A stretch of DNA of 64,000 nucleotides from Spirochaetae bacterium HGW-Spirochaetae-4 (lineage in GTDB: Bacteria > Spirochaetota > Spirochaetia > Sphaerochaetales > Sphaerochaetaceae), in contig PGXU01000005.1 of NCBI GenBank assembly GCA_002839335.1, positions 28,215 through 92,214 on the forward strand, written 5' to 3'. This document shows, one piece after another, positions 1-64,000 of the stretch. The notes under the pieces are model-generated. The model was not told where the DNA came from and made no database searches. It saw only the letters and a list, made by a program, of their open reading frames with translations. A program made the translations under genes and the position numbers. The stretch's first letter is position 1. Every line of letters starts with the position of its first letter.

Positions 1-1165
1 AAATCTTCTCAACATCATCGACATACAGTTTCTTGAAATTCCCCAAATGTGTCCTTTCACCGAACAAGGCCTTCTCGGCCATGAACCGCAGCTTGTCTTT
101 ACCGATTTTAGCTTCGGTCAGACTTGTGGGCATACCAATCCGTCTATAGAAATTCTGGAGACGATTGATCGCTTCCTCCACAATACTATCCTTGTCCTCC
201 AACGGGAAACTGACATCCCAAACCCGAATTGCATATTGCACAAAACGATCGATATTGTCTTTGTACACATACTTCATCCACGCTGGGAACAAGATCGCCA
301 AGCCTGCGCCATGGGCGATATCATACAGGGCACTCAGTTCATGCTCGATATCGTGTGTTGCCCAATCTCCAAGTCTTCCCCTATCAAGAAGGTTGTTGTG
401 TGCAATAGTTCCTGTCCACATAAGTTCAGCCCTATACACATACTCGGACGGGTTCTTCAGGGCCAACGGAGCGTTGGCAATGATATTGCGCATGCAGCTT
501 TCAAGCAGACGATCGGACAAATCGTTGCCACCGACCATAGTGAAATATCTTTCCTGCAAGTGGGCAAGAATATCGGTTGCACCGCAAGCTGTTTGATAAT
601 TGGGCAATGAATAGTTGGTCTCAGGGTCCATAACAGCGAATTTCGGGATAACGGTTTCAGAATTGATCGCTCTCTTCAACCCTTCTTTTTCATCGGTTAT
701 CACCGAAGCAGTCGAGCTTTCAGATCCTGCGGCAGGAATGGTCAACACAACACCAACCGGCAGCGCATCCTGGATTTCATATTGCGCTCTCATGAAATAA
801 TCATTCCAAACATCTTCATTGCCCTGCAATTTCGTACCAAATGCGATGGCTTTGGCAGAATCGATTACACTGCCGCCCCCGACCGCAAGAACCAAGTCGA
901 TCTTTTCCTTCTTACATAGGGCAATACCTTGACGCACCAGGGACAGATGCGGATTTGGGACAACGCCGCCCAGGTATATTACTTCCAACCCGGCTTCCTT
1001 CAGAGAGTTTGTGACCGCATCGTATACCCCGTTCGCTTTTATGGAACCTCCACCAAAATGGAAAAGAACCCTTTTCCCCCATTTGGCCGATTCCTGGCCG
1101 ACATCTGCTATCGATTCTTTACCAAAGATAATCCTTGTTGGATTCCAATAGGAAAAATTTAACAT
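1..1165 (-). CDS. Iron-containing (group III) alcohol dehydrogenase; 3' end cut by the window edge
   Basis: Absent from the ORF track because it runs off the window. My translation from ATG 1165..1163 (RBS taaggagg upstream) reads MLNFSYWNPTRIIFGKESIADVG...DLVLAVGGGSVIDSAKAIA...THDIEHELSALYDIAHGAGLAILFPAWM. These are the GGGS and His-rich metal motifs of Fe-ADHs (YqhD/BdhA/PduQ-like). It directly follows deoC in the BMC operon. Confidence 0.85.
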   Translation of the reverse strand, partial: MLNFSYWNPTRIIFGKESIADVGQESAKWGKRVLFHFGGGSIKANGVYDAVTNSLKEAGLEVIYLGGVVPNPHLSLVRQGIALCKKEKIDLVLAVGGGSVIDSAKAIAFGTKLQGNEDVWNDYFMRAQYEIQDALPVGVVLTIPAAGSESSTASVITDEKEGLKRAINSETVIPKFAVMDPETNYSLPNYQTACGATDILAHLQERYFTMVGGNDLSDRLLESCMRNIIANAPLALKNPSEYVYRAELMWTGTIAHNNLLDRGRLGDWATHDIEHELSALYDIAHGAGLAILFPAWMKYVYKDNIDRFVQYAIRVWDVSFPLEDKDSIVEEAINRLQNFYRRIGMPTSLTEAKIGKDKLRFMAEKALFGERTHLGNFKKLYVDDVEKI

Positions 1166-1211
1166 TGATAGTCCTCCTTACATGATTATCAGCCTTCTAA
1201 ACCAAAAGGGA

Positions 1212-2015
1212 TCAATACCCTCCAGAACCTTTCATGCCACTCACCACGGCAACGCCTGATCCCGTTCCGATACGGGTTGCACCAGCTTCCAACATGGCCA
1301 ACGCTGTGGCAAAGTCCCTGATACCCCCACTAGCCTTTACTTCAATTTTTTCGCCAACAGTCTGTTTCATCAACAGTACATCGGCAACTGTCGCTCCGCC
1401 GCCCCCGAAACCGGTACTTGTCTTAACGAAATCGGCACCTGCACGTTTGGAGATTTGGCACGCAATTATCTTTTCCTCATCGGTAAGCATCGAGGTCTCG
1501 AGAATCACCTTGAGTATGGTGGAACTACGAGTCGCCCTCCTGACCGATAGGATATCCTCTTCAACATACTTGTAGTCTCCGGCCCTCAATTTCCCCACAG
1601 CGAGCACCATATCGATTTCCGAAGCTCCATGCTCGATAGCCTCTCGTGTTTCGAAGGCTTTGCTCCTGCTTGTCATTGCCCCAAGCGGAAAGCCAACGAC
1701 AGAGCAAACGAGAACTTTGGTTCCTTGTAGTTTCTTTGCCACATACGACACCCAAGAAGAATTGACACACACCGATTTGAATTGGTATTCGATCGCTTCC
1801 TTGCAGAGTTTATCAAACTCCTCCGCCCTGGATTCAGGCTTCAATAATGTATGGTCTATATATTTTGCCATGTCCCGTGGAGTCGTTATATTGATTTTTG
1901 CAGCGGCGATTTTCATTGCGTCTTCTTTCGCTGTAGCCCCGAGTCCTTCTTTGGAACTTTCAATTTTCTTTAAAACTTCTTTTGTGATTAATTCAACCAG
2001 TGAATTTTGATCCAT
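1212..2015 (-). CDS. deoC: Deoxyribose-phosphate aldolase (DeoC/DERA family, class I) with a ~45-aa N-terminal extension
   Basis: ORF 1212..2018. The likely ATG at 2015 overlaps the rpiB stop (TGATG), with RBS gaggggga upstream. The core has DERA hallmarks: YIDHTLLKPE, SVCVNS, ADFVKTSTGF (Schiff-base Lys) and KASGGIR. The extension MDQNSLVELITKEVLKKIESSKEGLG... is absent from ordinary ~220-aa DERAs. Confidence 0.9.
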   Translation of the reverse strand: MDQNSLVELITKEVLKKIESSKEGLGATAKEDAMKIAAAKINITTPRDMAKYIDHTLLKPESRAEEFDKLCKEAIEYQFKSVCVNSSWVSYVAKKLQGTKVLVCSVVGFPLGAMTSRSKAFETREAIEHGASEIDMVLAVGKLRAGDYKYVEEDILSVRRATRSSTILKVILETSMLTDEEKIIACQISKRAGADFVKTSTGFGGGGATVADVLLMKQTVGEKIEVKASGGIRDFATALAMLEAGATRIGTGSGVAVVSGMKGSGGY

Positions 2016-2470
2016 CAATTCAATCCCCCTCTCTCTATGGACATCATCTTATTGATTCTTACTATATGCCGTCCACCTTCGAACGGAGTTTCTAGCCAAG
2101 TTCTTACCATTAAGCTCAATTCGTCGGCTTTATGCAATGGACCTCCCAATGTAAGCACATTCGCATTGTTATGCATCCTGCTGTTTACAACCGTTTTCAA
2201 ATCATAACACAATGCCGCACGTATACCCCTAACCTTATTGCAAACCATTGACGAACCGATTCCCGCCCCGTCCAACATAATTCCCCTATCACATGATTCG
2301 GTGACAACTTTCCTACATACTGCATATGCGATATCCGGATAATCAACTTTTTCGTTCATGTCGCAACCAACATCAACCACGTTGTACCCGAGATTCTCCA
2401 GGAACGTCTTCAGAAAGACCTTTTGCTGATATGCCCCATGATCACAACCCAAAGCAACGTTTTTAACCAT
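2015..2470 (-). CDS. rpiB: RpiB/LacA/LacB-family sugar-phosphate isomerase
   Basis: ORF 2015..2476; ATG at 2470 gives MVKNVALGCDHGAY... The protein is typical RpiB: GCDHxG, MLDGAGIGSSMVCNKVRGIRAAL, NVLTLGG. Start choice (2470 vs 2476 GTG) is uncertain. Confidence 0.85.
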   Translation of the reverse strand: MVKNVALGCDHGAYQQKVFLKTFLENLGYNVVDVGCDMNEKVDYPDIAYAVCRKVVTESCDRGIMLDGAGIGSSMVCNKVRGIRAALCYDLKTVVNSRMHNNANVLTLGGPLHKADELSLMVRTWLETPFEGGRHIVRINKMMSIERGGLN

Positions 2471-2482
2471 ATCCACTATTTC

Positions 2483-2755
2483 CTAATCCTTCGATACCGA
2501 ATCTACAATCCCACCAATTATTGTCCTGATTGTCAAGAGATCCTTATCACCGAGAATATCCCTTGCCGAACCGCCTTCATCAAAAACCAAAACCAAGTCT
2601 CCAATACCCGACTGCACCCCATCGAGAGCAAGGAAAGATTTCCCCGATGGTGTCGCGTTTGGATCTACCGGTTGAACTATGAGAATCTTCTTCCCTTTGT
2701 AATGTTCGTGTTTTATGGTACAGGTCACCGAACCAAGGACTTTAGCAAGAATCAT
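2483..2755 (-). CDS. BMC vertex pentamer protein (BMC-P, EutN/CcmL family), paralog 1
   Basis: MILAKVLGSVTCTIKHEHYKGKKILIVQPVDP...ALDGVQSGIGDLVLV...GGIVDSV is the EutN/CcmL pattern. ATG at 2755 has RBS gggagag and sits 1 nt after the stop of the upstream gene; the longer ORF-track start (2779) would overlap that gene. Confidence 0.85.
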   Translation of the reverse strand: MILAKVLGSVTCTIKHEHYKGKKILIVQPVDPNATPSGKSFLALDGVQSGIGDLVLVFDEGGSARDILGDKDLLTIRTIIGGIVDSVSKD

Positions 2756-2756
2756 A

Positions 2757-3026
2757 CTACTCTCCCGTTGATATCCCATCTACAATACCGATGATAGTGG
2801 CGTCACAGGGATTGAACCAATTGTCCAAAGCTTGAGCCGCCTCTTTGCCACCTTCGAACATCACTGTATCGCCTTCTCCGGCTTGTACGGTGTCCATAGC
2901 GGCAATCGGCTTTCCCACCGGTTGTCCGTTCTCATCAATCGGCTGAAGCAACAACAACTTCTTCCTATCGAAACATTCCAATTTCTTCGTACTGACTACC
3001 GTTCCGATTACCCGACCTAATTTCAC
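2757..3026 (-). CDS. BMC vertex pentamer protein (BMC-P), paralog 2
   Basis: MKLGRVIGTVVSTKKLECFDRKKLLLLQPIDENG...AMDTVQAGEGDTVMF...IGIVDGI is EutN/CcmL-like. GTG start with RBS agaggag 7 nt upstream. Confidence 0.85.
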   Translation of the reverse strand: MKLGRVIGTVVSTKKLECFDRKKLLLLQPIDENGQPVGKPIAAMDTVQAGEGDTVMFEGGKEAAQALDNWFNPCDATIIGIVDGISTGE

Positions 3027-3045
3027 TCAATGACTCCTCTTACAT

Positions 3046-4476
3046 CTAGATGATCCTAAAATAATCAACCAAAGTGCATCGTCTCTCCCTAGTGAAGGTA
3101 CGAGCTCTTGTAAGCCCTTCTCCTGTGGGACTGGCAATTGTGAACGAAGTATACCCCGCACCACCATTTCCCAAACCCGCATAACAAGGACCATTCTTGA
3201 CAAATAGCGAACAATTCATCTGTCTAGCCATCTTGCTCAGCTTTTCCACATTCAACGAATGCATGATCGCGGTGTGCCTGAACCCATGTTCACATTGGAC
3301 TGCCAAGTCTATGCATTGGTCAACATTTTCCATTCTCACAATCGGCAAGAAGGGCATCAATTGTTCAGTCCATACCAATGGGTTTCCCGCATCGACATCA
3401 CAAATGAGCAACCTGGTACTTTCAGGAACCGTAACACCAATCAAGGAAGCGAGAAAACTTGGTGATTTCCCCACGTATTCCCTCTTTACCACACCCTCGC
3501 TATTCATCATTCCGGGTACTTCAATTATTTGGTCCAACAACGATTTAGCCTGCTGGTCGGATAGCAAGTAGGCACCGACCTTCTGCATCTCTCCAATCAA
3601 CTCGTTCGCAACACTCTTGACAACGAGTACTTCCTTTTCACAGATACAAACCAAATTGTTGTCGAAACTAGCACCATCAACTATATCTTTCGCAGCTTTT
3701 TGTATCTTTGCGGTTTCATCAACCACGCAAGGAGGATTACCCGGCCCTGCGGCTATCACCTTTTTTCCGCTATTCATTGCAGCCTTGACTACTCCAGGCC
3801 CCCCAGTAACAACCAAGAGGGAAATCTTTTGATGCCCCATCATCTCATTTGCGGATTCAATTGTTGGCTGGGCCAGTGAAACCAAAAGATTCCTTGGTCC
3901 TCCAACTCGCTCGATAGCCGCATTGAGTACCTCAATCGCAAAGCAGGAAACATTTTTCGCTCCCGGGTGAGGATTGAACACAACCGAATTGCCACCACTT
4001 ATCATGCTGATACCGTTATTGATAATAGTGGCAGTAGGGTTTGTTACGGGAGTAATAGATCCGATGACACCATAAGGGGCTCTTTCCACGAGGGAAAGTC
4101 CGTGTTCATCGGAGTAAGCCGAAGTCTCGACATCCTCGACCCCGGGGGTCTTTTTCGCTGCCAGTATGTTCTTCGCGATTTTATCGGCAACATTTCCTCG
4201 ACCACTTTCCTGAACAGCCATCTCGGCAAATTCTTGGGCATGATCCATGGCGGTTTCCCGCATGGCTTGGACTATCTCTTTCCTCTTTTCAAGCGGAAGC
4301 CCAACAAGGTGCCGTTGAGCTTCATAGGCAGCCTTTACGGCCAGATCCATAGTTGGAAATATACCGCTCGCATATTGGGATGGTGCGATATGATCCACTC
4401 CTACAGAGGAAGCGCTATACTCCAATACCAGTTTCTCAACCAATGTACGAACTGTATCTTCAATACTTTGACTCAC
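3046..4476 (-). CDS. CoA-acylating aldehyde dehydrogenase (EutE/PduP family)
   Basis: The 476-aa protein has SITPVTNPTAT, VVFNPHPGAK, GGPGVV, NPPCVVDETA and catalytic-Cys context NNLVCICEKE, typical of BMC-associated acylating AldDH. The amphipathic N-terminus is SIEDTVRTLVEKLVLEY. GTG start with RBS aaggaga. Confidence 0.9.
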   Translation of the reverse strand: MSQSIEDTVRTLVEKLVLEYSASSVGVDHIAPSQYASGIFPTMDLAVKAAYEAQRHLVGLPLEKRKEIVQAMRETAMDHAQEFAEMAVQESGRGNVADKIAKNILAAKKTPGVEDVETSAYSDEHGLSLVERAPYGVIGSITPVTNPTATIINNGISMISGGNSVVFNPHPGAKNVSCFAIEVLNAAIERVGGPRNLLVSLAQPTIESANEMMGHQKISLLVVTGGPGVVKAAMNSGKKVIAAGPGNPPCVVDETAKIQKAAKDIVDGASFDNNLVCICEKEVLVVKSVANELIGEMQKVGAYLLSDQQAKSLLDQIIEVPGMMNSEGVVKREYVGKSPSFLASLIGVTVPESTRLLICDVDAGNPLVWTEQLMPFLPIVRMENVDQCIDLAVQCEHGFRHTAIMHSLNVEKLSKMARQMNCSLFVKNGPCYAGLGNGGAGYTSFTIASPTGEGLTRARTFTRERRCTLVDYFRII

Positions 4477-4501
4477 AAGTACATCTCCTTGGTTCTATGG
4501 T

Positions 4502-4789
4502 TCACCCGAGGTACAATGTCTTATTCCCCGAGTACACTCTATCGACAATCCCAACTATCAGCGTATCAACCGGCAAGTTCTCCGTCTCGAATGTCCACCT
4601 GCATGAACTGCCTTGGCAAACGAGTACCATGTCTCCTGGTCGGGAATCGATAATATCCAGAGCCACCAGATAGCTTCCGCTACCCTTGGCTTCCGAATCA
4701 CAAATCTCGACTAGCATAAATCTCGAAGAGATATAGCTTTCGTCACGAGTATTGCTAACAACCGAACCGCATACCCTAGCAAAATTCAT
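4502..4789 (-). CDS. BMC vertex pentamer protein (BMC-P), paralog 3 (most divergent)
   Basis: MNFARVCGSVVSNTRDESYISSRFMLVEICD...ALDIIDSRPGDMVLV...VGIVDRV is EutN/CcmL-like. Confidence 0.8.
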   Translation of the reverse strand: MNFARVCGSVVSNTRDESYISSRFMLVEICDSEAKGSGSYLVALDIIDSRPGDMVLVCQGSSCRWTFETENLPVDTLIVGIVDRVYSGNKTLYLG

Positions 4790-4792
4790 AGA

Positions 4793-5101
4793 CTAATCCT
4801 CAAGATTTTGATCCTTCCGATAGATCATGTTCCCATACAAGTCAATATTGTCGACAATAGCTGCGATAGTTGCATCGGAAGGCTTCCCCTTGGAAACAGA
4901 AGTCAGCCGTGCACTGGAACCTGTGACATAAAATACAATTTCACCAATATTGGCTCCAACAGAGTCCAGCGCAACCACAAAATCATTGACTCCAGCAAGG
5001 CTCGGAATAGATATTTTTTCCACTAGGAGCAACTTGAGTGATTCAAGCTGTTCAGCTTTTGCGGTAGACACCACCGTTCCAACAACTCTCCCCAACACCA
5101 T
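4793..5101 (-). CDS. BMC vertex pentamer protein (BMC-P), paralog 4
   Basis: The internal ATG at 5101 (RBS ggaggaa 9 nt upstream) gives MVLGRVVGTVVSTAKAEQLESLKLLLVEKIS...ALDSVGANIGEIVFY...AAIVDNI. The upstream extension to 5152 has no RBS support. Confidence 0.85.
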   Translation of the reverse strand: MVLGRVVGTVVSTAKAEQLESLKLLLVEKISIPSLAGVNDFVVALDSVGANIGEIVFYVTGSSARLTSVSKGKPSDATIAAIVDNIDLYGNMIYRKDQNLED

Positions 5102-5175
5102 TGTAGTATTCCTCCAGATTGAGACACATGCGTCCCGAAGGACGCATTTCATCTGACATCATAGACGCAAATCCA

Positions 5176-5478
5176 TTACTTCTTCTTCTCGGGCCGACCC
5201 AATGGCAATACCTCATCGACCATCGTATGTGGTCGTGGAATTATGTGCGAGGACACTATTTCACCAACCTTCTGGGCGGCTACAGTTCCCGCCTCTATCG
5301 CAGCCCTGACAGCGGCGACATCACCTCGGACAATAGCGGTCACATAACCGCCTCCAATCTGTTGATATCCAACCAGCTGAACTTTCGCAGCCTTGCTCAT
5401 AGCATCCGATGCTTCGACCATCGCAGCGAAGCCCCTTGTCTCGATCATACCCAGTGCGCTATCAAAAATTTCCGCCAT
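5176..5478 (-). CDS. BMC shell hexamer protein (BMC-H, PduA/EutM/CcmK-like)
   Basis: [64 protein letters not shown]...IIPRPH is the canonical PF00936-type sequence. RBS aaggagaa. Confidence 0.93.
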
Positions 5479-5507
5479 ACCATGTTCTCCTTTTAAGTTA
5501 TTCCTTG

Positions 5508-6146
5508 TTATTCTTTGCTCTTATCACTCAAAACCCTACCAGACAACGAGGCAATCCTACTCTCAACAATCTCTTTGCTGATAAGAACCTCTGCTTCATT
5601 CCCCGAGATATAGACCCTGCCGTAACTTCCATAACCAACCACCTCGACAATATTGATATGGGAGGCCTTTTCTGCTTCATTAGCGGCATAGAACGCATAT
5701 GCAGCGGGCTGCAACTCAAGGACATACAGGGTATCTCCCCGAAGTACCATATTTCCGTGTCGAACTTTATTGATCAACTGGCAATGGTGATCACTCATAT
5801 TCTTGATTAGTTGACTGGTCAGGATTTGTGGCTTTATTCGATCTTCCTCTTTCAAGCCCAAGGCTTTAAGTACCGCTTCACCTGCCTGCCTGACATCTGC
5901 CTGGCTATCGGAATGAACTTCCAACAACCCGAACAATCGTTCTACAATTTGAATCCCTGGCTTGACATCAGTCGCTTTGAGAGCAATGTCGGTTACTCGG
6001 TTTATCTCGATTCCCGGTGATATTTCCAAGATGGCGCATGCTTGCTCCGCTACAGGGAAATATCCTTTTGAGATTGTTGAAATAAACGACGCCATTTGCG
6101 ATTGAAGCGAATCCAGAAAAACATAAGTTCTAAGATCTACCCCCAT
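5508..6146 (-). CDS. Tandem-BMC-domain shell protein (BMC-T), CcmP/CsoS1D-like
   Basis: ATG at 6146 (RBS aagggg) gives [21 protein letters not shown]...[20 protein letters not shown]...[23 protein letters not shown]...[10 protein letters not shown]. This closely resembles my recollection of cyanobacterial CcmP ([43 protein letters not shown]). It is the first gene of the operon. Confidence 0.8.
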
Positions 6147-6216
6147 ACTTTTACCCCTTTTCAATTTTTAACTTCAAAAGTTACCTGTTCCATTCGATTG
6201 CACTAGATGTACCACC

Positions 6217-6246
6217 ATTATACCATCCAAAAAACACCAAAGTCAA
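6217..6246 (-). promoter_or_regulatory. Sigma70-type promoter of the BMC operon
   Basis: The minus strand reads TTGACT-N18-(tgg)TATAAT, a 5/6 -35 plus a perfect -10 with extended TGn. It lies ~70 nt upstream of the BMC-T start. Confidence 0.65.
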
Positions 6247-6321
6247 TTTTTATTGTAACATATATAACATTTTTCACATTTTTTGATAATTAACAAACAT
6301 TATCATGAAAAAAATATCATT

Positions 6322-7077
6322 CTAGTCCATATAGTATCCACCATTTATATTGACAACCTCTCCATTTATGAAGGAAGCATCATCCGAGGATAAGAACATC
6401 ATGAGATTGGACATGTCCTTCACAGTTCCAAGTCGCTTCACTGGAATCTTCTCTGCCATCGCATCTTTCTTCGCATCGTCCCAGTAGTACATCATCTTTG
6501 TCATGACTGCATGTGGTGCGATCGCGTTGCAGGTAATCCCGAACGGACCCAATTGCCGTGCAACCGATCTGGTTATGGTAATTACCGCTCCTTTCGAAGC
6601 GCCGTAAACGAACGTAGTCGAGTTATCCCCATTTTTTCCAGTGATCGAGGAAACATTTACAATACGTCCATATGATTGACGCTTCATGATTGGAGTTACT
6701 TCACGAATTGCGTATAGAATCCCCTTGATATTGATATCGATCGTCTTGTCGATCAAATCGTTGGTCGTTTCCTCTATTGTTGCATTCCGCAACAAGCCGG
6801 CATTGTTCACCAGGATATCCAATCGACCATACTTTCCAATGGTTTTTCCGATTGCATCGGCAACCTGGACATCGTCTGAAATGTCGCACTCGATAATCAA
6901 ATAATCGGAATTCTGCTCTTCCAGAAGAGTTCTCGTTTCCTCCAAACCTTGAACATCGATATCCACAACAACAACCCGAGCACCTTCCCTTGCCATATCG
7001 ACCGCCAGTTGCTGTCCCATTCCTTGCCCGCCGCCAGTAATAAAGGCAACCTTATCAACAAACCTATCAGGTCGCAT
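6322..7077 (-). CDS. Short-chain dehydrogenase/reductase (SDR, FabG-like)
   Basis: Contains TGGGQGMGQ (TGxxxGxG), NNAG and YGASKGA (YxxxK); 251 aa. Confidence 0.85.
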   Translation of the reverse strand: MRPDRFVDKVAFITGGGQGMGQQLAVDMAREGARVVVVDIDVQGLEETRTLLEEQNSDYLIIECDISDDVQVADAIGKTIGKYGRLDILVNNAGLLRNATIEETTNDLIDKTIDINIKGILYAIREVTPIMKRQSYGRIVNVSSITGKNGDNSTTFVYGASKGAVITITRSVARQLGPFGITCNAIAPHAVMTKMMYYWDDAKKDAMAEKIPVKRLGTVKDMSNLMMFLSSDDASFINGEVVNINGGYYMD

Positions 7078-7124
7078 ACGTTCCTCCTAAGTAAACAACA
7101 GTGTTATCCGACACTACCTACCTA

Positions 7125-7152
7125 ATTATAGTTAATTTTGTAACAATGTCAA
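7125..7152 (-). promoter_or_regulatory. Consensus sigma70 promoter upstream of the SDR gene
   Basis: The minus strand reads TTGACA-N16-TATAAT (both hexamers perfect), ~45 nt upstream of the ATG at 7077 (RBS aggagg). The spacer contains TGTTACAA, a deo-operator-like half-site. Confidence 0.7.
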
Positions 7153-7223
7153 TACCATTTTGTTAATTATATTTCATTTTAGCTAAACAGCAATAAAAAT
7201 TACCATTTTTTGTTAATATTTTG

Positions 7224-8741
7224 TCACTTTCTTTTCAATTTACTTCGATTATCCCACTGCAGGGATCTATTGACTGCTTCTCTCCACCCGTCGTACAGGC
7301 TTTCCCGTTGATCGACGCTTATCGTTGGCTCAAAAAGACGCTCGCGCTTCCAATGCCTACTCAATTCCTTCAGGTCACTCCAAAAGCCAATCCCCAGTCC
7401 TGCCAAGTATGCGGCTCCACGTGCAGCCATCTCCGAAACCACGGGACGTTCCACAGGGATACCTAGGATGTCAGACTGGAATTGCATCAGGAAGTCACTT
7501 TTCGAGGCACCGCCATCCACCCGTAAAGATTCGGGGGTGACTCGGGAGTCTTTCACCATCGCATCGACAACATCCCTCGTCTGATAGGCCATCGATTCCA
7601 AGGCTGCCCTGGCGATATGTTCCTGTGTAGTTCCGCGAGTTATGCCGATGAGGAGACCTCGCGCATACATATCCCAATACGGGGCACAAAGTCCCGTAAA
7701 TGCAGGAACCAGGTAAAGATCGCCGGTATCTGGAACTTTCTCGGCAAGCCGATCGCACATGGATGCGCTTTCAATTATTTTCAATCCGTCCCGCAACCAC
7801 TGCACAGCAGCACCACCAATAAAAATCACACCCTCGAATCCATACGAAGTCTTGCCATCGATATTCCAAAGCAAATCTGTGGTTAGCCCATGCTTGGAAG
7901 GAACAAAAGTCTCACCGATATTCATCATCAAGGCCAGAGCAGTACCATATGTATTCTTTGCCATTCCCTTTTCAAAACAGGTCTGCCCAAACGTAGCCGC
8001 ATGCTGGTCTCCAGCTGACCCGGAGATTGGAATTTCCTGTCCGAAAAAAACCTTGGCAGATGTTGTTGCCATATGCCCGCTATTCGGTTTCAATTCGGGG
8101 AGGATCGATGCGGGAATATCCAACATATCCAGCAACTCCTGGTCCCAAGCAAGATTGTGTACGTCAAGAAGCATTGTTCGCGAGGCATTGCTATAATCGG
8201 TTACATGGGAAGCCCCTCCACTCAGTTTCCAGATAAGATATGAATCTATTGTGCCCATGCACACACGATTCTCCCTGATTCGATCCATTATTCCGGGAAC
8301 ATTATCCAAAATCCATCGAATCTTTGTTCCAGAAAAATAGGCGTCCACCACGAGCCCGGTCTTCCTGCGGATCATTGGTTCATAACCCTTTTCTTTCAAG
8401 CTCTCGCAGATCTCCGCGCTCCTTCTACATTGCCAAACGATGGCGTTATAGTACGGTTCACCAGTAATCTTGTCCCATAATATTGTTGTTTCACGCTGGT
8501 TTGTTATTCCGATGCAGGCAATTTCCTCAATATTCGCTTTGCCTTCAGCCAAGATCTCACGGGTACAATCCAGTACTGTTTCCCAATACTCCACAGGATT
8601 GTGTTCAACCCAACCAGGATGAGGATATATCTGTTTTATTTCATGATAAGCTGTCGAATGGACTTGACCCTCATGATCGAACAAGATGACTCGGGTTCCT
8701 GTGGTTCCTTGATCGATCGCCATCACATATTTCTTTTCCAT
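7224..8741 (-). CDS. glpK: Glycerol kinase (FGGY family)
   Basis: The ATG at 8741 (RBS gggagg) gives MEKKYVMAIDQGTTGTRVILFD...IYPHPGWVEHNP...GITNQRETTILWDK.TGEPYYNAIVWQCRR.AEIC...YFSGTKIRWILDNV. This is near-collinear with E. coli GlpK as I recall it. Confidence 0.85.
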   Translation of the reverse strand: MEKKYVMAIDQGTTGTRVILFDHEGQVHSTAYHEIKQIYPHPGWVEHNPVEYWETVLDCTREILAEGKANIEEIACIGITNQRETTILWDKITGEPYYNAIVWQCRRSAEICESLKEKGYEPMIRRKTGLVVDAYFSGTKIRWILDNVPGIMDRIRENRVCMGTIDSYLIWKLSGGASHVTDYSNASRTMLLDVHNLAWDQELLDMLDIPASILPELKPNSGHMATTSAKVFFGQEIPISGSAGDQHAATFGQTCFEKGMAKNTYGTALALMMNIGETFVPSKHGLTTDLLWNIDGKTSYGFEGVIFIGGAAVQWLRDGLKIIESASMCDRLAEKVPDTGDLYLVPAFTGLCAPYWDMYARGLLIGITRGTTQEHIARAALESMAYQTRDVVDAMVKDSRVTPESLRVDGGASKSDFLMQFQSDILGIPVERPVVSEMAARGAAYLAGLGIGFWSDLKELSRHWKRERLFEPTISVDQRESLYDGWREAVNRSLQWDNRSKLKRK

Positions 8742-8868
8742 CAATTCCTCCCGAATACAATCCAAAAATTTCCATCCATAGCATGAACAGGGCTTATGCC
8801 TACTAGAAAAAACGCGGATGTCGGCTTCTTACCAGCCCAGACACCCACGTTATAAAACTCATTCCCGC

Positions 8869-10257
8869 TTAAACTTTCTCGTATGCGATTTTTAGCATGT
8901 CACACAACATTTCCCACCTTCTTCCATGAGTCCCCAAAGTAAGGGTCTGGTGGTGGGTTCCGCCGTATCGCATCCAATTATCCATTGCACTCCTGATACC
9001 AGTATCTGGCTTGAAATGGAAATATGTCATTGGAACATTCTTATACTCGGGTGTATCGAGAATAGATCCGTTGCAAATCACCAGACGGTAATCAACATCA
9101 TCGAGAGGAGCCAAAGAGACCAGAGTCCCAGGTCCCGGTTGGGCGCTGAAGACTACTGTCGGCGGATTATCCAATCCTCCAATCTCCAGTTCCCTGTCAA
9201 TCAATTTGATTGGACGATCTTTTCGGGCAATTTTCCAGTTTCCTTCTCCCATATGGCTCATCAATGCGGAATCCTTCTCATAATCGAGAGAATACATTTC
9301 AGTAAAATGGGCATCGCCGACAAGGGTGTGACCTGCGCCTACCAGGGCAGCAGTATGCACATCGCCTTCATTTGAATACGCATAGCCTTTGGCCATGAGA
9401 TTTGAAGCAGCCAACATGTTGATCTGTTTGAATCGTCCATCTTCAGCGAAAACGCCAAAATTTGCACTGAATCCGTTGAAGCGATTCTCAATCAGGAACC
9501 GCTCGAAAGCCAATTGCATTCTCGCCGCATATTGATGTCTTTCAAGGGTCAATTTTGGATCAACTTGGAAATTCCTCTTGTCTTCAGCAATGCTTTCCGC
9601 AATCTGTTTGTCGGTCACTTCAAGCATCAGTTTGTATATATCACCAATACCTTCAAAAAAGACCTCTGGCCCAATCATCCGATAGAATTTCTCATCATTC
9701 CCAACAATATCTCCCATCCCTTTCATTCTACCGAAAACAGCCAAACGCATTTTCTTAAGGGCGTTGTGGGTCTGGGCCGCTTTCGCCCAATCGGTGAAAA
9801 ATTCCTTGAATGCGTCGCTTTTCCAATCCTCAGTTATTATTGCTGGTTTGATTCCTGCATGTAACAACATATTTGCGGTGTCTTGTGCTCCGTGGATACC
9901 TTGGTTCGTGGTCAACCTACTCCAGTCCCAGTCGGTAGTCACCACTGGCAATGGTTGGACATTTGCGAGCATCACAGGAAGCCTGTTCTCCTTCAATGCT
10001 CCTATCAACGTAAAGCCTGGACTATATAGAAGCATAATAATCATGATGCCATCATATCCACCGTTATTATATTCCGCGACAGTCTCTTCAATCTGGGTTC
10101 TGGTTTTTGCTGCTTTCTTGAAAGTGATATCGGCTCTATCAGAAAGTTTCCCAATTACCTCTCTAGCAAATTTTTCCTGTTGAGCAGTAATTTCCGGTTG
10201 CTTTTCATCGTAAAGTCCATGCATGATTCCCAATAGTCCAATTTTTGGCTTTTTCAT
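8869..10257 (-). CDS. L-arabinose isomerase-family sugar isomerase (AraA-like; substrate unknown)
   Basis: A 462-aa protein with AraA-like layout: N-terminal IGLLG...LYDE, then NEGDVHTAAL, SHMGEGN and GGTHHQTLTLG, matching the EGDWKTAAL / SHMLE / GGAHHTV blocks of AraA. It is shorter than E. coli AraA. Confidence 0.7.
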   Translation of the reverse strand: MKKPKIGLLGIMHGLYDEKQPEITAQQEKFAREVIGKLSDRADITFKKAAKTRTQIEETVAEYNNGGYDGIMIIMLLYSPGFTLIGALKENRLPVMLANVQPLPVVTTDWDWSRLTTNQGIHGAQDTANMLLHAGIKPAIITEDWKSDAFKEFFTDWAKAAQTHNALKKMRLAVFGRMKGMGDIVGNDEKFYRMIGPEVFFEGIGDIYKLMLEVTDKQIAESIAEDKRNFQVDPKLTLERHQYAARMQLAFERFLIENRFNGFSANFGVFAEDGRFKQINMLAASNLMAKGYAYSNEGDVHTAALVGAGHTLVGDAHFTEMYSLDYEKDSALMSHMGEGNWKIARKDRPIKLIDRELEIGGLDNPPTVVFSAQPGPGTLVSLAPLDDVDYRLVICNGSILDTPEYKNVPMTYFHFKPDTGIRSAMDNWMRYGGTHHQTLTLGTHGRRWEMLCDMLKIAYEKV

Positions 10258-10270
10258 AATCCTCTCCTTA

Positions 10271-11488
10271 TTAAGATTTCTTTTGTTCCGGGTATTTTGG
10301 AATGAATGGAATGACCGAATTGTTTATATCCGGTCCAAAGAATTTTAGAATCACCAAGTCGGTATCGCCAGTATTTTCGTACAAGACTCCCTTGCGAGCT
10401 TTGTCGTCGACAACCAGCAACTCATCTTTCCCGAAATTCTGCCCTTCGACCAATAGATCATCAGCCTTACCGCGACCTTTCCAAACAAGAATATTATAGA
10501 CTCCCATATCTTTGCTTAACACCTTCTTATGGGGTTTGACTACCAATTTTTTTCCACTGAAGCGGGTGGTATTATAGTAAATCCAGTATTCCTGACTCTC
10601 CTCGGTCGCCGTCTCTTCAATCAAGATTGGGGGAGTATGACGATTTTCATAGAAATACGGATCCCCATTGATGTCCCAATTGAGCTGGTCCAAAACAGCC
10701 TTCTCCTGTTTTTCTTGCACAACTTTCTTTTCCACATCCTTGAACAGCAACTCTTTGGAAATTTGCTTCCCCTCAACATTGGATTGGAAAACCGACATGA
10801 CATCCGAAGGTTCCTGCAATTCAATCGTTAGGGCAGAACCCGGAGCATGCAATACACCAGCTGGTAGATGGAAACCCTCGCCAGGAACGTTCAAATATGC
10901 CCTCGAATGCTGGAGTATCAATTCGCTATCCCACTCCTTGAGACAAGGCAGCAATATCTCATATTGCTTGTTCTGCTCCACAATATATGGATGCACACCG
11001 AAGAATGTCTCTGGATGTGGTCCCAAATCAACGCCTTCCGGATAATAGTACGCTTCTTCCTTCGAGGTAGCTCCAACTTTTGACGCTTCCTCTTGTGTTT
11101 GATGAAAATGGTAAAATATCCTTCCCTTGTAGTCATAGATCTTGGCAAGCCTGAGGAGGTTCTTGTGGTTTTTTGCATATTCAGCTCCCAAGATCTCCGT
11201 CTTTGCAGCCTGAACCGCATCCCGAAGCAAAATATCATGACCGGGGATATCCAACAGCGACAACCCTTCGTTTTCGAATTTCACCTCGTTGTCAACTTCT
11301 GTCTCCGAGCCCAACCACCTTTCACATATGAAACCCCGTTTACCCACAGGGTATTCATGTTCCTTCAGCCCCAACCGCTTTCCCGGTTCGAGAAATGTCC
11401 TGGCTACCCAGCTTGGTCGCATCCGCAACAAACCATCGTGGGTCTTCACTGCTTCCTTTACTATGCGAAAAATCTCTGATTGTTCCAT
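10271..11488 (-). CDS. Uncharacterised 405-aa protein, possibly a cupin/PMI-like sugar isomerase
   Basis: A long ORF co-directional with and tightly spaced between the isomerase and DUF4432 genes. The only hints are weak and by eye (ERWLGSETEV, a HAPGSAL-type His segment), suggesting type I phosphomannose-isomerase-like cupins. Function unassigned. Confidence 0.6.
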   Translation of the reverse strand: MEQSEIFRIVKEAVKTHDGLLRMRPSWVARTFLEPGKRLGLKEHEYPVGKRGFICERWLGSETEVDNEVKFENEGLSLLDIPGHDILLRDAVQAAKTEILGAEYAKNHKNLLRLAKIYDYKGRIFYHFHQTQEEASKVGATSKEEAYYYPEGVDLGPHPETFFGVHPYIVEQNKQYEILLPCLKEWDSELILQHSRAYLNVPGEGFHLPAGVLHAPGSALTIELQEPSDVMSVFQSNVEGKQISKELLFKDVEKKVVQEKQEKAVLDQLNWDINGDPYFYENRHTPPILIEETATEESQEYWIYYNTTRFSGKKLVVKPHKKVLSKDMGVYNILVWKGRGKADDLLVEGQNFGKDELLVVDDKARKGVLYENTGDTDLVILKFFGPDINNSVIPFIPKYPEQKKS

Positions 11489-11510
11489 TACAAACCTCCG
11501 TATAAGGTAC

Positions 11511-12605
11511 TTACGAGTTCCTCAATGACTTGGCATACACATCCAGTCCCTTAATCTTGTCGATTGAATCCAAAACTTCGAATTCGATTGTTACATTGTA
11601 CACTTCTTGTGGATCCAGCATCGGTAGGAGTTTGTTTTCACGTGCTTTTGCCCTACCTATCGGGTTGACTGTACCAGGTTCCAGACCACAAACATAACAG
11701 CCTTTCCCGGGCATTTTCCATTCGGTCAATTGTGGCAATTCATTACGATTGTAACGCAACATGATTGCCAGGGGGTTACCCTGAATATCTGGATTGACCA
11801 ATGCCACAAAAGTCTTGCCGTCGGATTCAGCGCCAACGGAATGGAAAAACACTTTTTCCTTATATCCTTGGATCGGCTTGGGATATTCAAAACACTCGGA
11901 AACACCATTGTCCACTTCCGACTGCTTATCTCGAGGCGTCGTAGTCTTGCTTGGGATTACAATTCTTGATTTCTCCGAAAGCAACGGGAACCCAAAATTG
12001 AAATGATACAACATCATAAGCGGTTGTGGCTCAAAACCACGGTTCTCAATCGCATCCTCAATACGTATCGTACTGGACCCAAGTCTTGTCGATATCGTTC
12101 GGGTCAAAGTCAAGTTTTCACCCATCACAAAGGCTTCTCGCATTCTTCCTGAAATCGAGATACTGTATTCGTCCCCAATCCACTTTTGAGAAACTGAAAC
12201 ATCTTCTGCCCCGGCGTTTCCTATCCGCCCATGGAGACCAAATGCATTTCCATTGTCTATGGAGGGTGCTCCACTATTGGTGATACCACATGTGGAAAGT
12301 AGTCCCCCAAAGAACGTCCTCAACCAATTCAACCCCGGCTCTTCATAATAACCAGGGGAAGTCATACCAGTCGCAGAGGTGAATTGCAGGGGAATACCCT
12401 TAAAGCTGCATCCATAGATATCCAAGGCTCTTCCAGGAATCACTTGAAATGCTAGGCCGCTTCCCGTATACACATCAACACCTTGAACGCCTGCTGCTTT
12501 TCCATCATTGAATACAAAAGGACTGGCACCAGCTATAGCCGATTCATCCGAAATATAGGCTCTAAGACCTTCCCTGGTCCAAATTTTTCCCAAATAGTCT
12601 GCCAT
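11511..12605 (-). CDS. Aldose-1-epimerase-fold protein (DUF4432 family)
   Basis: GLNWLRTFFGGLLSTCGITNSG, FGLHGRIGNAGAEDV and MMLYHFNFGFPLL match my recollection of DUF4432 / galactose-mutarotase-like proteins. Confidence 0.7.
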   Translation of the reverse strand: MADYLGKIWTREGLRAYISDESAIAGASPFVFNDGKAAGVQGVDVYTGSGLAFQVIPGRALDIYGCSFKGIPLQFTSATGMTSPGYYEEPGLNWLRTFFGGLLSTCGITNSGAPSIDNGNAFGLHGRIGNAGAEDVSVSQKWIGDEYSISISGRMREAFVMGENLTLTRTISTRLGSSTIRIEDAIENRGFEPQPLMMLYHFNFGFPLLSEKSRIVIPSKTTTPRDKQSEVDNGVSECFEYPKPIQGYKEKVFFHSVGAESDGKTFVALVNPDIQGNPLAIMLRYNRNELPQLTEWKMPGKGCYVCGLEPGTVNPIGRAKARENKLLPMLDPQEVYNVTIEFEVLDSIDKIKGLDVYAKSLRNS

Positions 12606-12627
12606 TGTCTTCTCCTTTTTGCATTAT

Positions 12628-13716
12628 TCAAGTTTCTGCTTGTTTGGATTTTTCCAGTGCCTTTTGGGCAAGGATCATAGATTCACGCACTTTTCTTTGG
12701 GCAGCGATCATCCGTACGACTTCATCCGCGGCGACACCAATTAGAATGACAAGCCCTAGTACTACTTGTTCCAATTGGGTCGACACACCTGCTACATTGA
12801 TCGCGTTGTATAAGACACGAACAATTGCCGTTCCAAGAATCACGCCTAGGATAGAGCCGTCCCCACCTCTCAGACTCACACCTCCAACAACACAACCGGC
12901 AATGGCATACAACTCATACATGTTTCCCATTGAAGAAGGCTGAACGGTGTTCAAATCGAGGGAAAATAGCAATCCCCCAAGTCCTGCAAGTGTTGAACTG
13001 ATTACGTAGGCAATTATCAAAACATTATCAGTGTGGATTCCACTGAACCGGGAAGCACATTCATTTCTTCCTGTAGCTTTTAGATGTTGCCCATATATTG
13101 TTTTATTTAAAACAATAGCCATCAGCACGGCTATAGCCAACAACAATATGAACGGCATTGGAATCGACCAATTGAGGATAAACTTGGGAGCCTGCCCATC
13201 TGTCCAGAAAGCTGAGGGGAGACGTCCACTTGCAAGAAACCGTACACTCTGGAATCCAGTCCCATACCCCTGTGTCCGATCGTCCATTAGATAACGTGCC
13301 AGGCCACGATATACGAACAGACCGCAAAGTGTCACAACGAAGGCTTGCATGTGAATCTTGGTAATGAGCAACCCATGAATCAATCCTATGGTTGCAGACA
13401 ACACGATGATAAAAATCAACACAACCCAAACAGGCCATTGCGCATGAACCATCAGATAGGCGGCAATCGACCCGATAAGTCCTACAACAGAGCCAATGGA
13501 CAGGTCGATGCCTCCTGTGATAACAACAAAGGCCGCCCCAAGGCTCAACAATCCAAAAAGGCCTGTCCAACGAAGAATATTCCTTATATTATATGAACTT
13601 AAAAATTGTGGATTGATTATTGCGGTAACCAATATAATCAGGGATAGTAGAAAAGTTATCCCTCCTATCCGCTTCATACTGCGAATGTACTCAATCATTC
13701 TGTTGTTTTTATTCAT
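12628..13716 (-). CDS. Sugar ABC transporter permease (RbsC/AraH-like)
   Basis: A 362-aa polytopic hydrophobic protein with GGIDLSIGSV and VVGGVSLRGG motifs. Its start overlaps the ATPase stop by 4 nt. Confidence 0.85.
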   Translation of the reverse strand: MNKNNRMIEYIRSMKRIGGITFLLSLIILVTAIINPQFLSSYNIRNILRWTGLFGLLSLGAAFVVITGGIDLSIGSVVGLIGSIAAYLMVHAQWPVWVVLIFIIVLSATIGLIHGLLITKIHMQAFVVTLCGLFVYRGLARYLMDDRTQGYGTGFQSVRFLASGRLPSAFWTDGQAPKFILNWSIPMPFILLLAIAVLMAIVLNKTIYGQHLKATGRNECASRFSGIHTDNVLIIAYVISSTLAGLGGLLFSLDLNTVQPSSMGNMYELYAIAGCVVGGVSLRGGDGSILGVILGTAIVRVLYNAINVAGVSTQLEQVVLGLVILIGVAADEVVRMIAAQRKVRESMILAQKALEKSKQAET

Positions 13717-15272
13717 ACTAAACGCTCCGTTGCTAATTTCATGATATCTTCCTCGCTGCAGGACGCGGGATCCAACTCTCCTGTTATCCGTCCCTCACAC
13801 ATCACGACTATCCTATCGGCGATACCGAGTACTTCCTGCAATTCACTGGAAGCTACAAGAATCGCCACACCCAATTGAGCCAGGTCTTCAAGTAATTTAT
13901 ATATTTCAGCCTTTGCACCAACATCAATTCCACGAGTAGGTTCATCGAGTAATAATAACGTTGGATTCATAGCAAGCCATTTTGCCAAGACTACCTTCTG
14001 CTGATTTCCTCCTGAAAGGGATTCTGCGAATTGGGTTGTCTTAAATAGCCGAATATCAAGTTTTTGAACCATCCTTTCAGCCAATTCAGCTACTTTCCTC
14101 TTTTCGATAAATCCTTTCTTGGACAAATTGTCACATAATCCCGGAAGTGCAATATTGTTATCCACCTCCATATTTACAACAAGTCCATTCAATTTCCTGT
14201 CTTCTGGTACCAAAACCATACCCGCATGGATGGCATCCACAGGTTTTTTGATTGTCACCTCTTTTCCATCCAATAAAATCCGTCCACCCCAACTTTTATC
14301 TACTCCGAAAATTGTATGCAACAATTCAGATCGGCCTGCACCGATTAGCCCGGAGAGGACAACTATCTCACCCCCCCGTACGGACAGATTTACGGGAAAC
14401 CGGGCTTGCTTCGGAACAATCAAGTCCTCCAATTGCAGCCGCACCTTATCCGTCACCAGATGTCGTTTTTCATACATCTTCTCTATGTCACGACCAACCA
14501 TCAATCGTATCATCTTGTCACGATCAATCTCGTTTTTGTTGAGTGAACCGGATAGCTTCCCATCACGCAAGACGATTACCCTGTCGGCGACTTCCTTGAC
14601 TTCACCTAGCCGGTGGGAAATGTAAATGCAACTAATGCCATTTTGATTCAAATCTCTTATCACTTTAAACAATTGTTCCGTCTCATGTTCTGAAAGACTA
14701 CTGGTGGGTTCATCAAACATCACCACTTTCGCATTGATAGACAGTGCCTTGGAGATTTCAACCAATTGCTGAGAGCTAATTGGCAATTCCTTGAGAATTA
14801 TCGAAGGGTTCAAATGGAGACCAACCCTATTCAGCACCTCAGTGGCATCATTATTCATCTTATCAAAATCGATAACCTTCTTGAGATGTCGATACCTTGG
14901 TTCCCTTCCAAGAAAGACGTTCCCTGCAATGGACAAATTGTCACACAGGTTCAACTCCTGGTGGACCAACGCTACACCAAATTGGGTGGCTCTCTCCACC
15001 GATCCAATGGAAACAGCATTTCCCTCTATGATTATTTCTCCCGCATCAGGTACATATACCCCTGCAAGTATTTTCATCATAGTACTCTTGCCTGCTCCAT
15101 TCTCACCTACCAAAGCAAGTGTCTCTCCTACCTTGAGGTTGAAACTTACATCGTTTAGAGCTCGCACACCCGGAAACGATTTTGAAATATTCTTCACTTC
15201 AAGCACATATTCCTCTGGTAGATCGTGCCCTATCGACGATGGCTTTTCTTCGTTTTTCATAATTTTTTCCAT
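13713..15272 (-). CDS. Sugar ABC transporter ATP-binding protein with duplicated ATPase (RbsA/MglA-like)
   Basis: Has two Walker A motifs (GENGAGKST, GLIGAGRSE), two LSGG-type signatures (ISSQQ.., LSGGNQQK) and Walker B motifs (VMFDEPT, LLLDEPT). I prefer the ATG at 15272; the ORF-track TTG start at 15350 has no RBS. Confidence 0.85.
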   Translation of the reverse strand: MEKIMKNEEKPSSIGHDLPEEYVLEVKNISKSFPGVRALNDVSFNLKVGETLALVGENGAGKSTMMKILAGVYVPDAGEIIIEGNAVSIGSVERATQFGVALVHQELNLCDNLSIAGNVFLGREPRYRHLKKVIDFDKMNNDATEVLNRVGLHLNPSIILKELPISSQQLVEISKALSINAKVVMFDEPTSSLSEHETEQLFKVIRDLNQNGISCIYISHRLGEVKEVADRVIVLRDGKLSGSLNKNEIDRDKMIRLMVGRDIEKMYEKRHLVTDKVRLQLEDLIVPKQARFPVNLSVRGGEIVVLSGLIGAGRSELLHTIFGVDKSWGGRILLDGKEVTIKKPVDAIHAGMVLVPEDRKLNGLVVNMEVDNNIALPGLCDNLSKKGFIEKRKVAELAERMVQKLDIRLFKTTQFAESLSGGNQQKVVLAKWLAMNPTLLLLDEPTRGIDVGAKAEIYKLLEDLAQLGVAILVASSELQEVLGIADRIVVMCEGRITGELDPASCSEEDIMKLATERLV

Positions 15273-15443
15273 ATCAACCACAATCAGCCCACCCTTCTTT
15301 GAGTCCAACAAACAGTTGAATAATTCGATAGTATTCGTAGTCGGTACCAATGCATCCGGTCTTTTAAAAACCGGTCAGAGTGAGCCCCGACCGGTTTCTA
15401 TACATCGAATTACATTCCTTCGCTCACGATTTGGCCTATGAAA

Positions 15444-16505
15444 CTATTTGGTTGCTTCAAGATACTTGTTACCATCGGAAAGCTGGGCCTTGTATTTTCC
15501 CCAAACTTCATCAATGTTTTGTCCGGTGATCTTTAGTGCCGGGACATCGATCAACTTGTCGGCGGGGATGGAAACCGCTTCACCGCGTGCTTTCTTCGCC
15601 AATATTTCTATGGTTCTGACAGCATAGGTAAAGGGATCCTGGCCGAGAGCCGCATACGCGTTTCCGTCTTTAACTGCCTGCAACAACTCATTCTCCATGT
15701 CAAACCCGATTATCTTCATCTTTCCAAGAAGTCCAGCATCGGCAACGGCACTGATAATCGCTGGAGAACTATAACTCCACATGCCAACCATCAAATCCAT
15801 TTGCGGGAACTTCAAGATCGCATCTTCAGAGTTGGACTTGGCTTTGGACTGATCGCCACCATCTGTTCTCGTTTCAAGCAAGGTCCATTTTCCTCCACCC
15901 AATTTCAGGTTTGGAGTGTTGGGAGTCATTTTGCCGGGATATTGTGCAACGTACGGTTCGCCATTCAATTCATCGATCATTCCCTGACGTCGTTCGATTG
16001 CATTCTGTGCATCCAGGCGTCCAACAATAATCATGAACTCGCCACCATTCGGAAGCACTTCCGTAACAGCTTGTCCAGCCATTCTTCCTGCAGCATAGTT
16101 GCTCATACCGACGTATGCCAATCTATTGCTATTCGGTGCATCGCTGTCAAACATCACCATTGGTACAGTTTCCATAATCTCATTCAAAAATGGTGTTACA
16201 TTATCCGGATCGGTTACACTGATACCAATACCATCCACACCCCTGGTGACCAACGACTCGATGAATCGCTTTTGCTCTTCAGGAAGACCATTTGGAGGAA
16301 GCAAGAATTCAACATCGATATCCAGATCCTTCTTCAGAATCTCAACTGCCGCCGCAGAATATGTCCAAAATTCGTAGGGTCCATTGGTGATAAATCCAAT
16401 CAATGGCTTTTCAGCGACAGCCTCTTTCTGTGCCCCTGCAGAAACTGTAAAAACAGATACAACAAGAAGCAAAACCATGAAAACTACAAACAATCTTGAC
16501 TTCAT
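15444..16505 (-). CDS. Periplasmic sugar-binding protein (RbsB-type) of the ABC importer
   Basis: Has an N-terminal signal peptide (MKSRLFVVFMVLLLVVSVFTVSAGA) and a periplasmic-binding-protein type I pattern. It is the first gene of the transporter operon. Confidence 0.8.
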   Translation of the reverse strand: MKSRLFVVFMVLLLVVSVFTVSAGAQKEAVAEKPLIGFITNGPYEFWTYSAAAVEILKKDLDIDVEFLLPPNGLPEEQKRFIESLVTRGVDGIGISVTDPDNVTPFLNEIMETVPMVMFDSDAPNSNRLAYVGMSNYAAGRMAGQAVTEVLPNGGEFMIIVGRLDAQNAIERRQGMIDELNGEPYVAQYPGKMTPNTPNLKLGGGKWTLLETRTDGGDQSKAKSNSEDAILKFPQMDLMVGMWSYSSPAIISAVADAGLLGKMKIIGFDMENELLQAVKDGNAYAALGQDPFTYAVRTIEILAKKARGEAVSIPADKLIDVPALKITGQNIDEVWGKYKAQLSDGNKYLEATK

Positions 16506-16573
16506 ACGTACAACCTCCTTATCGGTTTACTCAGTCATGTTAGAAACCGTCACACGATCTGTGACATATGTTC

Positions 16574-16602
16574 ATTATCAATCAAGGAAATACCGTTGTC
16601 AA
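16574..16602 (-). promoter_or_regulatory. Sigma70-type promoter of the ABC transporter operon
   Basis: The minus strand reads TTGACA-N17-GATAAT, ~70 nt upstream of the ATG at 16505. Confidence 0.6.
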
Positions 16603-16902
16603 CATTTTTATGAGAATTTGACAACATTTTGCCAGCATCACCAATTTATGCCATTTTCCTATGAAAATACTTAATAAGTATATTTAATGTAAATATTTAT
16701 AATAATTTCTATTCATGAATATGTATTGATAAATTAATACTGTATGTTATTTTTCAAACATTTTGAATCATTCCCAAGCAGATTTTTTCATAATTTCCCA
16801 ATGATGTATGCCTCTTGGAGACTGTTCCGGCAACTCCTCTTTGTAATTAGGATTCCACGAACATCAATCAGTGTATCGGGGATTCACTTTGGTAGGCTCC
16901 GT

Positions 16903-16990
16903 GGGAATGAATGATATCGATACCCCCAGGGCAAGCCCCGGACCCAGAAAGCGAGGTATGGGTCCTCACGTTGCCTTCACTCGCTCGGGA
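16903..16990 (+). repeat. GC-rich intergenic repeat family, copy 1 (shortened)
   Basis: GGGAATGAATGATATCGATACCCCCAGGGCAAGCCCC...CACGTTGCCTTCACTCGCTCGGGA shares both ends with copies at 24741, 35587 and 55013. The central part is replaced or deleted. Confidence 0.7.
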
Positions 16991-17158
16991 ATAAACAATG
17001 TATAATGATGCATGGCACTGCGAGCATCACATTTTCCTGTCACCAGGATAAAAAATCTACTGACAGGAAAAGCGTGCTGATATGGGCAAAGAGCTACAAG
17101 CCTATCCATAAAAAGTAATTAACCCTGCATCCATTCATTGGCTGTGAAAATTGACCCC

Positions 17159-18196
17159 CTAGGGTATCAAGACCGCTTTAACGATGAGTTCATTATTAAG
17201 CGCTTCGAATGCCTCCACTATTTGTGAAAGAGGGAACGTTTTTTCGATAAAGGGTTTCACATTCAGTTTCCCCCTCGCTATCAAATCCAGTACATATCTA
17301 TTCTGGGAAACAGTTGAAGCGTGGGCCCCAAATAGAGAGATTTCCTTATAATGAATTATATTGCTATCAAGAAATCCTTTTGATTCCTTGGGTAGCCCTC
17401 CGAACAAGCTGATCCTTCCTTGTTTGGCGATAATACCCAAAGCATCCGATTGGGCACTACCAACCGAACATGCAGTTATAGCGACATCCACCCCGAAATT
17501 ATCTGTATGCTGCATAATTGTAGGGAATAGGTCCTCTTTCATTGAGTTGATTCCATATAGCATCGGCAGCATTTCTTTTGCTTTGGCAATTCTTGCATCG
17601 TTCACATCGATCATGAACACTTTGCTTGCTCCTTGATGGTATGCAAGTTGTGCATGCATCGTACCGATAAAACCAGACCCAAAGATCGCTACAATATCTC
17701 CCTTTGAAATATTCAGATACTGTTGGGCATTCACTATACATGCGATCGGCTCGGTCAGAACAGCTTCCCGAGGGTCGAGTCCATCAGGAACCTTTGAAAC
17801 GTGATCCTGCATAAAGGCTTCAACCGGGATATGGACATACTCGGCGAACGTACCGTCAAATTCAAAGCCGATCGTTTTCAGGGAATCACAGAGATTGGTT
17901 TTTCCCTTTCTGCACGAAGGGCACACTCCACATCCAATTGCAGGCGCTACTTGTACACGATCACCGATCGAGAAGTTCTTGACATCCTTTCCGATTTCCA
18001 CGATGGTACCGACCATCTCATGACCTATAGTCCTTGGTGCCTTGATTTTAGAAGAACCAAATCGATAGGCCCTCAAATCTGTTCCACAAATCGAGGTCGC
18101 TTCAACCTTGACTACAGCGCTGGTATTACTTGAAGCCGGTCTTTCAATTTGCTTCAAACTCAACTTATTATCCGAATCATATATGAATGCAAGCAT
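17159..18196 (-). CDS. Zinc-dependent medium-chain alcohol/polyol dehydrogenase (sorbitol/threonine DH-like)
   Basis: Contains ICGTDL, GHEMVG, the structural-zinc motif CGVCPSCRKGKTNLC and GSGFIG (Rossmann fold). Confidence 0.85.
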   Translation of the reverse strand: MLAFIYDSDNKLSLKQIERPASSNTSAVVKVEATSICGTDLRAYRFGSSKIKAPRTIGHEMVGTIVEIGKDVKNFSIGDRVQVAPAIGCGVCPSCRKGKTNLCDSLKTIGFEFDGTFAEYVHIPVEAFMQDHVSKVPDGLDPREAVLTEPIACIVNAQQYLNISKGDIVAIFGSGFIGTMHAQLAYHQGASKVFMIDVNDARIAKAKEMLPMLYGINSMKEDLFPTIMQHTDNFGVDVAITACSVGSAQSDALGIIAKQGRISLFGGLPKESKGFLDSNIIHYKEISLFGAHASTVSQNRYVLDLIARGKLNVKPFIEKTFPLSQIVEAFEALNNELIVKAVLIP

Positions 18197-18229
18197 ATAC
18201 GCCTCACTTTATGTTATATTTTTAACATA

Positions 18230-18258
18230 AAGATACAGCTTCAATGAAACATTGTCAA
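18230..18258 (-). promoter_or_regulatory. Putative sigma70 promoter of the Zn-ADH gene
   Basis: The minus strand reads TTGACA-N17-TATCTT (perfect -35, 4/6 -10), ~35 nt upstream of the ATG at 18196. Confidence 0.45.
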
Positions 18259-18272
18259 CAATTATTGATTTT

Positions 18273-18288
18273 TGTAAATCTCCTAACA
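18273..18288. promoter_or_regulatory. Degenerate deo-operator-like site
   Basis: TGTAAATCTCCTAACA matches TGTTAGAATTCTAACA at 11/16 positions; the right half TCCTAACA matches 7/8. It lies just upstream of the Zn-ADH promoter. Confidence 0.35.
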
Positions 18289-18322
18289 ATAATATCACAT
18301 TTTATGTCGATACGCTAAACGC

Positions 18323-19129
18323 TTATACAAGTATCAAGCGGACTCCTCGTGAAATGATTTCCTTTTTCATCGACTCTTCAAGAGAATCGTTGGTAACAAT
18401 TATGTCGAAGTCTTCAATATTCGCAAAATGAGTCGGGCAGACCTTCCCGAATTTTGAGGCATCCACCAAAAGAATACTTGTTTTACTTGATTCAATGGCT
18501 TTTCTCTTTGTTTCCGATTCATAAGAGAGGGGGCAAGTTACTCCAAGTTGGGGGTGTATCCCACCTGCCGAGATAAAAACTTTCGAGGCTCGGGTATACT
18601 TCATAAAATCAGACGGATAAGGATTCTCAAACATTTTGGTTTGAGAATGGAAATAGCCACCATAGCTAATCAGTTTGCAATTTGGTTTTCTGCTTAGCTC
18701 AACCAGCACATTCAACGACCAACATACTGCGGTAAAAGAAAAAGTATTCTCAATTTCCCGACATAAATACGACATGGTCGTTCCAGAATCGATCATAACC
18801 GACTCATCTTGTTCCAAGAGGGTCGAAGCCTTCCTAGCGATTGCAATCTTATCTTCCCTGTTCTTTACAATCTGTTGATTGAACAAGTAATCCGAGTCGT
18901 TGAAATCTTTTACATCATCACTATTCGCCTGTTGGGTATCCGAGCCAGAATTATACAAAGCTCCACCGTGAAGATAACGAACTATCCCATTGGATTCCAA
19001 TATCGCCAAATCACGGCGAATGGTCATTTCCGAAACGTTGAATTTGGTAGACAACTCACTTATTGAACAAGCGTTATTCACTTTTATAAAATTTGTGAGT
19101 TCCTGTATTCGTTTTTCTCTCTTTATCAT
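18323..19129 (-). CDS. DeoR-family transcriptional regulator
   Basis: The ATG at 19129 (RBS gagg) gives MIKREKRIQELTNFIKVNNACSISELSTKFNVSEMTIRRDLAILESNGIVRYLHGGA..., an N-terminal DeoR HTH plus a C-terminal sugar-phosphate-binding (DeoRC) domain. The ORF-track TTG start at 19246 adds 39 implausible residues. Confidence 0.88.
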   Translation of the reverse strand: MIKREKRIQELTNFIKVNNACSISELSTKFNVSEMTIRRDLAILESNGIVRYLHGGALYNSGSDTQQANSDDVKDFNDSDYLFNQQIVKNREDKIAIARKASTLLEQDESVMIDSGTTMSYLCREIENTFSFTAVCWSLNVLVELSRKPNCKLISYGGYFHSQTKMFENPYPSDFMKYTRASKVFISAGGIHPQLGVTCPLSYESETKRKAIESSKTSILLVDASKFGKVCPTHFANIEDFDIIVTNDSLEESMKKEIISRGVRLILV

Positions 19130-19234
19130 TTTTACCTCAATATCTGCACGAACCGGATTACGAATAGTGTATGCAAATTCTATACTTGAGTACTGCCAAA
19201 AGCCTTGATTAAAAATACAACACTCTCCAGTCGT

Positions 19235-19262
19235 TTGACAAGACAACTCAAGTTGTTACAAT
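19235..19262 (+). promoter_or_regulatory. Putative sigma70 promoter facing yigZ
   Basis: The plus strand reads TTGACA-N16-TACAAT. The -10 lies inside the operator-like palindrome at 19254..19269. The minus strand has TTTAAC-N17-TAGAAT facing the DeoR gene. Confidence 0.5.
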
Positions 19263-19269
19263 TCTAACA
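19254..19269. promoter_or_regulatory. DeoR-operator-like 16-bp palindrome
   Basis: TGTTACAATTCTAACA is 15/16 identical to the E. coli deoO palindrome TGTTAGAATTCTAACA (recalled from the literature). It lies 125 nt upstream of the DeoR-family gene and overlaps -10-like hexamers on both strands. Confidence 0.6.
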
Positions 19270-19369
19270 TATTGCATATTAAAGTTAAAGTGTATTTCTG
19301 CTGTTGCATGGCAGGCTTTGACTTCCTACCAATCTGTTGGTTTAGGAATATCCATGGTATCATCAAACC

Positions 19370-19969
19370 ATGAGAATTCCCCTATCCGAGAACCAAGTCG
19401 AGATTGAAGTCAAACGATCCCGATTCGTCGCCATCGCCGAACCACTCGACGGAATCGAGAACATCAAGGCAAGAATCGTTGCGACCCGCGCCTTGCATCC
19501 GCAGGCAAACCATGTAGTCCATGCAGCGGTGCTTGGTCCCGATGGTACCCAGTTCAGCCAAAGCGACGACCACGAACCGAAGAACACCGCAGGACGACCG
19601 GTACTGGAAGTGCTCAAGGGAAGCGGAGTCACAAACGTATTGGTAATGGTCGTCCGGTATTTTGGCGGAACGCTGTTGGGTACCGGAGGGCTGGTGAAAG
19701 CATATGGGGATGCAGCCAAAGCCGTGATTGATACCTTGAAAACCGAAGAACTCATTGAAAAATCCAATCTTACCATACAGATCGGCTATGAAATCTATGA
19801 GCAAGTCAGAAATCTGCTCGTGGAGAAGGACGGCCGGTCCACCGAAGATTTCGCAACCGGCATCACCATAGGGGCTACGGTTCCGACCATCCATGTCCAG
19901 GAAATCGTGGACAGGATCACCGATCTCAGTTCAGGTGGCGCTACGATTGAAGTACTTCACGAATGCTGA
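19370..19969 (+). CDS. yigZ: YigZ/IMPACT-family protein (UPF0029)
   Basis: EIEVKRSRFVAIAEP...HPQANHVVHAAVLG...DDHEPKNTAGRPVLEVL...VLVMVVRYFGGTLLGTGGLVKAY is the typical YigZ N-domain. Confidence 0.8.
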   Translation: MRIPLSENQVEIEVKRSRFVAIAEPLDGIENIKARIVATRALHPQANHVVHAAVLGPDGTQFSQSDDHEPKNTAGRPVLEVLKGSGVTNVLVMVVRYFGGTLLGTGGLVKAYGDAAKAVIDTLKTEELIEKSNLTIQIGYEIYEQVRNLLVEKDGRSTEDFATGITIGATVPTIHVQEIVDRITDLSSGGATIEVLHEC

Positions 19970-21273
19970 ACCGCAGCATCTGCCTGCTCGATGAATCTGA
20001 TCGCAATGGACAACGTCTCCTCGACCGCCTTGGGATCTATTGCTTCGGGAAGATCGTTCGGCGTGTGGTAGACACTCGACCGCTCCTTGTTGTCCCAGGG
20101 CATCGCCATGAGGGAAACAGCCTCGAATCCAGCTTTCGCGGCTTCGGCGGCATCGGTTCCCCCGGTCAGGAACGCAATCGGCTGGCTGAAGGCCTCATAC
20201 CCCATCGACTGTGCGATACCAACACATTTGGTCGCCATCTCCTGTGAAAGTTTGACACTGCCGTTGATATCGCTGGTCAGGAAGAACAGATCCTTCGCCT
20301 GATAGGGACAATCCACATTGAAGTTCCAGGTTTTCGCCGAAAGCACTTCCGGGTCATTGCGATGCCGTGCATAGAAGTCGCGTGCACCCCGCAAGCCGGC
20401 CTCCTCCCCATCGAAGCTGGCCAAGACGACCCGAGTATGGTGCAACGGATTTCCGTTCTCCGCATTGTGCTTGAAATACCGCGCCAACTGTACAGCCATA
20501 GCAGACGAAATCAGATTGTCACCGGCACCGGGTGTTCCCTCCTCCGAAGCGAAGAACCACAGTTTGATCACCCAGGGAAGCGCAACTGTCAACGGGATGG
20601 CCGCCATGATGAAAGCCCACGCGGGAACCCCAATGGCAAACACTCCTCCGGTGAATATCTCCACAATCGTCTGCACCAAGGAGACGACCGACAATACGAG
20701 GAACGCCCCAAGCCCCGTACCTATCCTAACCATGTAGAGGTGCGGTTTATGGGTGTAGAAATTGAACACGCGGGCACTGTCATGGTGTCCGCTGAACACG
20801 ACCGTCTGCCGTACATCCTGCTCCGGTTCCACAGTTCCGAATACATTCATACCGGTCACCTTCGGATACCATCGATCGATCACTTCCCTGTACAGGAAGA
20901 ATTCGTAGACCATGATCAGCAAACCAACGCCCATGAGGAGAAGGGAAAACAATGGCAACGACAGCCATATGCACAGCAATGCCACGGGATACAAAGTCAC
21001 CAGGATGCGTATCCATCCCAGGAAGGCCTTGGGATGCAGGGAGAATTCTTCCTTTTCGACACGATTGCAGTATGTCGACAGCTCGCTGGCCAACACTTCT
21101 GCCGTTTGGGTACACCCGGGAGTTCCCGTCAACCTGCTACCAAATCTCCCGATGAGGTCGGAAACCATTTCCAATGCATGGTTCCCCATACGTGCTGCCT
21201 GCAATTTTTCCATTCTTACTTTCGCCATGGGACACCTCGCTCCTATCATGGTCATACGTTCGAGTCCTGTCAA
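19957..21273 (-). CDS. M28-family metallopeptidase with an internal membrane segment
   Basis: Contains SGHHDS, ASFDGEEAGLRGARDF and a hydrophobic block of ~4 TM helices in the middle. The exact start is uncertain (several in-frame Met). Confidence 0.75.
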   Translation of the reverse strand: MTGLERMTMIGARCPMAKVRMEKLQAARMGNHALEMVSDLIGRFGSRLTGTPGCTQTAEVLASELSTYCNRVEKEEFSLHPKAFLGWIRILVTLYPVALLCIWLSLPLFSLLLMGVGLLIMVYEFFLYREVIDRWYPKVTGMNVFGTVEPEQDVRQTVVFSGHHDSARVFNFYTHKPHLYMVRIGTGLGAFLVLSVVSLVQTIVEIFTGGVFAIGVPAWAFIMAAIPLTVALPWVIKLWFFASEEGTPGAGDNLISSAMAVQLARYFKHNAENGNPLHHTRVVLASFDGEEAGLRGARDFYARHRNDPEVLSAKTWNFNVDCPYQAKDLFFLTSDINGSVKLSQEMATKCVGIAQSMGYEAFSQPIAFLTGGTDAAEAAKAGFEAVSLMAMPWDNKERSSVYHTPNDLPEAIDPKAVEETLSIAIRFIEQADAAVQHS

Positions 21274-21316
21274 GTTTTACGTGGTACCGGAGAGGGTTTT
21301 GCCTCCCCCGGTTTAC

Positions 21317-21345
21317 TTGACAAAGAATGGCCCCGTCAGTATAGT
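21317..21345 (+). promoter_or_regulatory. Strong sigma70 promoter of the tRNA/SRP-RNA cluster
   Basis: TTGACA-N17-TATAGT ends 14 nt before the first tRNA. Confidence 0.7.
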
Positions 21346-21358
21346 GGGAATCCTGATT

Positions 21359-21443
21359 GGAGAGATGTCCGAGCGGTCGAAGGAGGCGGTCTTGAAAACC
21401 GTTGAGGCGCGAGTCTCCGGGGGTTCGAATCCCTCTCTCTCCG
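21359..21443 (+). tRNA. tRNA-Ser (anticodon UGA)
   Basis: Manual cloverleaf: acceptor GGAGAGA/TCTCTCC, 3-bp D stem, anticodon stem GCGGT/ACCGT with loop CTTGAAA, long variable arm, T arm GGGGG-TTCGAAT-CCCTC. No encoded CCA. Confidence 0.9.
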
Positions 21444-21495
21444 CTAATTTCAATTTTCCGATCAGGTGTAGCGATCTACCTATCGGTAGTTCCCT

Positions 21496-21582
<87 letters not shown>

Positions 21583-21618
21583 TTTTTTTGGTTTTTTACA
21601 AGTTTAATGATATGTTGC

Positions 21619-21692
21619 GTAGCCATAGCTCAGCTGGATAGAGCATCAGATTGCGGATCTGGAGGTCGGAGGTTCGAATCCTCTTGGCTACA
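21619..21692 (+). tRNA. tRNA-Arg (anticodon GCG)
   Basis: Acceptor GTAGCCA/TGGCTAC, D arm GCTC-AGCTGGATA-GAGC (A20), anticodon stem TCAGA/TCTGG with loop TTGCGGA, 5-nt variable loop, T arm GGAGG-TTCGAAT-CCTCT. The D and T arms resemble E. coli tRNA-Arg(ACG). Confidence 0.85.
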
Positions 21693-21709
21693 TACGGCGA
21701 AGCCCGCCT

Positions 21710-21797
21710 GGAGAGATGTCCGAGTGGTCGAAGGAGACGGACTCGAAATCCGTTGTACCGTTTGACGGTACCGAGGGTTCGAATCCCTCTCTCTCCG
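21710..21797 (+). tRNA. tRNA-Ser (anticodon CGA)
   Basis: Acceptor GGAGAGA/TCTCTCC, anticodon stem ACGGA/TCCGT with loop CTCGAAA, long variable arm. Confidence 0.9.
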
Positions 21798-21828
21798 CTC
21801 TTTTTTTTCGTTTCTGTCATGTGAACTT

Positions 21829-21916
21829 GGAGAGATGTCCGAGTGGTCGAAGGTGCACCCTTGGAAGGGGTGTGAGCTCTAACCGGGCTCCGAGGGTTCG
21901 AATCCCTCTCTCTCCG
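21829..21916 (+). tRNA. tRNA-Ser (anticodon GGA)
   Basis: Acceptor GGAGAGA/TCTCTCC, anticodon stem CACCC/GGGTG with loop TTGGAAG, long variable arm. Confidence 0.9.
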
Positions 21917-21922
21917 TTTATT

Positions 21923-22045
21923 CCCCCTTGGTGTTGATGGTAGATTCTGTGCTATCGCTCTTCGCCCAACCCCGTCAGGACCGGAAGGTAGCAGCGGTAA
22001 GCGATTGAACGATGAGCCACAGGCGATGTATCGGAGCCAAGGGGG
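21923..22045 (+). ncRNA. ffs: Signal recognition particle RNA (small bacterial 4.5S type)
   Basis: Contains the conserved domain IV motif GTCAGGACCGGAAGGTAGCAGC (GGAA tetraloop; E. coli has GUCAGGUCCGGAAGGAAGCAGC). A 9-bp terminal helix pairs CCCCCTTGG (21923) with CCAAGGGGG (22037), followed by TTTTT. It sits immediately upstream of dnaX, as in the Bacillus scr-dnaX-ybaB-recR arrangement. Confidence 0.8.
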
Positions 22046-22107
22046 TTTTTCATTCCGACAAGCCCATGGTATAGTCATAGGTGTCTGTCACGGACACTGG
22101 AGTAGCA

Positions 22108-23850
22108 ATGGCATACGAAGTAACAGCAACACGCAAAAGACCCCAATTGTTTGACGGCTTGGTCGGACAACAGTTCGTTGTTTCGACAATCAAGAATTCG
22201 ATCGAGCAGGGTCGCATCGCCCATGCCTATCTCTTCAGTGGACCACGTGGAGTCGGCAAGACCTCCTCGGCCAGGATTCTCGCGAAGGCGCTCAATTGCG
22301 AGCAGGGTCCCACACCGTATCCCTGTGGTGTCTGCGCGAACTGCAGGGAAATAACACAGGGGAATTCGACCGACGTGATCGAGATCGACGGAGCAAGCAA
22401 CACGTCGGTGAACGATATCCGCGTCATCAAGGACGAGGTGTTGTTTCCACCTCAGAGTTGCCGCTACAAGGTGTACATCATCGACGAGGTCCACATGCTC
22501 TCCACCAGTGCGTTCAATGCCCTGTTGAAGACCATCGAGGAACCACCCGAATATGTCGTATTCATCTTTGCGACAACCGAAACACAAAAGGTGCCCGCCA
22601 CCATCCGTTCACGCTGCCAGCAATTCCATTTCCAGTTGATTCCATTGGATATCATCAAGGATGTCCTCGCCCAGACAGCTGCCGAAATGGGAATCCAAGC
22701 AGAGGACGAGGCCTTGTTCTGGATAGCCAAGGAATCGACCGGATCCATGCGCGACGCCTATACGTTGTTCGACCAGGTCGTCTCGTTCAGCAACGGTATG
22801 GTGACCATGGAGCAGATCCAGCAGAAGTTGGGATTGGCAGGATTGGATAAGATTTCCGCTATTATCGGTGCCCTGTTGGAGGAACAGACGGGGAACGCGC
22901 TGCAGGCACTCCATGCGCTGCTGGATTCCGGGGTCTCTGTGGAACAGTGCATCAAGGATCTTGCCGAGTACATGCGTACCTTGCTGCTCATCAGACGGGA
23001 CATCACCAACGAATCGATTCTCGGGCTACAGATTTCCCAGATACCTGAAGCAATTCGCCAAGCCTATTCGGACGAGCAATTGGAAGCCGCGGTCGAACTC
23101 TTCTTGAAGTTGTACCGCGATATCCGCTTCTCGCTCAATCCCCGTTTCGAACTCGAGCTGGCTGTCAGCAGATTGACACATTTGCGTCATATGGCATCCT
23201 CGGCCACACTGGTACGGAAAGTGGAGGAATTGAAGGAATCACTGCTTTCCGGCGAGATTGCGCAAGCGCGTCCCCAACTGGTAAAACCAATTGAAACGAT
23301 AGCTCCGAAAGCTCCTGTACAGCAAATAGTACATTCAACTCCGATTAAAGAGGCTATCGTAGAGCCTACAGTTGCTCCAAAACCGATAGTACCACCAGCT
23401 CCCATTCCCGCTCCAAAGCCAACACCGGAACCAACGCCTTTGGCCAGACCTGCCCCGCAGGTCGAACCGCAGCGCAAGGAAGTTCCACCAACACCGGTAT
23501 CGCCTCCACCGGTAAAGCATATCACCAAGGATTTACTACCGGAGTTGATCCAAGAGATGGCTGCGGAACGCGACCCGGTTGGGATTGTGCTGAGCCAGGT
23601 CGTAGAGGTTTCACATGATGACAAAAGCCTCCGATTCACTTTCGCTTCGAACTATGCGATGGAAACCGCTCGCCAGAATTCAGAACGGTTGAAAGCATTG
23701 GTTGCGCGGCATACCGGATACGACGGTCCGATTGAATTTTTGAAGACACTACCGAAAGCGGACCTTGCACAATCGGAAAAGAGACAAACCAATGAATTGG
23801 CCAACACCATTGCCACCATGTTCAGGGGCGAAGTGTTGCACCTGCAATAA
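22108..23850 (+). CDS. dnaX: DNA polymerase III subunit gamma/tau
   Basis: The ATG at 22108 gives MAYEVTATRKRPQLFDGLVGQQ...HAYLFSGPRGVGKTSSARILAKALNC, a Zn module CGVCANC, YKVYIIDEVHMLS and a Pro-rich linker in the C-terminal half. Confidence 0.92.
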   Translation: MAYEVTATRKRPQLFDGLVGQQFVVSTIKNSIEQGRIAHAYLFSGPRGVGKTSSARILAKALNCEQGPTPYPCGVCANCREITQGNSTDVIEIDGASNTSVNDIRVIKDEVLFPPQSCRYKVYIIDEVHMLSTSAFNALLKTIEEPPEYVVFIFATTETQKVPATIRSRCQQFHFQLIPLDIIKDVLAQTAAEMGIQAEDEALFWIAKESTGSMRDAYTLFDQVVSFSNGMVTMEQIQQKLGLAGLDKISAIIGALLEEQTGNALQALHALLDSGVSVEQCIKDLAEYMRTLLLIRRDITNESILGLQISQIPEAIRQAYSDEQLEAAVELFLKLYRDIRFSLNPRFELELAVSRLTHLRHMASSATLVRKVEELKESLLSGEIAQARPQLVKPIETIAPKAPVQQIVHSTPIKEAIVEPTVAPKPIVPPAPIPAPKPTPEPTPLARPAPQVEPQRKEVPPTPVSPPPVKHITKDLLPELIQEMAAERDPVGIVLSQVVEVSHDDKSLRFTFASNYAMETARQNSERLKALVARHTGYDGPIEFLKTLPKADLAQSEKRQTNELANTIATMFRGEVLHLQ

Positions 23851-23861
23851 CCGGAGGAACC

Positions 23862-24158
23862 ATGAACCCGTTCGATCTTATGAAGAACATGCAGAATATC
23901 CAATCCCAGATGCAACAGATGCAATCCAAGCTCGCGGTGATGCGGGCCACTGGGAGCGCAGGGGCAGGCATGGTCGATGTCACCATCAACGGGAAGATGG
24001 AAGTCCAATCGATCCACATCTCGGCGGAAGTGGTCGACCCGGAGGATATCAGCACACTTGAGGTGCTGGTCGCCTCCGCGTTCAACGCCGCGGTGAAGAA
24101 CATCCAGGACCAATTGAAGACGGAAGCCACCTCGCTGGCCGGCGGCATGAACCTATGA
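23862..24158 (+). CDS. ybaB: Nucleoid-associated protein YbaB/EbfC
   Basis: 98 aa; NMQNIQSQMQQMQSKL...GAGMVDVTINGKMEVQSIHISAEVVDPED...LEVLVASAFNAA. Lies in the conserved dnaX-ybaB-recR context. Confidence 0.9.
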   Translation: MNPFDLMKNMQNIQSQMQQMQSKLAVMRATGSAGAGMVDVTINGKMEVQSIHISAEVVDPEDISTLEVLVASAFNAAVKNIQDQLKTEATSLAGGMNL

Positions 24159-24748
24159 CTTCCCTTGAACTCCTTGCGAAACAACTGTCCAGGCTTCCAG
24201 GCATCGGTCCGAAGAGTGCCGCACGGTTGGCCTACCATCTGATCAAGAGCGATTCCCATTACAACCAGCAGCTGGCCCAACTGATCGCACAGATCCAGGA
24301 GTTGGTCTTCCCTTGCAGTATCTGCGGTAGCTATACTGAAACGGACCCCTGCCCCATTTGTACCGATGCGAGCCGGGACCGGACGCTCCTGTGTGTGGTG
24401 GAACAACCGCAGGATGTTGTGACCATTGCGGCAAGCGGGGCGTACAACGGCTTATTCCATGTGTTGGGCGGAGCCCTCTCCCCGTTGGATGGAATCGGAC
24501 CGGACAAACTGGACTTTTCGAATCTCATGAAACGGATAGAAGGGGAAGGTTTCCAGGAAATCATTATCGCAACGAACCCGACCGAGGAAGGCGATACCAC
24601 AGCCATGTATTTGCGGCATCTATTGAAAGGCAAGCAGATCACGATCACGCGCTTGGCTTCGGGCCTACCCATTGGCGGAGACCTGGAATATGCGGACAGG
24701 TTGACGCTTGCACGGTCGATGCGTGGACGGATCGATTACAGGGAATGA
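24155..24748 (+). CDS. recR: Recombination protein RecR
   Basis: LSRLPGIGPKSAARLAYHL (HhH), a C4 zinc finger CSICGSYTETDPCPICTD, and a Toprim segment LCVVEQPQDV. The start overlaps the ybaB stop by 4 nt. Confidence 0.93.
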   Translation: MTSLELLAKQLSRLPGIGPKSAARLAYHLIKSDSHYNQQLAQLIAQIQELVFPCSICGSYTETDPCPICTDASRDRTLLCVVEQPQDVVTIAASGAYNGLFHVLGGALSPLDGIGPDKLDFSNLMKRIEGEGFQEIIIATNPTEEGDTTAMYLRHLLKGKQITITRLASGLPIGGDLEYADRLTLARSMRGRIDYRE

Positions 24749-24853
24749 ATGGTATCGCAACCCCAGGGCAAGCCCAGGAAAGTGGAGGCTTCGCCTCTGC
24801 TGCCGCCCCAAGGGGTGTGGTATCTCACCCTACGTTCCCTGCACTCGCTTCGC
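24741..24853 (+). repeat. GC-rich intergenic repeat family, copy 2 (full length)
   Basis: GGGAATGAATGGTATCGCAACCCCAGGGCAAGCCC...GGAGGCTTCGCCTC...CGCCCCAAGGGGTG..GGTATCTCACCCTACGTTCCCTGCACTCGCTTCG fills the whole recR/djlA convergent gap. The recR TGA lies inside the element. Confidence 0.8.
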
Positions 24854-25639
24854 CTAGACGATATTGCGTTCCCTCTTGATGGTGTCGTATGCTTCTTGGA
24901 TGGAACGGAATTTTTCTGTGGCGAATGTCGTGAATTCTTCGGGCAACCCTTTCGATGCAACCGTATCGGGATGAAATTCAATACTGAGTTTCCGATAAGC
25001 CTTCTTGATTTCCTCGACCGGAGCTCCCGGTTGCAATCCGAGTACCGCATAGGCTTTTGAAGGAGCCGCGGTGAACGACGTGTGTCGACGCTTTATATTG
25101 ACCAATAGGGCATCCGAAATCCTGAATATTCGCGCAGCCACCGTAATGAGCCTGTCTTCGGATTCGTTGAGAACCCCATCGGCGACAGCAACTCGCACCA
25201 AGATATCGACCATCAACTCCAGCAAGGCCGGTTCATGTGCGAAATTCTGGTAGAATTGGGTTGCGAATTGCTCGAAGGTCCCGCCACCGGTGAGCGCGGC
25301 ATTGAATACCCGCAGGGCCGCCTGTCGACTTTGCATATCGAGCTTCAGGTCCCGCTGGATGAACTCTTCGACCTTCTGTTGCTCTTCGGGCAGCAGACGG
25401 CCGTCGACCGTCGCAATCCTTGCAAGCATGGAGAAGGCTCCTACGAAGAACACCATCTGGGACTGCTGTTCGGCCGAGAGCCTGTTCATGTCGCCAAAGG
25501 GAATGGAACCTTCCTGTTGACCCGACATTTGTCCGGCCCGATCGAACAGGTTGCCGAACGCTATTCCCGCAATCATGCCCAAGGGTCCGCCTATAGCCAG
25601 ACCCATGGCGCCACCGATCAATTTACCAATCCAACCCAT
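24854..25639 (-). CDS. DjlA-like co-chaperone (TerB-like domain plus C-terminal J domain)
   Basis: Has an N-terminal Gly-rich TM segment ([29 protein letters not shown]), a central TerB-like region and a C-terminal J domain ([30 protein letters not shown]). Confidence 0.8.
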
Positions 25640-25648
25640 GGGCGCTTC

Positions 25649-27079
25649 CTACAGCTTGTCGATCAGCATGGAGCACTTGCCCGATGGAATCGGAAGAGTC
25701 TTCTTCTTTTTCTCGGCAAGAATCTCGATGGTGAAATAGTAGAGCTTCTCAGACTCCAATCGGATTTCCCAACCACGTGGTTGCTTGTTGCTCAAAATGG
25801 TGATCATGTTCCGTTTCAGGGACAATCCCTCTATTCCCATTGCTTCCAGCGTGGTCATAGTCCAATCCACCGTCTTGCGGGGAAGGGATATCACCAATCC
25901 GATGATATCCTCGATCATCAAGGTGATGGTTATGAGTCCTGTCATGGGAATGAACCGCTTCGTCGGGAAGTCGGGGATATCGTTGCAAATCGAAGGGCCC
26001 TCTTTGGTCGGCTGGTAGGCTTCCCAGACATCACCCGTCTCTTCCCCATCGGGATGGAGCGTATCGAGAATGAAATAGAGGTGTCTGATGGAACATTCCC
26101 GTGCGAACTCAAACTGCCCGTACTGCTCCAGTCCCTTGACCACCATATAGGTGTTGAACGGGACCACGCCACCACGATATCCGTTGCCAAGCTCCGAGAA
26201 GTCGGGATCGGATACGGGGATGGTGGGAAACGGATTCTCGGTCCCGAACATCTCGGGGTCGGAAAGGTGTGCTATGAATCCGTCGGCACGCTCTTCATTG
26301 GGAATCTCCGCAAGAAGAGTCCAATACGCACCGATATGTTTGCGTTTGGTCCGTTTTTCCTTCACATCCAAATCATAGTAGAAATGGTCGTCGGGGTCCC
26401 ACATGAGGGAATTGATCCGGGTCTTCAGGGAGAAGTACAACCGCTTGTATCTGAAACTCAGTTCCTTGTCGTTCAGGATATCGCCGATTGCCGAAAGATA
26501 CAGGGCATTCACCGCAAGCTGCGAATTGAAATCGACAGGATAGTACATGGTGCTCCGATCGATATTGCCGGAAAGGCAAGCCGATGCGGGAACCGAGTAG
26601 AGTCCATTTTCCCGGAGGAAATTGTTCTTGAGCCAATCGAAGTGCTTTTCCAGTATCGGGACAATCTCTTTCAACCGCTTCTTGTTACCGATCTTATGGT
26701 AAAAACCATGTTCCACATAGGCGAAGATCGGAGAACAGACTCCTTCCGGATTTTCGGGGTCGGAAACCACCGAACCGTCTTCGATCGAATAATCGCTTCT
26801 GATGGCTCCCGATTCTTCTTGCCGACCATAGAAATAGTCCATCATGGGGAATGGAGAATAGGTCTGATTGCTGTATACAAGAAACAAGGCCGCCATGCAG
26901 GAATGGAGCTGGTTGAACGTTTTTTGTCCCGGGTACCCAAGATAACCGCCGGAGAAACCATTCTCCTTTGTTCCCTGTGCCCAATATTCATCTATCCAAA
27001 CCCAGGTCCTGTCGTACATATCGACAAAATCCTGGTCATAAAAATGTACCGACGGTACCATATCTTTGATCAACACCAA
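25649..27079 (-). CDS. Putative (alpha/alpha)6-barrel glycoside hydrolase (GH63/GH37-like)
   Basis: A 476-aa soluble protein. By eye it resembles MGH/trehalase-like hydrolases (aromatic-rich blocks, ENPFPT, GYRGGVVP, DVWEAY). The family assignment is tentative. Confidence 0.5.
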   Translation of the reverse strand: MVLIKDMVPSVHFYDQDFVDMYDRTWVWIDEYWAQGTKENGFSGGYLGYPGQKTFNQLHSCMAALFLVYSNQTYSPFPMMDYFYGRQEESGAIRSDYSIEDGSVVSDPENPEGVCSPIFAYVEHGFYHKIGNKKRLKEIVPILEKHFDWLKNNFLRENGLYSVPASACLSGNIDRSTMYYPVDFNSQLAVNALYLSAIGDILNDKELSFRYKRLYFSLKTRINSLMWDPDDHFYYDLDVKEKRTKRKHIGAYWTLLAEIPNEERADGFIAHLSDPEMFGTENPFPTIPVSDPDFSELGNGYRGGVVPFNTYMVVKGLEQYGQFEFARECSIRHLYFILDTLHPDGEETGDVWEAYQPTKEGPSICNDIPDFPTKRFIPMTGLITITLMIEDIIGLVISLPRKTVDWTMTTLEAMGIEGLSLKRNMITILSNKQPRGWEIRLESEKLYYFTIEILAEKKKKTLPIPSGKCSMLIDKL

Positions 27080-27161
27080 CTCCTCATACTTTCAATCAAA
27101 AAAAATACAAAAACACGCACTGTAAACAATACACTGACAAGACGCATTAGTCAAATATAGC

Positions 27162-28118
27162 CTATGAAATTCTTATAAATTTCACACCGGCCGGAAAAAG
27201 TTTCACCGAAATCGACCGGCAACCGCGGGAAACCTCTTCCCCATCGGCATGGCACGGCAACGAATCGGTCGGGGCGGTGATGGTTACCCCGGTTGCCCTG
27301 AAGGACGAGAACCGGTCTGTCTTCAACTGGCTTCCAGAGAAGAACCTCACGGCATATTTCAATATTTCCCGCCCTTGTATCGGTTTGTTCGCATATACGA
27401 TATCCAGCAGTCCATCATCCAACTCCGCATTCGGCCCCATGATGAACATCGAACCCATCCGCCTCCCGTTGCAAAGGGAGATCTGCTGGGTATTGCAGGT
27501 GAAGCTTCCATGCTCACTTGCAATCTCCACAAGAACCGGGGCGGGATAGTGTATCATGATTTTCAAGAATCCGAACAAATAGCTGAGCATTCCGCTGATT
27601 TTCTTGAAATCGGAGGCCACGAAATTCACCAACGGCTCGAAGCCGATCCCAACTCCATTCACAAAACATCTGCCCTCGGGGAACCTGCCACCGAATACTT
27701 CACCGAAGTCGATGGCTTTCCAACTCTTTGTAGCTATGAGCTTGCAGGCATCCTCGACTGTCTTCGGGATTTTGGCGAAAAAGGCGAAATCATTGCCCCG
27801 GCCGATTGGAATGAGTCCCACCAGTGGAGAATCCTCGGCGGATAGGCCAAGCTCACGTGTAGCCCGGACAACACCATCGACCACTTCGTTGATCGTGCCG
27901 TCCCCACCTGCGGCGACCACAGTCCTATATCCGGAAAGTACCGCCTCTTTCGCCAACTCTATGGCCTCGAGCGGTCTTTCGGTCAGGACCATACGGACTG
28001 GAATCCGGTTGCTTGTGAAATAATCCTCGATAGCCGCCCTCTGGGAAAGGGCTCTCCCCTTCGCCGCATTCGGATTCAACACGATGAATATCTCGGGCTT
28101 CACTTCTGTATGGGGCAT
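27162..28118 (-). CDS. Diacylglycerol/lipid kinase family protein (YegS/DagK)
   Basis: IFIVLNPNAAKGRA and VVAAGGDGTINEVV (GGDGT motif); 318 aa. Confidence 0.85.
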   Translation of the reverse strand: MPHTEVKPEIFIVLNPNAAKGRALSQRAAIEDYFTSNRIPVRMVLTERPLEAIELAKEAVLSGYRTVVAAGGDGTINEVVDGVVRATRELGLSAEDSPLVGLIPIGRGNDFAFFAKIPKTVEDACKLIATKSWKAIDFGEVFGGRFPEGRCFVNGVGIGFEPLVNFVASDFKKISGMLSYLFGFLKIMIHYPAPVLVEIASEHGSFTCNTQQISLCNGRRMGSMFIMGPNAELDDGLLDIVYANKPIQGREILKYAVRFFSGSQLKTDRFSSFRATGVTITAPTDSLPCHADGEEVSRGCRSISVKLFPAGVKFIRIS

Positions 28119-28167
28119 ACACTGGTCCTTTTGGAAAGATTGACAATCAAGAGCGTATCATACCCTA

Positions 28168-28196
28168 TTTACATGCGGTTTTCAATCCAATATAGT
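28168..28196 (+). promoter_or_regulatory. Putative sigma70 promoter of ygiQ
   Basis: TTTACA-N17-TATAGT. The -10 ends 7 nt before the first ATG (28204), with no RBS in between. Confidence 0.45.
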
Positions 28197-28203
28197 GCTT
28201 TCT

Positions 28204-30114
28204 ATGAATAGAAATAGACCGTTTCTCCCGCTCGACCGATCGGACATGGAACGCAGGGGATGGGATGCGGTCGATGTGGTGTTCATTTCCGGGGATGCAT
28301 ATGTCGACCACCCCTCCTTTGGAGCGGCATTGCTCGGACGCCTTATGGAATTCCATGGATACCGTGTGGGAATTGTCGCGCAACCGCGATGGGACCGTAC
28401 GGACGACTTCCTGCAATTCGGCAAACCTCGCCTCTGTTGTATGGTTTCCTCGGGAAACATCGATTCGATGGTGAGCCATTACACCGCCAACAACAGAGTA
28501 CGCAACGATGATCCGTATTCCCCTGGTGGCAAGGGGGGCAAGCGTCCCGACAGGGCCGTCATCACCTATAGTGGAAGGGCTCGGCAAGCGTTCGGAAAAG
28601 AGACCCCAATCATAATCGGAGGTCTCGAGGCTTCGCTCAGACGTTTGGCGCACTACGACTTCTGGAGTGACCGAATACGAAGGAGTGTCCTGTTGGATGC
28701 CAAGGCGGACCTGTTGGTCTATGGCATGGGAGAATTGCAGACCTTGGAGATCCTCAAGCGATTGTCTGCAGGAGAACCGGTCCAGACGCTTGTCGATATT
28801 CCCGGGACAGCCGCCAATATACCCTCGAAATCCTTTGACCAACACAAGGAGGGAAGACCTGGATATGCCTTCGTCCAGCTCCCATCCTACGAACAGGTCT
28901 CCGAACGTGAGAAGGTGAGCAATACGCCATCGTCGGAAAGTCTTCACGCCTATGCCACCTCCTTCCAGCAACAACTGCTCCATGAGAATCCGTTCGACAA
29001 GACGGTACTGATCCAGGAAAGCGCCGATCGGACTATTGTGGTGAACCCTCCCATGCGTCCGTTGACACAAGCCGAGTTGGATCAGGTGCAGGAACTGCCC
29101 TACCAACGGACATGGCATCCCAGCTACGATTCCGATGGTGGTATCCCGGCCCTGGCCGAAGTCCAGTTCAGCCTGACCAGCAACAGGGGATGCTTCGGCT
29201 CTTGTTCCTTTTGTGCCATTACCAGTCATCAAGGACGTATTATCACCAACCGTTCGATAGCCTCATTGGAGAGAGAGACTGAAGAAATTACAGCCTTACC
29301 TAATTTTAAGGGCTACATACACGATGTTGGGGGCCCGACGGCAAACTTCCAGGGCATCGCCTGCAAACGTCAACAGACGCATGGGCCATGCCAAAACAAG
29401 TTGTGCCTGTATCCCGATCCCTGTAACAATCTCATCGATTCGCATCCAGCGTATCTCCAGCGTTTGGAAGCGATCGAGGCAGTTCCCTCTGTCAAGAAGG
29501 TATTTATCCGATCGGGAATCAGATACGACTACCTGATGGCGACAGGAACCCCCGAATCACGGAAAAAATTCCTCGACCGGCTGGCGTCGAACCACACGAG
29601 CGGACAGCTGCGGGTAGCACCGGAACATATGGATCCGGCAGCACTCGATGCCATGGGCAAGCCAAAGGTCGAGTGGTACGAACAGTTTGTCGACGACTTC
29701 ATGGAAGCCTCCCGACATGCAGGCAAGGAGCAGTACTGCATCCCCTATTTCATTGCGGCGCACCCCGGCACCACCTTGGAGGGTGCTGTGGCGTTGGCCG
29801 AGTACCTACACAAGACACACTTCATTCCCGAGCAAGTCCAAGAGTTCTATCCCACCCCGGGAACGGTCGCGACATGCATGTATTTCACCGGACTGGACCC
29901 ACGTCCAGGCAGGAATTTCGCGTCTATCCATGTCCCGAAAGGAAGGGAACGCCATATGCAGAGGGCATTGCTCCACTACCACAAGCCGGAACACAGGACG
30001 CTGGTCCTGGAAGCGCTGCAGCTGACGGGTAGGAGCGATTTGATATCGGTTTTGCTCGGAGCTCACCGGCGCAGCTTGCCCCAAAACCCCAAACGTGGTA
30101 CAGCTCGACCATGA
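28204..30114 (+). CDS. ygiQ: YgiQ-family radical SAM protein (UPF0313)
   Basis: MNRNRPFLPLDRSDMERRGWDAVDVVFISGDAYVDHPSFGAALLGRLME is the hallmark YgiQ N-terminus. The radical-SAM cysteine cluster is CFGSCSFC. Confidence 0.88.
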   Translation: MNRNRPFLPLDRSDMERRGWDAVDVVFISGDAYVDHPSFGAALLGRLMEFHGYRVGIVAQPRWDRTDDFLQFGKPRLCCMVSSGNIDSMVSHYTANNRVRNDDPYSPGGKGGKRPDRAVITYSGRARQAFGKETPIIIGGLEASLRRLAHYDFWSDRIRRSVLLDAKADLLVYGMGELQTLEILKRLSAGEPVQTLVDIPGTAANIPSKSFDQHKEGRPGYAFVQLPSYEQVSEREKVSNTPSSESLHAYATSFQQQLLHENPFDKTVLIQESADRTIVVNPPMRPLTQAELDQVQELPYQRTWHPSYDSDGGIPALAEVQFSLTSNRGCFGSCSFCAITSHQGRIITNRSIASLERETEEITALPNFKGYIHDVGGPTANFQGIACKRQQTHGPCQNKLCLYPDPCNNLIDSHPAYLQRLEAIEAVPSVKKVFIRSGIRYDYLMATGTPESRKKFLDRLASNHTSGQLRVAPEHMDPAALDAMGKPKVEWYEQFVDDFMEASRHAGKEQYCIPYFIAAHPGTTLEGAVALAEYLHKTHFIPEQVQEFYPTPGTVATCMYFTGLDPRPGRNFASIHVPKGRERHMQRALLHYHKPEHRTLVLEALQLTGRSDLISVLLGAHRRSLPQNPKRGTARP

Positions 30115-31511
30115 CTACAGCCCCAATGCCCGACTTCGTGGAATCCAGAAAAGAGTTCCTCTCACGCCTCATCTTCCTGGCCCTGCCGATAATGTTGCAG
30201 AACCTCCTGGTTGCCTCCGTCTCCTTCATCGACACGATGATGATTGGAATGGTCGGAGAATCGTCACTTGCGGCTGTTGGCTTGGCGAACCAGATGTTCT
30301 TCCTCATGACACTCTTCTTCTTCGGAGTCAGTAGCGGGGCCGCCATATTCGTGGCGCAATATTGGGGAGCGCAGGACAAGACCTCCATGCACAAGGTCAT
30401 GGGAATCGCGTTGATAGTAAGTCTTGCCGGGGCATTCTTCAGTTCCATCATCTCGTTGTCGATTCCGGAAACGATCATGCGGATCTTCACCAACGACCCG
30501 GAGGTTGTCGCACGGGGTCGCGAATACCTGGTGGTCGTGGCGGTCAGCTATGTGTTCACTGCTGTGGTGATGACTTTCTCCGCATCATTGCGAAGCACAG
30601 GTGATGCCAAGACTCCGCTCTACATTTCGTTCTTCTCCATGAGCCTCAATGTCGTGCTCAACTACCTGTTGATCCTGGGAAAGTTCGGCTTTCCACGGTT
30701 GGAGGTGCGGGGAGCCGCATTGGCCACTGTGATCGCACGTGGCGTGGAAATGGTCCTGCTGCTGCTGTTCATCTATGGAAAGAAGCGAGCGGTCGCCGCA
30801 CCACTGCGAAGCCTGGTCTCCTTCAACCGCACCATGGTGAAACGGTATTTCGTCACCTGCCTGCCGGTGATATTGAACGAACTGTTCTGGTCGCTTGGCA
30901 TGACCACCTACAAGGTCGCCTTCTCACGGATGGGTATCGAGGTGATAGCCTCGGTCAATGTGAGCGAGTCGATCCAAGGGTTGTTCTTTGTTGTCCTGAT
31001 GGGTATCAGCAACGCCAGTGCGATCATGATCGGAAACCGGATCGGTGAAAACCACTTGGATGTGGCGAAGCTCTATGCGAAACGGTTGCTGGTCATCGGG
31101 TTCTTCACTGGTGCCGTTCTCGGTGGATTCCTGGCATTCCTATCGCCATGGCTTCCCCTTCCATTCAACCTGAGTCCTCCGGTCGCCCGTATGACTACCT
31201 TGTCCCTGATCTCCTTGGGTCTGTTGATTCCCATCAAGGCCTACAACATGGTGCTGGTCGTCGGTGTGCTCCGTTCGGGGGGAGACACCCGGTTCTCCAT
31301 GTTCGTCGAGCTGGCCGGGGTCTGGTTGATCGGAGTTCCCTGTGCCTTCCTCGGAGCTCTCGTATTCGGTATTCCGATCTACTACCTGTACCTGTTTGTC
31401 GGGTTGGAAGAGGCATTCAAGTGGATTGTGGGGATGTTCAGGATCAAGAGCGGCAAATGGGTAAACAGGCTCACCGAGGACCTGCCTGCCACGGGCGGGG
31501 ACTTGGCTTGA
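30111..31511 (+). CDS. MATE-family efflux transporter
   Basis: A 466-aa, ~12-TM protein with a typical MATE N-terminus (LALPIMLQNLLVASVSFIDTMMIG). The start overlaps the ygiQ stop (ATGA). Confidence 0.85.
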   Translation: MTTAPMPDFVESRKEFLSRLIFLALPIMLQNLLVASVSFIDTMMIGMVGESSLAAVGLANQMFFLMTLFFFGVSSGAAIFVAQYWGAQDKTSMHKVMGIALIVSLAGAFFSSIISLSIPETIMRIFTNDPEVVARGREYLVVVAVSYVFTAVVMTFSASLRSTGDAKTPLYISFFSMSLNVVLNYLLILGKFGFPRLEVRGAALATVIARGVEMVLLLLFIYGKKRAVAAPLRSLVSFNRTMVKRYFVTCLPVILNELFWSLGMTTYKVAFSRMGIEVIASVNVSESIQGLFFVVLMGISNASAIMIGNRIGENHLDVAKLYAKRLLVIGFFTGAVLGGFLAFLSPWLPLPFNLSPPVARMTTLSLISLGLLIPIKAYNMVLVVGVLRSGGDTRFSMFVELAGVWLIGVPCAFLGALVFGIPIYYLYLFVGLEEAFKWIVGMFRIKSGKWVNRLTEDLPATGGDLA

Positions 31512-31554
31512 CCGTCCGATAGCCGGGCTTTATATTCTAGGTAAGAGGCACCAT

Positions 31555-32736
31555 ATGGGAACCACCGTCCTGATCAATGGAACCATAGTCACCGGTTCGG
31601 CGAAATTGCAGAATTGCGGTTTGTTCATTGATTCCGAAGGAAACATCGGAGACATTTTCAACATGAAACGCTTCCAGCAGAAGCGCTTTCCCCCAGGCAC
31701 AGAAACCATCGACGTCAAGGGCGCCTTCATCGCACCCGGATTCATCGACACCCATATCCATGGAATCGGAGGATTCGGAACCGAAGACGCGAAGACCGAA
31801 TCGATCCTCGGCATGTCGGAACGGTTGGCCGATTTTGGGGTGACCGGATTCTTTCCAACCATCTACACAGATACGACCGAGAGGATGCTCGCATCGATCG
31901 AAGTCACGGTCGAGGCGATAGGAGAGGAAACCGGAGCCACCATACTTGGGATCAATGTGGAGGGTCCGTTCATCTCCTCGGCCCGGTTGGGGGCACAAAA
32001 TGCCGACGGCGTCAAACCGGTCGACGTGGCCTTGTTCGAAAAGATTATTGAAGCGGGCAAAGGCCATATTGTCTGTATGACGGTAGCCCCAGAATTGAAG
32101 GGGATGCGAGAATTGGCACTCACTGCAATCAAACGGGGTGTCGTTTTGCTTGCAGGACATACGAATGCCACCTATGAGAACATTATTGAGGGCATGCAGG
32201 TCGGAATACTCCACTCGACCCACTTCTTCAATGCGATGAGCCGACTCCACCAAAGGAACCCGGGTACGGTCGGAGCTATTCTGATCGAGCAGGATATGCA
32301 GTGCGAAGTGATTGCCGACGGAGTACACGTGCACCCGGAATTGGTCAAGTTGCTTTTAAAAGACAAACAAGTCAGGAACGTCGTATTGGTTACCGATTCC
32401 TTGAAGCCAACCATGCAAAAGGGTGGCGAGCTATTGTCCAACAAGGAAATCGCAATCCTGGCCGATGATGGGGCGTTCCACAGGGCGGATGATCCCGATG
32501 TCATGTTGGGCTCCTCGCTTACCATGCTGCAAGGTGTGAAGAATCTCGTGGATTGGGAAGTTCCCATCGAGTCGGCGATACAGATGGCTACCGCCAATCC
32601 GGCACGTATCTACGATATGTCGCTCATGGGACGGTTGACTCCGGGATACCTGGCAAATATCGTGGTTTTCGACGAGGATTTTGTCGTCAAGGGCCTGTTT
32701 ATCCGTGGTACTATGATACGTGACAATTTTTCATAA
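31555..32736 (+). CDS. nagA: N-acetylglucosamine-6-phosphate deacetylase
   Basis: FIAPGFIDTHIHGIGG, MTVAPEL, AGHTNA and THFFNAM motifs. Confidence 0.88.
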   Translation: MGTTVLINGTIVTGSAKLQNCGLFIDSEGNIGDIFNMKRFQQKRFPPGTETIDVKGAFIAPGFIDTHIHGIGGFGTEDAKTESILGMSERLADFGVTGFFPTIYTDTTERMLASIEVTVEAIGEETGATILGINVEGPFISSARLGAQNADGVKPVDVALFEKIIEAGKGHIVCMTVAPELKGMRELALTAIKRGVVLLAGHTNATYENIIEGMQVGILHSTHFFNAMSRLHQRNPGTVGAILIEQDMQCEVIADGVHVHPELVKLLLKDKQVRNVVLVTDSLKPTMQKGGELLSNKEIAILADDGAFHRADDPDVMLGSSLTMLQGVKNLVDWEVPIESAIQMATANPARIYDMSLMGRLTPGYLANIVVFDEDFVVKGLFIRGTMIRDNFS

Positions 32737-32758
32737 CAACTTGCTCTAGGGGGAATGC

Positions 32759-34234
32759 ATGGCTCAACATGGTGCATCTGAACGTGCGGTCGAAGGCTTG
32801 CAGCCGCAAAGGCTTTGGAATTATTTTCTCGATCTTACCCAGATTCCGCGGGAATCGGGGAACGAAGGTCAAGTACGCGCATACCTGGTCGAATTCGCCA
32901 AGAAACATGGGTTCGCTTTCCAAGTCGATGATGCTGGAAATGTGATTATCAAGGTTCCGGCAACGAAAGGAATGGAGCATGTCCCCTCCCTGGCATTGCA
33001 AGGCCATATGGATATGGTCTGTGTAAAGGAGGACGATGTCGAATTCAACTTTGCCACCGATCCATTGGTGCTTGAACGCGACGGGGATTGGCTCAAGGCC
33101 AGAGGAACGACTCTTGGAGCCGACAATGGGATCGCTATTGCCCTGGCCCTCGACCTTTTCACCGATCCCGAAGCTTCACATGGTCCATTGGAAGCGATTT
33201 TCACCACTTCGGAAGAAACCGGATTGGAAGGCGCCTTCGGACTCGATGCATCCATGATAGATAGCAGGAAGATGCTCAACCTGGATAGTGAGGAAGAGGG
33301 AATCTTCTTCATCGGTTGTGCCGGAGGTGTTGAAATCAACGCATCCGTGCCGCTTGAACTATCCCCGGTCACCAAACGTGAACTCTTGTTGGATGTGACG
33401 CTCGACGGATTGCTTGGGGGACATTCGGGTGGAGAAATCCACAAACAGCGTGCAAATGCGATATCCTGTATGGCCCGTCTGTTGCGAACGATATCGGACG
33501 AATGTACTGTCCGGTTGGTGCACATGGCAGGTGGCACAAAACGCAATGTCATTCCCAGCAGTTGCCGTGCAACCGTTTCGATACCCTCGGAACGGCTTGA
33601 GCTTGTAGAATCGATTGCCACACAAGTATTGAAGGACCTCAAGAAGGAATATGCACAAGCAGATCCGGGAATCAACCTGATTATCGCCAAGTCAAGGAAG
33701 CAGGCGACCGAAGCATCGACGGCACAACAGAGCGAGGCTATGATCAATGCACTGTGTCTTGCTCCACACGGTGTCGAACGGATGAGCCAGACCATTGACG
33801 GGATGGTGGAGACCTCCTCCAACCTGGCGGTTATCAAAACCACTGACAAGGCGTATACCTTGGTCACCAGTCATCGATCGTCGATACTCTCTTCCCGTGA
33901 CATGATTGCGAAAAGGGCCGTTTTGGCTTTCGAGACCGCTGGAGCCACATGCAAGCTGGAGAATCCGTACCCGGCATGGACTCCGGACCCGTCCTCACCG
34001 CTTGCAGGATTCTGTGCCACGGCATGGAAGAAGCATATGGGCAAGAAAGCGCAGATAACCGCAATCCACGCAGGGTTGGAATGCGGTATCATCAACTCGC
34101 TTGTGGAAGGCATGGATTCCGTTTCGCTCGGCCCGAACCTCATGGATGTCCACTCGCCCAAGGAACGGGTTTCCATTTCTTCGACTGCGAGAATCGCCGA
34201 ATTCCTGCGGCATCTCTGTCCGATCATTTCTTGA
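32759..34234 (+). CDS. pepD: Aminoacyl-histidine dipeptidase (PepD, M20C)
   Basis: LWNYFLDLTQIPRESGNE, ALQGHMDMVC, TTLGADNGIAIA and FTTSEETGLEGA are the typical PepD signature. Confidence 0.88.
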   Translation: MAQHGASERAVEGLQPQRLWNYFLDLTQIPRESGNEGQVRAYLVEFAKKHGFAFQVDDAGNVIIKVPATKGMEHVPSLALQGHMDMVCVKEDDVEFNFATDPLVLERDGDWLKARGTTLGADNGIAIALALDLFTDPEASHGPLEAIFTTSEETGLEGAFGLDASMIDSRKMLNLDSEEEGIFFIGCAGGVEINASVPLELSPVTKRELLLDVTLDGLLGGHSGGEIHKQRANAISCMARLLRTISDECTVRLVHMAGGTKRNVIPSSCRATVSIPSERLELVESIATQVLKDLKKEYAQADPGINLIIAKSRKQATEASTAQQSEAMINALCLAPHGVERMSQTIDGMVETSSNLAVIKTTDKAYTLVTSHRSSILSSRDMIAKRAVLAFETAGATCKLENPYPAWTPDPSSPLAGFCATAWKKHMGKKAQITAIHAGLECGIINSLVEGMDSVSLGPNLMDVHSPKERVSISSTARIAEFLRHLCPIIS

Positions 34235-34269
34235 GGAATCTGGAAACACGATCGTCAAGGTGAAACCGA

Positions 34270-35502
34270 TTATTCCACTGTTTTCTTCCGGCTCCAGTCC
34301 TTCACACTGCGAGCCAGTTCTTTTGCTGTGCCGATTGCCCTTGCCTTATCGTCTTCAGTAGGAGCCCCTTGATATTCTATGACTCCGACACAATCCCACT
34401 TCAAGGATTCAACGAAAGGGTCGAATTGCTTTTGGGCACCGCCGGACCATCCGAAGGAACCGAAACGCATGACCTTGCGATTGTTCACATGGCTTCTCTC
34501 GAGGATATCCAAGATATGGTACATGGGAGGGAACATGCGGTATTCGTACGTCGGCATGCCGATAACCAGGCCGCTTGTGCGCCAAGCGGATGCCAGTACG
34601 AAGGAGGCATGCTCCTTGGGGACCTCATGCATCCTTACCGTCAAACCTTCATCCTCAAGTGTCTTCTTGATTATGGGGACAAGTGCTGCCGTATTGCCGT
34701 ACATGCTGCTCCATACGAAGGTCACTTCCGCTTCGGCTGGCCCGTTCATATCTTCGGCCAACGTCTTGTACAGTTCGATAATCCTCGCAGGATCTTTCCT
34801 CCACACGATTCCGTGGCTCGGGGCAACCATACGGATATCGAGTCCAGCCAATTTTTGGATACCCCGCAGTACGAATTGGCTGAACGAGGAGACGATGTTG
34901 GCATAGTAGCGTTCGGTTTCGGGTATGAGCAGCTCCCATTCGGCTGTGGTCAATTCGTCGTCGAAACAATGTTCATATTGGCCGAACGATCCGAAGGCAT
35001 CACAGGAGAAGAGCACCCCGTCCTCCGGCACGTACGTCATCATCGTCTCAGGCCAATGGATATTCGGCGTCTCTTCGAAAACCAGAGTCTTGCCCCCGAG
35101 ATCGACAGTCTCTTTCGACGCGACAGATCTGACCTTTTCCGTTATTCCGTAGAAGGCTTCGACAAGCGGAACCGCTTTTTTGGTACAGAGGATTTCGATG
35201 TTGGGATTCTGTTTGCACAATTCGGCCAACGAACCGGTGTGGTCCGGCTCCATGTGGTTCAAAACAAGGTAATCGATATCCTTGAACGATAGGCCAAGGG
35301 CGGCCATCTGCTGCTCGACAGCACCAACAGCTCCTTCCCAATCCTTCACAAGATCGATGAAGGCAGTCTTCTCGGTTCCCTGCACAACATACGAGTTCAA
35401 CAACACCCCATGAGGTATCGGCCAAATGCCCTCGAACAAATCCCTATCGCCAATACGTGCATATACACGGTGGATGCCAGGTGCCAAAGTATCCGGTTTC
35501 AT
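34270..35502 (-). CDS. Flavodiiron protein (FprA-type A-type flavoprotein)
   Basis: A metallo-beta-lactamase-like domain with LNHMEPDHTGS plus a C-terminal flavodoxin-like domain (VTFVWSSMYGNTA). I prefer the ATG at 35502 (MKPDTL). Confidence 0.85.
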   Translation of the reverse strand: MKPDTLAPGIHRVYARIGDRDLFEGIWPIPHGVLLNSYVVQGTEKTAFIDLVKDWEGAVGAVEQQMAALGLSFKDIDYLVLNHMEPDHTGSLAELCKQNPNIEILCTKKAVPLVEAFYGITEKVRSVASKETVDLGGKTLVFEETPNIHWPETMMTYVPEDGVLFSCDAFGSFGQYEHCFDDELTTAEWELLIPETERYYANIVSSFSQFVLRGIQKLAGLDIRMVAPSHGIVWRKDPARIIELYKTLAEDMNGPAEAEVTFVWSSMYGNTAALVPIIKKTLEDEGLTVRMHEVPKEHASFVLASAWRTSGLVIGMPTYEYRMFPPMYHILDILERSHVNNRKVMRFGSFGWSGGAQKQFDPFVESLKWDCVGVIEYQGAPTEDDKARAIGTAKELARSVKDWSRKKTVE

Positions 35503-35586
35503 GCGTCCTCCCACATCGGTTTCGTCTTCCCGTTATATCACAAATCATGGCCGATTGGTAGATTCGTGCCAATTTTGCTGCGACAA

Positions 35587-35697
35587 GGGATGAATGGTAT
35601 CGCAACCCCAGGGCAGGAGCCGGACCCGGGAGGCTTCGCCCCCGCTACCGCCCCAAGTGGCGGGGTATCTCACCCTACGTTCCCTGCACTCACTCGG
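35587..35697 (+). repeat. GC-rich intergenic repeat family, copy 3
   Basis: GGGATGAATGGTATCGCAACCCCAGGGCAGGAGCCGGACCCGGGAGGCTTCGCCCCCGCTACCGCCCCAAGTGGCGGGGTATCTCACCCTACGTTCCCTGCACTCACTCGG lies between fprA and the M48 peptidase gene. Confidence 0.8.
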
Positions 35698-35744
35698 TAA
35701 TGGACCAATAGTAATTGTTCCGCTACCCTCGTTTCGTTGGGGAA

Positions 35745-36494
35745 TCAAATATGCGCGGTTCTGATTCGCAAGGAGGACATCTCATGTTGTCGATGTTTCC
35801 AGTCCGGCATACATTCCCCAAGCATTCGCTTGAAGGCATCTCCATGATTGAAGTGAACCAGATGGGCAACCTCGTGCAACGCCAGATAATCCACCAATGG
35901 TAACGGCAGCATCAATGAACGGATCGCAAACCGCAGGTCTCCCTTCTGGGAGCAACTGCCCATACGCTTGGGGTAGGAGGCCATTGAAACCACCACAGGT
36001 CGGCTCACTTCGGCTTGCCCGATCCTGCTTATCCACTTCTCCACCAGCTCGCCATATACCTGGTTGCCAAGTTCCACGTACCAAAGCGTGATCGCTTTTC
36101 CGATTGCTCCACCTTTTGCCCCATTGCGGGCGTGGACCACCAAGGTATCCTCCACAAGCTCGCAAGTGGTGGTAGCTACTCCACCCCTCTGGACCTTCAG
36201 GATCTTCTCCTCCCCAAAAACCAGGAAGCGGTCGCCGTCCATGTACGTATGTTCGGGAAGAGTCTTTGGCAATGAGCCGATAGCCGCAAGTTTCCGTTCT
36301 ATCCAATCGACGTGGTCCGCGACAAACCGATCTATAGTTGTCCTTGGGGTTCTGCTTGGTGCTGAAACCACTACACGTGCATCGTCGGTTACTCGCAAGG
36401 CAATCCGGCGCCTATTCGATTTTCTGATGAGTTCATACTGTACTTTGCCAGCTGTTTTTACTACAATCCTATCCATGAACAGTGCATCTCCCAT
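35745..36494 (-). CDS. M48-family metallopeptidase (YgjP/DUF45)
   Basis: YELIRKSNRRRIALRV... and the zinc motif HEVAHLVHFNH. Confidence 0.8.
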   Translation of the reverse strand: MGDALFMDRIVVKTAGKVQYELIRKSNRRRIALRVTDDARVVVSAPSRTPRTTIDRFVADHVDWIERKLAAIGSLPKTLPEHTYMDGDRFLVFGEEKILKVQRGGVATTTCELVEDTLVVHARNGAKGGAIGKAITLWYVELGNQVYGELVEKWISRIGQAEVSRPVVVSMASYPKRMGSCSQKGDLRFAIRSLMLPLPLVDYLALHEVAHLVHFNHGDAFKRMLGECMPDWKHRQHEMSSLRIRTAHI

Positions 36495-36921
36495 GAAACT
36501 GCATCTACAACAACCCTTATCCTATACACATATTCTGGAAAACCCCAAGCAGTGCGACCAATCCTTCGACATGCTTCTGCGAAAACTCGAGGAAAGCCCT
36601 ATCGGATCCGACGGATGCATGGTTTGCTCTGCGACGATGACAGATGAAATCTGTATCCTGAACTGCCATTCGGTTGCCTTCCGCGAGCCGGAGGAAACAG
36701 AGCCAAGCCTTATCGCTATTCCCATGGGAACCTACCTGTTCTCCCAGCTTACCTTTCCTCCCCAAACCGGAACAGCCCTCATCCCCCTACTCAATCGGTT
36801 CGTCCTATCGGGGGATTCCCAACAGGAAGATGAAATGCAATTCTTCGTCCGCGTTTACAAGGAGCGTGAATCCGACTTTGCGATCCAACTGATCGCCGCT
36901 ATACAAACCACAACGGAATGA
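36493..36921 (+). CDS. Hypothetical protein (about 143 aa; start uncertain)
   Basis: This is the only long ORF covering 36.5-36.9 kb; it is the C-terminal part of ORF 36064..36921. No recognisable motif except a faint GyrI-like IPMGTYLF segment. Its 5' end abuts or overlaps the divergent M48 gene start. Confidence 0.4.
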   Translation: MKLHLQQPLSYTHILENPKQCDQSFDMLLRKLEESPIGSDGCMVCSATMTDEICILNCHSVAFREPEETEPSLIAIPMGTYLFSQLTFPPQTGTALIPLLNRFVLSGDSQQEDEMQFFVRVYKERESDFAIQLIAAIQTTTE

Positions 36922-37819
36922 GAAACGGCGCAAGGAGCGTCATGATCACTCCGTGTGCGATCGCCAAGGGAACCACAGAATCGCCAAGACTCTTTTTCAA
37001 CAACGGCAGTGTGACGTCCATACTTGTCGCCCCGGCTATGCTGATGGCGGAAAAGGAGGCATGGGATAGTGCAGATACAACCGGAATGAGGATGAATGCC
37101 AGCGACTCCCTGAACAGATTGCTTAAAAAGGAGACTGCTCCCAACTGGGGGTCGCCGAGACTGCTGATCAAGACTCCCGATAATGAGTACCAGCCGAATC
37201 CCGAGACAAGCGCCAGGGAGTCCCGGAGAGTGTAGGTGGAGACCAAGGGGAATACCAAAGCACCCAAATACGTTCCCAGGACGGTTGAGAGTGGCAACAG
37301 GAACATCAATGGGGATTTCAACAGGGGAATCAGATCCACTTCATGCTGGACCATCTGCATACCCACAAGAAACAGCAATAGATAAAGGATAATGGTTATC
37401 ATCGAGCTTTCAAACCAGTCGAACCAAGGGGTTACCAATGCCATGGCAATCCCGGCTATCACAATCGAGATCATAACCACCGGTGTTTTCAGCCTGTCCC
37501 ATGTAATCCGTTGCACGACACGTTGCGAAGGGCTCACCTTCCTATTCAGCAGCAACCCCAACAAAACGGCGGTGACGATGCATCCGATAGTCACCAGAAC
37601 CGTAGCCACAATCGCATCGAGCCCAATCTGCATGATTTGGGATTTGATATCGGGAATCCTCGCGGTGTTGACCCCCATGAGGAACAACAAGCTGTAGAGG
37701 ATACCATCCAAGGCTTTCCCGGTTCCCTTATGGAACCGCTGTTTTCCCGCCAAATGGGCAACCAGCGCGCCAAGACCAAGGCTGAGGAACAATTTGAGGA
37801 GATACCATAGCGTCTGCAT
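36899..37819 (-). CDS. LysO-family (DUF340) membrane transporter
   Basis: A 306-aa polytopic membrane protein. The N-terminus LFLSLGLGALVAHL...LDGILYSLLFLMGV resembles YbjE/LysO-type proteins. Confidence 0.65.
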   Translation of the reverse strand: MQTLWYLLKLFLSLGLGALVAHLAGKQRFHKGTGKALDGILYSLLFLMGVNTARIPDIKSQIMQIGLDAIVATVLVTIGCIVTAVLLGLLLNRKVSPSQRVVQRITWDRLKTPVVMISIVIAGIAMALVTPWFDWFESSMITIILYLLLFLVGMQMVQHEVDLIPLLKSPLMFLLPLSTVLGTYLGALVFPLVSTYTLRDSLALVSGFGWYSLSGVLISSLGDPQLGAVSFLSNLFRESLAFILIPVVSALSHASFSAISIAGATSMDVTLPLLKKSLGDSVVPLAIAHGVIMTLLAPFLIPLWFV

Positions 37820-37914
37820 ACCGACACACTAGCGGAAACATCTGCCTTACTCAAGCAAGTCCTTGTACCTTTTGTCCATCATAAGTATATTTGTACAAAC
37901 GTGGAGGATCAAGG

Positions 37915-39117
37915 GTGACAATCGAACGGATCAGCGATACCATGCAACGGCTTGTTTGTGCCGACGGCAAAGAGATTACTTTAATTGGAACGGCACACGT
38001 ATCCCAAGATAGTGTCGATGAAGTTGCCCGAACAATCGACGAGATTGGTCCCGACCGCATCTGCGTGGAACTCGACGAAGGACGCTATCGTTCAAGGACC
38101 GAGGTCCAGGGCTGGGAAAACCTCAATATCAAGACGATACTTAAAGAGAACAAGGGCTTCCTGATGCTCGCGAACATGGCCCTGTCGTCATACCAAAAGA
38201 AACTGGGAACCCAGATGGGAGTATCTCCCGGCGATGAGATCATGCGTGCCGCGAATTTGGCAACCGAAAGGAATATCCCCCTTTCCCTTTGCGACCGGGA
38301 AATCCAGGTGACATTCAAGCGCGCTTGGCGCCTTTCCAACTTGTGGAACAAGCTCAAGCTGATATCCTCTCTTCTGACGGCGGTCTTCTCCAAGGAAGAG
38401 ATAAGTAACGAAGAACTCGAACGGTTGAAGGAAACCAATGTGCTGCAATCGATGCTGGACGACATGGCAAAGGAGTTGCCGACTGTCAAGCGAGTCCTGA
38501 TAGACGAGCGCGACCAGTACCTGGCATCCAAGATATACAGCTCCCCCGGAACCCGGGTCGTTGCCGTTGTCGGTGCAGGACATGCTCCCGGATTGGTTGC
38601 CCACATAGAAAAGCTCGACCGGAATGAAATATCGGACGATGTGACATCGATCTCTTCTGTTCCAGCGTCGTCGAAGGCCGGGCATATAATTTCATGGACC
38701 ATCGTGATTGCCTTGCTCGGAATCATCGCGCTTGGATTCATCCGATCGGGGTGGGACCAGGGTCTCGAAATGTTCCTCTACTGGTTCGGATTGAATGCAT
38801 CGCTCACCGGTCTCGCGGCCATACTTTCCCTGGCCCATCCGGTCACGATTATCCTGTCCATGCTGGCAGCTCCTGTAACCGCACTAAGCCCAACGCTTGG
38901 CGTCGGTATGGTTGCGGGAATTCTCGAAGCTTCGATGCGCAAGCCCAGGGTAAAGGATTTCGAGCATGTTTCCGACGATATCATGACCTTCAAGGGATGG
39001 TTCTCCAACCGGATTATCCACGCCCTCTTGATCTTCATGACAACCAGCATTTTTGCTTCCATTGGAACGTTTATCGCCTTCCCACTGTTGATCAGCAGAC
39101 TTGGTGGAGCGGCATAG
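37915..39117 (+). CDS. TraB/GumN-family protein
   Basis: ITLIGTAHVSQDSVDEV...PDRICVELDEGR plus C-terminal TM helices. GTG at 37915 is preceded by GGAGG at 7 nt. Confidence 0.8.
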   Translation: MTIERISDTMQRLVCADGKEITLIGTAHVSQDSVDEVARTIDEIGPDRICVELDEGRYRSRTEVQGWENLNIKTILKENKGFLMLANMALSSYQKKLGTQMGVSPGDEIMRAANLATERNIPLSLCDREIQVTFKRAWRLSNLWNKLKLISSLLTAVFSKEEISNEELERLKETNVLQSMLDDMAKELPTVKRVLIDERDQYLASKIYSSPGTRVVAVVGAGHAPGLVAHIEKLDRNEISDDVTSISSVPASSKAGHIISWTIVIALLGIIALGFIRSGWDQGLEMFLYWFGLNASLTGLAAILSLAHPVTIILSMLAAPVTALSPTLGVGMVAGILEASMRKPRVKDFEHVSDDIMTFKGWFSNRIIHALLIFMTTSIFASIGTFIAFPLLISRLGGAA

Positions 39118-39130
39118 CAAGCAGCTTATA

Positions 39131-39154
39131 TTAGTTAGGGAAACTTACTAATTC
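39131..39154. repeat. 24-nt imperfect palindrome, copy 1 of 3
   Basis: TTAGTTAGGGAAACTTACTAATTC has arms TTAGTTAG / CTTACTAA. Confidence 0.5.
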
Positions 39155-39225
39155 AACCTCGCTTCTACTGCCATTCATTTAGGCATGCTCTGGATGCATC
39201 GATTTGGAGGTATTCGGCCAATTCG

Positions 39226-39249
39226 TTTGTTAGGAATGCTAACTAATTG
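39226..39249. repeat. 24-nt imperfect palindrome, copy 2 of 3 (overlaps the radA stop)
   Basis: TTTGTTAGGAATGCTAACTAATTG is 22/24 identical to the copy at 40449. Confidence 0.5.
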
Positions 39250-40619
39250 TTTGGAACCATGGTTGAAATGAGATTGATCGCATCTATGATGCGCTCGCAA
39301 CGGAGTATCGATGCGATAGGCTCCAAGGGCATTGATTGTGGAGCAATGATGGTTGAAAACCCCATATCGACGGCACCCTTCACCCGTTTGTCCCCGAACC
39401 CGACAGGCCTGACCTCACCGGCAAGACTCAATTCTCCCATAGAGACGAGTGTGCTGGGCAACGGTTTGCCGGTTGCCGCCGAATAGAGCGCAAGCGCAAG
39501 GGGCAATTCAATGGAGACTTCCCCCAACTTGATACCACCTGCAACGTTCACATAGATGTCCTTATCGGAAAAGAATATCTGCGCGTGCCGTTCGAGGACT
39601 GCGGCAACGCGGGTGACACGTGCGGTATCTATGCGCTCCGAATATACACGGGTGTATCCACCTTTGGCGGGAATAGTCAAAGCCTGGATCTCAACGAGAA
39701 ATGTCCTGCTCCCCTCGATTACGGCGGTAAAGGCGATTCCAGCAGGTAAAATTCCCGATTTCCGCTCGCTAATGAAAAATCCAGCCGGGTCCAGGACTGG
39801 AACCAAGCCCTTCTCGGTCATTAAGAAAATACCGATCTCGTCGACCGAACCGAATCTATTCTTCACAGCCCGAACAATCCGGACTCCGGATCCTGCTTGC
39901 TCGAAATACAGAACGGTATCTACGATGTGTTCTATAGCCTTCGGACCTGCAATTTGGCCCTCTTTGGTAATATGGCCTATGAAGAACAATGCGGTACCCG
40001 CCTGTTTGGCGGCATCTACCAATTCCATGGTACACATTCGCATTTGATTGACCGAACCGGCGGCGGAGGGAAGCTCGTCACTGGACAAGGTCTGCAGGGA
40101 ATCGACCACCACGACGTCGGGGTGTTGGGTCCGCATGATTTCAAGCAAGGGCTCAAGCCTGGTATCGTTGAACATTGTAATCGACCCGAGGGGTACGCCG
40201 ATCCGCTGGGCTCGCATCCGGACCTGCCCCGGAGATTCTTCTCCGGATACATACAGCACTGTCCTGTGCTCGATGGCTCCCAACAGTTGAAGCATAAGAG
40301 TGGATTTCCCGATGCCTGGTTCTCCACCAAGCAAAACGGTCCCTCCACGCATGATTCCACCACCCAATACTCTATCAAATTCCGATATTCCACAAGAGTA
40401 CCGAAAATCTTTACCCAATTCAACTTCTTCCAATGTAACAGTTTGCTTTTTGTTAGGAGTGCTTACTAATTGTGATTTTCCAGATTTTGCCTGTTTTTTG
40501 ACAACCTCTTCGACAAAGGAGTTCCAGGAACCACAATCAGGACAGCGGCCAAGCCATTTGGTCTCGACCCGGCCGCATTGGGAACATACATATTGGGTGG
40601 AAAGATCTTTCATAGCCAC
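39243..40619 (-). CDS. radA: DNA repair protein RadA/Sms
   Basis: An N-terminal C4 zinc finger (CSQCGRVETKWLGRCPDCGSW), Walker A (GGEPGIGKST), a KNRFG motif and a Lon-like C-terminal domain. Confidence 0.93.
   Translation of the reverse strand: MAMKDLSTQYVCSQCGRVETKWLGRCPDCGSWNSFVEEVVKKQAKSGKSQLVSTPNKKQTVTLEEVELGKDFRYSCGISEFDRVLGGGIMRGGTVLLGGEPGIGKSTLMLQLLGAIEHRTVLYVSGEESPGQVRMRAQRIGVPLGSITMFNDTRLEPLLEIMRTQHPDVVVVDSLQTLSSDELPSAAGSVNQMRMCTMELVDAAKQAGTALFFIGHITKEGQIAGPKAIEHIVDTVLYFEQAGSGVRIVRAVKNRFGSVDEIGIFLMTEKGLVPVLDPAGFFISERKSGILPAGIAFTAVIEGSRTFLVEIQALTIPAKGGYTRVYSERIDTARVTRVAAVLERHAQIFFSDKDIYVNVAGGIKLGEVSIELPLALALYSAATGKPLPSTLVSMGELSLAGEVRPVGFGDKRVKGAVDMGFSTIIAPQSMPLEPIASILRCERIIDAINLISTMVPNN
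40449..40472. repeat. 24-nt imperfect palindrome, copy 3 of 3 (inside the radA 5' coding region)
   Basis: TTTGTTAGGAGTGCTTACTAATTG encodes QLVSTPNK on the minus strand. Confidence 0.5.
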
Positions 40620-40621
40620 TC

Positions 40622-41569
40622 TTAGAAATCCAAGAGTTCCACGTCAAACACCAGGTAGGAATTTGGAGGAATAACTCCGGGATAACCTTGTTGGCCATAC
40701 CCCAACTCGGGAGGAATGACAAGCGTCCGTTTCTCACCCTTCTTCATAGTCACCAGTGCTTCATTCCAGCCTTCGATCACCTGCCCGACAGCAAACTGCG
40801 CCGGTTCTCCGCGTCTAACTGAACTATCGAACATCTTACCGTCAAGCAACGTACCGGTGTAATGAACGGTGACATTCGCTCCATTCTTGGGAGTTTTTGT
40901 TCCCTTCCCTTCCTGAGTAACAACATATCTCAATCCGGAGGGTGTCTTTATCGCATCGGGCCATCGGTTCTGCAATTCCCTTTCGAGAACTTCTTGGATC
41001 TTCGACAGTCTGGAATTCTCCAAGTCCTGTGCTTTAACCACCTCATTGGCAAAACTCTCTTTGGATACAACGAAAGCTTCAGCATCGTTTCCAACCCGGA
41101 GTATCTTGACTTTTTTCATGACATCGCCCTGTGCGATAGAATTCACGATATCAAGTCCTTCGACAACCTGTCCAAACACACTATGCTTGCCATCCAGCCA
41201 GGGTGTGGGGACATGGGTTATGAAAAACTGGCTCCCATTCGTACCTGAGCCAGCATTTGCCATTGAAAGCACTCCTGGTCCTGTATGTTTCAACCCATCG
41301 ACTATCTCATCCGGAAATGTATAACCTGGTCCACCGGTACCCGTCCCCTGTGGACATCCGGTCTGGATCATGAAGTCGTTGATGACACGATGGAATTTCA
41401 ATCCATCGTAATAAGGAGTGCCTGGACTTTTTAAATTCAGCACACCTTCCGCCAATCCGACAAAATTCGAAACGGTCATCGGAGTCTTGTCATACGAAAG
41501 CGATACTACGATATCTCCACGATTAGTGGTAATTTTTGCATACAATCCATCTTGCAAGTCTTTTTCCAT
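40622..41569 (-). CDS. Dual-family peptidyl-prolyl isomerase: N-terminal cyclophilin fused to C-terminal FKBP
   Basis: The cyclophilin block is [30 protein letters not shown]...[10 protein letters not shown]...[11 protein letters not shown]. The FKBP block is [18 protein letters not shown]...[29 protein letters not shown]. Confidence 0.88.
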
Positions 41570-41588
41570 GATAATTCCTTTCTTATGT

Positions 41589-42530
41589 TTACAATTCTAT
41601 TGATTCTTCTTCTTGAGACAACAATCGGTAAAGACGCTCCAAATCTTCCATCGAATGGTACGTGATTTCCAGCTTTCCCTTCTTAAGCGTACCTTTCAGT
41701 TGGACTTTGGTCCCACAAGCTTCCAGGAATTTTTGCTCCAAGACCAATAGATCAATTGGTCTTTCGTGGTATTCCTGTTGCTTTTTACTCGAAGCAGCAC
41801 GTTTGCCTTTATTCAAATCACCTGCAAGCTTTTCAGCTTTCCGTACCGACATTCCTTCTTCCAGAATCTTGTGGTAAAGATACTGTTGATCAGCCGGATT
41901 GACAACCGACAATAATGATCTGGCATGTCCAGCAGTGAATTCTTCATAGAGAAGAGATTCCTGCATCTCTTTAGGCAACTGAAGCAAACGGATACTGTTT
42001 GCAATGGTGGACCGTTTCTTCCCGACTCTTTCCGCCAGTTCTTCTTGTCGAATACCGGCTTGTTCCAACAAGAACAAGTAGGCTTTGGCTTCTTCAATGG
42101 GATTCAGGTTCTCACGCTGGATATTCTCGATCAAGGAGACTTCCATTCGTTGCATATCACTAAATCTCTTGACTATAACAGGTATCTTTTCCAACCCAAC
42201 CGAAAGTGCTGCACGATATCTTCTCTCACCGGCTATAATAGCGTAGTCGTCATCACTAATCTTCTCAACTAACAACGGTTGCAGTATTCCTTGCGTTTTT
42301 ATTGATTCGGCAAGTTCATCCAAGGTGTCCTGGTCAAATTGTTTTCTGGGCTGATGTGGATTTGGATGCACCCTATTGATTTCAAGAAGCATGAGTTTTC
42401 CACCCTCGATTTCACTGGCTTCCGAATCCAGGGGCGTTTTGAAAACGGCCTCAAAAGAATAATCATCCATGAGGGAACTTATCCCTTTCCCCAATCCATG
42501 TTTCTTGTTACTTGCATTAGACACGGGCAA
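41589..42530 (-). CDS. parB: Chromosome partitioning protein ParB (Spo0J)
   Basis: [37 protein letters not shown] and the [22 protein letters not shown]. Confidence 0.92.
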
Positions 42531-43275
42531 CCACCTCCTCGGCTAGGCTTTCGTACCCTTGGGCTCCAGCACTCGAGGCATCATACAGATTAATGGGCAA
42601 ACCATGAGACGGAGCTTCCGATAATCTCACATTTCTAGGAATCTTTGTTTGAAATACCTTATCAGAGAAATAGGCCGTAACATCATCCACCACATCATTC
42701 GCCAATCTGGTGCGTGATGTATACATGGTAAAAAGGATACCAAGGATTTCGAGATGAGGATTTAGCTGTTTCTTTACATTACCGATAGTACGCATGAGAA
42801 GATTTAGACCTTCCATCGCGAAATACTCGCATTGCATGGGGATAATCACATATTCAGCCCAGCACATTGCATTTATCGTCACAAGTCCAAGTGAGGGCGG
42901 ACAATCGATAAGGATGTAATCCCACTCGTTGTTTATGGATGCCAATGCATTTTTCAAGAAAAATTCACGAGCCAATTCATTGACCAATTCAACACTCAAA
43001 CCGGCCAAATCGATTCCACCAGGTATTGCGTACAAATTCTCGACGGGAGTTGATTGATATGCTTCCGAAACTGTACATTTTCCGACAATCACATCATAAC
43101 TACCTAATTTTTTTGGATCTGCAGAAACTGCACTAGACATGTTTCCTTGAGAATCCAAATCAATCAGTAATACCTTATTCCCTTTTTGAGCAAGATATGC
43201 CCCGAGATTGACGGCAGTGGTAGTTTTACCAACACCACCTTTTTGATTAGAAAAGATTATTTTTTTTGCTACCAT
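42517..43275 (-). CDS. parA: Chromosome partitioning ATPase ParA (Soj)
   Basis: The ATG at 43275 gives MVAKKIIFSNQKGGVGKTTTAVNLGAYLA (deviant Walker A). Overlaps the parB start. Confidence 0.92.
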   Translation of the reverse strand: MVAKKIIFSNQKGGVGKTTTAVNLGAYLAQKGNKVLLIDLDSQGNMSSAVSADPKKLGSYDVIVGKCTVSEAYQSTPVENLYAIPGGIDLAGLSVELVNELAREFFLKNALASINNEWDYILIDCPPSLGLVTINAMCWAEYVIIPMQCEYFAMEGLNLLMRTIGNVKKQLNPHLEILGILFTMYTSRTRLANDVVDDVTAYFSDKVFQTKIPRNVRLSEAPSHGLPINLYDASSAGAQGYESLAEEVVARV

Positions 43276-43384
43276 GCTTTCACTATACATAAACCCCAGC
43301 ATTCTGTCATCCAATACTTCAGGTATTGACCATCAATTCCTATATCTGTATCTTTGAACCAGTTATTTTGAGGAGGCCAATCAT

Positions 43385-43606
43385 ATGATTGATAAGGTTA
43401 AAGCTGCTATCGAGAACATCAGACCCGATCTGCAGAACGATGGTGGTGATATTGAGTTCGTCAGCATGGAAGGTAACGACGTGACAGTCCGTCTTGTCGG
43501 CTCTTGTGCAGGTTGCCCGATGTCGCAGATGACATTGAAGAACGGTGTCGAGAGATACATCCGAAGTGTCGTCGACCCTAACATCACGATTATTTCTGAA
43601 AATTAA
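43385..43606 (+). CDS. NifU C-terminal-domain (Nfu-like) Fe-S protein
   Basis: 73 aa; IRPDLQNDGGDIEFV...VRLVGSCAGCPMSQMTLKNGVE (CxxC motif). Confidence 0.85.
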   Translation: MIDKVKAAIENIRPDLQNDGGDIEFVSMEGNDVTVRLVGSCAGCPMSQMTLKNGVERYIRSVVDPNITIISEN

Positions 43607-43612
43607 TTGCAT

Positions 43613-43628
43613 TGTTTCACGTGAAACA
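43613..43628. other. parS centromere-like site 1
   Basis: TGTTTCACGTGAAACA is a perfect palindrome matching the consensus tGTTNCACGTGAAACa. With flanks it forms a 20-bp palindrome, ATTGTTTCACGTGAAACAAT. Confidence 0.9.
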
Positions 43629-43668
43629 ATTGGGATTCCCAAGCGTTGAACGTGAACAAATCAGTTAA

Positions 43669-43684
43669 TGTTTCACGTGAAACA
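43669..43684. other. parS centromere-like site 2
   Basis: An identical TGTTTCACGTGAAACA, 56 bp from site 1 and ~400 bp from parA. Confidence 0.9.
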
Positions 43685-43686
43685 AT

Positions 43687-43720
43687 CAGCCACCCTTACC
43701 GGGTGGCTGAATTATTTTTA
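43687..43720. terminator. Bidirectional rho-independent terminator between nifU-like (+) and gyrA (-)
   Basis: A perfect 9-bp stem, CAGCCACCC-ttacc-GGGTGGCTG, followed by aattattttta on the plus strand and attgttt on the minus strand. Confidence 0.7.
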
Positions 43721-43735
43721 TGGTCTTATGTTGTT

Positions 43736-46225
43736 CTAATCTTCAGTTACTTCTTGAGTCTCTTCGGGCTCCTCGTCAATTCCAGCATCTATTTCGTCGA
43801 GCTTCTCAGCGTCGGTCCGTGCGATTGCCACAATCGAGTCGGAGTCTTTCAACTTAGTTATACAAACACCCGAAGCGTAAGCCTTCTGGATCGAGATCGA
43901 GGAAACTGGAATCCGGATAGATTGTCCCATCGAGGTAATGCAGACAACGTCGTCATCATCATCCACAGATAGTGCACTGACAATAAATCCTGTCTTATCA
44001 CGGAAGGTATAGATCTTCTGTCCCATGGTACCTCGGCCATGCGTTCTGAATTCATCGAAATGAATTTGTTTGCCTTGGCCGTTTTCGGTTATCATGAGGA
44101 TCCGCTTGTCATCGTCGACCTTTAAGAGTCCAGCAACCTCATCGTCGTCGATCAACCTGATACCCCGTACACCACGAGAAGCTCGACCCATGGCACGTAC
44201 ATCGCTTCCCGCGAACCGCAACCCTTTGCCCTTTTTGCTGATAATCATGCAATCATCACCTTCGGTCACCAATTCACAATTGACCAAAACATCGCCTTCA
44301 TCAAGAATTATTGCGGTAATTCCACGAGTCTTTGCATTCCTAAAGAGGGGTAGGTTGACCTTTTTGGCAACTCCATCTTTTGTTACCATAAGCAAATAGA
44401 GATAATCCTCAAACTCTTGGAAATTGATTATCGAGGTTATTTCCTCACCATCTCCAAACGGAAGTAGCTTCTTGATACTTTCACCCTTCGAAGTTTTTGA
44501 ACCGATCGGCATTTCATGGACTTTCAACCAATAGGCTTTACCGGCATTGGTCACCACCATCACATAATCATGGGTGGAGGCTACAAAAAGGTGTTCAACA
44601 AAATCCTCATCGCGCAAAGTAGTACCGCGAACTCCACGTCCGCCTCTTCCTTGACTGCGATATTCATCAGCAGGAACACGTTTTACAAAACCCTTGTTTG
44701 AGATGACGACAACAACGTCCTCTTCCTTGATGAAATCCTCGATATTCATGCCACCAAGTTCTTCCAAGGTAATTTCAGTTCGTCGTCTATCGCCGAACTT
44801 TGTCGAGATTTCCTGGATTTCGTTTTTAACAACTTGCAATATTTTTGCTTTTTCTGAAAGAATATCTTTATAAAATGCAATTTTAGTATTTAATTCTCCC
44901 AATTCGTTCAATATCTTATCTGTTTCAAGATGACTCAACCGGCCTAATTTCATATCGATGATAGCCTGGGCTTGAATTTCCGAAAGTCCAAATCGTGACA
45001 TGAGGTTTGCCGCCGCGATAGTATTGTCGTCAGCCTCCTTAATCACCTTGATTACTTCATCGATATTATCCAGACCGATTTTCAAACCAAGCAATACATG
45101 TGCCCGCTCTTCTGCCTTTCGCAAATCGAACCGGGTCCTTCTTTCCACCACAACTTGCCTGTGTTCAACGTAATGCCTGATCATATCGATCAGACCCAGC
45201 TGTTGCGGCCTACCGTTGACAAGTGCGAGATTGTTTACGTTGAAATTCGACTGCAGCGAGGTATGCAGGAAAAGCAGGTTGACCACAACCCTTGCCACGG
45301 CACCTTTCTTCAGCTCGACAACCAAGCGTATGCCATCGCGGTCGGATTCGTCCCTGACTTCGCTAATACCTGTAATAACAGCCTTTTTCAATTCGGCGAT
45401 ACGTTTTACCAATTCGGACTTGTTCACCTGATACGGCAATTCGGTGAAGATGATCTGGTCTTTGCCGCCGTCGGCTTCCTCGATCTCGTATCTCCCCCGA
45501 ACAACCACCTTTCCCCTACCGGTTGCAAAAGCACTGACTATGCCACTTCGGCCACAGATAATACCGGCAGTCGGGAAATCAGGCCCTTTTATGTGTTCCA
45601 TGATTTCGTGCAACTGGATATCGGGATTGTCGATATAAGCAGCTACAGCAGCGCATATCTCCGTGAGATTGTGCGGAGCCATGTTGGTTGCCATACCAAC
45701 AGCAATACCACTGCTACCATTGGCCAGTAGGAAAGGAATCGCAGCAGGAAGGACCAACGGCTCTTCCAACGAATCGTCGTAGTTGGGGCCAAAATCAACG
45801 GTATCCTTCTGGATATCGTTGAGCATCTCCTCTCCGAGACGGCTCATTTTAGCTTCCGTGTATCTCATGGCCGCAGCCGGGTCCCCATCGATGGAACCGA
45901 AGTTTCCCTGTGGTTGGACTACAGGATATCGTAGCGAAAAATCCTGTGCCAATCGGACCAACGCATCATATACAGAAGCATCACCATGCGGGTGATACTT
46001 ACCAAGTACGTCACCAACAATTCTTGCTGCTTTCTTGAAGGGCGTGTTGTATTTCAATCCCATTTCAAACATGTCATACAGTATTCGCCTGTGGACAGGC
46101 TTCAAGCCGTCCCGCACATCTGGCAGGGCCCTGCTGACAATTACAGACATCGCATAGTTGAGATAAGATGTCTTCATCTCATCGCCAATGCTTGTTCTTA
46201 GAATCCTTCCGGTCTGTTCTTCCAT
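43736..46225 (-). CDS. gyrA: DNA gyrase subunit A
   Basis: 829 aa; [31 protein letters not shown] and GKYHPHGD (QRDR region). Confidence 0.97.
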
Positions 46226-46246
46226 AATTATAATCCCTAAATAACC

Positions 46247-48226
46247 TTATACATCCAGATTAGAAACATACATTGCATTTTGCTCAATGAAATTCTTTCT
46301 AGGTTCAACTTCTTCGCCCATCAACATGGTGAAGATCTGATCAGCCTCGACAGCGTCCTCAAGGGTAACTTGAGTCAAACTGCGCGTATCGGCATTCATG
46401 GTAGTTTCCCACAACTGATCGGGGTTCATCTCACCGAGACCCTTGTAGCGCTGAATGGGTATCTTGCTAACGTCGCCTTCCTTTGCATTCTCCTCAAGAA
46501 TCTTCTTTCGGGCATCCTCATCGTAGGCATAGAATATCTTCTTGCCCACTGTGATCTTATACAATGGAGGCATAGCAAAATAGACATACCCTGCCTCGAT
46601 CAACGGCCGCATATACCTGAAGAAGAAAGTGAGGAGCAGGGTCCTGATATGGGAACCGTCGACATCCGCATCGGCCATGATTATCACCTTATGGTATCTG
46701 ACCTTTTCCACTTGAAAGTGGGCTCCAAGTCCGGCACCCAGTGACGCGATTACGGGTTGCAGCTTGTCGTTCCCCAGGACCTTTTCCTCCCGGGCTTTCT
46801 CGACATTGAGCATCTTTCCCCACAACGGGAGGATCGCCTGCACAGAACGGTCACGTCCCTGTTTTGCGCTACCTCCGGCTGAATCTCCCTCTACAATGAA
46901 GATTTCACACTTCGCGGGATCCTTCTCCGAACAATCCGCAAGCTTACCAGGCAATCCGGAACCCTCGCTGCTCTTTCTGATACGCATCCGTGCATCACGG
47001 GCAGCGAATCGCGCCTTTGCGGCAAGTATGGCCTTCTCAAGTATCGCTTCGATAACCATGGGGTATTCGTCGAAGTAATCGTTGAATTTTTCATATACCA
47101 TTGAAGCGACAATACCTTGGACACGGGGATTCCCCAACTTCATCTTGGTCTGGCCCTCGAACTGCGGGTCGGGAATCTTTACGGAAATAACCGCAGTCAT
47201 ACCCTCCTTCATGTCGTCACCAGTGAGGGAATCGTCAAACTTCTTCGCCAGCTTCGACTTTTTCAGCTGCTCATTCATAATCCGTGTCAGACCACTTCTG
47301 AAACCAGCCAAGTGGGTACCACCCTCACGGGTGTTTATATTGTTGACGAAAGTGAACAACACTTCGTCATACCTATCGTTGTATTGCAGGGCAACCTCGA
47401 CCTTCACATCATCCTTCTGCCCATCGAAATAGACAGGTTCCTCATGAACGAGCTTCTTAGAAGTGTTCAAATGCTGGATAAAGGATTTGATACCGCCTTC
47501 GAAATGGAAGGTTTGTTGTCGCAAAGTCTCTCCACGCTCATCTGCGATGGAAATGACAATCCCCTTGTTGAGGAATGCGAGTTCCCTGAAACGCTCGGTC
47601 AACACTCCATAGCTGAACTGGTCGGTCTCAAGTATGGAACCGTCCACCTTGAATCGGACCACGGTTCCGGTACGATCGCTTTCCCCAATGATTTCTACCG
47701 GTTTCACGGGAACACCTTTTTGGTACTTCTGGTAGAAAATCGACGGATCACGATAGACAGTTACTTCGAGCCACTCCGAAAGGGCATTTACGACAGAGAC
47801 ACCAACTCCGTGCAAACCACCGGAAACCTTGTAGGTGTCGTTGTCGAACTTCCCTCCGGCATGCAGCTGCGTAAGTACGACTTCCAACGAGCTTATCTTT
47901 TCGACCGGATGGGGTTCGGTGGGAATACCACGGCCATCATCCTCGACGCGAATTATATTGTCTTTTTCAATTGTGACGGAAATGGTGTTGCAATAACCGG
48001 CCATCGCTTCATCGATACTGTTGTCGACAACCTCGTACACCAAGTGGTGAAGGCCATCGATACCAGTCGACCCAATGTACATTCCCGGTCGTTTTCTGAC
48101 CGCCTCCAGACCCTTGAGCACTTGGATATTGTTTGCCGTATACGACCGTGCTCCAGCCCTTCCATGCATGGCATCGTGATGAACCGCAGTGTCAGCAGGC
48201 ACTCCCTCGAAAACGCTATCAACCAT
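46247..48226 (-). CDS. gyrB: DNA gyrase subunit B
   Basis: IQVLKGLEAVRKRPGMYIG, GLHGVG, EGDSAGG and PLWGKMLNVEKA. Start at 48226 (RBS aagga); an alternative ATG lies at 48169. Confidence 0.96.
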   Translation of the reverse strand: MVDSVFEGVPADTAVHHDAMHGRAGARSYTANNIQVLKGLEAVRKRPGMYIGSTGIDGLHHLVYEVVDNSIDEAMAGYCNTISVTIEKDNIIRVEDDGRGIPTEPHPVEKISSLEVVLTQLHAGGKFDNDTYKVSGGLHGVGVSVVNALSEWLEVTVYRDPSIFYQKYQKGVPVKPVEIIGESDRTGTVVRFKVDGSILETDQFSYGVLTERFRELAFLNKGIVISIADERGETLRQQTFHFEGGIKSFIQHLNTSKKLVHEEPVYFDGQKDDVKVEVALQYNDRYDEVLFTFVNNINTREGGTHLAGFRSGLTRIMNEQLKKSKLAKKFDDSLTGDDMKEGMTAVISVKIPDPQFEGQTKMKLGNPRVQGIVASMVYEKFNDYFDEYPMVIEAILEKAILAAKARFAARDARMRIRKSSEGSGLPGKLADCSEKDPAKCEIFIVEGDSAGGSAKQGRDRSVQAILPLWGKMLNVEKAREEKVLGNDKLQPVIASLGAGLGAHFQVEKVRYHKVIIMADADVDGSHIRTLLLTFFFRYMRPLIEAGYVYFAMPPLYKITVGKKIFYAYDEDARKKILEENAKEGDVSKIPIQRYKGLGEMNPDQLWETTMNADTRSLTQVTLEDAVEADQIFTMLMGEEVEPRKNFIEQNAMYVSNLDV

Positions 48227-48427
48227 ATTACTATGTCCTTATAAGATATAAAAATGAAATTGTACCAAATGGTACCATTTTTACCAAATTATGTAAAGGG
48301 TACGGACCAATTTTAAGTAATATTTATTTCTTTTCATCACAATATTTTATAATGATATTTCTAGGGGTTTCCCAGAGTACCGCGGTAAGGCTTGCCAATC
48401 GCGATTCGCTGATATAAGATAGCAGAC

Positions 48428-49849
48428 ATGCCGCAAGAAAAGTGGAACTATAATCCGTTCTGGGACGAGGTCGTCTCACGCATGCAATCCTCGCTCTCTG
48501 AGCAGGAATGCATAACTTGGTTGAATCGAATCTCATACGCCGGATCGGAGGACCACAAGCTTGTTTTGGCTGTGCCGTCCCTGTTTATTCGCGACTATGT
48601 GTCTACACAATACAAACCTGCCATACAGTCGATGTTGAATGAACTGACCGGAGAGGCTGTTACTGTCGACATCCTCGTAAAGAAGATGCCCGCACAGACC
48701 GGGAGCCAGGGACAGTCCGAAGGATCGCAACACAAGCATGCCGAACATGACAAGTCGGTAAAATCCCACCAGGTCTCGTCACCACTGCCTAAGGCGCAAA
48801 AGAAACCACGGGATCCCAATATAAACACCAGCTATCAATTCGAAAGCTTTGTCGTTGGTGACAACAGTGCATTCGCCTACAGCGTTAGCATGGCGATCGC
48901 AAAGAATCCAGGAGTCAGCTACAATCCTTGCCTCATCTATGGCGGTGTCGGTCTCGGAAAGACCCATCTTATCCAATCCATAGGAAACTATATCCAGGAT
49001 TATACCCCTGAATTGCAGGTTGTATATGTCACCGCCGAAATGTTCACCAACGAATTCATCCAATCCATCGGAGAGGAGAAGACACCCCAGTTCAGGAACA
49101 AATACCGGAAGGCGGACGTGCTGCTTATCGATGACATCCACTTCCTCCAGAAGAAGTCCTCGACACAGGAAGAGATGTTCCATGTCTTCAACAATTTGTT
49201 TGAAGCCAACAAACAATTGGTGTTCACGTGCGACAGACCGATAAACGAGCTGCAGGACATAGCTGACCGCCTCAAGAATCGATTTACCAGGGGAATCAAT
49301 GTAGATCTTCAACCTCCCGATTTTGAAACGAGGCTGGCTATCCTGAGGCGTAAGTGTGAGGGGAAGGCTTGCCATATATCGAGCGAGGTCCTGGAGTACA
49401 TCGGCAAGAGCGTCAACACGAATGTCAGGGACCTGGAGGCGAGCCTCACCAAACTGATAGCCTACAGTAACCTGCTCAACAAGGAAATAACCTTGGACAT
49501 AGCACGGGAACAACTGAAAAGCACATACTCGATGTCCAAGGACCAGTCGATGTCAATCGACTCCATTATTCGCGTTATAGCAGATTACTTCAATATATCT
49601 CCTTATGATATAAAAGGTAAAAAGAGAACTAAATCTGTAGTTCTTCCTCGCCAGATTGCAATGTATGTCGCCCGTACGATAACCGATTTCTCCACGACGG
49701 AAATCGGATATGAATTTGGAGGAAGGGACCATACGACTGTCATGCACTCGGTCCAACGGGTCGAAGGGATGATACAGAGTGATATTGCCGTAAGCAATTC
49801 GATTCAAAACCTCATACGCCAGGCACAAAGTTTCAAGCGCGAAAAATAG
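48428..49849 (+). CDS. dnaA: Chromosomal replication initiator DnaA
   Basis: YNPCLIYGGVGLGKTHL, LLIDDIHFL and domain IV IAMYVARTITDFSTTEIGYEFGGRDHTTVMH. Confidence 0.97.
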   Translation: MPQEKWNYNPFWDEVVSRMQSSLSEQECITWLNRISYAGSEDHKLVLAVPSLFIRDYVSTQYKPAIQSMLNELTGEAVTVDILVKKMPAQTGSQGQSEGSQHKHAEHDKSVKSHQVSSPLPKAQKKPRDPNINTSYQFESFVVGDNSAFAYSVSMAIAKNPGVSYNPCLIYGGVGLGKTHLIQSIGNYIQDYTPELQVVYVTAEMFTNEFIQSIGEEKTPQFRNKYRKADVLLIDDIHFLQKKSSTQEEMFHVFNNLFEANKQLVFTCDRPINELQDIADRLKNRFTRGINVDLQPPDFETRLAILRRKCEGKACHISSEVLEYIGKSVNTNVRDLEASLTKLIAYSNLLNKEITLDIAREQLKSTYSMSKDQSMSIDSIIRVIADYFNISPYDIKGKKRTKSVVLPRQIAMYVARTITDFSTTEIGYEFGGRDHTTVMHSVQRVEGMIQSDIAVSNSIQNLIRQAQSFKREK

Positions 49850-50072
49850 AAAAACAAGTTGGGGAAAAATTGGGGAAAAATTGTTGATACGGGTGGATAA
49901 CTTTCGAAGCTTGTGGATTCCTGTGGATAAAAAGTGGATAAACACCCCATTCCATCCACAGGATGTGAAAAATTATGAAGATATTGTATAAAGAATTATT
50001 GTCGTTTTCCACAGTATACATGATACTATTACTACTACTGCTGTATATATACAAACTAATAGGAGTGATCAT
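49850..50072. other. oriC (dnaA-dnaN intergenic origin): DnaA boxes, DnaA-trio-like array, AT-rich DUE
   Basis: Boxes relative to TTATCCACA: 49892-49900 (8/9), 49912-49920 (7/9), 49922-49930 (9/9), 49933-49941 (8/9), all as TGTGGATAA-type; 49952-49960 (7/9) and 50005-50013 TTTTCCACA (8/9) are forward. A trinucleotide array lies at 50023-50043, whose complement reads CAG CAG TAG TAG TAA TAG TAT. It is followed by tatatatacaaactaat. A tandem TTGGGGAAAAA x2 lies at 49859-49880. Confidence 0.85.
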
Positions 50073-51176
50073 ATGAAGTTCGCCTGCCAAAAAAATACGT
50101 TGCTCAAGGAAATCATCCTAGCCCTTGATTTCACGTCCCAAAGGAACACATTGTCTATCGTTTCAAACGTATTGCTAGAGACACATGCAAACACTTTGAT
50201 CATCAAGGCAACTGACCAGAAAGTTGGTTTTAAGACTGAAATAGCTGTAGAGACAATCGAAGCTGGCTCAACAACGGTGTTCTGTGACAAATTTCTCGGA
50301 ATTCTTCGCACATTACCCGATGAGAACATCATTTTCGAGGAAATGGGAGACAAACTTCTCATTCATCCTGAAAAAAAATCCATCGATTTTGAACTTAGGA
50401 CGATTTCCTCCGAGAAATTCCCCAATTTGGAAGAAGCTCCTGAACATGAATACTTTTCTCTCGGGCAAAAGGATCTGTTCACCATGATCGACCAGACAAT
50501 TTTTGCAATCAGCGATGATGAAGCCAGATATTTCATGAACGGTGTATATCTCGAGCACGATGCGGAAGGACTCGTCATGGTAGCGACAGATGGAAGAAGG
50601 CTTTCGTTTATCAAGCGAAAGTTCGAACAGGCGATACCATCCTTCAATCCCATCATAATCCCAGCCAAATTCTTGACCCTCCTAAAGAAGGCTGGAACTG
50701 GAGAAGGTGAAATCTCAATATCTGTCAACGAATCGATTATTTTCGCAAAGTTTGGAAACCAGGTCATGTATTCATCGCTTATAAAGGGACAATTTCCCAA
50801 TTATCGACGTGTTATTCCCGCTTCGCAAACGAATACTTGTCGAGTTTCTGTTGCTGAAATGAATGAAGCCTTGAAGCGAGTATCACTGTTGGTTGAGAAC
50901 AAAGCGAAACGTGTATACCTGGATATTGAGGCGGGTGGAATCACCATCAGTTCCGAGGAAAGTGATTTTGGGCAAGCAAAGGAAATAATCAATTGCGAGT
51001 ATTCGGGAGAAAGTTGCCGTCTTGCCATGAACTATTCCTACCTCGTCAGCCCTCTGCGTGTTATGGAAGGCGATCATTTCGCCTTGTGTTTCACTGAATC
51101 CAATCGGGCGGTAACAGTGAAGCCGGATCCTGAAAAGGATTTTTTCCATATCATCATGCCCATGCAGATAGACTGA
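50073..51176 (+). CDS. dnaN: DNA polymerase III beta sliding clamp
   Basis: A 367-aa protein in the dnaA-dnaN-recF context with a typical clamp pattern (MKF.C....L...I, ...FPNY, LNYSYL). RBS aggag. Confidence 0.93.
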   Translation: MKFACQKNTLLKEIILALDFTSQRNTLSIVSNVLLETHANTLIIKATDQKVGFKTEIAVETIEAGSTTVFCDKFLGILRTLPDENIIFEEMGDKLLIHPEKKSIDFELRTISSEKFPNLEEAPEHEYFSLGQKDLFTMIDQTIFAISDDEARYFMNGVYLEHDAEGLVMVATDGRRLSFIKRKFEQAIPSFNPIIIPAKFLTLLKKAGTGEGEISISVNESIIFAKFGNQVMYSSLIKGQFPNYRRVIPASQTNTCRVSVAEMNEALKRVSLLVENKAKRVYLDIEAGGITISSEESDFGQAKEIINCEYSGESCRLAMNYSYLVSPLRVMEGDHFALCFTESNRAVTVKPDPEKDFFHIIMPMQID

Positions 51177-52261
51177 TGAAATTCCGTTCGCTTGGATTCC
51201 ATAATTTCAGGAATCTGACCGATTCTATCGTTCCGACCGATACGAAACACATTGTGTTGGTCGGAAACAATGGACAAGGCAAAACAAATTTCCTCGAAGC
51301 ATTGTATGTGCTGTGTTATGGTTCCTCGTTCAGGGCGTTGAATATCCGGGACATGTGCAATCATGGTCAAAAGGAATTTTCCCTCTCGGCGATTGTCGAA
51401 ACCGACGATGGATCAAACCAGCAGATACTGGTCCGTTTTGGCGAAGGTAAACGTGAGATTCGGATTGATGGGAAGGAAATCCGTGATCGGAGGGATCTGA
51501 TCTACAATATTCCCTGCATTGTCTTTTCGCATGACGACATAGAGTTTGTCCGCGGTACCCCTGAAAGTAGGCGTCGTTTCTTCGACCAGACTATGTCGCT
51601 GTATGATCCGTTGTTTTTCGATGATTTGCGGAGATACCGGGTTGTTTTGAAACAACGCAATGCTGCGATAAAAGAGGGGTACACTTCACTCCTTCCGGTA
51701 TATGACAGACAGCTCGCCGCATTGGGAATGTCTATACAGGACCAGCGAAGGCAAGCTACCACCGAATTCAATGCCATTTTCGGTACATTGTATTCCTCCG
51801 TTTCACAAACCGAAGACGATATGCATATTGCCTATCGTCCATCCTGGGGAGATTGCAAGAATACCGATGATGCCGTTGAAAAGCTTGCGAAGACTTTGGA
51901 TCGCGATATCCGCATGCAGACCACGGCAAGTGGTATCCATCGTGATCAATTCATCGTCATGAACAATTCACATAACTTTGCATTGAGCGGTTCCACTGGA
52001 CAAATGCGTCTGGCCTCGCTGATTTTCAGAATCGCACAGGTGCAAGCCTTCCGACAGAAGACAGGAAAGGACCCGATCCTGCTTATCGACGATGTATTGC
52101 TCGAGCTCGATGTTATCAAACGTGGTCTTTTTCTTGAGCAATTGGGCGGTTATAGCCAAGCTTTCTTCACATTCCTACCGGAGGAGAGGTATTTCTCCCA
52201 GATAACCGACGAAACCGGCTTGACGTATCGGGTGGAACAGGGGAATTTTTACACGGCATGA
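51176..52261 (+). CDS. recF: DNA replication and repair protein RecF
   Basis: FRNL...VLVGNNGQGKTNFLEALY (Walker A), the signature GSTGQMRLASL and LLIDDV. The start overlaps the dnaN stop. Confidence 0.93.
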   Translation: MKFRSLGFHNFRNLTDSIVPTDTKHIVLVGNNGQGKTNFLEALYVLCYGSSFRALNIRDMCNHGQKEFSLSAIVETDDGSNQQILVRFGEGKREIRIDGKEIRDRRDLIYNIPCIVFSHDDIEFVRGTPESRRRFFDQTMSLYDPLFFDDLRRYRVVLKQRNAAIKEGYTSLLPVYDRQLAALGMSIQDQRRQATTEFNAIFGTLYSSVSQTEDDMHIAYRPSWGDCKNTDDAVEKLAKTLDRDIRMQTTASGIHRDQFIVMNNSHNFALSGSTGQMRLASLIFRIAQVQAFRQKTGKDPILLIDDVLLELDVIKRGLFLEQLGGYSQAFFTFLPEERYFSQITDETGLTYRVEQGNFYTA

Positions 52262-52548
52262 AAGAAAAAACCACACAAGAATTGCTTGACATGTTGCTCT
52301 CCCGACTTCATATCGATGATTCGAATCCATTGGCCGTAATCTATCACGAATGGATGGAAATTGTTGGTCCGGACATTGCCGCGCACACCAAGATATTCGA
52401 TGTACGGGGAAAAGTACTCGTCATCGAGGCCGACCACCCTACTTGGGCATCGATGGTGATGATGCGGAAAAAACAAATTATCGGAAGATTGAAACGGCAA
52501 TTTCCGGAATTGGAAATTTCCCAATTGCAAGTCAGGTCACACTCGTAA
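52258..52548 (+). CDS. DUF721-domain protein (DciA-like)
   Basis: 96 aa; W.EIVGPDIAAHTKIFDVRGKVLVIEADHPTWASMVMMRKKQII.RLK is the typical DUF721 pattern. Lies immediately after recF. Confidence 0.75.
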   Translation: MKEKTTQELLDMLLSRLHIDDSNPLAVIYHEWMEIVGPDIAAHTKIFDVRGKVLVIEADHPTWASMVMMRKKQIIGRLKRQFPELEISQLQVRSHS

Positions 52549-52557
52549 TGCGTCTAC

Positions 52558-52587
52558 TTGACATGATGTCTACACGACCTATATACT
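52558..52587 (+). promoter_or_regulatory. Sigma70 promoter of rpmH-rnpA-yidC-jag
   Basis: TTGACA-N16-TATATA (or N18-TATACT), ~75 nt upstream of rpmH. Confidence 0.6.
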
Positions 52588-52659
52588 GCCCCATCGGGAC
52601 TGTGTTCCCATCAACTAGATAAAATCCGCGTAAAGCGATACATATTTGGAGATTTCCCC

Positions 52660-52815
52660 ATGAAGAGAACTTACCAGCCAAGTAGAACAAAGAGAAATAG
52701 AAAGTTCGGTTTCCGTGCACGCATGGCCACCAAGGGTGGACGTCTTGTTCTTGCCAGACGAAGAGCGAAGGGCAGGAAGAAGCTTACCGTCTGCGATGAG
52801 AAAAAGCCTTACTAA
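52660..52815 (+). CDS. rpmH: 50S ribosomal protein L34
   Basis: Too short for the ORF track. My translation is [51 protein letters not shown], the canonical L34 with a short tail. Confidence 0.93.
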
Positions 52816-53146
52816 ACAAGAAATTGTAAAAAAGAAGCCAGAAATAGATGCGATATTCCGCAAAGGTAAGAAATTCTCCTGCTCTGGGGTGCGATTGTTG
52901 GTTGCACCTAATGGGCTTGGTGTGGACAGGGTTATAGTGATTCCTGTCCGCCACTTTGGAAATTCCGTTGAGAGAAACCGGATTAGACGGCAAATCAAGG
53001 AAATCTGGAGAATCGAGAAACCGAAATTTCGTACTGGCTTCGATTTTGCATTCGTGGTGTATCCAGGGAAGGTTTTAGATCATGAAACGCAAAGGAAGCA
53101 GTTGACATATTTGTTCTCACAGGCAGAAGTCTATCTAGCCGACTAG
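52796..53146 (+). CDS. rnpA: RNase P protein component
   Basis: The ATG at 52796 gives [27 protein letters not shown]...[14 protein letters not shown] (RNR motif). It overlaps the rpmH 3' end by 20 nt, as is usual. The ORF-track GTG start at 52715 lies inside rpmH. Confidence 0.88.
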
Positions 53147-53201
53147 TTCCATATACCTTTCCTGTTCACACCTCATAGACGGAATATATTCAGGAGTGGA
53201 T

Positions 53202-55019
53202 ATGGATAAGAACACCATCCTCGCTATTGTACTCTCGGTTATTGTCATTTCAGTGGGATTGACCATCCAGAGTACATTCTTTGCACCGGATCCAGTAGAA
53301 GCGCCACAAACGGTGGTTACAACCGACATTGGAAGCCAGAGTCCTGCTACAGTCCAGCAGCCCACAACAGATGTCCCGATTTCCTACGCGGCATCTGCCC
53401 AAGCTTGGGATAGCGGTCTTCCAGGATCATTTGTACAGACAGGCACCGCGTCTACACAAGAGAAGTTCAGTTATGAGACAGACGTCTTCATCGTTGAATT
53501 CAATCCTGTAGGAGCCGCTGTTTCCAGTCTCCGTTTGAAAGACCACCTGGACAATGGACAACCCGTAGAGACGATCTTCAACAACGGCGATTATCCGGCA
53601 GCCTTCTCCCTCTATGCAGGAGACGATGCCACAAACCCGATTGATGCGACTTTCAATTATAGGATAGTCCAGGACACAGTCGAATTTTCACAAACATTCG
53701 CGATAGTCGGAACAGACGGTACTCCCACCGATGAAACGTTCACCCTTACAAAGTCATATCGCTTTGGGAAGTCGGATTATCTATTTGAGATTGCCGTCGA
53801 ATTCAAGAATTCCCAGAACAAGGCCATTCCGTTGAATTACAATGGATTCGCCTATACCTTGGCATTCGAACCGCAACTCGGGCCTGAATTCCATGAAACC
53901 CCGGATGGGAACTACACCTATCGAAAATTCTATGTCGAGCAAGATGGGAAGAAGAGTACGCCCAAATTGCGCGACGGGGTATACGAAACCAACGATTTCA
54001 TCACATGGACCGCGATTGCCAGCAAGTATTTCTCTGTGATCGGGATTCCTGATGCGACACGCTACTCGGTGACCCTGACAGAATCGAAATCCGATGATAT
54101 TCCACTTGAATCGAGAATGTATTTCTCGCGCCCTGCCTACAAGACGGCCACAGGGAAGGATATCTTCAGGTTCTATGTCGGTCCGCAGTTGAAGCATCAC
54201 ATGGCAATATACAATGAAGCCGACCAGAATGCGTTCGGTTTGTCAGACCTCCATTTGGAAAAGGCCTTGGACAGCAGTTCATGGCTTGGTTGGTTGGAAG
54301 CTGCCCTCAAATGGTTGCTGCAATTCTTCTATAGTCTGGTTCCCAACTACGGTATTGCCATTATCCTGCTCACCATATTGATCAAGGTGGTCCTCCAGCC
54401 CTTCAGCAAGAAAAGCATGGAGTCGACATCCAAGATGCAGGCTCTCGGGCCACAGATGGAAGAGCTCAAGGCAAAATACAAGGACAATCCGACAAAACTT
54501 AACCAGGAAATGGGAGAACTGTATAAGAAGGAAAAGATCAACCCGCTTGGTGGTTGTCTGCCGATGTTGTTCCAGTTCCCTATTTTCATTGCATTATATG
54601 GCCTTTTGAACAAACACTTCGAGCTACGGGGCGCCATGTTCATCCCCGGGTGGATCGAAGACCTTTCCTTGCCAGAGTCGATCTTGCATTTTTCATCGTT
54701 TTCCCTGCCGTTGATCGGAAGTGACATCAGGTTGCTTCCAATCCTGTACGGAGCTTCAATGATCTTCTCGTTCAAGATAAGCCAGGCGGGTACCCAGCAA
54801 AGTGGCATGACAGGAAAATTCATGATGTACGGAATGCCGGTCATGTTCTTCTTCATCCTGTATAACGCACCTTCCGGATTGCTTCTGTACTGGATGGTCA
54901 TGAACGTCATTTCCATTGGGCAACAGGTCTATATGAATAAGAAGCGAAGGAAAAAGCAGGCGCTTCAGGTTGCGGCGCAACCGGTTTTCCAGCAGCAAAG
55001 AAAACCCAAAAAGAAATGA
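53202..55019 (+). CDS. yidC: Membrane protein insertase YidC
   Basis: ATG at 53202 (RBS aggag). Has an N-terminal TM, a large periplasmic domain and the conserved C-terminal core (NYGIAIILLTILIKVVLQPF, MQALGPQM.ELKAKYKDNP, INPLGGCLPMLFQFPIFIALY). The basic tail is KKRRKKQ. Confidence 0.93.
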   Translation: MDKNTILAIVLSVIVISVGLTIQSTFFAPDPVEAPQTVVTTDIGSQSPATVQQPTTDVPISYAASAQAWDSGLPGSFVQTGTASTQEKFSYETDVFIVEFNPVGAAVSSLRLKDHLDNGQPVETIFNNGDYPAAFSLYAGDDATNPIDATFNYRIVQDTVEFSQTFAIVGTDGTPTDETFTLTKSYRFGKSDYLFEIAVEFKNSQNKAIPLNYNGFAYTLAFEPQLGPEFHETPDGNYTYRKFYVEQDGKKSTPKLRDGVYETNDFITWTAIASKYFSVIGIPDATRYSVTLTESKSDDIPLESRMYFSRPAYKTATGKDIFRFYVGPQLKHHMAIYNEADQNAFGLSDLHLEKALDSSSWLGWLEAALKWLLQFFYSLVPNYGIAIILLTILIKVVLQPFSKKSMESTSKMQALGPQMEELKAKYKDNPTKLNQEMGELYKKEKINPLGGCLPMLFQFPIFIALYGLLNKHFELRGAMFIPGWIEDLSLPESILHFSSFSLPLIGSDIRLLPILYGASMIFSFKISQAGTQQSGMTGKFMMYGMPVMFFFILYNAPSGLLLYWMVMNVISIGQQVYMNKKRRKKQALQVAAQPVFQQQRKPKKK

Positions 55020-55126
55020 AAGGTACCAATACCCCAGGGCAAGCCCTGGACACAAGAGGCTTCGCCTCCTCTACAGCCCCGAGGGGCTCATGTATTGGAC
55101 CTTACGTTTCCGTCATTCGCTCGGGA
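55013..55126 (+). repeat. GC-rich intergenic repeat family, copy 4
   Basis: GAAATGAAAGGTACCAATACCCCAGGGCAAGCCCTGGAC..AGAGGCTTCGCCTCC..AGCCCCGAGGGGCT...CTTACGTTTCCGTCATTCGCTCGGGA. The yidC TGA lies inside the element. Confidence 0.75.
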
Positions 55127-55195
55127 GAGGGCCCATCGTAATGGTTCCTTTCCTCTCGCTTCGTTTGGAAATAATTGTCCTAGGAGATTGAAATA

Positions 55196-55876
55196 ATGGT
55201 AAGAGAATTCGAAGGTAAGACCGAACAAGAGGCTATTGCTTCAGCAATGGCCGAACTTCAACTGGAACAAGACGAATTGGATATAGAAATTGTGGATTCC
55301 GGAAAACGCGGTTTGTTCAAGAAGAGCAATGTCCGTATCCGTGTGTACCTCAATGACGATACGGCACAAGATTCGGAAGTTTCGGAAGAGATCGGGGATG
55401 TGGAAGAATTCGAGCAGCAGGTCATAGATTTCCTTACGATACTGCTGGAAAAGATGGGGTATCCTGGATTTGTAAAGATCAACTACCGGAAAGAGGGCAA
55501 GTTGGCATTGAACGTGGTTTCCGACCACTCTTCGATCATCATCGGCAAAAAGGGAAAGAACCTGGATGCCATCCAACTGATTGTCAATGTGTATGCGGGA
55601 CAATTGAACCCCGGAGTAAAGGTGATAATCGATAGCGAGAATTATCGTATGCGCCATGAGGAGCAGCTGGTCAAACTGGCCTATAGGACTGCCGAGCAGG
55701 TGAAACGCAATGGCCGTTCAAGATTGCTCGACCCCATGAATCCCTTCGAACGAAGGCTGATTCATACAGCGTTGAACGACTTGGAAGGGGTTACGACAAA
55801 AAGCGAAGGCGAAGGATTGTTCAAGCAGGTCAGGATATCCATCGATGATGAATTGCCCCCATTGAGACGGGAATAG
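55196..55876 (+). CDS. jag: Jag/KhpB RNA-binding protein (Jag-N, KH, R3H)
   Basis: An N-terminal Jag domain (EGKTEQEAIASAMAEL), a KH-like middle region and a C-terminal R3H domain (NPFERRLIHTAL). Lies in the yidC-jag context. Confidence 0.9.
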   Translation: MVREFEGKTEQEAIASAMAELQLEQDELDIEIVDSGKRGLFKKSNVRIRVYLNDDTAQDSEVSEEIGDVEEFEQQVIDFLTILLEKMGYPGFVKINYRKEGKLALNVVSDHSSIIIGKKGKNLDAIQLIVNVYAGQLNPGVKVIIDSENYRMRHEEQLVKLAYRTAEQVKRNGRSRLLDPMNPFERRLIHTALNDLEGVTTKSEGEGLFKQVRISIDDELPPLRRE

Positions 55877-55894
55877 GTAGCTGGAGAAATAGTT

Positions 55895-57049
55895 ATGTTG
55901 AGACACGGTAGGCAGATGTTCACAAGTGAATCGGTAAGTGAGGGACATCCAGACAAGGTTTGTGACCAGATATCCGATGCTGTCCTCGATTCTTGTCTGG
56001 CAAAAGACCCCTATTCTCGTGTTGCCTGTGAAACATTCGCTACCACCGATAGAGTAGTGGTAGGTGGAGAGATCACCACACATGCCACCTTTGACGTCGA
56101 TGCGCTGGTCCGGGAAGTCGTCAAGGAAATAGGCTACGATATCGAGGGTTCCGGTTTCGATTACCAGACTGTCCAGGTAATGGAATTCCTCCATCAACAA
56201 TCTCCTGATATTGCAATGGGAGTCGATGCTTCGAGCAGTACGTTCGGCTTGCAGGGTGCAGGTGACCAGGGCATGATGTTTGGGTATGCCTGCACGGAGA
56301 CTCCCGAATTGATGCCGGCACCAATCATGTTCAGCCATAGGATCCTCCAGCGTGCGGCAACACTTCGGAAAGGACGTGATGTAACCTGGTTGCGTCCCGA
56401 TGCGAAGGCACAAGTGACCGTCGTCTATGATCATGGAGTGCCGGTCGGAATAGATACGATCGTCGTATCACATCAGCATGATGAGAATGTACAGCGGGAA
56501 GAATTGGAAGAATACATCAAGACACAAGTCATCCAACCGACTCTCGGTGCCTCCGGACTGCTTTCCGACAAGACCAAATATTATATCAATCCCACAGGCA
56601 GATTTGTAATCGGCGGGCCAACCGGTGACGCCGGATTGACCGGACGAAAGATCATCGTCGATACGTACGGCGGCATGGGGCGTCACGGTGGAGGTGCCTT
56701 CAGCGGCAAGGACCCATCGAAAGTCGACCGGTCGGCAGCGTATATGGCTCGATTCGTGGCAAAAAACCTAGTTGCATGGGAAATGTGCACCCGTTGTGAA
56801 GTCCAGTTCTCCTATGCTATCGGCGTTCCGGAACCGGTCTCGATTCTTGTCGATACCTTCGGTACGGGAATTGTAGATGATGAGGAATTCGAATCGCTGG
56901 TGAGAGCCGAGTTCGACCTGTCTCCAGCCGGTATCATCGAGCAGCTCGATCTGTTGCGGCCTATCTACCGTGCCCATATGAACTACGGTCATTTTGGAAA
57001 ACCAGGAGTCCCCTGGGAGACGATTCTCCCACGACCCAACCTACACTAG
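55895..57049 (+). CDS. metK: S-adenosylmethionine synthase
   Basis: [33 protein letters not shown] and [19 protein letters not shown]. Confidence 0.96.
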
Positions 57050-58051
57050 CGAAAAGGTCCGTTCTATCTGTGAGCGGACCTCGCCAACCTTGTCCTTGGA
57101 GAATTGGGCTCCCCTTTGCTGGATAATCTCACCCGCCAAGACCGATGCCACATACCCGGCATCTTCTATCCTCAAGTTCTTGCACAAACCATACAGGAAG
57201 CCTGCGGCATAGACATCGCCGGCTCCTGTCGTATCCCTGGGAGTGACCGGTCCCTGAACCGGAATCTTCATCAGGCGGCCCTTGTGAGAAATGAAGGATC
57301 CCATCTTGCCATTCTTGACAATTGCGGTCTCGCACAATTTGCCCATCGATTTGCAGCATTCGTAGGCATCGTAATTGTCAAAAAGGATACGGGCCTCCTC
57401 ATTGTTGGCGAAGACCACATCCGCATGGTCCGAAATCAAGCGGAGGAATTCGTCGCGGTTTCGACCAACGGCGAACGGGTCGGCGATATCGAAGGTGACG
57501 GTAGTATTGGACTGTTTGGCAACTTCCAACGCCAACTTGACCGAAGCCTTTTGCGTTTGCGTATCCCACATGTATCCGGTGAAATGAAAAAAATCAGCTT
57601 GACTGACGGTTTCGACGACCACGTCGGTACTTCCAAAATACCTGTTCGCTCCCAAATAGGTGTTCATCGTCCTCTCGGAATCGGGTGAAATCAGGATAAT
57701 GGAAGAGCCTGTCGGTTCGTCGCAAACAACCAACTCATCCCTAACCTTGAGATCCTTCAAGCGATTCCTGTAGATTTCACCGAATTCATCGGTTCCAACT
57801 TTCCCGGCCAGTGTCACATCGATACCGAGACCTGCCAGGGTTATGATCGTATTGGGGCATGATCCGCCGCAGGAGTAGACCTGTTCCTTTGCCTTGATGT
57901 AGTCAAGAAGCACCGTCCTGCGTTGTTCATCTATGAGGTGCATGGCTCCCTTATGGATACCGAACTTTTCAAGATCATGCTCGGTCACCTGGACTATGAT
58001 ATCGATCAAAGGATTTCCAATTCCATAGACCTTCGGCTGCACATTTTTCAT
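57041..58051 (-). CDS. PfkB-family kinase, adenosine-kinase-like
   Basis: [18 protein letters not shown] and [16 protein letters not shown]. Its 3' end overlaps the metK 3' end by 9 nt (convergent). Confidence 0.8.
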
Positions 58052-58126
58052 GGTTCCATACTACCCGTCTTTTTCCTTCCATTCAACTGGATTGTCAAAC
58101 GGGAGTTTCCCCTGTACCATGGTGCC

Positions 58127-59422
58127 ATGGGTTCATATGTGATCACAGGTGGCTTTCCTTTGAACGGTAGCATCAGAATCAGCGGCAACAAGAATGCCGC
58201 CCTTCCTTGTATCGCCGCAACACTGCTTACGGATAGTCCCGTGATTTTACACAACATACCTGCTATCGAAGATGTCAACGTCATGATCGAACTGCTGAGG
58301 AACCTTGGATCACAAGTCGAATGGATAGGGCAGAACAGTATCCGTATCCATTCGTCGCCAGATCTTTCACATGACAATAGGCAATTGTCCCCACAATTGG
58401 TCGATGCCATCAGGGCTTCGCTCCTATTGGCAGGGCCCATGGTCGCAAGGACCGGCGGTATCTCGTTACCGCCACCGGGCGGGGATGTCATTGGATTCAG
58501 GCGTTTGGACACCCATTTTTTCGCTCTGGAAGCACTCGGCAGTACGTGTAGGATTTCGGATGATGGATTTCTGGAAATCACTTCCAAGGAATTGCATGGT
58601 GCCGCGGTCTTCTTGGATGAAGCTTCGGTGACCGCCACCGAGAATGTCATCATGGCTGCCGTTCTGGCGAAGGGAAAGACAACCATCCGGAACGCTGCGA
58701 GTGAACCGCATGTACAGGATCTTTGTACCCTACTGATCGGCATGGGAGCGGAAATCTCAGGGCTTGGTTCCAACCTCCTTACCATAACCGGTGTCCCGAA
58801 ATTGGGAGGGACAGAATTTTCCATAGGTGCCGATTATATGGAGGTGGGTTCGTTTATCGGGCTGGCTGCCGCAACCGGCGGAGAGCTGGAGCTCACTGGA
58901 GTCGATATTGTACAATTGCCAATGATTGCAAAGGGATTCGGAAGGATCGGTGTCAGCTGGAATGTCACCGGTGCAGATTCGATTCTTGTGCCCAGGGATC
59001 AGAGTCGAATCATACAAAAGACGGTGAGCGGACAGACACATAAGATCGACGATGCACCATGGCCAGGATTCCCGGCGGATCTGTTGAGCATCATCACTGT
59101 CGTCGCAACCCAGATGAGAGGTTCCGTACTCGTCCACGAAAAGATGTACGAATCGCGCATGTTCTTTATCGACTGGTTGATTCGAATGGGGGCGGACATA
59201 ATCCTGTGCGATCCTCATCGTGCGATTGTCAACGGACCCATCCAGTTGAAACCGGCTGAGGTCGCGAGTCCAGATGTCCGCGCGGGTATGGCGTTGGTCA
59301 TCGCCGCGTTATGCGCCGACGGAGTCTCCACGATCCAGAACATCTACCAGATCGAACGAGGATATGAACGGTTGTCGGAGAAGCTTTTAGGTGTTGGAGC
59401 AAAGATACGACGAATGACATAA
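58127..59422 (+). CDS. murA: UDP-N-acetylglucosamine 1-carboxyvinyltransferase
   Basis: The ATG at 58127 gives MGSYVITGGFPLNGSIRISGNKNAALPCIAATLL, then PGGDVIGFRRLD (this homologue has Asp, not the more common active-site Cys, at the RxxD position) and YQIERGYE. The ORF-track start at 57923 overlaps the divergent kinase gene. Confidence 0.9.
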   Translation: MGSYVITGGFPLNGSIRISGNKNAALPCIAATLLTDSPVILHNIPAIEDVNVMIELLRNLGSQVEWIGQNSIRIHSSPDLSHDNRQLSPQLVDAIRASLLLAGPMVARTGGISLPPPGGDVIGFRRLDTHFFALEALGSTCRISDDGFLEITSKELHGAAVFLDEASVTATENVIMAAVLAKGKTTIRNAASEPHVQDLCTLLIGMGAEISGLGSNLLTITGVPKLGGTEFSIGADYMEVGSFIGLAAATGGELELTGVDIVQLPMIAKGFGRIGVSWNVTGADSILVPRDQSRIIQKTVSGQTHKIDDAPWPGFPADLLSIITVVATQMRGSVLVHEKMYESRMFFIDWLIRMGADIILCDPHRAIVNGPIQLKPAEVASPDVRAGMALVIAALCADGVSTIQNIYQIERGYERLSEKLLGVGAKIRRMT

Positions 59423-59440
59423 CCGTTTGTTTTTCAAGGA

Positions 59441-59736
59441 GTTCCATCCACTTTCAAGAGGTTTTCCCACAATCCGTACCACACTATTCAACAAGTTATC
59501 CACAACCTTTTCCCATGGCTGTGGGGATACACAAGGCCAACTACTTGTCAAGCCCGTTAAAGGGCAGGGGGAAACACTTTGCTGGCTATTTGTCAACTTA
59601 TTCTTTATAAAAGAATTAATTGTCTAGTGACTTGGTAGGACCAATGGAATACCTATATAAGAATTATTGGCTTCAATATAGGTATTTAGCCCCCTGCGGA
59701 ACCACTTTCTTCCACAAGTTATCCACAACCTTTTCC
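59441..59736. other. Secondary DnaA-box cluster in a convergent intergenic region
   Basis: Two perfect TTATCCACA boxes (59496-59504, 59719-59727), each inside a 23-nt direct repeat ACAAGTTATCCACAACCTTTTCC (59491-59513, 59714-59736). There are also box-like TTCCATCCAC, TTTTCCCACA, CTGTGGGGATA and CTTCCACA, and an 11-bp inverted repeat AATACCTATAT/ATATAGGTATT (59648-59658 / 59676-59686). Confidence 0.7.
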
Positions 59737-59778
59737 TAACAATCATTTGATATACCATGGACAGATTCCTCGTATGAT

Positions 59779-60969
59779 TCATTTCGATTCTTGTACTGTA
59801 AAAAGCACCGATTCGGTAAGTATTTCAGTGTAGGATAGCCCGTGGGCGTCCTGGGGTGCAAAAACGGAAAGCTGTTCGAGCTCCTTGAACAGCTCCCTCA
59901 CGTTGCCGGGCCAGTCATACCTTCGGATCCTCTCCATGGTATCTGGGTCAGGTCGACGGATCTCACCGATGGATTTCAGGTAATGGTCGATCAACAGCGG
60001 CAAGTCTTCTTTCCTTTCCCGTAGTGGTGGTATCGTAATGATCAACCGATTGAGACGATTGTACAAGTCGAATCGGAGCTTCCCGTCGTCACAGAGTTTT
60101 TGCAACGGTGTATTCGAAGCGGTAATGAGTTTGAATTGTGAGGATTCCGTCCTATCGCTTCCGATAGGCCTGAATAGTTTCGTCTCAAGCAATCTGAGGA
60201 ATTTTCCCTGGACATCCTGTGCAAGATCTTCGATTTCATCAAGGAACAAGATTCCCCCGTCGGCACATTTGACGAATCCTTTTCTCGCTTCCTTGGCATC
60301 CGTATAGGCGCCCCGTTCATTCCCGAAGATATAGGTGTCCGACAATGATTTCGGAATAGAGGAACAATTGACTATGATATAGGGGTCTGGGCATCCCGAC
60401 TCCATCCTTAGCAAAGAGGCGACCACTTCTTTGCCTGTTCCTGTTTCCCCATTGATATGGACCGATGTAAAGGCCGCCCCGATTCTTCTGATGATATTCC
60501 GAATCTTCACCATTGGCTCCGAACTGCCGACAAGTAGCGACGAATGCCAATCCGACGTACTGTTCTCGGTATATCTGAGCAATTGGGAGGCAGTCAGATG
60601 ATTGATAATCGAACAAAGACCTCCCATCTGTATGGAAGCGTCGATCAGCTGATCGATTGAGAAGGGCTTTTTCAGAATACCAAATCCAACGTCTTGCAGA
60701 AAATGGCAGCCCCTTTCGTTTCCTATTTTTCCCGACAGGAAAATCTTTGGTCCGGGAATCTTGTGTGACAACACCGTCTCGAGGATTGGTATCAATCCTC
60801 GTTCCGTATAATTCTCGTCTATGAGTAGGATCGGATGGGTATCGGTTTCGAGCTGTCTTCCCATTTCCTTGAATTGTTCGGTTGAATTCGAAGAATAACA
60901 ACCAAGGTGCAATTGGCGATTGATCGATCCGCGAAGTTTCGGATCCTTGGTAATGAGAAACAACGACAC
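59779..60969 (-). CDS. Sigma-54-type AAA+ enhancer-binding protein with receiver-like N-domain and no C-terminal HTH
   Basis: Walker A GETGTGKE, Walker B GGILFLDEIEDL, RLIITIPPLRERKEDL and WPGNVREL. The GAFTGA loop reads GAYTDA. The protein ends ~40 aa after NVREL. The N-terminal 120 aa are CheY-like (ILLIDEN, ILKKPF), but the usual DD pair is TKD. Confidence 0.8.
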   Translation of the reverse strand: MSLFLITKDPKLRGSINRQLHLGCYSSNSTEQFKEMGRQLETDTHPILLIDENYTERGLIPILETVLSHKIPGPKIFLSGKIGNERGCHFLQDVGFGILKKPFSIDQLIDASIQMGGLCSIINHLTASQLLRYTENSTSDWHSSLLVGSSEPMVKIRNIIRRIGAAFTSVHINGETGTGKEVVASLLRMESGCPDPYIIVNCSSIPKSLSDTYIFGNERGAYTDAKEARKGFVKCADGGILFLDEIEDLAQDVQGKFLRLLETKLFRPIGSDRTESSQFKLITASNTPLQKLCDDGKLRFDLYNRLNRLIITIPPLRERKEDLPLLIDHYLKSIGEIRRPDPDTMERIRRYDWPGNVRELFKELEQLSVFAPQDAHGLSYTEILTESVLFTVQESK

Positions 60970-61039
60970 CTCACCCTTCCTCCTTGGTTACCCATACATG
61001 GTAAGCGAGGATCGGCGATAATGGAATGTCGCAAATATG

Positions 61040-61822
61040 TTACAGGTGGCTTACCAACAGTTGCTGTGCAAGCGCCACAGAAACTACGGCTGCGGTCTCC
61101 GCCCTAAGGATGTTTGTCTTCAGCAGGACGGGATAAAAACCTCCCGAGACCAACTGGTCCACTTCCTTTTCGGAAAAGCCTCCCTCGGAACCGACCACCA
61201 GGGCAATCGGAGTTCGGGGATGAGCCTTGGTATGGCTCTGCAACAATTCGGTAAGCGACAACTGGTTGTCGACCGCCACCTGATGCAACACCATCGCAGT
61301 CCCCCGGTTGTTCCACTCCGAGACGACCATGGAGATATCGATCGGTTCCGCCACTGTAGTCATGACCGGGGACCCGCACTGTTGCAACGCTTCCTTCACC
61401 ACGGTCCCGTACTTGTTTCGCCGTTCCTCTTTCTTTCCGGAAATATCGACAACACAATGTTCACTTGAGACGGGGATGATCCGGGTCACGCCAAGTTCTG
61501 TCGTCTGTCTAATTATCTGCTCCATCTTCTTGCCTTTGCAGAGGCATTGGTAGAGATGAATTTCCGGGAAGGGACCCCGGTACGAGGGGAGGGAATCTGT
61601 GACGGAAGCCGGTTCCGTTCCCGCTCTCTTGCAGGAAAGCCGGCATTCTCCCTTGTCGATTGCAGTGATTGTGATATCCCAAAAGGCTCCGGTGGCATCC
61701 CTGGCGGCGAAGCTGGACCCCTCCTTCATCCGTAGGACGCGTGTCAGGTAGTGGGCATCCTTGCCTGACACGGAAAACAATTCTGTCCCACGGAATGTGG
61801 TGGGCAGTACATATACGCGCAT
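61040..61822 (-). CDS. rsmE: 16S rRNA (uracil1498-N3)-methyltransferase
   Basis: MRVYVLP.....LFSVSGKDAHYLTRVLRMKEG (PUA-like N-domain) and a C-terminal SPOUT domain (ALVVGSEGGFSEKE...LKTNILRAETAA). Confidence 0.88.
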   Translation of the reverse strand: MRVYVLPTTFRGTELFSVSGKDAHYLTRVLRMKEGSSFAARDATGAFWDITITAIDKGECRLSCKRAGTEPASVTDSLPSYRGPFPEIHLYQCLCKGKKMEQIIRQTTELGVTRIIPVSSEHCVVDISGKKEERRNKYGTVVKEALQQCGSPVMTTVAEPIDISMVVSEWNNRGTAMVLHQVAVDNQLSLTELLQSHTKAHPRTPIALVVGSEGGFSEKEVDQLVSGGFYPVLLKTNILRAETAAVVSVALAQQLLVSHL

Positions 61823-63261
61823 TACTTGCCGGTCTCCAGGAACTCCAACGCCCGCTTGAGCACACGGTCGTACTCGGGGTCTGCAACAGGTCTCTCGTCG
61901 AAGGGCATCTGGAAAACATACTCGCGTCTCAACAGCAATCGGTACACATCCTTTTCAAGGGGAGGGTCTTCCCCCACAACCGTATCCATGAAGAGTTCCA
62001 TGTTTTCCGCGGTGAATTCGGGATGTTCTTGTACAAAATCGGCCGCTACGTTGCTGTTGATGAATTCCATGTAGGTATCCATCTGCTCGTCATCGATCTG
62101 CACGTCCTCGAGCTCAATATCAACGGGAATTCCCACCTTGTGGATATCGTTTCCATTGGGGGTCCGGTATTGGCTGGTTGTAAGGGTATAGTAGCCGTCA
62201 CCGAACGGAGACACGACCTGGATCAACCCCTTGCCATAGGTGGTGGTTCCAATCAATGTCGCCCTACCGTTGTCCTTCAATGCACCGGAAAGTATTTCCG
62301 AACTTGAAGCCGAACCCTTGTTCACCAGTACCACAACCGTCATATCTTCGGGAACAATGGTATTGGAAGATGCCACGAAGGTCCTGTTGTTGGTGGAATT
62401 CTTGCTGTTCACATGAACAATCGTCTGGTCCGCCAGCAGCATATCCGCAATATTCATGGTCGAGTCCACAATTCCACCAGGATTGTCCCTAAGGTCGAGG
62501 ATCAACGCGGAGATTCCCTGCTTCATGAAAGAAAGCAACTCCTTGCGAACCTGGTCTCCCGTCGAGTTGGTGAATTGGGTGATGCGCAGATACCCGATAC
62601 CATTTTCGAGCATATCAACGGAAACAGTCGGAACCGATACTATCTTGCGGATGACCGTGACATCGAAAGTCGAATTCCCCCGTTTGATCGATAGCACCAC
62701 CGGCGTGTTGGGAGTTCCCTTCAGCGCCTTGGAGGCCTCGTTCGCCTCCCAATCGTCGACTGCTTCTCCATCGATATGGCTTATCAGGTCTCCGGAACGC
62801 AACCCTGCGGTCTCGGCGGGTGATCCGGGGAACACGGATGTGATATTCACCATATAGGTCTCGGGCTTGGTATAGTCACGGTACTCGATATAGTTCTTCG
62901 AGATGTAGGCACCGATTCCTCCGTAGGTACCAGAGGTCTCTTCACTGAAATCGGCGGCATCCTCGGAAAGGATATAGGCCGAGTACTCGTCTCCAAGGCC
63001 GGTGAACAAGCCTTTCGCCATATTCTCATAGACCGCCTTATGGTCGATGTCGAAGAGGAAGTCACGTTCGACCAGGCGATATAGGAGTTCCAGTTTCTGC
63101 ATATTCGTGGTTATCTCATCATTCGATGCCGGGCGGGAAACTGCGGGAGCTCCGGTAAAGAATGCCGGTATGAGTTTCTCGTCTATTCCGGTTGCCGCTG
63201 CGGCTTGGCTGACCATTGCGGTCAAGACAACCAACAGTATGATGGTTATGATCTTTTTCAT
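61822..63261 (-). CDS. S41-family C-terminal processing peptidase (Ctp/Prc-like)
   Basis: The ATG at 63261 gives a signal peptide, MKKIITIILLVVLTAMVSQAAA. Has a PDZ domain (PGSPAETAGLRSGDLI), the catalytic region VNKGSASSSEILSGALKD and TTYGKGLIQ. The longer ORF-track start would overlap lgt. Confidence 0.88.
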   Translation of the reverse strand: MKKIITIILLVVLTAMVSQAAAATGIDEKLIPAFFTGAPAVSRPASNDEITTNMQKLELLYRLVERDFLFDIDHKAVYENMAKGLFTGLGDEYSAYILSEDAADFSEETSGTYGGIGAYISKNYIEYRDYTKPETYMVNITSVFPGSPAETAGLRSGDLISHIDGEAVDDWEANEASKALKGTPNTPVVLSIKRGNSTFDVTVIRKIVSVPTVSVDMLENGIGYLRITQFTNSTGDQVRKELLSFMKQGISALILDLRDNPGGIVDSTMNIADMLLADQTIVHVNSKNSTNNRTFVASSNTIVPEDMTVVVLVNKGSASSSEILSGALKDNGRATLIGTTTYGKGLIQVVSPFGDGYYTLTTSQYRTPNGNDIHKVGIPVDIELEDVQIDDEQMDTYMEFINSNVAADFVQEHPEFTAENMELFMDTVVGEDPPLEKDVYRLLLRREYVFQMPFDERPVADPEYDRVLKRALEFLETGK

Positions 63262-63342
63262 TCTTCCAATATATAATAATTCATTCAAAGCGGCCACAAA
63301 TGTATGGTTGACCATCATTGTTTCTCGGCGTACACTTCCGCC

Positions 63343-64000
63343 ATGCTTCAATATGTAGCCTATCCTGCATGGATTTCACCGCTAGTAATCCCGGGGCTTC
63401 CAATCCGCTGGTACAGCATGATGTACCTGGTCGCTTTTGGCATCACCTATATCCTGTTTGTCAGGCAACGGAACAAGGGGTTGATCGACTGTTCCAACGA
63501 CGACACCTATACCCTGTTCCTCTTTGTGATCGCAGGCCTGATACTGGGTGCCCGCCTGTTCTCCACCTTGTTTTACGACGGATCCCTGTATTACTGGAAA
63601 CATCCTTGGCTGATTTTCTGGCCGTTCTCAAATGGTCGGTTTGTCGGTCTGCCCGGTATGAGTTATCATGGCGGGTTGGTCGGGGCCGTTGCCGGAGCCT
63701 TGCTGTTCGCCCGCAAATATCGCATGAATTTTCTCGATATCGCCGACACCATGGTGGCGGGTATTCCTTTGGGATATACCTTCGGCAGATTGGGGAATTT
63801 CATCAATGGCGAGCTGTGGGGCAGGGTCTCCACCGTCTCGTGGGCAATGGTTTTTCCAAACGCACCCCCATTCTCGACCAACTACGAGTGGGTCAGGAAC
63901 ATTGCCGATTCGATTGGCATGCAGTATGTCGCTGGGGCGATGGTGAACCTTCCAAGACATCCGAGTCAATTGTATGAAGCGCTGTTCGAAGGCGTTTTGC
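63343..64000 (+). CDS. lgt: Prolipoprotein diacylglyceryl transferase, 3' end beyond the window
   Basis: Not in the ORF track (no stop in the window). My translation from ATG 63343 reads MLQYVAYPAWISPLVIPGLPIRWYSMMYLVAFGITY...MSYHGGLVGAV...GYTFGRLGNFINGELWGR...LPRHPSQLYEALFEG, the hallmark Lgt motifs. Confidence 0.88.
   Translation, partial: MLQYVAYPAWISPLVIPGLPIRWYSMMYLVAFGITYILFVRQRNKGLIDCSNDDTYTLFLFVIAGLILGARLFSTLFYDGSLYYWKHPWLIFWPFSNGRFVGLPGMSYHGGLVGAVAGALLFARKYRMNFLDIADTMVAGIPLGYTFGRLGNFINGELWGRVSTVSWAMVFPNAPPFSTNYEWVRNIADSIGMQYVAGAMVNLPRHPSQLYEALFEGVL

Follow-up and report, generated by a model that had tools for sequence, protein, structure and literature searches.

SPU2 microcompartment (BMC) loci are described in the literature as carrying only an aldehyde dehydrogenase (AldDH), a PF01791 protein and a PF02502 protein as enzymes, with an alcohol dehydrogenase (ADH) at few loci, and as encoding four BMC-P shell proteins and a CcmP-like BMC-T(dp). 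Sutter et al. (2021) already catalogued the locus of the metagenome-assembled genome HGW-Spirochaetae-2, a Sphaerochaeta relative, as "SPU2 (main)". Dwyer, Sutter and Kerfeld (2024, PMC11585597) reported that the DERA of an SPU6 system cleaves deoxyribose-5-phosphate in vitro, with a stated Km of about 0.1 (units not specified), and that the accompanying RpiB-like protein shows no activity on ribose-5-phosphate and forms a complex with DERA. Shell self-assembly has been reported for an SPU-like archaeal locus in a 2025 preprint (PMC12747264). The first-pass annotation of the DNA studied here held that the class has no demonstrated substrate, phenotype or shell structure; the SPU6 activity and the archaeal shell speak against this, while a native substrate and a phenotype are indeed still missing.

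The window (the whole 64-kb stretch of DNA analysed) begins with ten co-directional minus-strand genes downstream of one strong sigma-70-like promoter (6246-6217; TTGACT, 18-nt spacer, TG-TATAAT; 11/12 match), all found where they had been annotated; the genes and promoters located below are likewise on the minus strand. Their order is CcmP-like BMC-T(dp), BMC-H, two BMC-P, CoA-acylating AldDH, two BMC-P, RpiB-like protein, DERA (DeoC) and Fe-dependent ADH. The gaps range from -4 to about 74 nt rather than, as first annotated, from 0 to 30 nt: 46 nt separate DERA from the Fe-ADH, and 23 or 74 nt separate BMC-H from the first BMC-P, depending on the start chosen for the latter (the ORF reaches 5152, whereas gene callers put the start at 5101). 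Nor does the operon run off the left edge. The Fe-ADH has 393 aa in six identical metagenome contigs, and 388 of the 393 codons lie inside the window; the contig extension shows that only the final 5 codons and the stop are missing and that 9 nt past the Fe-ADH comes the end of a convergent gene for an aldo-keto reductase. The Fe-ADH is the last gene, and the BMC operon does not continue leftward. The operon and its contig extension contain no PduL/Pta, PduS or BMC-T(s), the earlier remark that the window lacks a phosphotransacylase extending to pduL, pta and ackA in the leftward extension, and there are no further BMC or EutN ORFs in the whole 64 kb.

Judged by gene content, this is an SPU-class metabolosome of subtype SPU2. 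HMM matches and the catalogued orthologue support the class proposed in the first-pass annotation, with DERA as aldehyde source, an acylating AldDH and an ADH. The order (H) Tdp H P P AldDH P P RPI DERA is common to about 25 Spirochaetota and Bacteroidales loci. The window DERA is about 99% identical to that of HGW-Spirochaetae-2; with the latter locus in the catalogue as SPU2 (main), the present one is not itself new.

The shell genes comprise a CcmP-like double-stacking BMC-T(dp) (5508-6146; NCBIfam CcmP NF053796, 288 bits), the sole hexamer gene at the locus, BMC-H (5176-5478; PF00936, 102 bits), and four BMC-P (pentamer) genes of the EutN/CcmL family scoring 80-92 bits each against PF03319: paralogue 1 (4793-5101, 83.9 bits), the 95-aa paralogue 2 (4502-4789, 84 bits), paralogue 3 (2757-3026, 92.5 bits) and paralogue 4 (2483-2755, 79.8 bits). 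Paralogue 4 shares 28-44% identity with the other three, and the orthologue of paralogue 2, CVV46_07475, is the SPU2 'P_kermit_spu2like' of the catalogue. The BMC-T(dp) aligns from end to end with CcmP (4HT5/5LSR, E 3e-71) at about 60% identity and keeps the VERLFG pore/gate motif; its Pfam BMC match is slightly sub-threshold (23.8 vs 24.5), so that the proposed shell identities hold through Pfam for BMC-H and the BMC-P set and through NCBIfam for T(dp). From this gene set, BMC-H would form the facets, the BMC-P paralogues the vertices, and the gated BMC-T(dp) the large pore of the shell. The single BMC-H and the lack of PduS, of a PTAC and of the BMC-T(s) expected for SPU2, together with the demonstrable decay of the related locus L089, could point to a locus in decay, or left incomplete, that has ceased to form compartments. 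This seems very improbable to us. None of the ten ORFs is disrupted, the catalytic and pore motifs are in place, the promoter is near-consensus, seven independent assemblies carry identical or near-identical copies, and the same gene set recurs in another relative, L099, at 43-88% identity. Minimal H+P(+T) gene sets are, besides, known to form shells in other systems.

The signature enzyme, DERA (1212-2015; TIGR00126), scores 277 bits against a cut-off of 117 bits, which is equivalog level for DeoC. It is about 62% identical to solved DERAs and retains the phosphate-site motifs and the Asp/Lys/Lys motifs EIDMV, FVKTSTGF, where the Schiff-base lysine of the proposed aldolase is present, and EVKASGG. 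Its N-terminal extension of about 47 residues, an amphipathic helix plus linker, is a putative encapsulation peptide; the motif MDQNxL[IV]ExITxEVM is kept across phyla, and the helix is degenerate in the single relative whose shell was lost. The CoA-acylating AldDH (3046-4476; PRK15398, 663 bits) is about 52% identical to the BMC enzyme 5JFL, carries the catalytic-Cys motif SFDNNLVCICEKE and has a hydrophobic moment of 0.62. N-terminal amphipathic helices may target both enzymes inside the shell. The RpiB/LacAB-family protein (2015-2470; PF02502, 161 bits) has no N-terminal extension, and its stop overlaps the DERA start. It has lost the catalytic Cys and Thr, Cys66 being replaced by Asp and Thr68 by Ala (GIMLDGAGIG vs GIVICGTGLG of 3HE8), and D-G/A-A-G is present in 39/39 BMC-linked homologues examined. 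It is probably a non-isomerase binding partner of DERA and not a ribose-5-phosphate isomerase. The YqhD/BdhA-like Fe-ADH (1-1165; PF00465, 159 bits, and PF25137) has PRK15138 as its top NCBIfam match (295 bits; EutG just 84 bits), bears no encapsulation-peptide-like extension and is probably cytosolic or shell-associated.

By homology to the tested SPU6 enzyme, 2-deoxyribose-5-phosphate or some closely similar 2-deoxy sugar phosphate would enter the shell and be split by DERA into glyceraldehyde-3-phosphate and acetaldehyde. The AldDH would convert the confined acetaldehyde to acetyl-CoA with reduction of NAD+ to NADH, and the Fe-ADH could reduce acetaldehyde to ethanol for redox balance or for detoxification of leakage. 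Since no PTAC is present, acetyl-CoA and CoA would have to cross the shell, plausibly via the T(dp) pore.

Every gene from 1 to 19129 is co-directional, the BMC operon being adjoined by a 13-kb sugar cluster headed by a DeoR-family gene. The first-pass annotation stopped at 6246 and missed this co-directional, apparently co-regulated cluster upstream. Next to the operon lies an SDR oxidoreductase (6322-7077) with its own promoter (7152-7125, 12/12), followed by a GlpK-type FGGY kinase (7224-8741; TIGR01311, 683 bits vs a 590-bit cut-off) and an L-arabinose-isomerase-like aldose-ketose isomerase (8869-10257) with AraA N-terminal, central and C-terminal domains, which matches AraA structures at E 1e-31 and scores 172 bits for the AraA equivalog, far under the 622-bit cut-off. 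The conserved 405-aa protein at 10271-11488 has no Pfam match and more than 2,000 homologues; its AF2 model (pLDDT 82) gives Foldseek matches to phosphomannose isomerase (PMI) structures (E 1e-11, TM 0.5-0.7), and a type I PMI-like fold is predicted. Further upstream are a DUF4432 protein resembling aldose 1-epimerases (11511-12605; PF14486, 317 bits; match to 3TY1, 'hypothetical aldose 1-epimerase') and a ribose-type sugar ABC transporter (12628-16505) consisting of permease (12628-13716), ATPase (13713-15350) and binding protein (15444-16505; no NCBIfam equivalog match). The cluster is completed by a Zn-dependent polyol/threonine-dehydrogenase-like ADH (17159-18196) and the DeoR-family repressor (18323-19129; Pfam HTH_DeoR and DeoRC), whose top NCBIfam match is E. 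coli DeoR, PRK10681 (163 bits, under the 244-bit cut-off).

The cluster may act as the supply for the compartment, comprising the importer, the mutarotase-like DUF4432 protein, the PMI-like and AraA-like isomerases, the GlpK-type kinase, the SDR and the Zn-ADH. In that case the route of an imported free sugar would end in the compartment; free 2-deoxyribose is the simplest candidate for this sugar. Against this candidate, a simple route from deoxyribose to deoxyribose-5-phosphate has no place for the two isomerases and two dehydrogenases, in the case of the isomerases because aldose-ketose isomerisation cannot make or use a 2-deoxy aldose, and the kinase has the score of a genuine glycerol kinase rather than of a known deoxyribokinase. 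The superfluous isomerases would suit another sugar phosphate as the true substrate, made by the adjacent isomerase, kinase and dehydrogenase set, with the Asp-type RpiB-like protein as its active isomerase; a deoxy-hexose phosphate could yield acetaldehyde and erythrose-4-phosphate, or a pentose phosphate glycolaldehyde. The RpiB-like substitutions, being strict in all 39 homologues, look like selection and not decay, and in spirochaetes an Rpe-like epimerase and a mutarotase typically come next after the SPU2 locus, with SDRs flanking. We regard such a substrate as unlikely, given that the DERA reaction depends on a 2-deoxy donor carbon and that the aldolase is an equivalog-level DeoC with its motifs intact. 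The sole SPU DERA tested (PMC11585597) is active on deoxyribose-5-phosphate, and its RPI partner is inactive.

E. coli-DeoR-like half-sites are common to the BMC promoter and four promoters of the sugar cluster. Three TGTTA-type half-sites stand directly upstream of the BMC promoter (6253-60, 6262-69 and 6288-95; element 6217-6295), and TGTTACAA lies between the -35 and -10 of the SDR promoter (7138-45). This sequence occurs exactly three times in the 64 kb, at the BMC promoter, the SDR promoter and the deoR palindrome. The latter, TGTTACAATTCTAACA (19254-69), is upstream of the deoR-family gene and matches the E. coli DeoR operator (PMC5326754) at all but one position. Further palindromes are TGTTATTTTTCAAACA (16745-60), upstream of the transporter promoter (16602-16574, 11/12; element span 16574-16760), and TGTTATATTTTTAACA (18212-27), at the Zn-ADH promoter (18258-18230). 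Of 23 TGTTANWW sites in the window, 12 lie in the 1,085 bp that make up the regions of the strong promoters at 6246, 7152, 16602 and 18258, as against 3.1 +/- 1.7 expected from shuffles (0/2,000 reach 12), the motif having been defined partly from the same regions. The BMC operon and the sugar cluster apparently form one regulon. The motif was not seen in the relatives L089 or L097.

L099 repeats the full 19-kb arrangement at 43-88% protein identity, its SDR gene abutting the T(dp) gene, and L096 and L098 repeat it up to the T(dp) start, where their contigs end. L097 has an orthologous sugar cluster (61-85% protein identity for most genes) that holds a plain DeoC with the lysine kept and an Fe-ADH, and no shell. 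From L089 the transporter, the kinase, the AraA-like gene and the shell, with AldDH and every BMC-P, are gone, apart from a 98-aa C-terminal T(dp) stub; it keeps the RPI-DERA pair, which adjoins a thymidine-kinase-like gene, a pyrimidine-nucleoside phosphorylase, a Bmp-type nucleoside ABC transporter and a purine nucleoside phosphorylase. The conserved adjacency is limited to one family (Sphaerochaetaceae-like), so part of it reflects shared ancestry; the sugar cluster is absent at Bacteroidales SPU2 loci, and other spirochaete SPU2 loci adjoin different sugar genes. The nucleoside genes of L089 agree with the published SPU hypothesis, by which deoxyribose-5-phosphate comes from DNA or deoxynucleoside breakdown through nucleoside phosphorylase and phosphopentomutase; the sugar cluster would then be a mere syntenic neighbour. 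The regulator and operator also resemble the DeoR system of E. coli, which governs nucleoside catabolism, and 2-3 kb past the left edge of the window the same TK-like gene is present along with a second DeoC-like gene. This second DeoC, however, is without the Schiff-base lysine, neither nucleoside phosphorylase nor phosphopentomutase occurs in the locus or among the top 25 Pfam families flanking 13 other spirochaete SPU2 loci, the shell-less L097 has its DeoC within the sugar cluster, and the half-sites are common to BMC and sugar promoters. We hold a supply from DNA or deoxynucleosides possible but doubtful. The shared half-sites, the recurring 19-kb arrangement and the L097 and L089 patterns suggest instead that the compartment draws on an imported free sugar, and in our view the locus is quite probably an SPU2-type catabolic microcompartment that, in a regulon with the adjacent sugar cluster, ends an imported-sugar route.

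What is new here is the apparent wiring of an SPU2 operon to a neighbouring sugar-import cluster, which hints at the substrate of the compartment. In other respects the gene set agrees with the published description of SPU2, except that published loci also have a BMC-T(s), which this locus lacks. The Cys-to-Asp change of the SPU6 RpiB-like pseudo-enzyme of Dwyer, Sutter and Kerfeld is likewise found in the RpiB-like protein of the window.

An ORF listing and profile searches recovered, at 1-6146, the ten consecutive minus-strand genes that the first-pass annotation had described. All on the minus strand, they begin with a CcmP-like tandem-domain BMC-T(dp) (5508-6146; NCBIfam CcmP NF053796, 288 bits) and a single-copy BMC-H (5176-5478; PF00936, 102 bits), followed by the BMC-P genes P1 (4793-5101) and P2 (4502-4789), a CoA-acylating aldehyde dehydrogenase (AldDH, 3046-4476; PRK15398, 663 bits), the BMC-P genes P3 (2757-3026) and P4 (2483-2755), an RpiB/LacAB-family protein (RPI, 2015-2470; PF02502), a DeoC aldolase (DERA, 1212-2015; TIGR00126, 277 bits vs. 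a 117-bit cut-off) and, as the last gene of the operon, an Fe-ADH (1-1165). The four BMC-P paralogues are PF03319 proteins scoring 80-92 bits, with a mutual identity of 28-44%. Since these and the BMC-H all lie within 3.7 kb of the AldDH gene, the combination of BMC-H, BMC-P and enzymes that marks a BMC locus is present. The BMC-T(dp) is marginal by the Pfam BMC model alone (23.8 vs. 24.5 bits), aligns over its full length with the solved CcmP structures 4HT5 and 5LSR at about 60% identity, and keeps the CcmP pore motif VERLFG. A phmmer search with the shell proteins against all window ORFs found no further BMC or EutN genes in the 64 kb.

The near-consensus promoter named earlier is present as TTGACT-18 nt-TG-TATAAT at 6246-6217 on the minus strand. 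The intergenic gaps are short, as had been said, but the range of 0-30 nt does not hold everywhere: two places reach 46-74 nt. The RPI and DERA genes overlap through an ATGA start/stop. An exact-sequence look-up of DERA, whose matches have an ATG start one codon after the TTG start, returned an identical locus in six metagenome contigs, each with 10 kb on either side. These correct the view that the operon runs off the left edge. The full Fe-ADH has 393 amino acids, so the window lacks only five of its codons, and the operon ends there, because beyond the Fe-ADH stop come a convergent aldo-keto reductase gene, ending 9 nt away, and then a NUDIX gene. The reported absence of a phosphotransacylase (PTAC; PduL/Pta) is upheld past the Fe-ADH as well: the leftward contig extension has none, nor does it contain PduS or BMC-T(s) downstream of the Fe-ADH, and its first 10 kb past the left edge hold no further BMC-domain ORF.

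The assignment to the sugar-phosphate utilisation (SPU) class is borne out by a DERA with the Asp/Lys/Lys residues, an acylating AldDH, a PF02502 protein beside the DERA, and BMC-P proteins. This class was reportedly first noted by Axen et al. in 2014. A GTDB genome scan gave a 99% match to the DERA in the metagenome-assembled genome Spirochaetae bacterium HGW-Spirochaetae-2 (contig PGXW01000015.1), and the other genes common to that contig and the window agree at 94-99%, with the exception of one 82% hypothetical protein past the left edge. In the supplementary trees that accompany Sutter et al. 2021, the HGW-Spirochaetae-2 protein CVV46_07475 (A0A2N1SNG6), a 95-aa BMC-P orthologous to P2 (4502-4789), carries the tag bmcType=SPU2 (main) and falls in clade P_kermit_spu2like. 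Sutter et al. 2021 described 53 SPU2 loci, chiefly from Bacteroidetes and Spirochaetes, whose enzymes are AldDH (with an N-terminal encapsulation peptide, EP), PF01791 and PF02502 only, with ADH in a few loci and PTAC or TPI rare. [quoted passage not shown] This description matches the window gene for gene, from the restricted enzyme set and the N-terminal helix of AldDH to the CcmP-like T(dp) and the catalogue entry of a near-identical locus, save for the BMC-T(s), which is absent from the 64-kb window and from the 10 kb past its left edge. It could sit elsewhere in the genome, because the catalogue reports a few split SPU2 loci. Across Spirochaetota and Bacteroidales, about 25 genomes show the same gene order, (H) Tdp H P P AldDH P P RPI DERA. 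The locus is therefore a known, already catalogued SPU2, neither a new class nor a new member.

The description of the class as uncharacterised has been partly overtaken. Working with a purified SPU6 DERA, Dwyer, Sutter and Kerfeld (2024, PMC11585597) measured activity on deoxyribose-5-phosphate. They found its RpiB-like partner essentially inactive on ribose-5-phosphate, demonstrated a DERA-RPI complex, and noted that every SPU RPI carries Asp where the catalytic Cys would be. A 2025 preprint (PMC12747264) reports shell self-assembly for SPU-like loci of Asgard archaea. The related statement that no member has a demonstrated substrate needs amending for that in vitro activity and stands for the native substrate: the searchable literature yielded no report of a native substrate, inducer or phenotype for SPU, and a search on Sphaerochaeta and microcompartments gave nothing relevant.

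The catalytic domain of the window DERA is about 62% identical to solved DERAs, and alignment to these shows Asp/Lys/Lys, including the Schiff-base lysine, intact in EIDMV, FVKTSTGF and EVKASGG. It is preceded by an N-terminal extension of about 47 residues, of which the first ~18 (MDQNxL[IV]ExITxEVMxxL) show conservation across Spirochaetota, Bacteroidota and Chlorobi and a variable linker follows; judged from sequence, a conserved helix plus variable linker is the pattern of a putative encapsulation peptide. The AldDH, at about 52% identity to the BMC AldDH 5JFL (E 2e-139), has its catalytic Cys motif intact, and its N-terminus forms a resembling amphipathic helix, IEDTVRTLVEKLVLEY. The RpiB-like protein carries Asp for Cys66 and also Ala for Thr68; D-G/A-A-G is found in 39/39 BMC-linked homologues extracted, and C-G-S-G is retained by two unlinked housekeeping RpiB genes of the same loci. 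With its start about 12 nt past the preceding stop, it has no extension at the N-terminus. The Fe-ADH is YqhD/BdhA-like rather than EutG-like (only 84 bits with the EutG model) and has neither an extension nor an EP. By analogy with characterised DERAs, deoxyribose-5-phosphate would be split into glyceraldehyde-3-phosphate and acetaldehyde, and the acetaldehyde would then be converted to acetyl-CoA or ethanol. The checks thus support the standard SPU scheme, with every step drawn from homology.

A second DeoC paralogue, without an extension and 51% identical to the BMC DERA, lies about 2 kb past the left edge (L001:14033-14707, on the contig extending beyond the window) and runs into the start of a thymidine-kinase-like gene (384 aa). 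In 7/7 independent assemblies it has glutamate at the position of the Schiff-base lysine (VETSTGF), so it would be either a pseudo-enzyme or a protein of changed function; in both cases the BMC DERA would be the only competent DERA seen in the neighbourhood.

Upstream of the operon, all genes at 6322-19129 are likewise on the minus strand and form a 13-kb sugar cluster that the first-pass annotation had missed. In the direction of the regulator, it comprises an SDR, a GlpK-type FGGY kinase, an AraA-like isomerase, a 405-aa protein without a Pfam family, a DUF4432 protein, a ribose-type ABC importer, a Zn-ADH and a DeoR-family regulator. The kinase scores above the glycerol-kinase equivalog cut-off. 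The DUF4432 protein is aldose-1-epimerase-like (match 3TY1), and a literature search on this family yielded nothing useful. The regulator combines HTH_DeoR (PF08220) and DeoRC (PF00455), and its best NCBIfam match is E. coli DeoR (PRK10681) at 163 bits vs. a 244-bit cut-off, which is short of the level for orthology. For the 405-aa protein (10271-11488), a sequence search of the PDB gave no match; a model built from 33 homologues (pLDDT 82, pTM 0.84) has the predicted fold of a type I phosphomannose isomerase (PMI). The protein has >2,000 homologues, with 55-80% identity across Spirochaetia, Anaerolineae and Myxococcota-like bins. It always stands in sugar clusters beside a Zn-ADH, usually also with an AP_endonuc_2 or AraA-like isomerase, and its distant homologues occur in clusters without any DeoC. 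It looks like an unclassified family of sugar(-phosphate) isomerases. An AI-2 pathway of the LsrF/LsrK type and pathways of the fucose and inositol types were considered for the cluster, and none agrees with the family scores. Between the Zn-ADH and sugar-binding-protein genes lie 650 bp without an ORF (16506-17158), partly GC-rich, where Rfam gave no match at the gathering threshold and where no remnant was found of the class II aldolase that a relative has in this position.

The remaining window is housekeeping near the replication origin (dnaX, recR, gyrBA, dnaA, dnaN, recF). The sequence TGTTTCACGTGAAACA, which we take to match the canonical parS centromere sequence, occurs twice (43613-43628 and 43669-43684) upstream of a ParA-like gene (42517-43314) near gyrBA and dnaA. 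Five tRNA genes and the SRP RNA stand in a row at 21359-22036; an Rfam 'Plastid-psbI-rps4' match at 21745-21797 is antisense to one tRNA and almost certainly spurious. The G+C content is 42-47% in the BMC and sugar region (1-19300), 51-55% at 20000-40000 and 43-49% in the origin region at 40-52 kb; the lower value of the BMC/sugar region may be a sign of horizontal acquisition, though not a decisive one.

Several features of the intergenic regions bear on a common control of the operon and the sugar cluster. Of the minus-strand promoter matches, the three best are all intergenic: the one ahead of the SDR gene scores 12/12, and those ahead of the binding-protein gene and of the BMC operon score 11/12 each. 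The Zn-ADH gene is preceded by a fourth, of 10/12. The 16-bp palindrome TGTTN8AACA is observed 8 times vs. 1.1 expected, three of them ahead of the genes for the regulator, the Zn-ADH and the transporter. Compared with the E. coli DeoR operator TGTTAGAA-TTCTAACA (PMC5326754), TGTTACAATTCTAACA at 19254-69 has 1 mismatch and the copy at 18212-27 has 3. Of 23 occurrences of the half-site TGTTANWW in the window, 12 fall within 1,085 bp of these promoter regions, which partly defined the motif; with that dependence, dinucleotide shuffles gave 3.1 +/- 1.7, and 0/2,000 reached 12. Exactly three copies of TGTTACAA exist in the 64 kb: beside the -35 of the BMC promoter, within the SDR promoter and in the regulator's palindrome. 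The related spirochaete locus L096 has a perfect palindrome, TGTTACTATAGTAACA, in the orthologous place between the regulator and transporter genes, as well as half-sites in its SDR and BMC promoters; in L099, another relative, half-sites occupy the same intergenic regions as in the window. The motif is absent from the related loci L089 and L097.

These relatives preserve the arrangement to different degrees. L099 (159-kb contig) has all of it, from Zn-ADH/DeoR through Fe-ADH, at protein identities of 43-88%, and L096 and L098 have it up to the T(dp) start, where both contigs end. L097 (1.47-Mb contig) carries the orthologous sugar cluster (binding protein 82%, AraA-like 85%, PMI-fold 77%, kinase 65%, SDR 61%) with no shell genes and no AldDH; a plain 226-aa DeoC, lysine intact and without an extension, lies between SDR and transporter, and an Fe-ADH follows the AraA-like gene. 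In L089 the RPI and a DERA 68% identical to that of the window survive, the hydrophobic face of the putative DERA targeting helix is lost, and the AraA-like and kinase genes are fragmented. Its shell and AldDH genes are deleted, leaving a 98-aa C-terminal T(dp) stub (7311-7607), and so is its ABC transporter, where an ORF (1237-1869) fuses a fragment of a class II aldolase ("FBA") to the C-terminus of an ABC permease. The two ORFs cleanly illustrate how deletions took out the shell with AldDH and the transporter, respectively. Taken together, the shared putative operators, the conservation, the shell-less version and the joint decay suggest that the BMC operon and the sugar cluster form one functional unit.

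The association of the BMC with this sugar cluster is confined to one lineage, and the idea that it is a general SPU2 trait was rejected. In ten Bacteroidales SPU2 loci the flanks hold a TetR gene and genes that are unrelated or housekeeping, and other spirochaete loci are rich in sugar genes of other kinds. A Pfam census of the flanks of 13 such spirochaete SPU2 loci gave SDR 14, Rpe-like 7 and aldose epimerase 7 times, together with sugar-binding proteins, SorC or IclR regulators, AP_endonuc_2, class II aldolase and FGGY; nucleoside phosphorylases or mutases were not among the top families there. Three spirochaete loci (L091, L092 and L093) share a layout in which an Rpe-like (ribulose-phosphate-3-epimerase-like) gene, an aldose 1-epimerase and an AP_endonuc_2 isomerase/epimerase come directly after DERA and two SDR genes stand before, with a class II aldolase, an FGGY kinase, a SorC-type regulator and an ABC importer nearby. 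This is a recurrent second type of SPU2 sugar context, which the published scheme does not discuss.

We tentatively propose, with somewhat less than even confidence, that the SPU2 of Sphaerochaeta-like spirochaetes is not a device for DNA salvage but the optional end module of a pathway, under DeoR control, for a free sugar that is imported, either 2-deoxyribose or a rarer sugar or polyol. The pathway would consist of the ABC importer, the mutarotase-like DUF4432 protein, the AraA-like and PMI-fold isomerases, the GlpK-type kinase and the two dehydrogenases. If this is true, the occurrence of the same pathway with a naked DeoC and Fe-ADH in a relative would provide a natural pair with and without the shell. 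As to the sugar, import, mutarotation and a kinase would suffice for free 2-deoxyribose, so two isomerases and two dehydrogenases would be left unexplained, and the resemblance of the cluster kinase to glycerol kinase also speaks against it. According to the published model, SPU scavenges deoxyribose-5-phosphate from DNA, an idea that rests on enzyme names and one in-vitro assay. It stays a live rival because nucleoside genes adjoin RPI-DERA in L089 and a thymidine-kinase-like gene lies near the window locus.

SPU microcompartments are among the most widespread types. The present locus adds nothing as a new type; its value lies in a context that gives concrete experimental handles, namely a candidate repressor with recognisable putative operators on the BMC promoter, a dedicated binding protein that can be screened for its ligand, and natural comparison loci with the shell, without it, and with both shell and transporter lost. 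Together, they would allow a direct test of the physiological role of SPU2 and of the benefit of the shell to a DERA pathway.

Among known systems, the fucose/rhamnose pathway and the PVM/GRM5 BMCs share with the 19-kb region an importer, a mutarotase-like protein, an aldose-ketose isomerase, an FGGY kinase, an aldehyde-releasing aldolase, an Fe-ADH and a DeoR-family regulator (FucR there); in those pathways the aldehyde is lactaldehyde, which passes to Fe-ADH/AldDH. The resemblance is one of design only. The window aldolase is of the DERA-type class I and not class II FucA/RhaD, and the kinase is GlpK-type. The E. coli deo regulon, in which the DeoR repressor controls deoCABD with deoxyribose-5-phosphate as the inducer, is similar in its DeoR-family repressor (E. 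coli DeoR being the best family match here), the 1-mismatch 16-bp palindrome, several candidate operators across the locus and a DeoC among the genes presumed to be regulated. However, the window regulator falls under the equivalog cut-off, and instead of deoA/B/D its presumed targets encode a microcompartment, a sugar ABC importer, a kinase, isomerases and dehydrogenases.

The EUT and PDU systems (EutE/PduP, EutG/PduQ, EutD/PduL) follow the core logic predicted for the window: an aldehyde made in the shell, an EP-targeted acylating AldDH, and an Fe-ADH for redox balance. In contrast to them, the window has as its signature enzyme a class I aldolase, which is cofactor-free and would act on a sugar phosphate, PTAC is missing, the ADH is YqhD-like without an EP, and a carboxysome-type T(dp) is present. 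The SPU6 locus of Chloroflexi bacterium GWB2_54_36 (Dwyer 2024), the only SPU studied biochemically, has in common with the window the N-terminal DERA extension with Asp/Lys/Lys, the change of the RPI catalytic Cys to Asp, and adjacent RPI and DERA genes. It differs in that its AldDH EP is C-terminal, its DERA extension has about 70 residues, its RPI bears an N-terminal EP whereas the window RPI has no extension, its regulator is GntR/UTRA instead of DeoR-type, and its BMC-H and T(dp) belong to other clades. Compared with other SPU2 loci, the window lacks BMC-T(s), PduS and the additional BMC-H that most relatives have ahead of T(dp), and an Fe-ADH after DERA is seen only in its own sub-lineage. 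With these loci it shares AldDH with a putative N-terminal EP, the PF01791 DERA, the PF02502 RpiB-like protein, four BMC-P, one BMC-H, the CcmP-like T(dp), an ADH that is occasional in the class, the lack of PTAC, and a host in the phylum Spirochaetes.

Follow-up and report, generated by a model that had tools for sequence, protein, structure and literature searches.

A 64,000-nucleotide stretch of the genome of Spirochaetae bacterium HGW-Spirochaetae-4 (contig PGXU01000005.1), hereafter the window, contains an island of bacterial microcompartment (BMC) and sugar-catabolic genes beside a gene for a DeoR-family regulator, and upstream of the regulator gene lies a palindrome that resembles the E. 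coli deo operator. The locus raises the questions of whether this palindrome is an operator of the adjacent regulator, which other promoters of the island carry such sites, and which metabolite would serve as the inducer. The genes concerned are as follows.

1212-6164, minus strand: SPU-type microcompartment operon (BMC operon), typed by the criteria of PMC11585597
6322-7077, minus strand: short-chain dehydrogenase/reductase (SDR)
7224-16505, minus strand: putative uptake and catabolic operon (ABC operon)
17159-18196, minus strand: Zn-dependent alcohol/polyol dehydrogenase (Zn-ADH), directly downstream of the regulator gene
18323-19129, minus strand: DeoR-family regulator of 268 amino acids with HTH_DeoR and DeoRC domains
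19370-19969: yigZ, faced by the plus-strand promoter-like sequence at 19235-19262

The BMC operon encodes, in order, a BMC-T protein of the CsoS1D_N type, BMC-H, two BMC-P proteins, an acylating aldehyde dehydrogenase, two further BMC-P proteins, RpiB and DeoC. DeoC (DERA) scored 277 bits with the deoC equivalog TIGR00126 (cut-off 117) and carries an N-terminal extension of ~48 amino acids. The operon thus combines DERA with shell genes and an aldehyde dehydrogenase (Aldedh) gene, places RpiB beside DERA and contains four EutN_CcmL genes, where the SPU type calls for at least three BMC-P. The initial annotation had regarded the BMC as otherwise uncharacterised, but it is of the known SPU type, for which 2-deoxyribose-5-phosphate (dRib-5-P, also Dr5P) had already been predicted as the substrate (PMC4207490, PMC11585597). 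Extended DERA, adjacent RpiB, aldehyde dehydrogenase, at least three BMC-P, BMC-H and a CsoS1D-like BMC-T are shared with the SPU loci described before (Axen 2014; Dwyer, Sutter & Kerfeld 2024). SPU metabolosomes are among the most widespread types and are largely uncharacterised in vivo (PMC11585597); the published SPU work describes no DeoR-type regulator or operator, and only a GntR/UTRA regulator for an SPU6 locus. The operon at 7224-16505 encodes a ribose-type ABC transporter (binding protein, ATPase, permease), a DUF4432 protein, a 405-amino-acid protein that matched no family, an AraA-like isomerase and an FGGY kinase of the glycerol-kinase type (GlpK equivalog).

The intergenic region between the regulator gene and yigZ contains three overlapping features.

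19235-19262, plus strand: promoter-like sequence toward yigZ, TTGACA-16-TG-TACAAT (11/12)
19254-19269, no strand: candidate operator O_R, TGTTACAATTCTAACA, both arms perfect
19261-19288, minus strand: promoter-like sequence toward the regulator gene, TTAACT-16-TG-TAGAAT (9/12)

Seven of the eight position pairs of the 19254-19269 palindrome are symmetric. In the E. coli K-12 genome (NC_000913), deoO1 reads TGTTAGAATTCTAACA and deoO2, located 45 nt before the deoC ATG, reads TGTTAGAATACTAACA; the two operators are 599 bp apart, and both palindromes are quoted identically in PMC5326754. Compared with deoO1, the window site has a single base change (15/16 identical), and it conforms to the 16-bp palindromic deo operator pattern TGTTAGAA-TTCTAACA at 15 of 16 positions. 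The initial annotation had stated the single-base difference correctly. The exact string of the operator, searched for in the literature, gave no match, and the sequence was confirmed in the K-12 genome and PMC5326754 instead. The site overlaps the -10 hexamers of the two divergent promoter-like sequences, one on each strand, and the earlier assignment of TACAAT to the yigZ side and TAGAAT to the DeoR side agrees with the promoter matches listed above.

This overlap admits another reading, in which the palindrome is the signature of a bidirectional promoter and no operator. Two extended -10 elements set back to back (plus strand, TGTTACAAT; minus strand, TGTTAGAAT) that overlap by AATT would yield TGTTAnAATTnTAACA, which resembles deoO, itself -10-like. 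The -35 and -10 elements are correctly spaced on both strands, and the central AATT that gives the 15/16 identity to deoO1 is what two overlapping hexamers on opposite strands impose; the near-identity of the centre to that of deoO1 is therefore explained by the overlap. The two readings are nevertheless compatible, as deoO1 and deoO2 of E. coli overlap -10 hexamers too. Further candidate sites were found at the other promoters of the island.

18273-18288: second Zn-ADH site, minus strand TGTTAGGAGATTTACA, one arm mismatch, ending 14 nt upstream of the -35
18230-18258, minus strand: Zn-ADH promoter-like sequence, TTGACA-17-TATCTT (10/12)
18212-18227: candidate operator at the Zn-ADH promoter, TGTTATATTTTTAACA (minus strand TGTTAAAAATATAACA), perfect arms
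16745-16760: distal site, TGTTATTTTTCAAACA, one mismatch, ~145 bp before the ABC-operon -35, of uncertain function
16611-16626: weak candidate site, minus strand TGTTGTCAAATTCTCA, three arm mismatches, 8 nt upstream of the ABC-operon -35
16574-16602, minus strand: ABC-operon (sugar-binding protein) promoter-like sequence, TTGACA-17-GATAAT (11/12)
7161-7176 and 7211-7226: two weaker sites with two mismatches each, 31 and 81 bp upstream of the spacer operator at 7130-7145
7130-7145: candidate operator filling the spacer of the SDR promoter, minus strand TGTTACAAAATTAACT, one mismatch
7125-7152, minus strand: SDR promoter-like sequence, TTGACA-16-TATAAT (12/12)
6254-6269: candidate BMC-operon site, minus strand TGTTATATATGTTACA, one mismatch, ending 7 nt upstream of the -35
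6217-6246, minus strand: BMC-operon promoter-like sequence, TTGACT-18-TG-TATAAT (11/12), with deoC as the last gene behind it

The best second site in the window, at 18212-18227, had been overlooked by the initial annotation. It begins 2 nt past the promoter -10 and therefore covers the predicted Zn-ADH transcription start, and it lies 61 bp, centre to centre, from the site at 18273-18288. The latter had been reported as a degenerate site at the Zn-ADH promoter, and its 11/16 match to the 19254 site was reproduced. The block at 16611-16626 is conserved by position; the window copy is poor, and its counterpart in one related locus (L008) is a site with one mismatch. Altogether, six sites with at most one mismatch are spread over five promoter regions, and three of these regions have a site over the -10, in the spacer or on the transcription start. 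The consensus of the island sites is TGTTA-n-w-A-T-w-n-TAACA; among 19 collected sites, arm position 5 is A in 15 and C in none. Apart from the 19254 site, the island sites share with deoO just the 5-bp arms and an AT-rich centre, without the GAATTC of the deo operator. The arms thus recur away from -10 elements, in a spacer (7130-7145), on a transcription start (18212-18227) and upstream of -35 elements (6254-6269 and 18273-18288), which argues against the bidirectional promoter as the whole explanation.

The recurrence of the 8-mer half-site TTGTAACA had been offered as evidence for the regulon. Its positions were correct (6253-6260, 6 nt upstream of the BMC promoter -35, and 7138-7145, within the spacer of the 12/12 SDR promoter), but its frequency was unremarkable: the window has 3 matches versus 1.11 expected, and 10 of 100 shuffles reached 3. 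The 8-mer was therefore rejected as stand-alone evidence (p ~0.1). These "half-sites" are parts of full TGTTA-N6-TAACA sites, of which the window contains 7 with at most one mismatch versus 1.33 expected, a number reached by none of 100 shuffles. Six of the seven fall in the 2,023 bp of island intergenic DNA, where dinucleotide shuffles of this DNA alone gave a mean of 0.23 sites and a maximum of 3 in 1000. TGTTA-N6 also ranked first in island intergenic DNA among all palindromes with 5-mer arms and gaps of 0-10.

An AT-rich motif in AT-rich intergenic DNA might still be the target of another factor, for instance a global catabolite regulator, or might reflect the composition of AT-rich promoters, with the DeoR-like gene nearby only incidentally. 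The family-wise p over all 11,264 palindromic patterns was ~0.06 for the window alone, and the AT-rich DNA tested outside the island was small, with no site in 720 positions versus 6 in 999 positions inside. Against this reading, the pattern was fixed beforehand from E. coli deoO, and it exceeded what dinucleotide shuffles of the intergenic DNA itself produced.

We compared independent lineages in which the identity of the regulator ranged from 76% down to 41%. Scans of genomes and metagenomes with the regulator returned mostly ~29%-identical DeoR-family genes of Megamonas (L005, L009-L027), which were not treated as orthologues. The intergenic DNA of seven loci contained 11 sites with at most one mismatch (~0.85 expected from shuffling), and 11 of the 12 sites in these loci were intergenic. 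Among the 11,264 patterns, TGTTA-N6 was the only one that all seven lineages, the window excluded, carry in the intergenic DNA near the regulator. Site position was also conserved. The spacer of the SDR promoter, right after TTGACA, holds a site in the window and in L032, L033 and L034 (regulator identity down to 44%); in these three loci and in L038 an SDR gene lies beside the regulator in divergent orientation. The -10 of the regulator's own promoter is overlapped by a site in the window, L007, L034 and L037. Sites were missing from some lineages: L031 (Planctomycetes, 50% identity) had none at up to two mismatches, L038 (42% identity) had none at up to one mismatch, and the BMC promoter of L037 had no spacer site.

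Footprinting alignments among the 74-94% lineages, which are only partly informative, showed that the 19254 site is identical in L003 and that its left arm and part of its right arm are retained in L007, L008 and L028. The block TATG(T/G)TA(G/A)(A/G)AT at the regulator promoter was kept in all five aligned lineages, and the TTGACAA block of the Zn-ADH promoter was invariant in five lineages. Zn-ADH lies directly downstream of the regulator in L003, L004/L007, L008 and L028 as well; the perfect Zn-ADH site at 18212-18227 was absent in L007, L008 and L028 and was not conserved outside L003. In L008 and L028, where yigZ is not opposite, the regulator-promoter site has a degenerate right arm, so that the conserved part could there be just an extended -10, and the invariant block (TATGnTAnnAT) is itself an extended -10, in favour of the bidirectional-promoter reading. 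That reading leaves aside the enrichment of the motif, the conservation of its position in independent lineages and its occurrence together with the regulator gene, and we regard it as improbable.

Two loci with another type of regulator served as a negative control. L039 and L040 carry SPU cassettes with 82-85% BMC-T identity and SorC-type regulators, and they had no sites at up to one mismatch and no intergenic sites at up to two. The lack of sites at SorC-regulated SPU loci, together with the motif being the sole pattern common to all seven independent lineages, makes binding by an unrelated factor or mere base composition highly unlikely.

The regulator protein is consistent with this view. 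It contains an N-terminal HTH_DeoR domain (PF08220, 2e-15) and a C-terminal DeoRC domain (PF00455, 5e-41), which place it in the DeoR family. E. coli DeoR, the closest characterised relative, is 32% identical over the full length, and its recognition helix, VSEMTIRRDL, is identical to that of the regulator; the GlpR helix is VSPQTIRRDL, so that VS-x-MTIRRDL is common to the regulator and E. coli DeoR. The sole PDB match was the C-terminal domain of DeoR (7L6L, 1.3e-28). The top NCBIfam model was the DeoR equivalog NF007961 at 163 bits, ahead of haloarchaeal GlpR (148) and AgaR (122); the DeoR/GlpR-type model PRK10906 scored 76. Assignment as DeoR proper was rejected, as 163 bits lies below the curated cut-off of 244. 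The sites match the operator of the nearest characterised homologue, whose recognition helix is identical to that of the regulator, a further point against binding by an unrelated factor.

Comparison with E. coli GlpR showed how widely this operator format is shared. The GlpR operator of E. coli glpD, confirmed as TGTTCGATAACGAACA, is likewise a 16-bp palindrome with 5-bp arms starting with TGTT and a 6-bp spacer, GlpR belongs to the same protein family with a helix ending in TIRRDL, and the island includes a gene for a GlpK-type kinase. The differences are that arm position 5 is C/G in GlpR operators and A/T here, the TGTTC/GAACA arms of GlpR being absent from the collected sites, that the helix begins with VSPQ in GlpR and VSEM in the regulator, and that PRK10906 scored 76 bits versus 163 for DeoR. 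E. coli DeoR operators share with the island the 16-bp palindrome, TGTTA/TAACA arms, central A-T and overlap with -10 hexamers. The two systems also have in common several separated operators per regulon (deoCABD, nupG and tsx in E. coli), DeoC among the controlled genes (here by prediction) and the domain architecture of the regulator. E. coli deoR, however, is unlinked to deo, whereas the spirochaete gene lies inside its own regulon and is apparently autoregulated; E. coli DeoR controls deoA, deoB and deoD, whereas the island encodes an ABC sugar importer, isomerase, kinase, dehydrogenases and a microcompartment.

Taken with the regulator, the sites indicate that the adjacent DeoR-family protein very probably uses the 19254 palindrome as an operator. 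The fuller reading, that this repressor has at least six operators, the palindrome among them, and dRib-5-P as the most likely inducer, is in our judgement likely. Since the motif travels with a DeoR-like regulator across distant bacteria, the switch would be real but conventional. E. coli DeoR binds the deo palindromes, forms loops between operators that lie apart and dissociates in response to dRib-5-P (PMC5326754). By analogy, we infer that the spirochaete regulator binds its sites and represses rather than activates. Without inducer, the repressor would bind as an oligomer. At the regulator/yigZ, Zn-ADH and SDR promoters it would exclude RNA polymerase directly; the position over both -10 hexamers at the regulator/yigZ promoters would imply autoregulation, and at Zn-ADH one site would lie on the transcription start with the second 61 bp upstream. 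At the BMC and ABC-operon promoters the site precedes the -35, a placement that is not obviously repressive. These sites, 7 and 8 nt from the -35, may act cooperatively or through looping with neighbouring operators, as modelled on the looping of E. coli DeoR between separated deo operators. A phosphorylated sugar of the pathway would bind the C-terminal DeoRC domain and release the repressor, so that uptake, conversion in the cytosol and the SPU microcompartment with its DeoC and aldehyde dehydrogenase would be induced. The likeliest inducer would be dRib-5-P, the substrate of DeoC.

The initial annotation had derived a dRib-5-P-responsive regulon from the operator. The operator assignment was supported, with sites of this type at the promoters of SDR, the BMC operon, Zn-ADH and the regulator/yigZ pair and with comparative evidence; the step from the same operator to the same inducer is not valid. 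The arms are shared more widely in the family, and the protein lies below the DeoR equivalog cut-off. The effector of these proteins is sensed by the C-terminal domain and not by the DNA-binding helix, the effectors of the DeoR family are diverse sugar phosphates, and that of GlpR is glycerol-3-phosphate. Because GlpR uses TGTTC-N6-GAACA, likeness of operators is uninformative about the effector.

Gene context provides partial support for dRib-5-P. DeoC was found within the fetched neighbourhood in 7 of 10 lineages and is the most constant partner of the regulator subfamily. Purely nucleoside-catabolic contexts also exist. In L036 (Firmicutes) the regulator gene and a deoC-pyrimidine nucleoside phosphorylase (pdp) operon point away from each other, and two tandem sites, one of them TGTTAGAATTACAACA, lie directly upstream of deoC. 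The neighbours of the regulator in L038 are deoC, a Metalloenzyme-family gene that we take to be deoB, and genes for a nucleoside hydrolase and a Bmp-type ABC transporter. In L032 and L037 the divergent neighbour is an SPU BMC operon.

Other contexts point to a different inducer. The sites could be operators that respond to another phosphorylated intermediate of the pathway, such as the FGGY kinase product or the phosphate of a ketose or polyol; the island would then be a sugar or polyol regulon with DeoC as no more than its final step. The diversity of effectors in the family and the position of the regulator below the DeoR equivalog threshold are in keeping with this. The ribose-type ABC importer, AraA-like isomerase, GlpK-equivalog kinase, SDR and Zn-ADH would be superfluous for a nucleoside or deoxyribose route, and the isomerase, kinase and dehydrogenase genes form no known route to dRib-5-P. 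Moreover, in two relatives with 64-71% regulator identity DeoC was absent from the fetched DNA: the L029 locus contains genes for a class II aldolase, FGGY kinase, RpiB-like protein, GFO/IDH and Zn-ADH, and in L030 the regulator adjoins a transketolase gene. In L031 its partners are a class II aldolase and an FGGY kinase. The frequency of DeoC as partner, the nucleoside-catabolic contexts and the position of E. coli DeoR as both the closest characterised and the closest solved relative weigh on the other side, and we regard an alternative inducer as quite possible, though short of probable.

Whichever sugar phosphate is sensed, the operator motif and its predicted cognate repressor offer a concrete handle on the SPU inducer. 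The motif would allow the regulon to be delimited by genome scans and would thereby show which uptake and conversion genes feed the compartment, and the pair could serve as a switch for SPU compartments in heterologous hosts. From the sequences compared here, the DNA specificity of DeoR appears to be conserved far outside the enterobacteria, which would aid regulon annotation in Spirochaetota and Clostridia. More speculatively, the VS-x-MTIRRDL helix and TGTTA-N6-TAACA may form an ancient deo code across Proteobacteria, Firmicutes and Spirochaetota (~32-41% identity) that was rewired in spirochaetes from nucleoside catabolism to an SPU and imported-sugar pathway. We advance this only tentatively; if true, it would imply an undescribed route from an imported sugar or polyol to the DERA substrate inside the compartment, via the AraA-like isomerase, GlpK-type kinase, DUF4432 protein, 405-amino-acid protein, SDR and Zn-ADH.

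The SPU cassette of the window is tied to a DeoR-type operator set, and those of its close relatives L039 and L040 to SorC-type regulators. B. subtilis DeoR, itself of the SorC family, fills the same role in the deo system and has dRib-5-P as effector (PMC11229326), and SorC-type "Sugar-bind" regulators adjoin the near-identical SPU cassettes of these two loci; B. subtilis DeoR belongs to an unrelated protein family with another operator type and is absent from the window. As deo repressors that sense dRib-5-P are known from just these two families, DeoR and SorC, the exchange of regulators on near-identical SPU cassettes would, if dRib-5-P is sensed in both, represent convergent sensing.

The sequence at 19254-19269, TGTTACAATTCTAACA, is an imperfect palindrome with 7 of 8 pairs matching, the exception being C at both positions 6 and 11. 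The initial annotation had likened it to the E. coli deo operator, and the operator sequence given there is correct: in the E. coli K-12 genome TGTTAGAATTCTAACA (deoO1) lies 599 bp upstream of TGTTAGAATACTAACA, which is 45 nt ahead of the deoC start codon, and both DeoR palindromes are quoted exactly in PMC5326754. The 19254 site is identical to deoO1 at 15 of 16 positions. PMC5326754 also states that E. coli DeoR forms loops between separated operators and that deoxyribose-5-phosphate releases it. A promoter scan bore out the proposed overlap with -10-like hexamers on both strands, identifying two promoter-like sites that overlap the palindrome, one on the plus strand towards yigZ (19235-19262, TTGACA-16-TG-TACAAT, 11/12) and one on the minus strand towards the DeoR-family regulator gene (19288-19261, TTAACT-16-TG-TAGAAT, 9/12). 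Once the arms are given, two TAnAAT -10 hexamers on opposite strands with an AATT overlap force TGTTAnAATTnTAACA, in which positions 6 and 11 alone stay free, and the half-site of DeoR, TGTTAGAAT, has the form of an extended -10 in its own right. The deoO1-like centre thus results from the overlap of operator and promoter, and its near-identity is no additional evidence for orthology. The centres of the remaining island sites are merely AT-rich. The yigZ leader, as predicted, also contains a terminator-like hairpin (8 pairs) at 19297-19315 (+), ~30 nt downstream of the start that the operator-overlapping promoter predicts on the plus strand.

Every gene of the island lies on the minus strand, in the following order of transcription:

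18323-19129 (-), DeoR-family regulator
(-), Zn-dependent dehydrogenase (Zn-ADH)
(-), ribose-type ABC transporter
(-), DUF4432 protein
10271-11488 (-), 405-aa protein without family match
(-), AraA-like isomerase
7224-8765 (-), kinase
(-), SDR
(-), microcompartment operon: BMC-T, BMC-H, two BMC-P, aldehyde dehydrogenase, two BMC-P, RpiB, DeoC

The half-site TTGTAACA was found where it had been placed initially, at 6253-6260, which precedes the -35 of an 11/12 promoter by 6 nt, and at 7138-7145, within the spacer of a 12/12 promoter. By itself this 8-mer is not significant (3 matches versus 1.11 expected; 10 of 100 shuffles reach 3). Both recurring 8-mers are halves of 16-bp TGTTA-N6-TAACA sites, and with at most one arm mismatch this pattern occurs at 7 sites in the window versus 1.33 expected, a count reached by none of 100 shuffles. 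Six of the seven (6254, 7130, 16745, 18212, 18273 and 19254) fall in the 2,023 bp of island intergenic DNA, including a site with perfect arms at 18212-18227 (TGTTATATTTTTAACA) that had been overlooked. Dinucleotide shuffles of the intergenic regions alone (n = 1000) gave a mean of 0.23 sites and a maximum of no more than 3. When every palindrome with 5-bp arms and gaps of 0-10 was enumerated, TGTTA-N6 ranked first in island intergenic DNA; some palindrome pattern reached 6 matches in 59 of 1000 shuffles, giving a family-wise p of ~0.06 from the window alone. Among positions with local GC <0.35, there were 6 sites in 999 positions within the island versus none in 720 positions in the rest of the window.

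The comparative evidence is the decisive part of the case. Loci carrying relatives of the regulator were fetched at 94, 76, 74, 73, 71, 64, 50, 49, 48, 44, 43, 42 and 41% identity. Seven independent loci each contained at least one intergenic site with ≤1 mismatch (expected, 0.06-0.21 per locus); pooled, they held 11 intergenic sites versus ~0.85 expected, and 11 of their 12 sites were intergenic. The unbiased enumeration was repeated on the regulator-proximal intergenic DNA of seven lineages (4,617 bp), with the window and the 94% relative left out, and TGTTA-N6 was the sole pattern of 11,264 found in all seven. The 19 collected sites gave the consensus TGTTA-n-w-A-T-w-n-TAACA. In three distant loci, L032 (48%), L033 (49%) and L034 (44%), an SDR gene is divergent from the regulator and its predicted promoter carries a site directly behind TTGACA that fills the spacer, matching 7130-7145 in the window. 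The regulator's own promoter also has a site across its -10 in the window, L007, L034 and L037. In the Firmicute locus L036, deoC-pyrimidine nucleoside phosphorylase is transcribed divergently from the regulator, and two tandem sites, TGTTTGAATAGTAACA and TGTTAGAATTACAACA, lie directly upstream of deoC. As a negative control, two spirochaete loci (L039 and L040) have SPU-type microcompartment cassettes whose BMC-T shares 85% and 82% identity with that of the window, together with SorC-type regulators and no DeoR-type gene; they contained no site with ≤1 mismatch anywhere and no intergenic site with ≤2, indicating that the motif tracks the regulator, not the microcompartment. Their near-identical cassettes (L039 17165-17235, L040 8914-9921), beside SorC-family ('Sugar-bind') regulators, are joined to different sugar-pathway genes; the SPU cassette appears to be modular, with regulators exchanged between loci.

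The regulator, with HTH_DeoR and DeoRC domains, shares 32% identity with E. coli DeoR over its full length (E = 5e-43), and its sole solved-structure relative is the DeoR C-terminal domain (7L6L). Its best NCBIfam model is the DeoR equivalog, at 163 bits, below the 244-bit cut-off. The recognition helix VSEMTIRRDL is identical in E. coli DeoR, and VS-x-MTIRRDL is kept in all orthologues examined; GlpR has VSPQTIRRDL. We consider it very likely that the sites are operators of this adjacent regulator.

The predicted operator overlaps both -10 hexamers at the regulator/yigZ promoters. At the Zn-ADH promoter one site lies over the predicted start and a second 61 bp upstream; at the SDR promoter one site fills the spacer and two weaker ones lie farther upstream, at distances of 31 and 81 bp; and at the microcompartment promoter the site ends 7 nt upstream of the -35. 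At the first three of these promoters the repressor would occlude RNA polymerase; at the remaining ones it would act cooperatively or by looping, by analogy with E. coli DeoR. A sugar phosphate would release it.

Alignments indicate that single sites turn over between lineages. Upstream of the regulator, what the aligned 74-94% lineages conserve is TATG(T/G)TA(G/A)(A/G)AT, an extended -10; the right arm of the regulator-promoter site has decayed in L008 and L028, and the Zn-ADH start-site operator is not conserved beyond the 94% relative. Beside the ABC-operon -35, a conserved block mismatches the motif at 1 position in L008 and at 3 positions in the window. No site with ≤2 mismatches was found in the Planctomycetes locus L031, none with ≤1 in L038, and no spacer site at the L037 microcompartment promoter. 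The -35 of the ABC-operon promoter is also spanned by an invariant block, GTTGTCAACA. An inverted repeat, GTCACA-N5-TGTGAC, follows closely on the predicted -10 of this promoter, in the binding-protein gene leader (16549-16565); it is kept in the five aligned lineages and could be a leader hairpin or a second regulator's site.

The initial annotation had argued from a shared operator to a shared inducer, deoxyribose-5-phosphate, and this argument fails. The E. coli GlpR operator at glpD, TGTTCGATAACGAACA, shares the architecture of the present sites, and GlpR senses a different molecule, so operator likeness says nothing about the inducer. Gene context does support deoxyribose-5-phosphate independently: in 7 of 10 lineages DeoC is encoded close to the regulator, among them L036 and L038, where the locus is nucleoside-catabolic, and L032 and L037, which are additional SPU loci. 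Three points count against it: in the DNA fetched around the 64-71% relatives, a class II aldolase or a transketolase takes the place of DeoC; the regulator scores under the DeoR equivalog cut-off; and the import, isomerase and kinase genes of the island form no known route to this compound. Given the operator assignment, the chances that deoxyribose-5-phosphate is the inducer are roughly even.

The island DeoC is above the deoC equivalog cut-off, with an N-terminal extension of ~48 residues. To call the microcompartment otherwise uncharacterised was an overstatement, since the gene set fits the published SPU-type definition and deoxyribose-5-phosphate has already been predicted as the substrate for that type (PMC4207490; PMC11585597). 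This published work describes no DeoR-type regulator or operator for SPU loci. The predicted DeoR-type repressor/operator system is of a known type, here in Spirochaetota (the nearest genomes are Sphaerochaeta-like) and coupled to an SPU microcompartment as well as to a sugar-uptake pathway; to a specialist its presence in such a place is not very surprising. In practice, a defined motif and repressor offer a route to the inducer and regulon of this widespread, poorly characterised organelle.

The FGGY kinase (7224-8765) scores above the NCBIfam glycerol-kinase (GlpK) equivalog cut-off (683 versus 590 bits), which is unexpected in a pathway supposedly ending at deoxyribose-5-phosphate; more distant loci have a different, longer FGGY kinase, along with 2-hydroxyacid dehydrogenase and AP_endonuc_2 genes. 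The 405-aa protein, without a Pfam or NCBIfam match, occurs at the equivalent position in L003, L007 and L008 with 76-97% identity, and L028 has a 412-aa gene without a Pfam match there. Directly beyond the palindrome (19400-22000) GC rises from ~0.43 to 0.54, and 21359-21917 holds a cluster of five tRNA genes (4 Ser, 1 Arg). Divergent from the regulator, the 73-76% relatives (L007, L008, L028) have the ABC operon in place of yigZ, indicating that the island has been rearranged; it may have been acquired.

Elsewhere in the window, a perfect 18-bp palindrome, TTGTTTCACGTGAAACAA, occurs in two identical copies (43612-43629 and 43668-43685), 56 bp apart, between ORFs 42517-43314 (-) and 43736-46225 (-); the pair looks like a paired operator of a different regulator. 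In L034, sites of a related form, TGGTA-N6-TACCA, at 2897-2912 (TGTTAAAGTTTTACCA) and 2992-3007 (TGGTAAAGTATTACCA) separate a SIS-domain gene from the gene of an ABC binding protein, and a second DeoR-family regulator nearby (4162-4929) may be a paralogue with shifted arm specificity.
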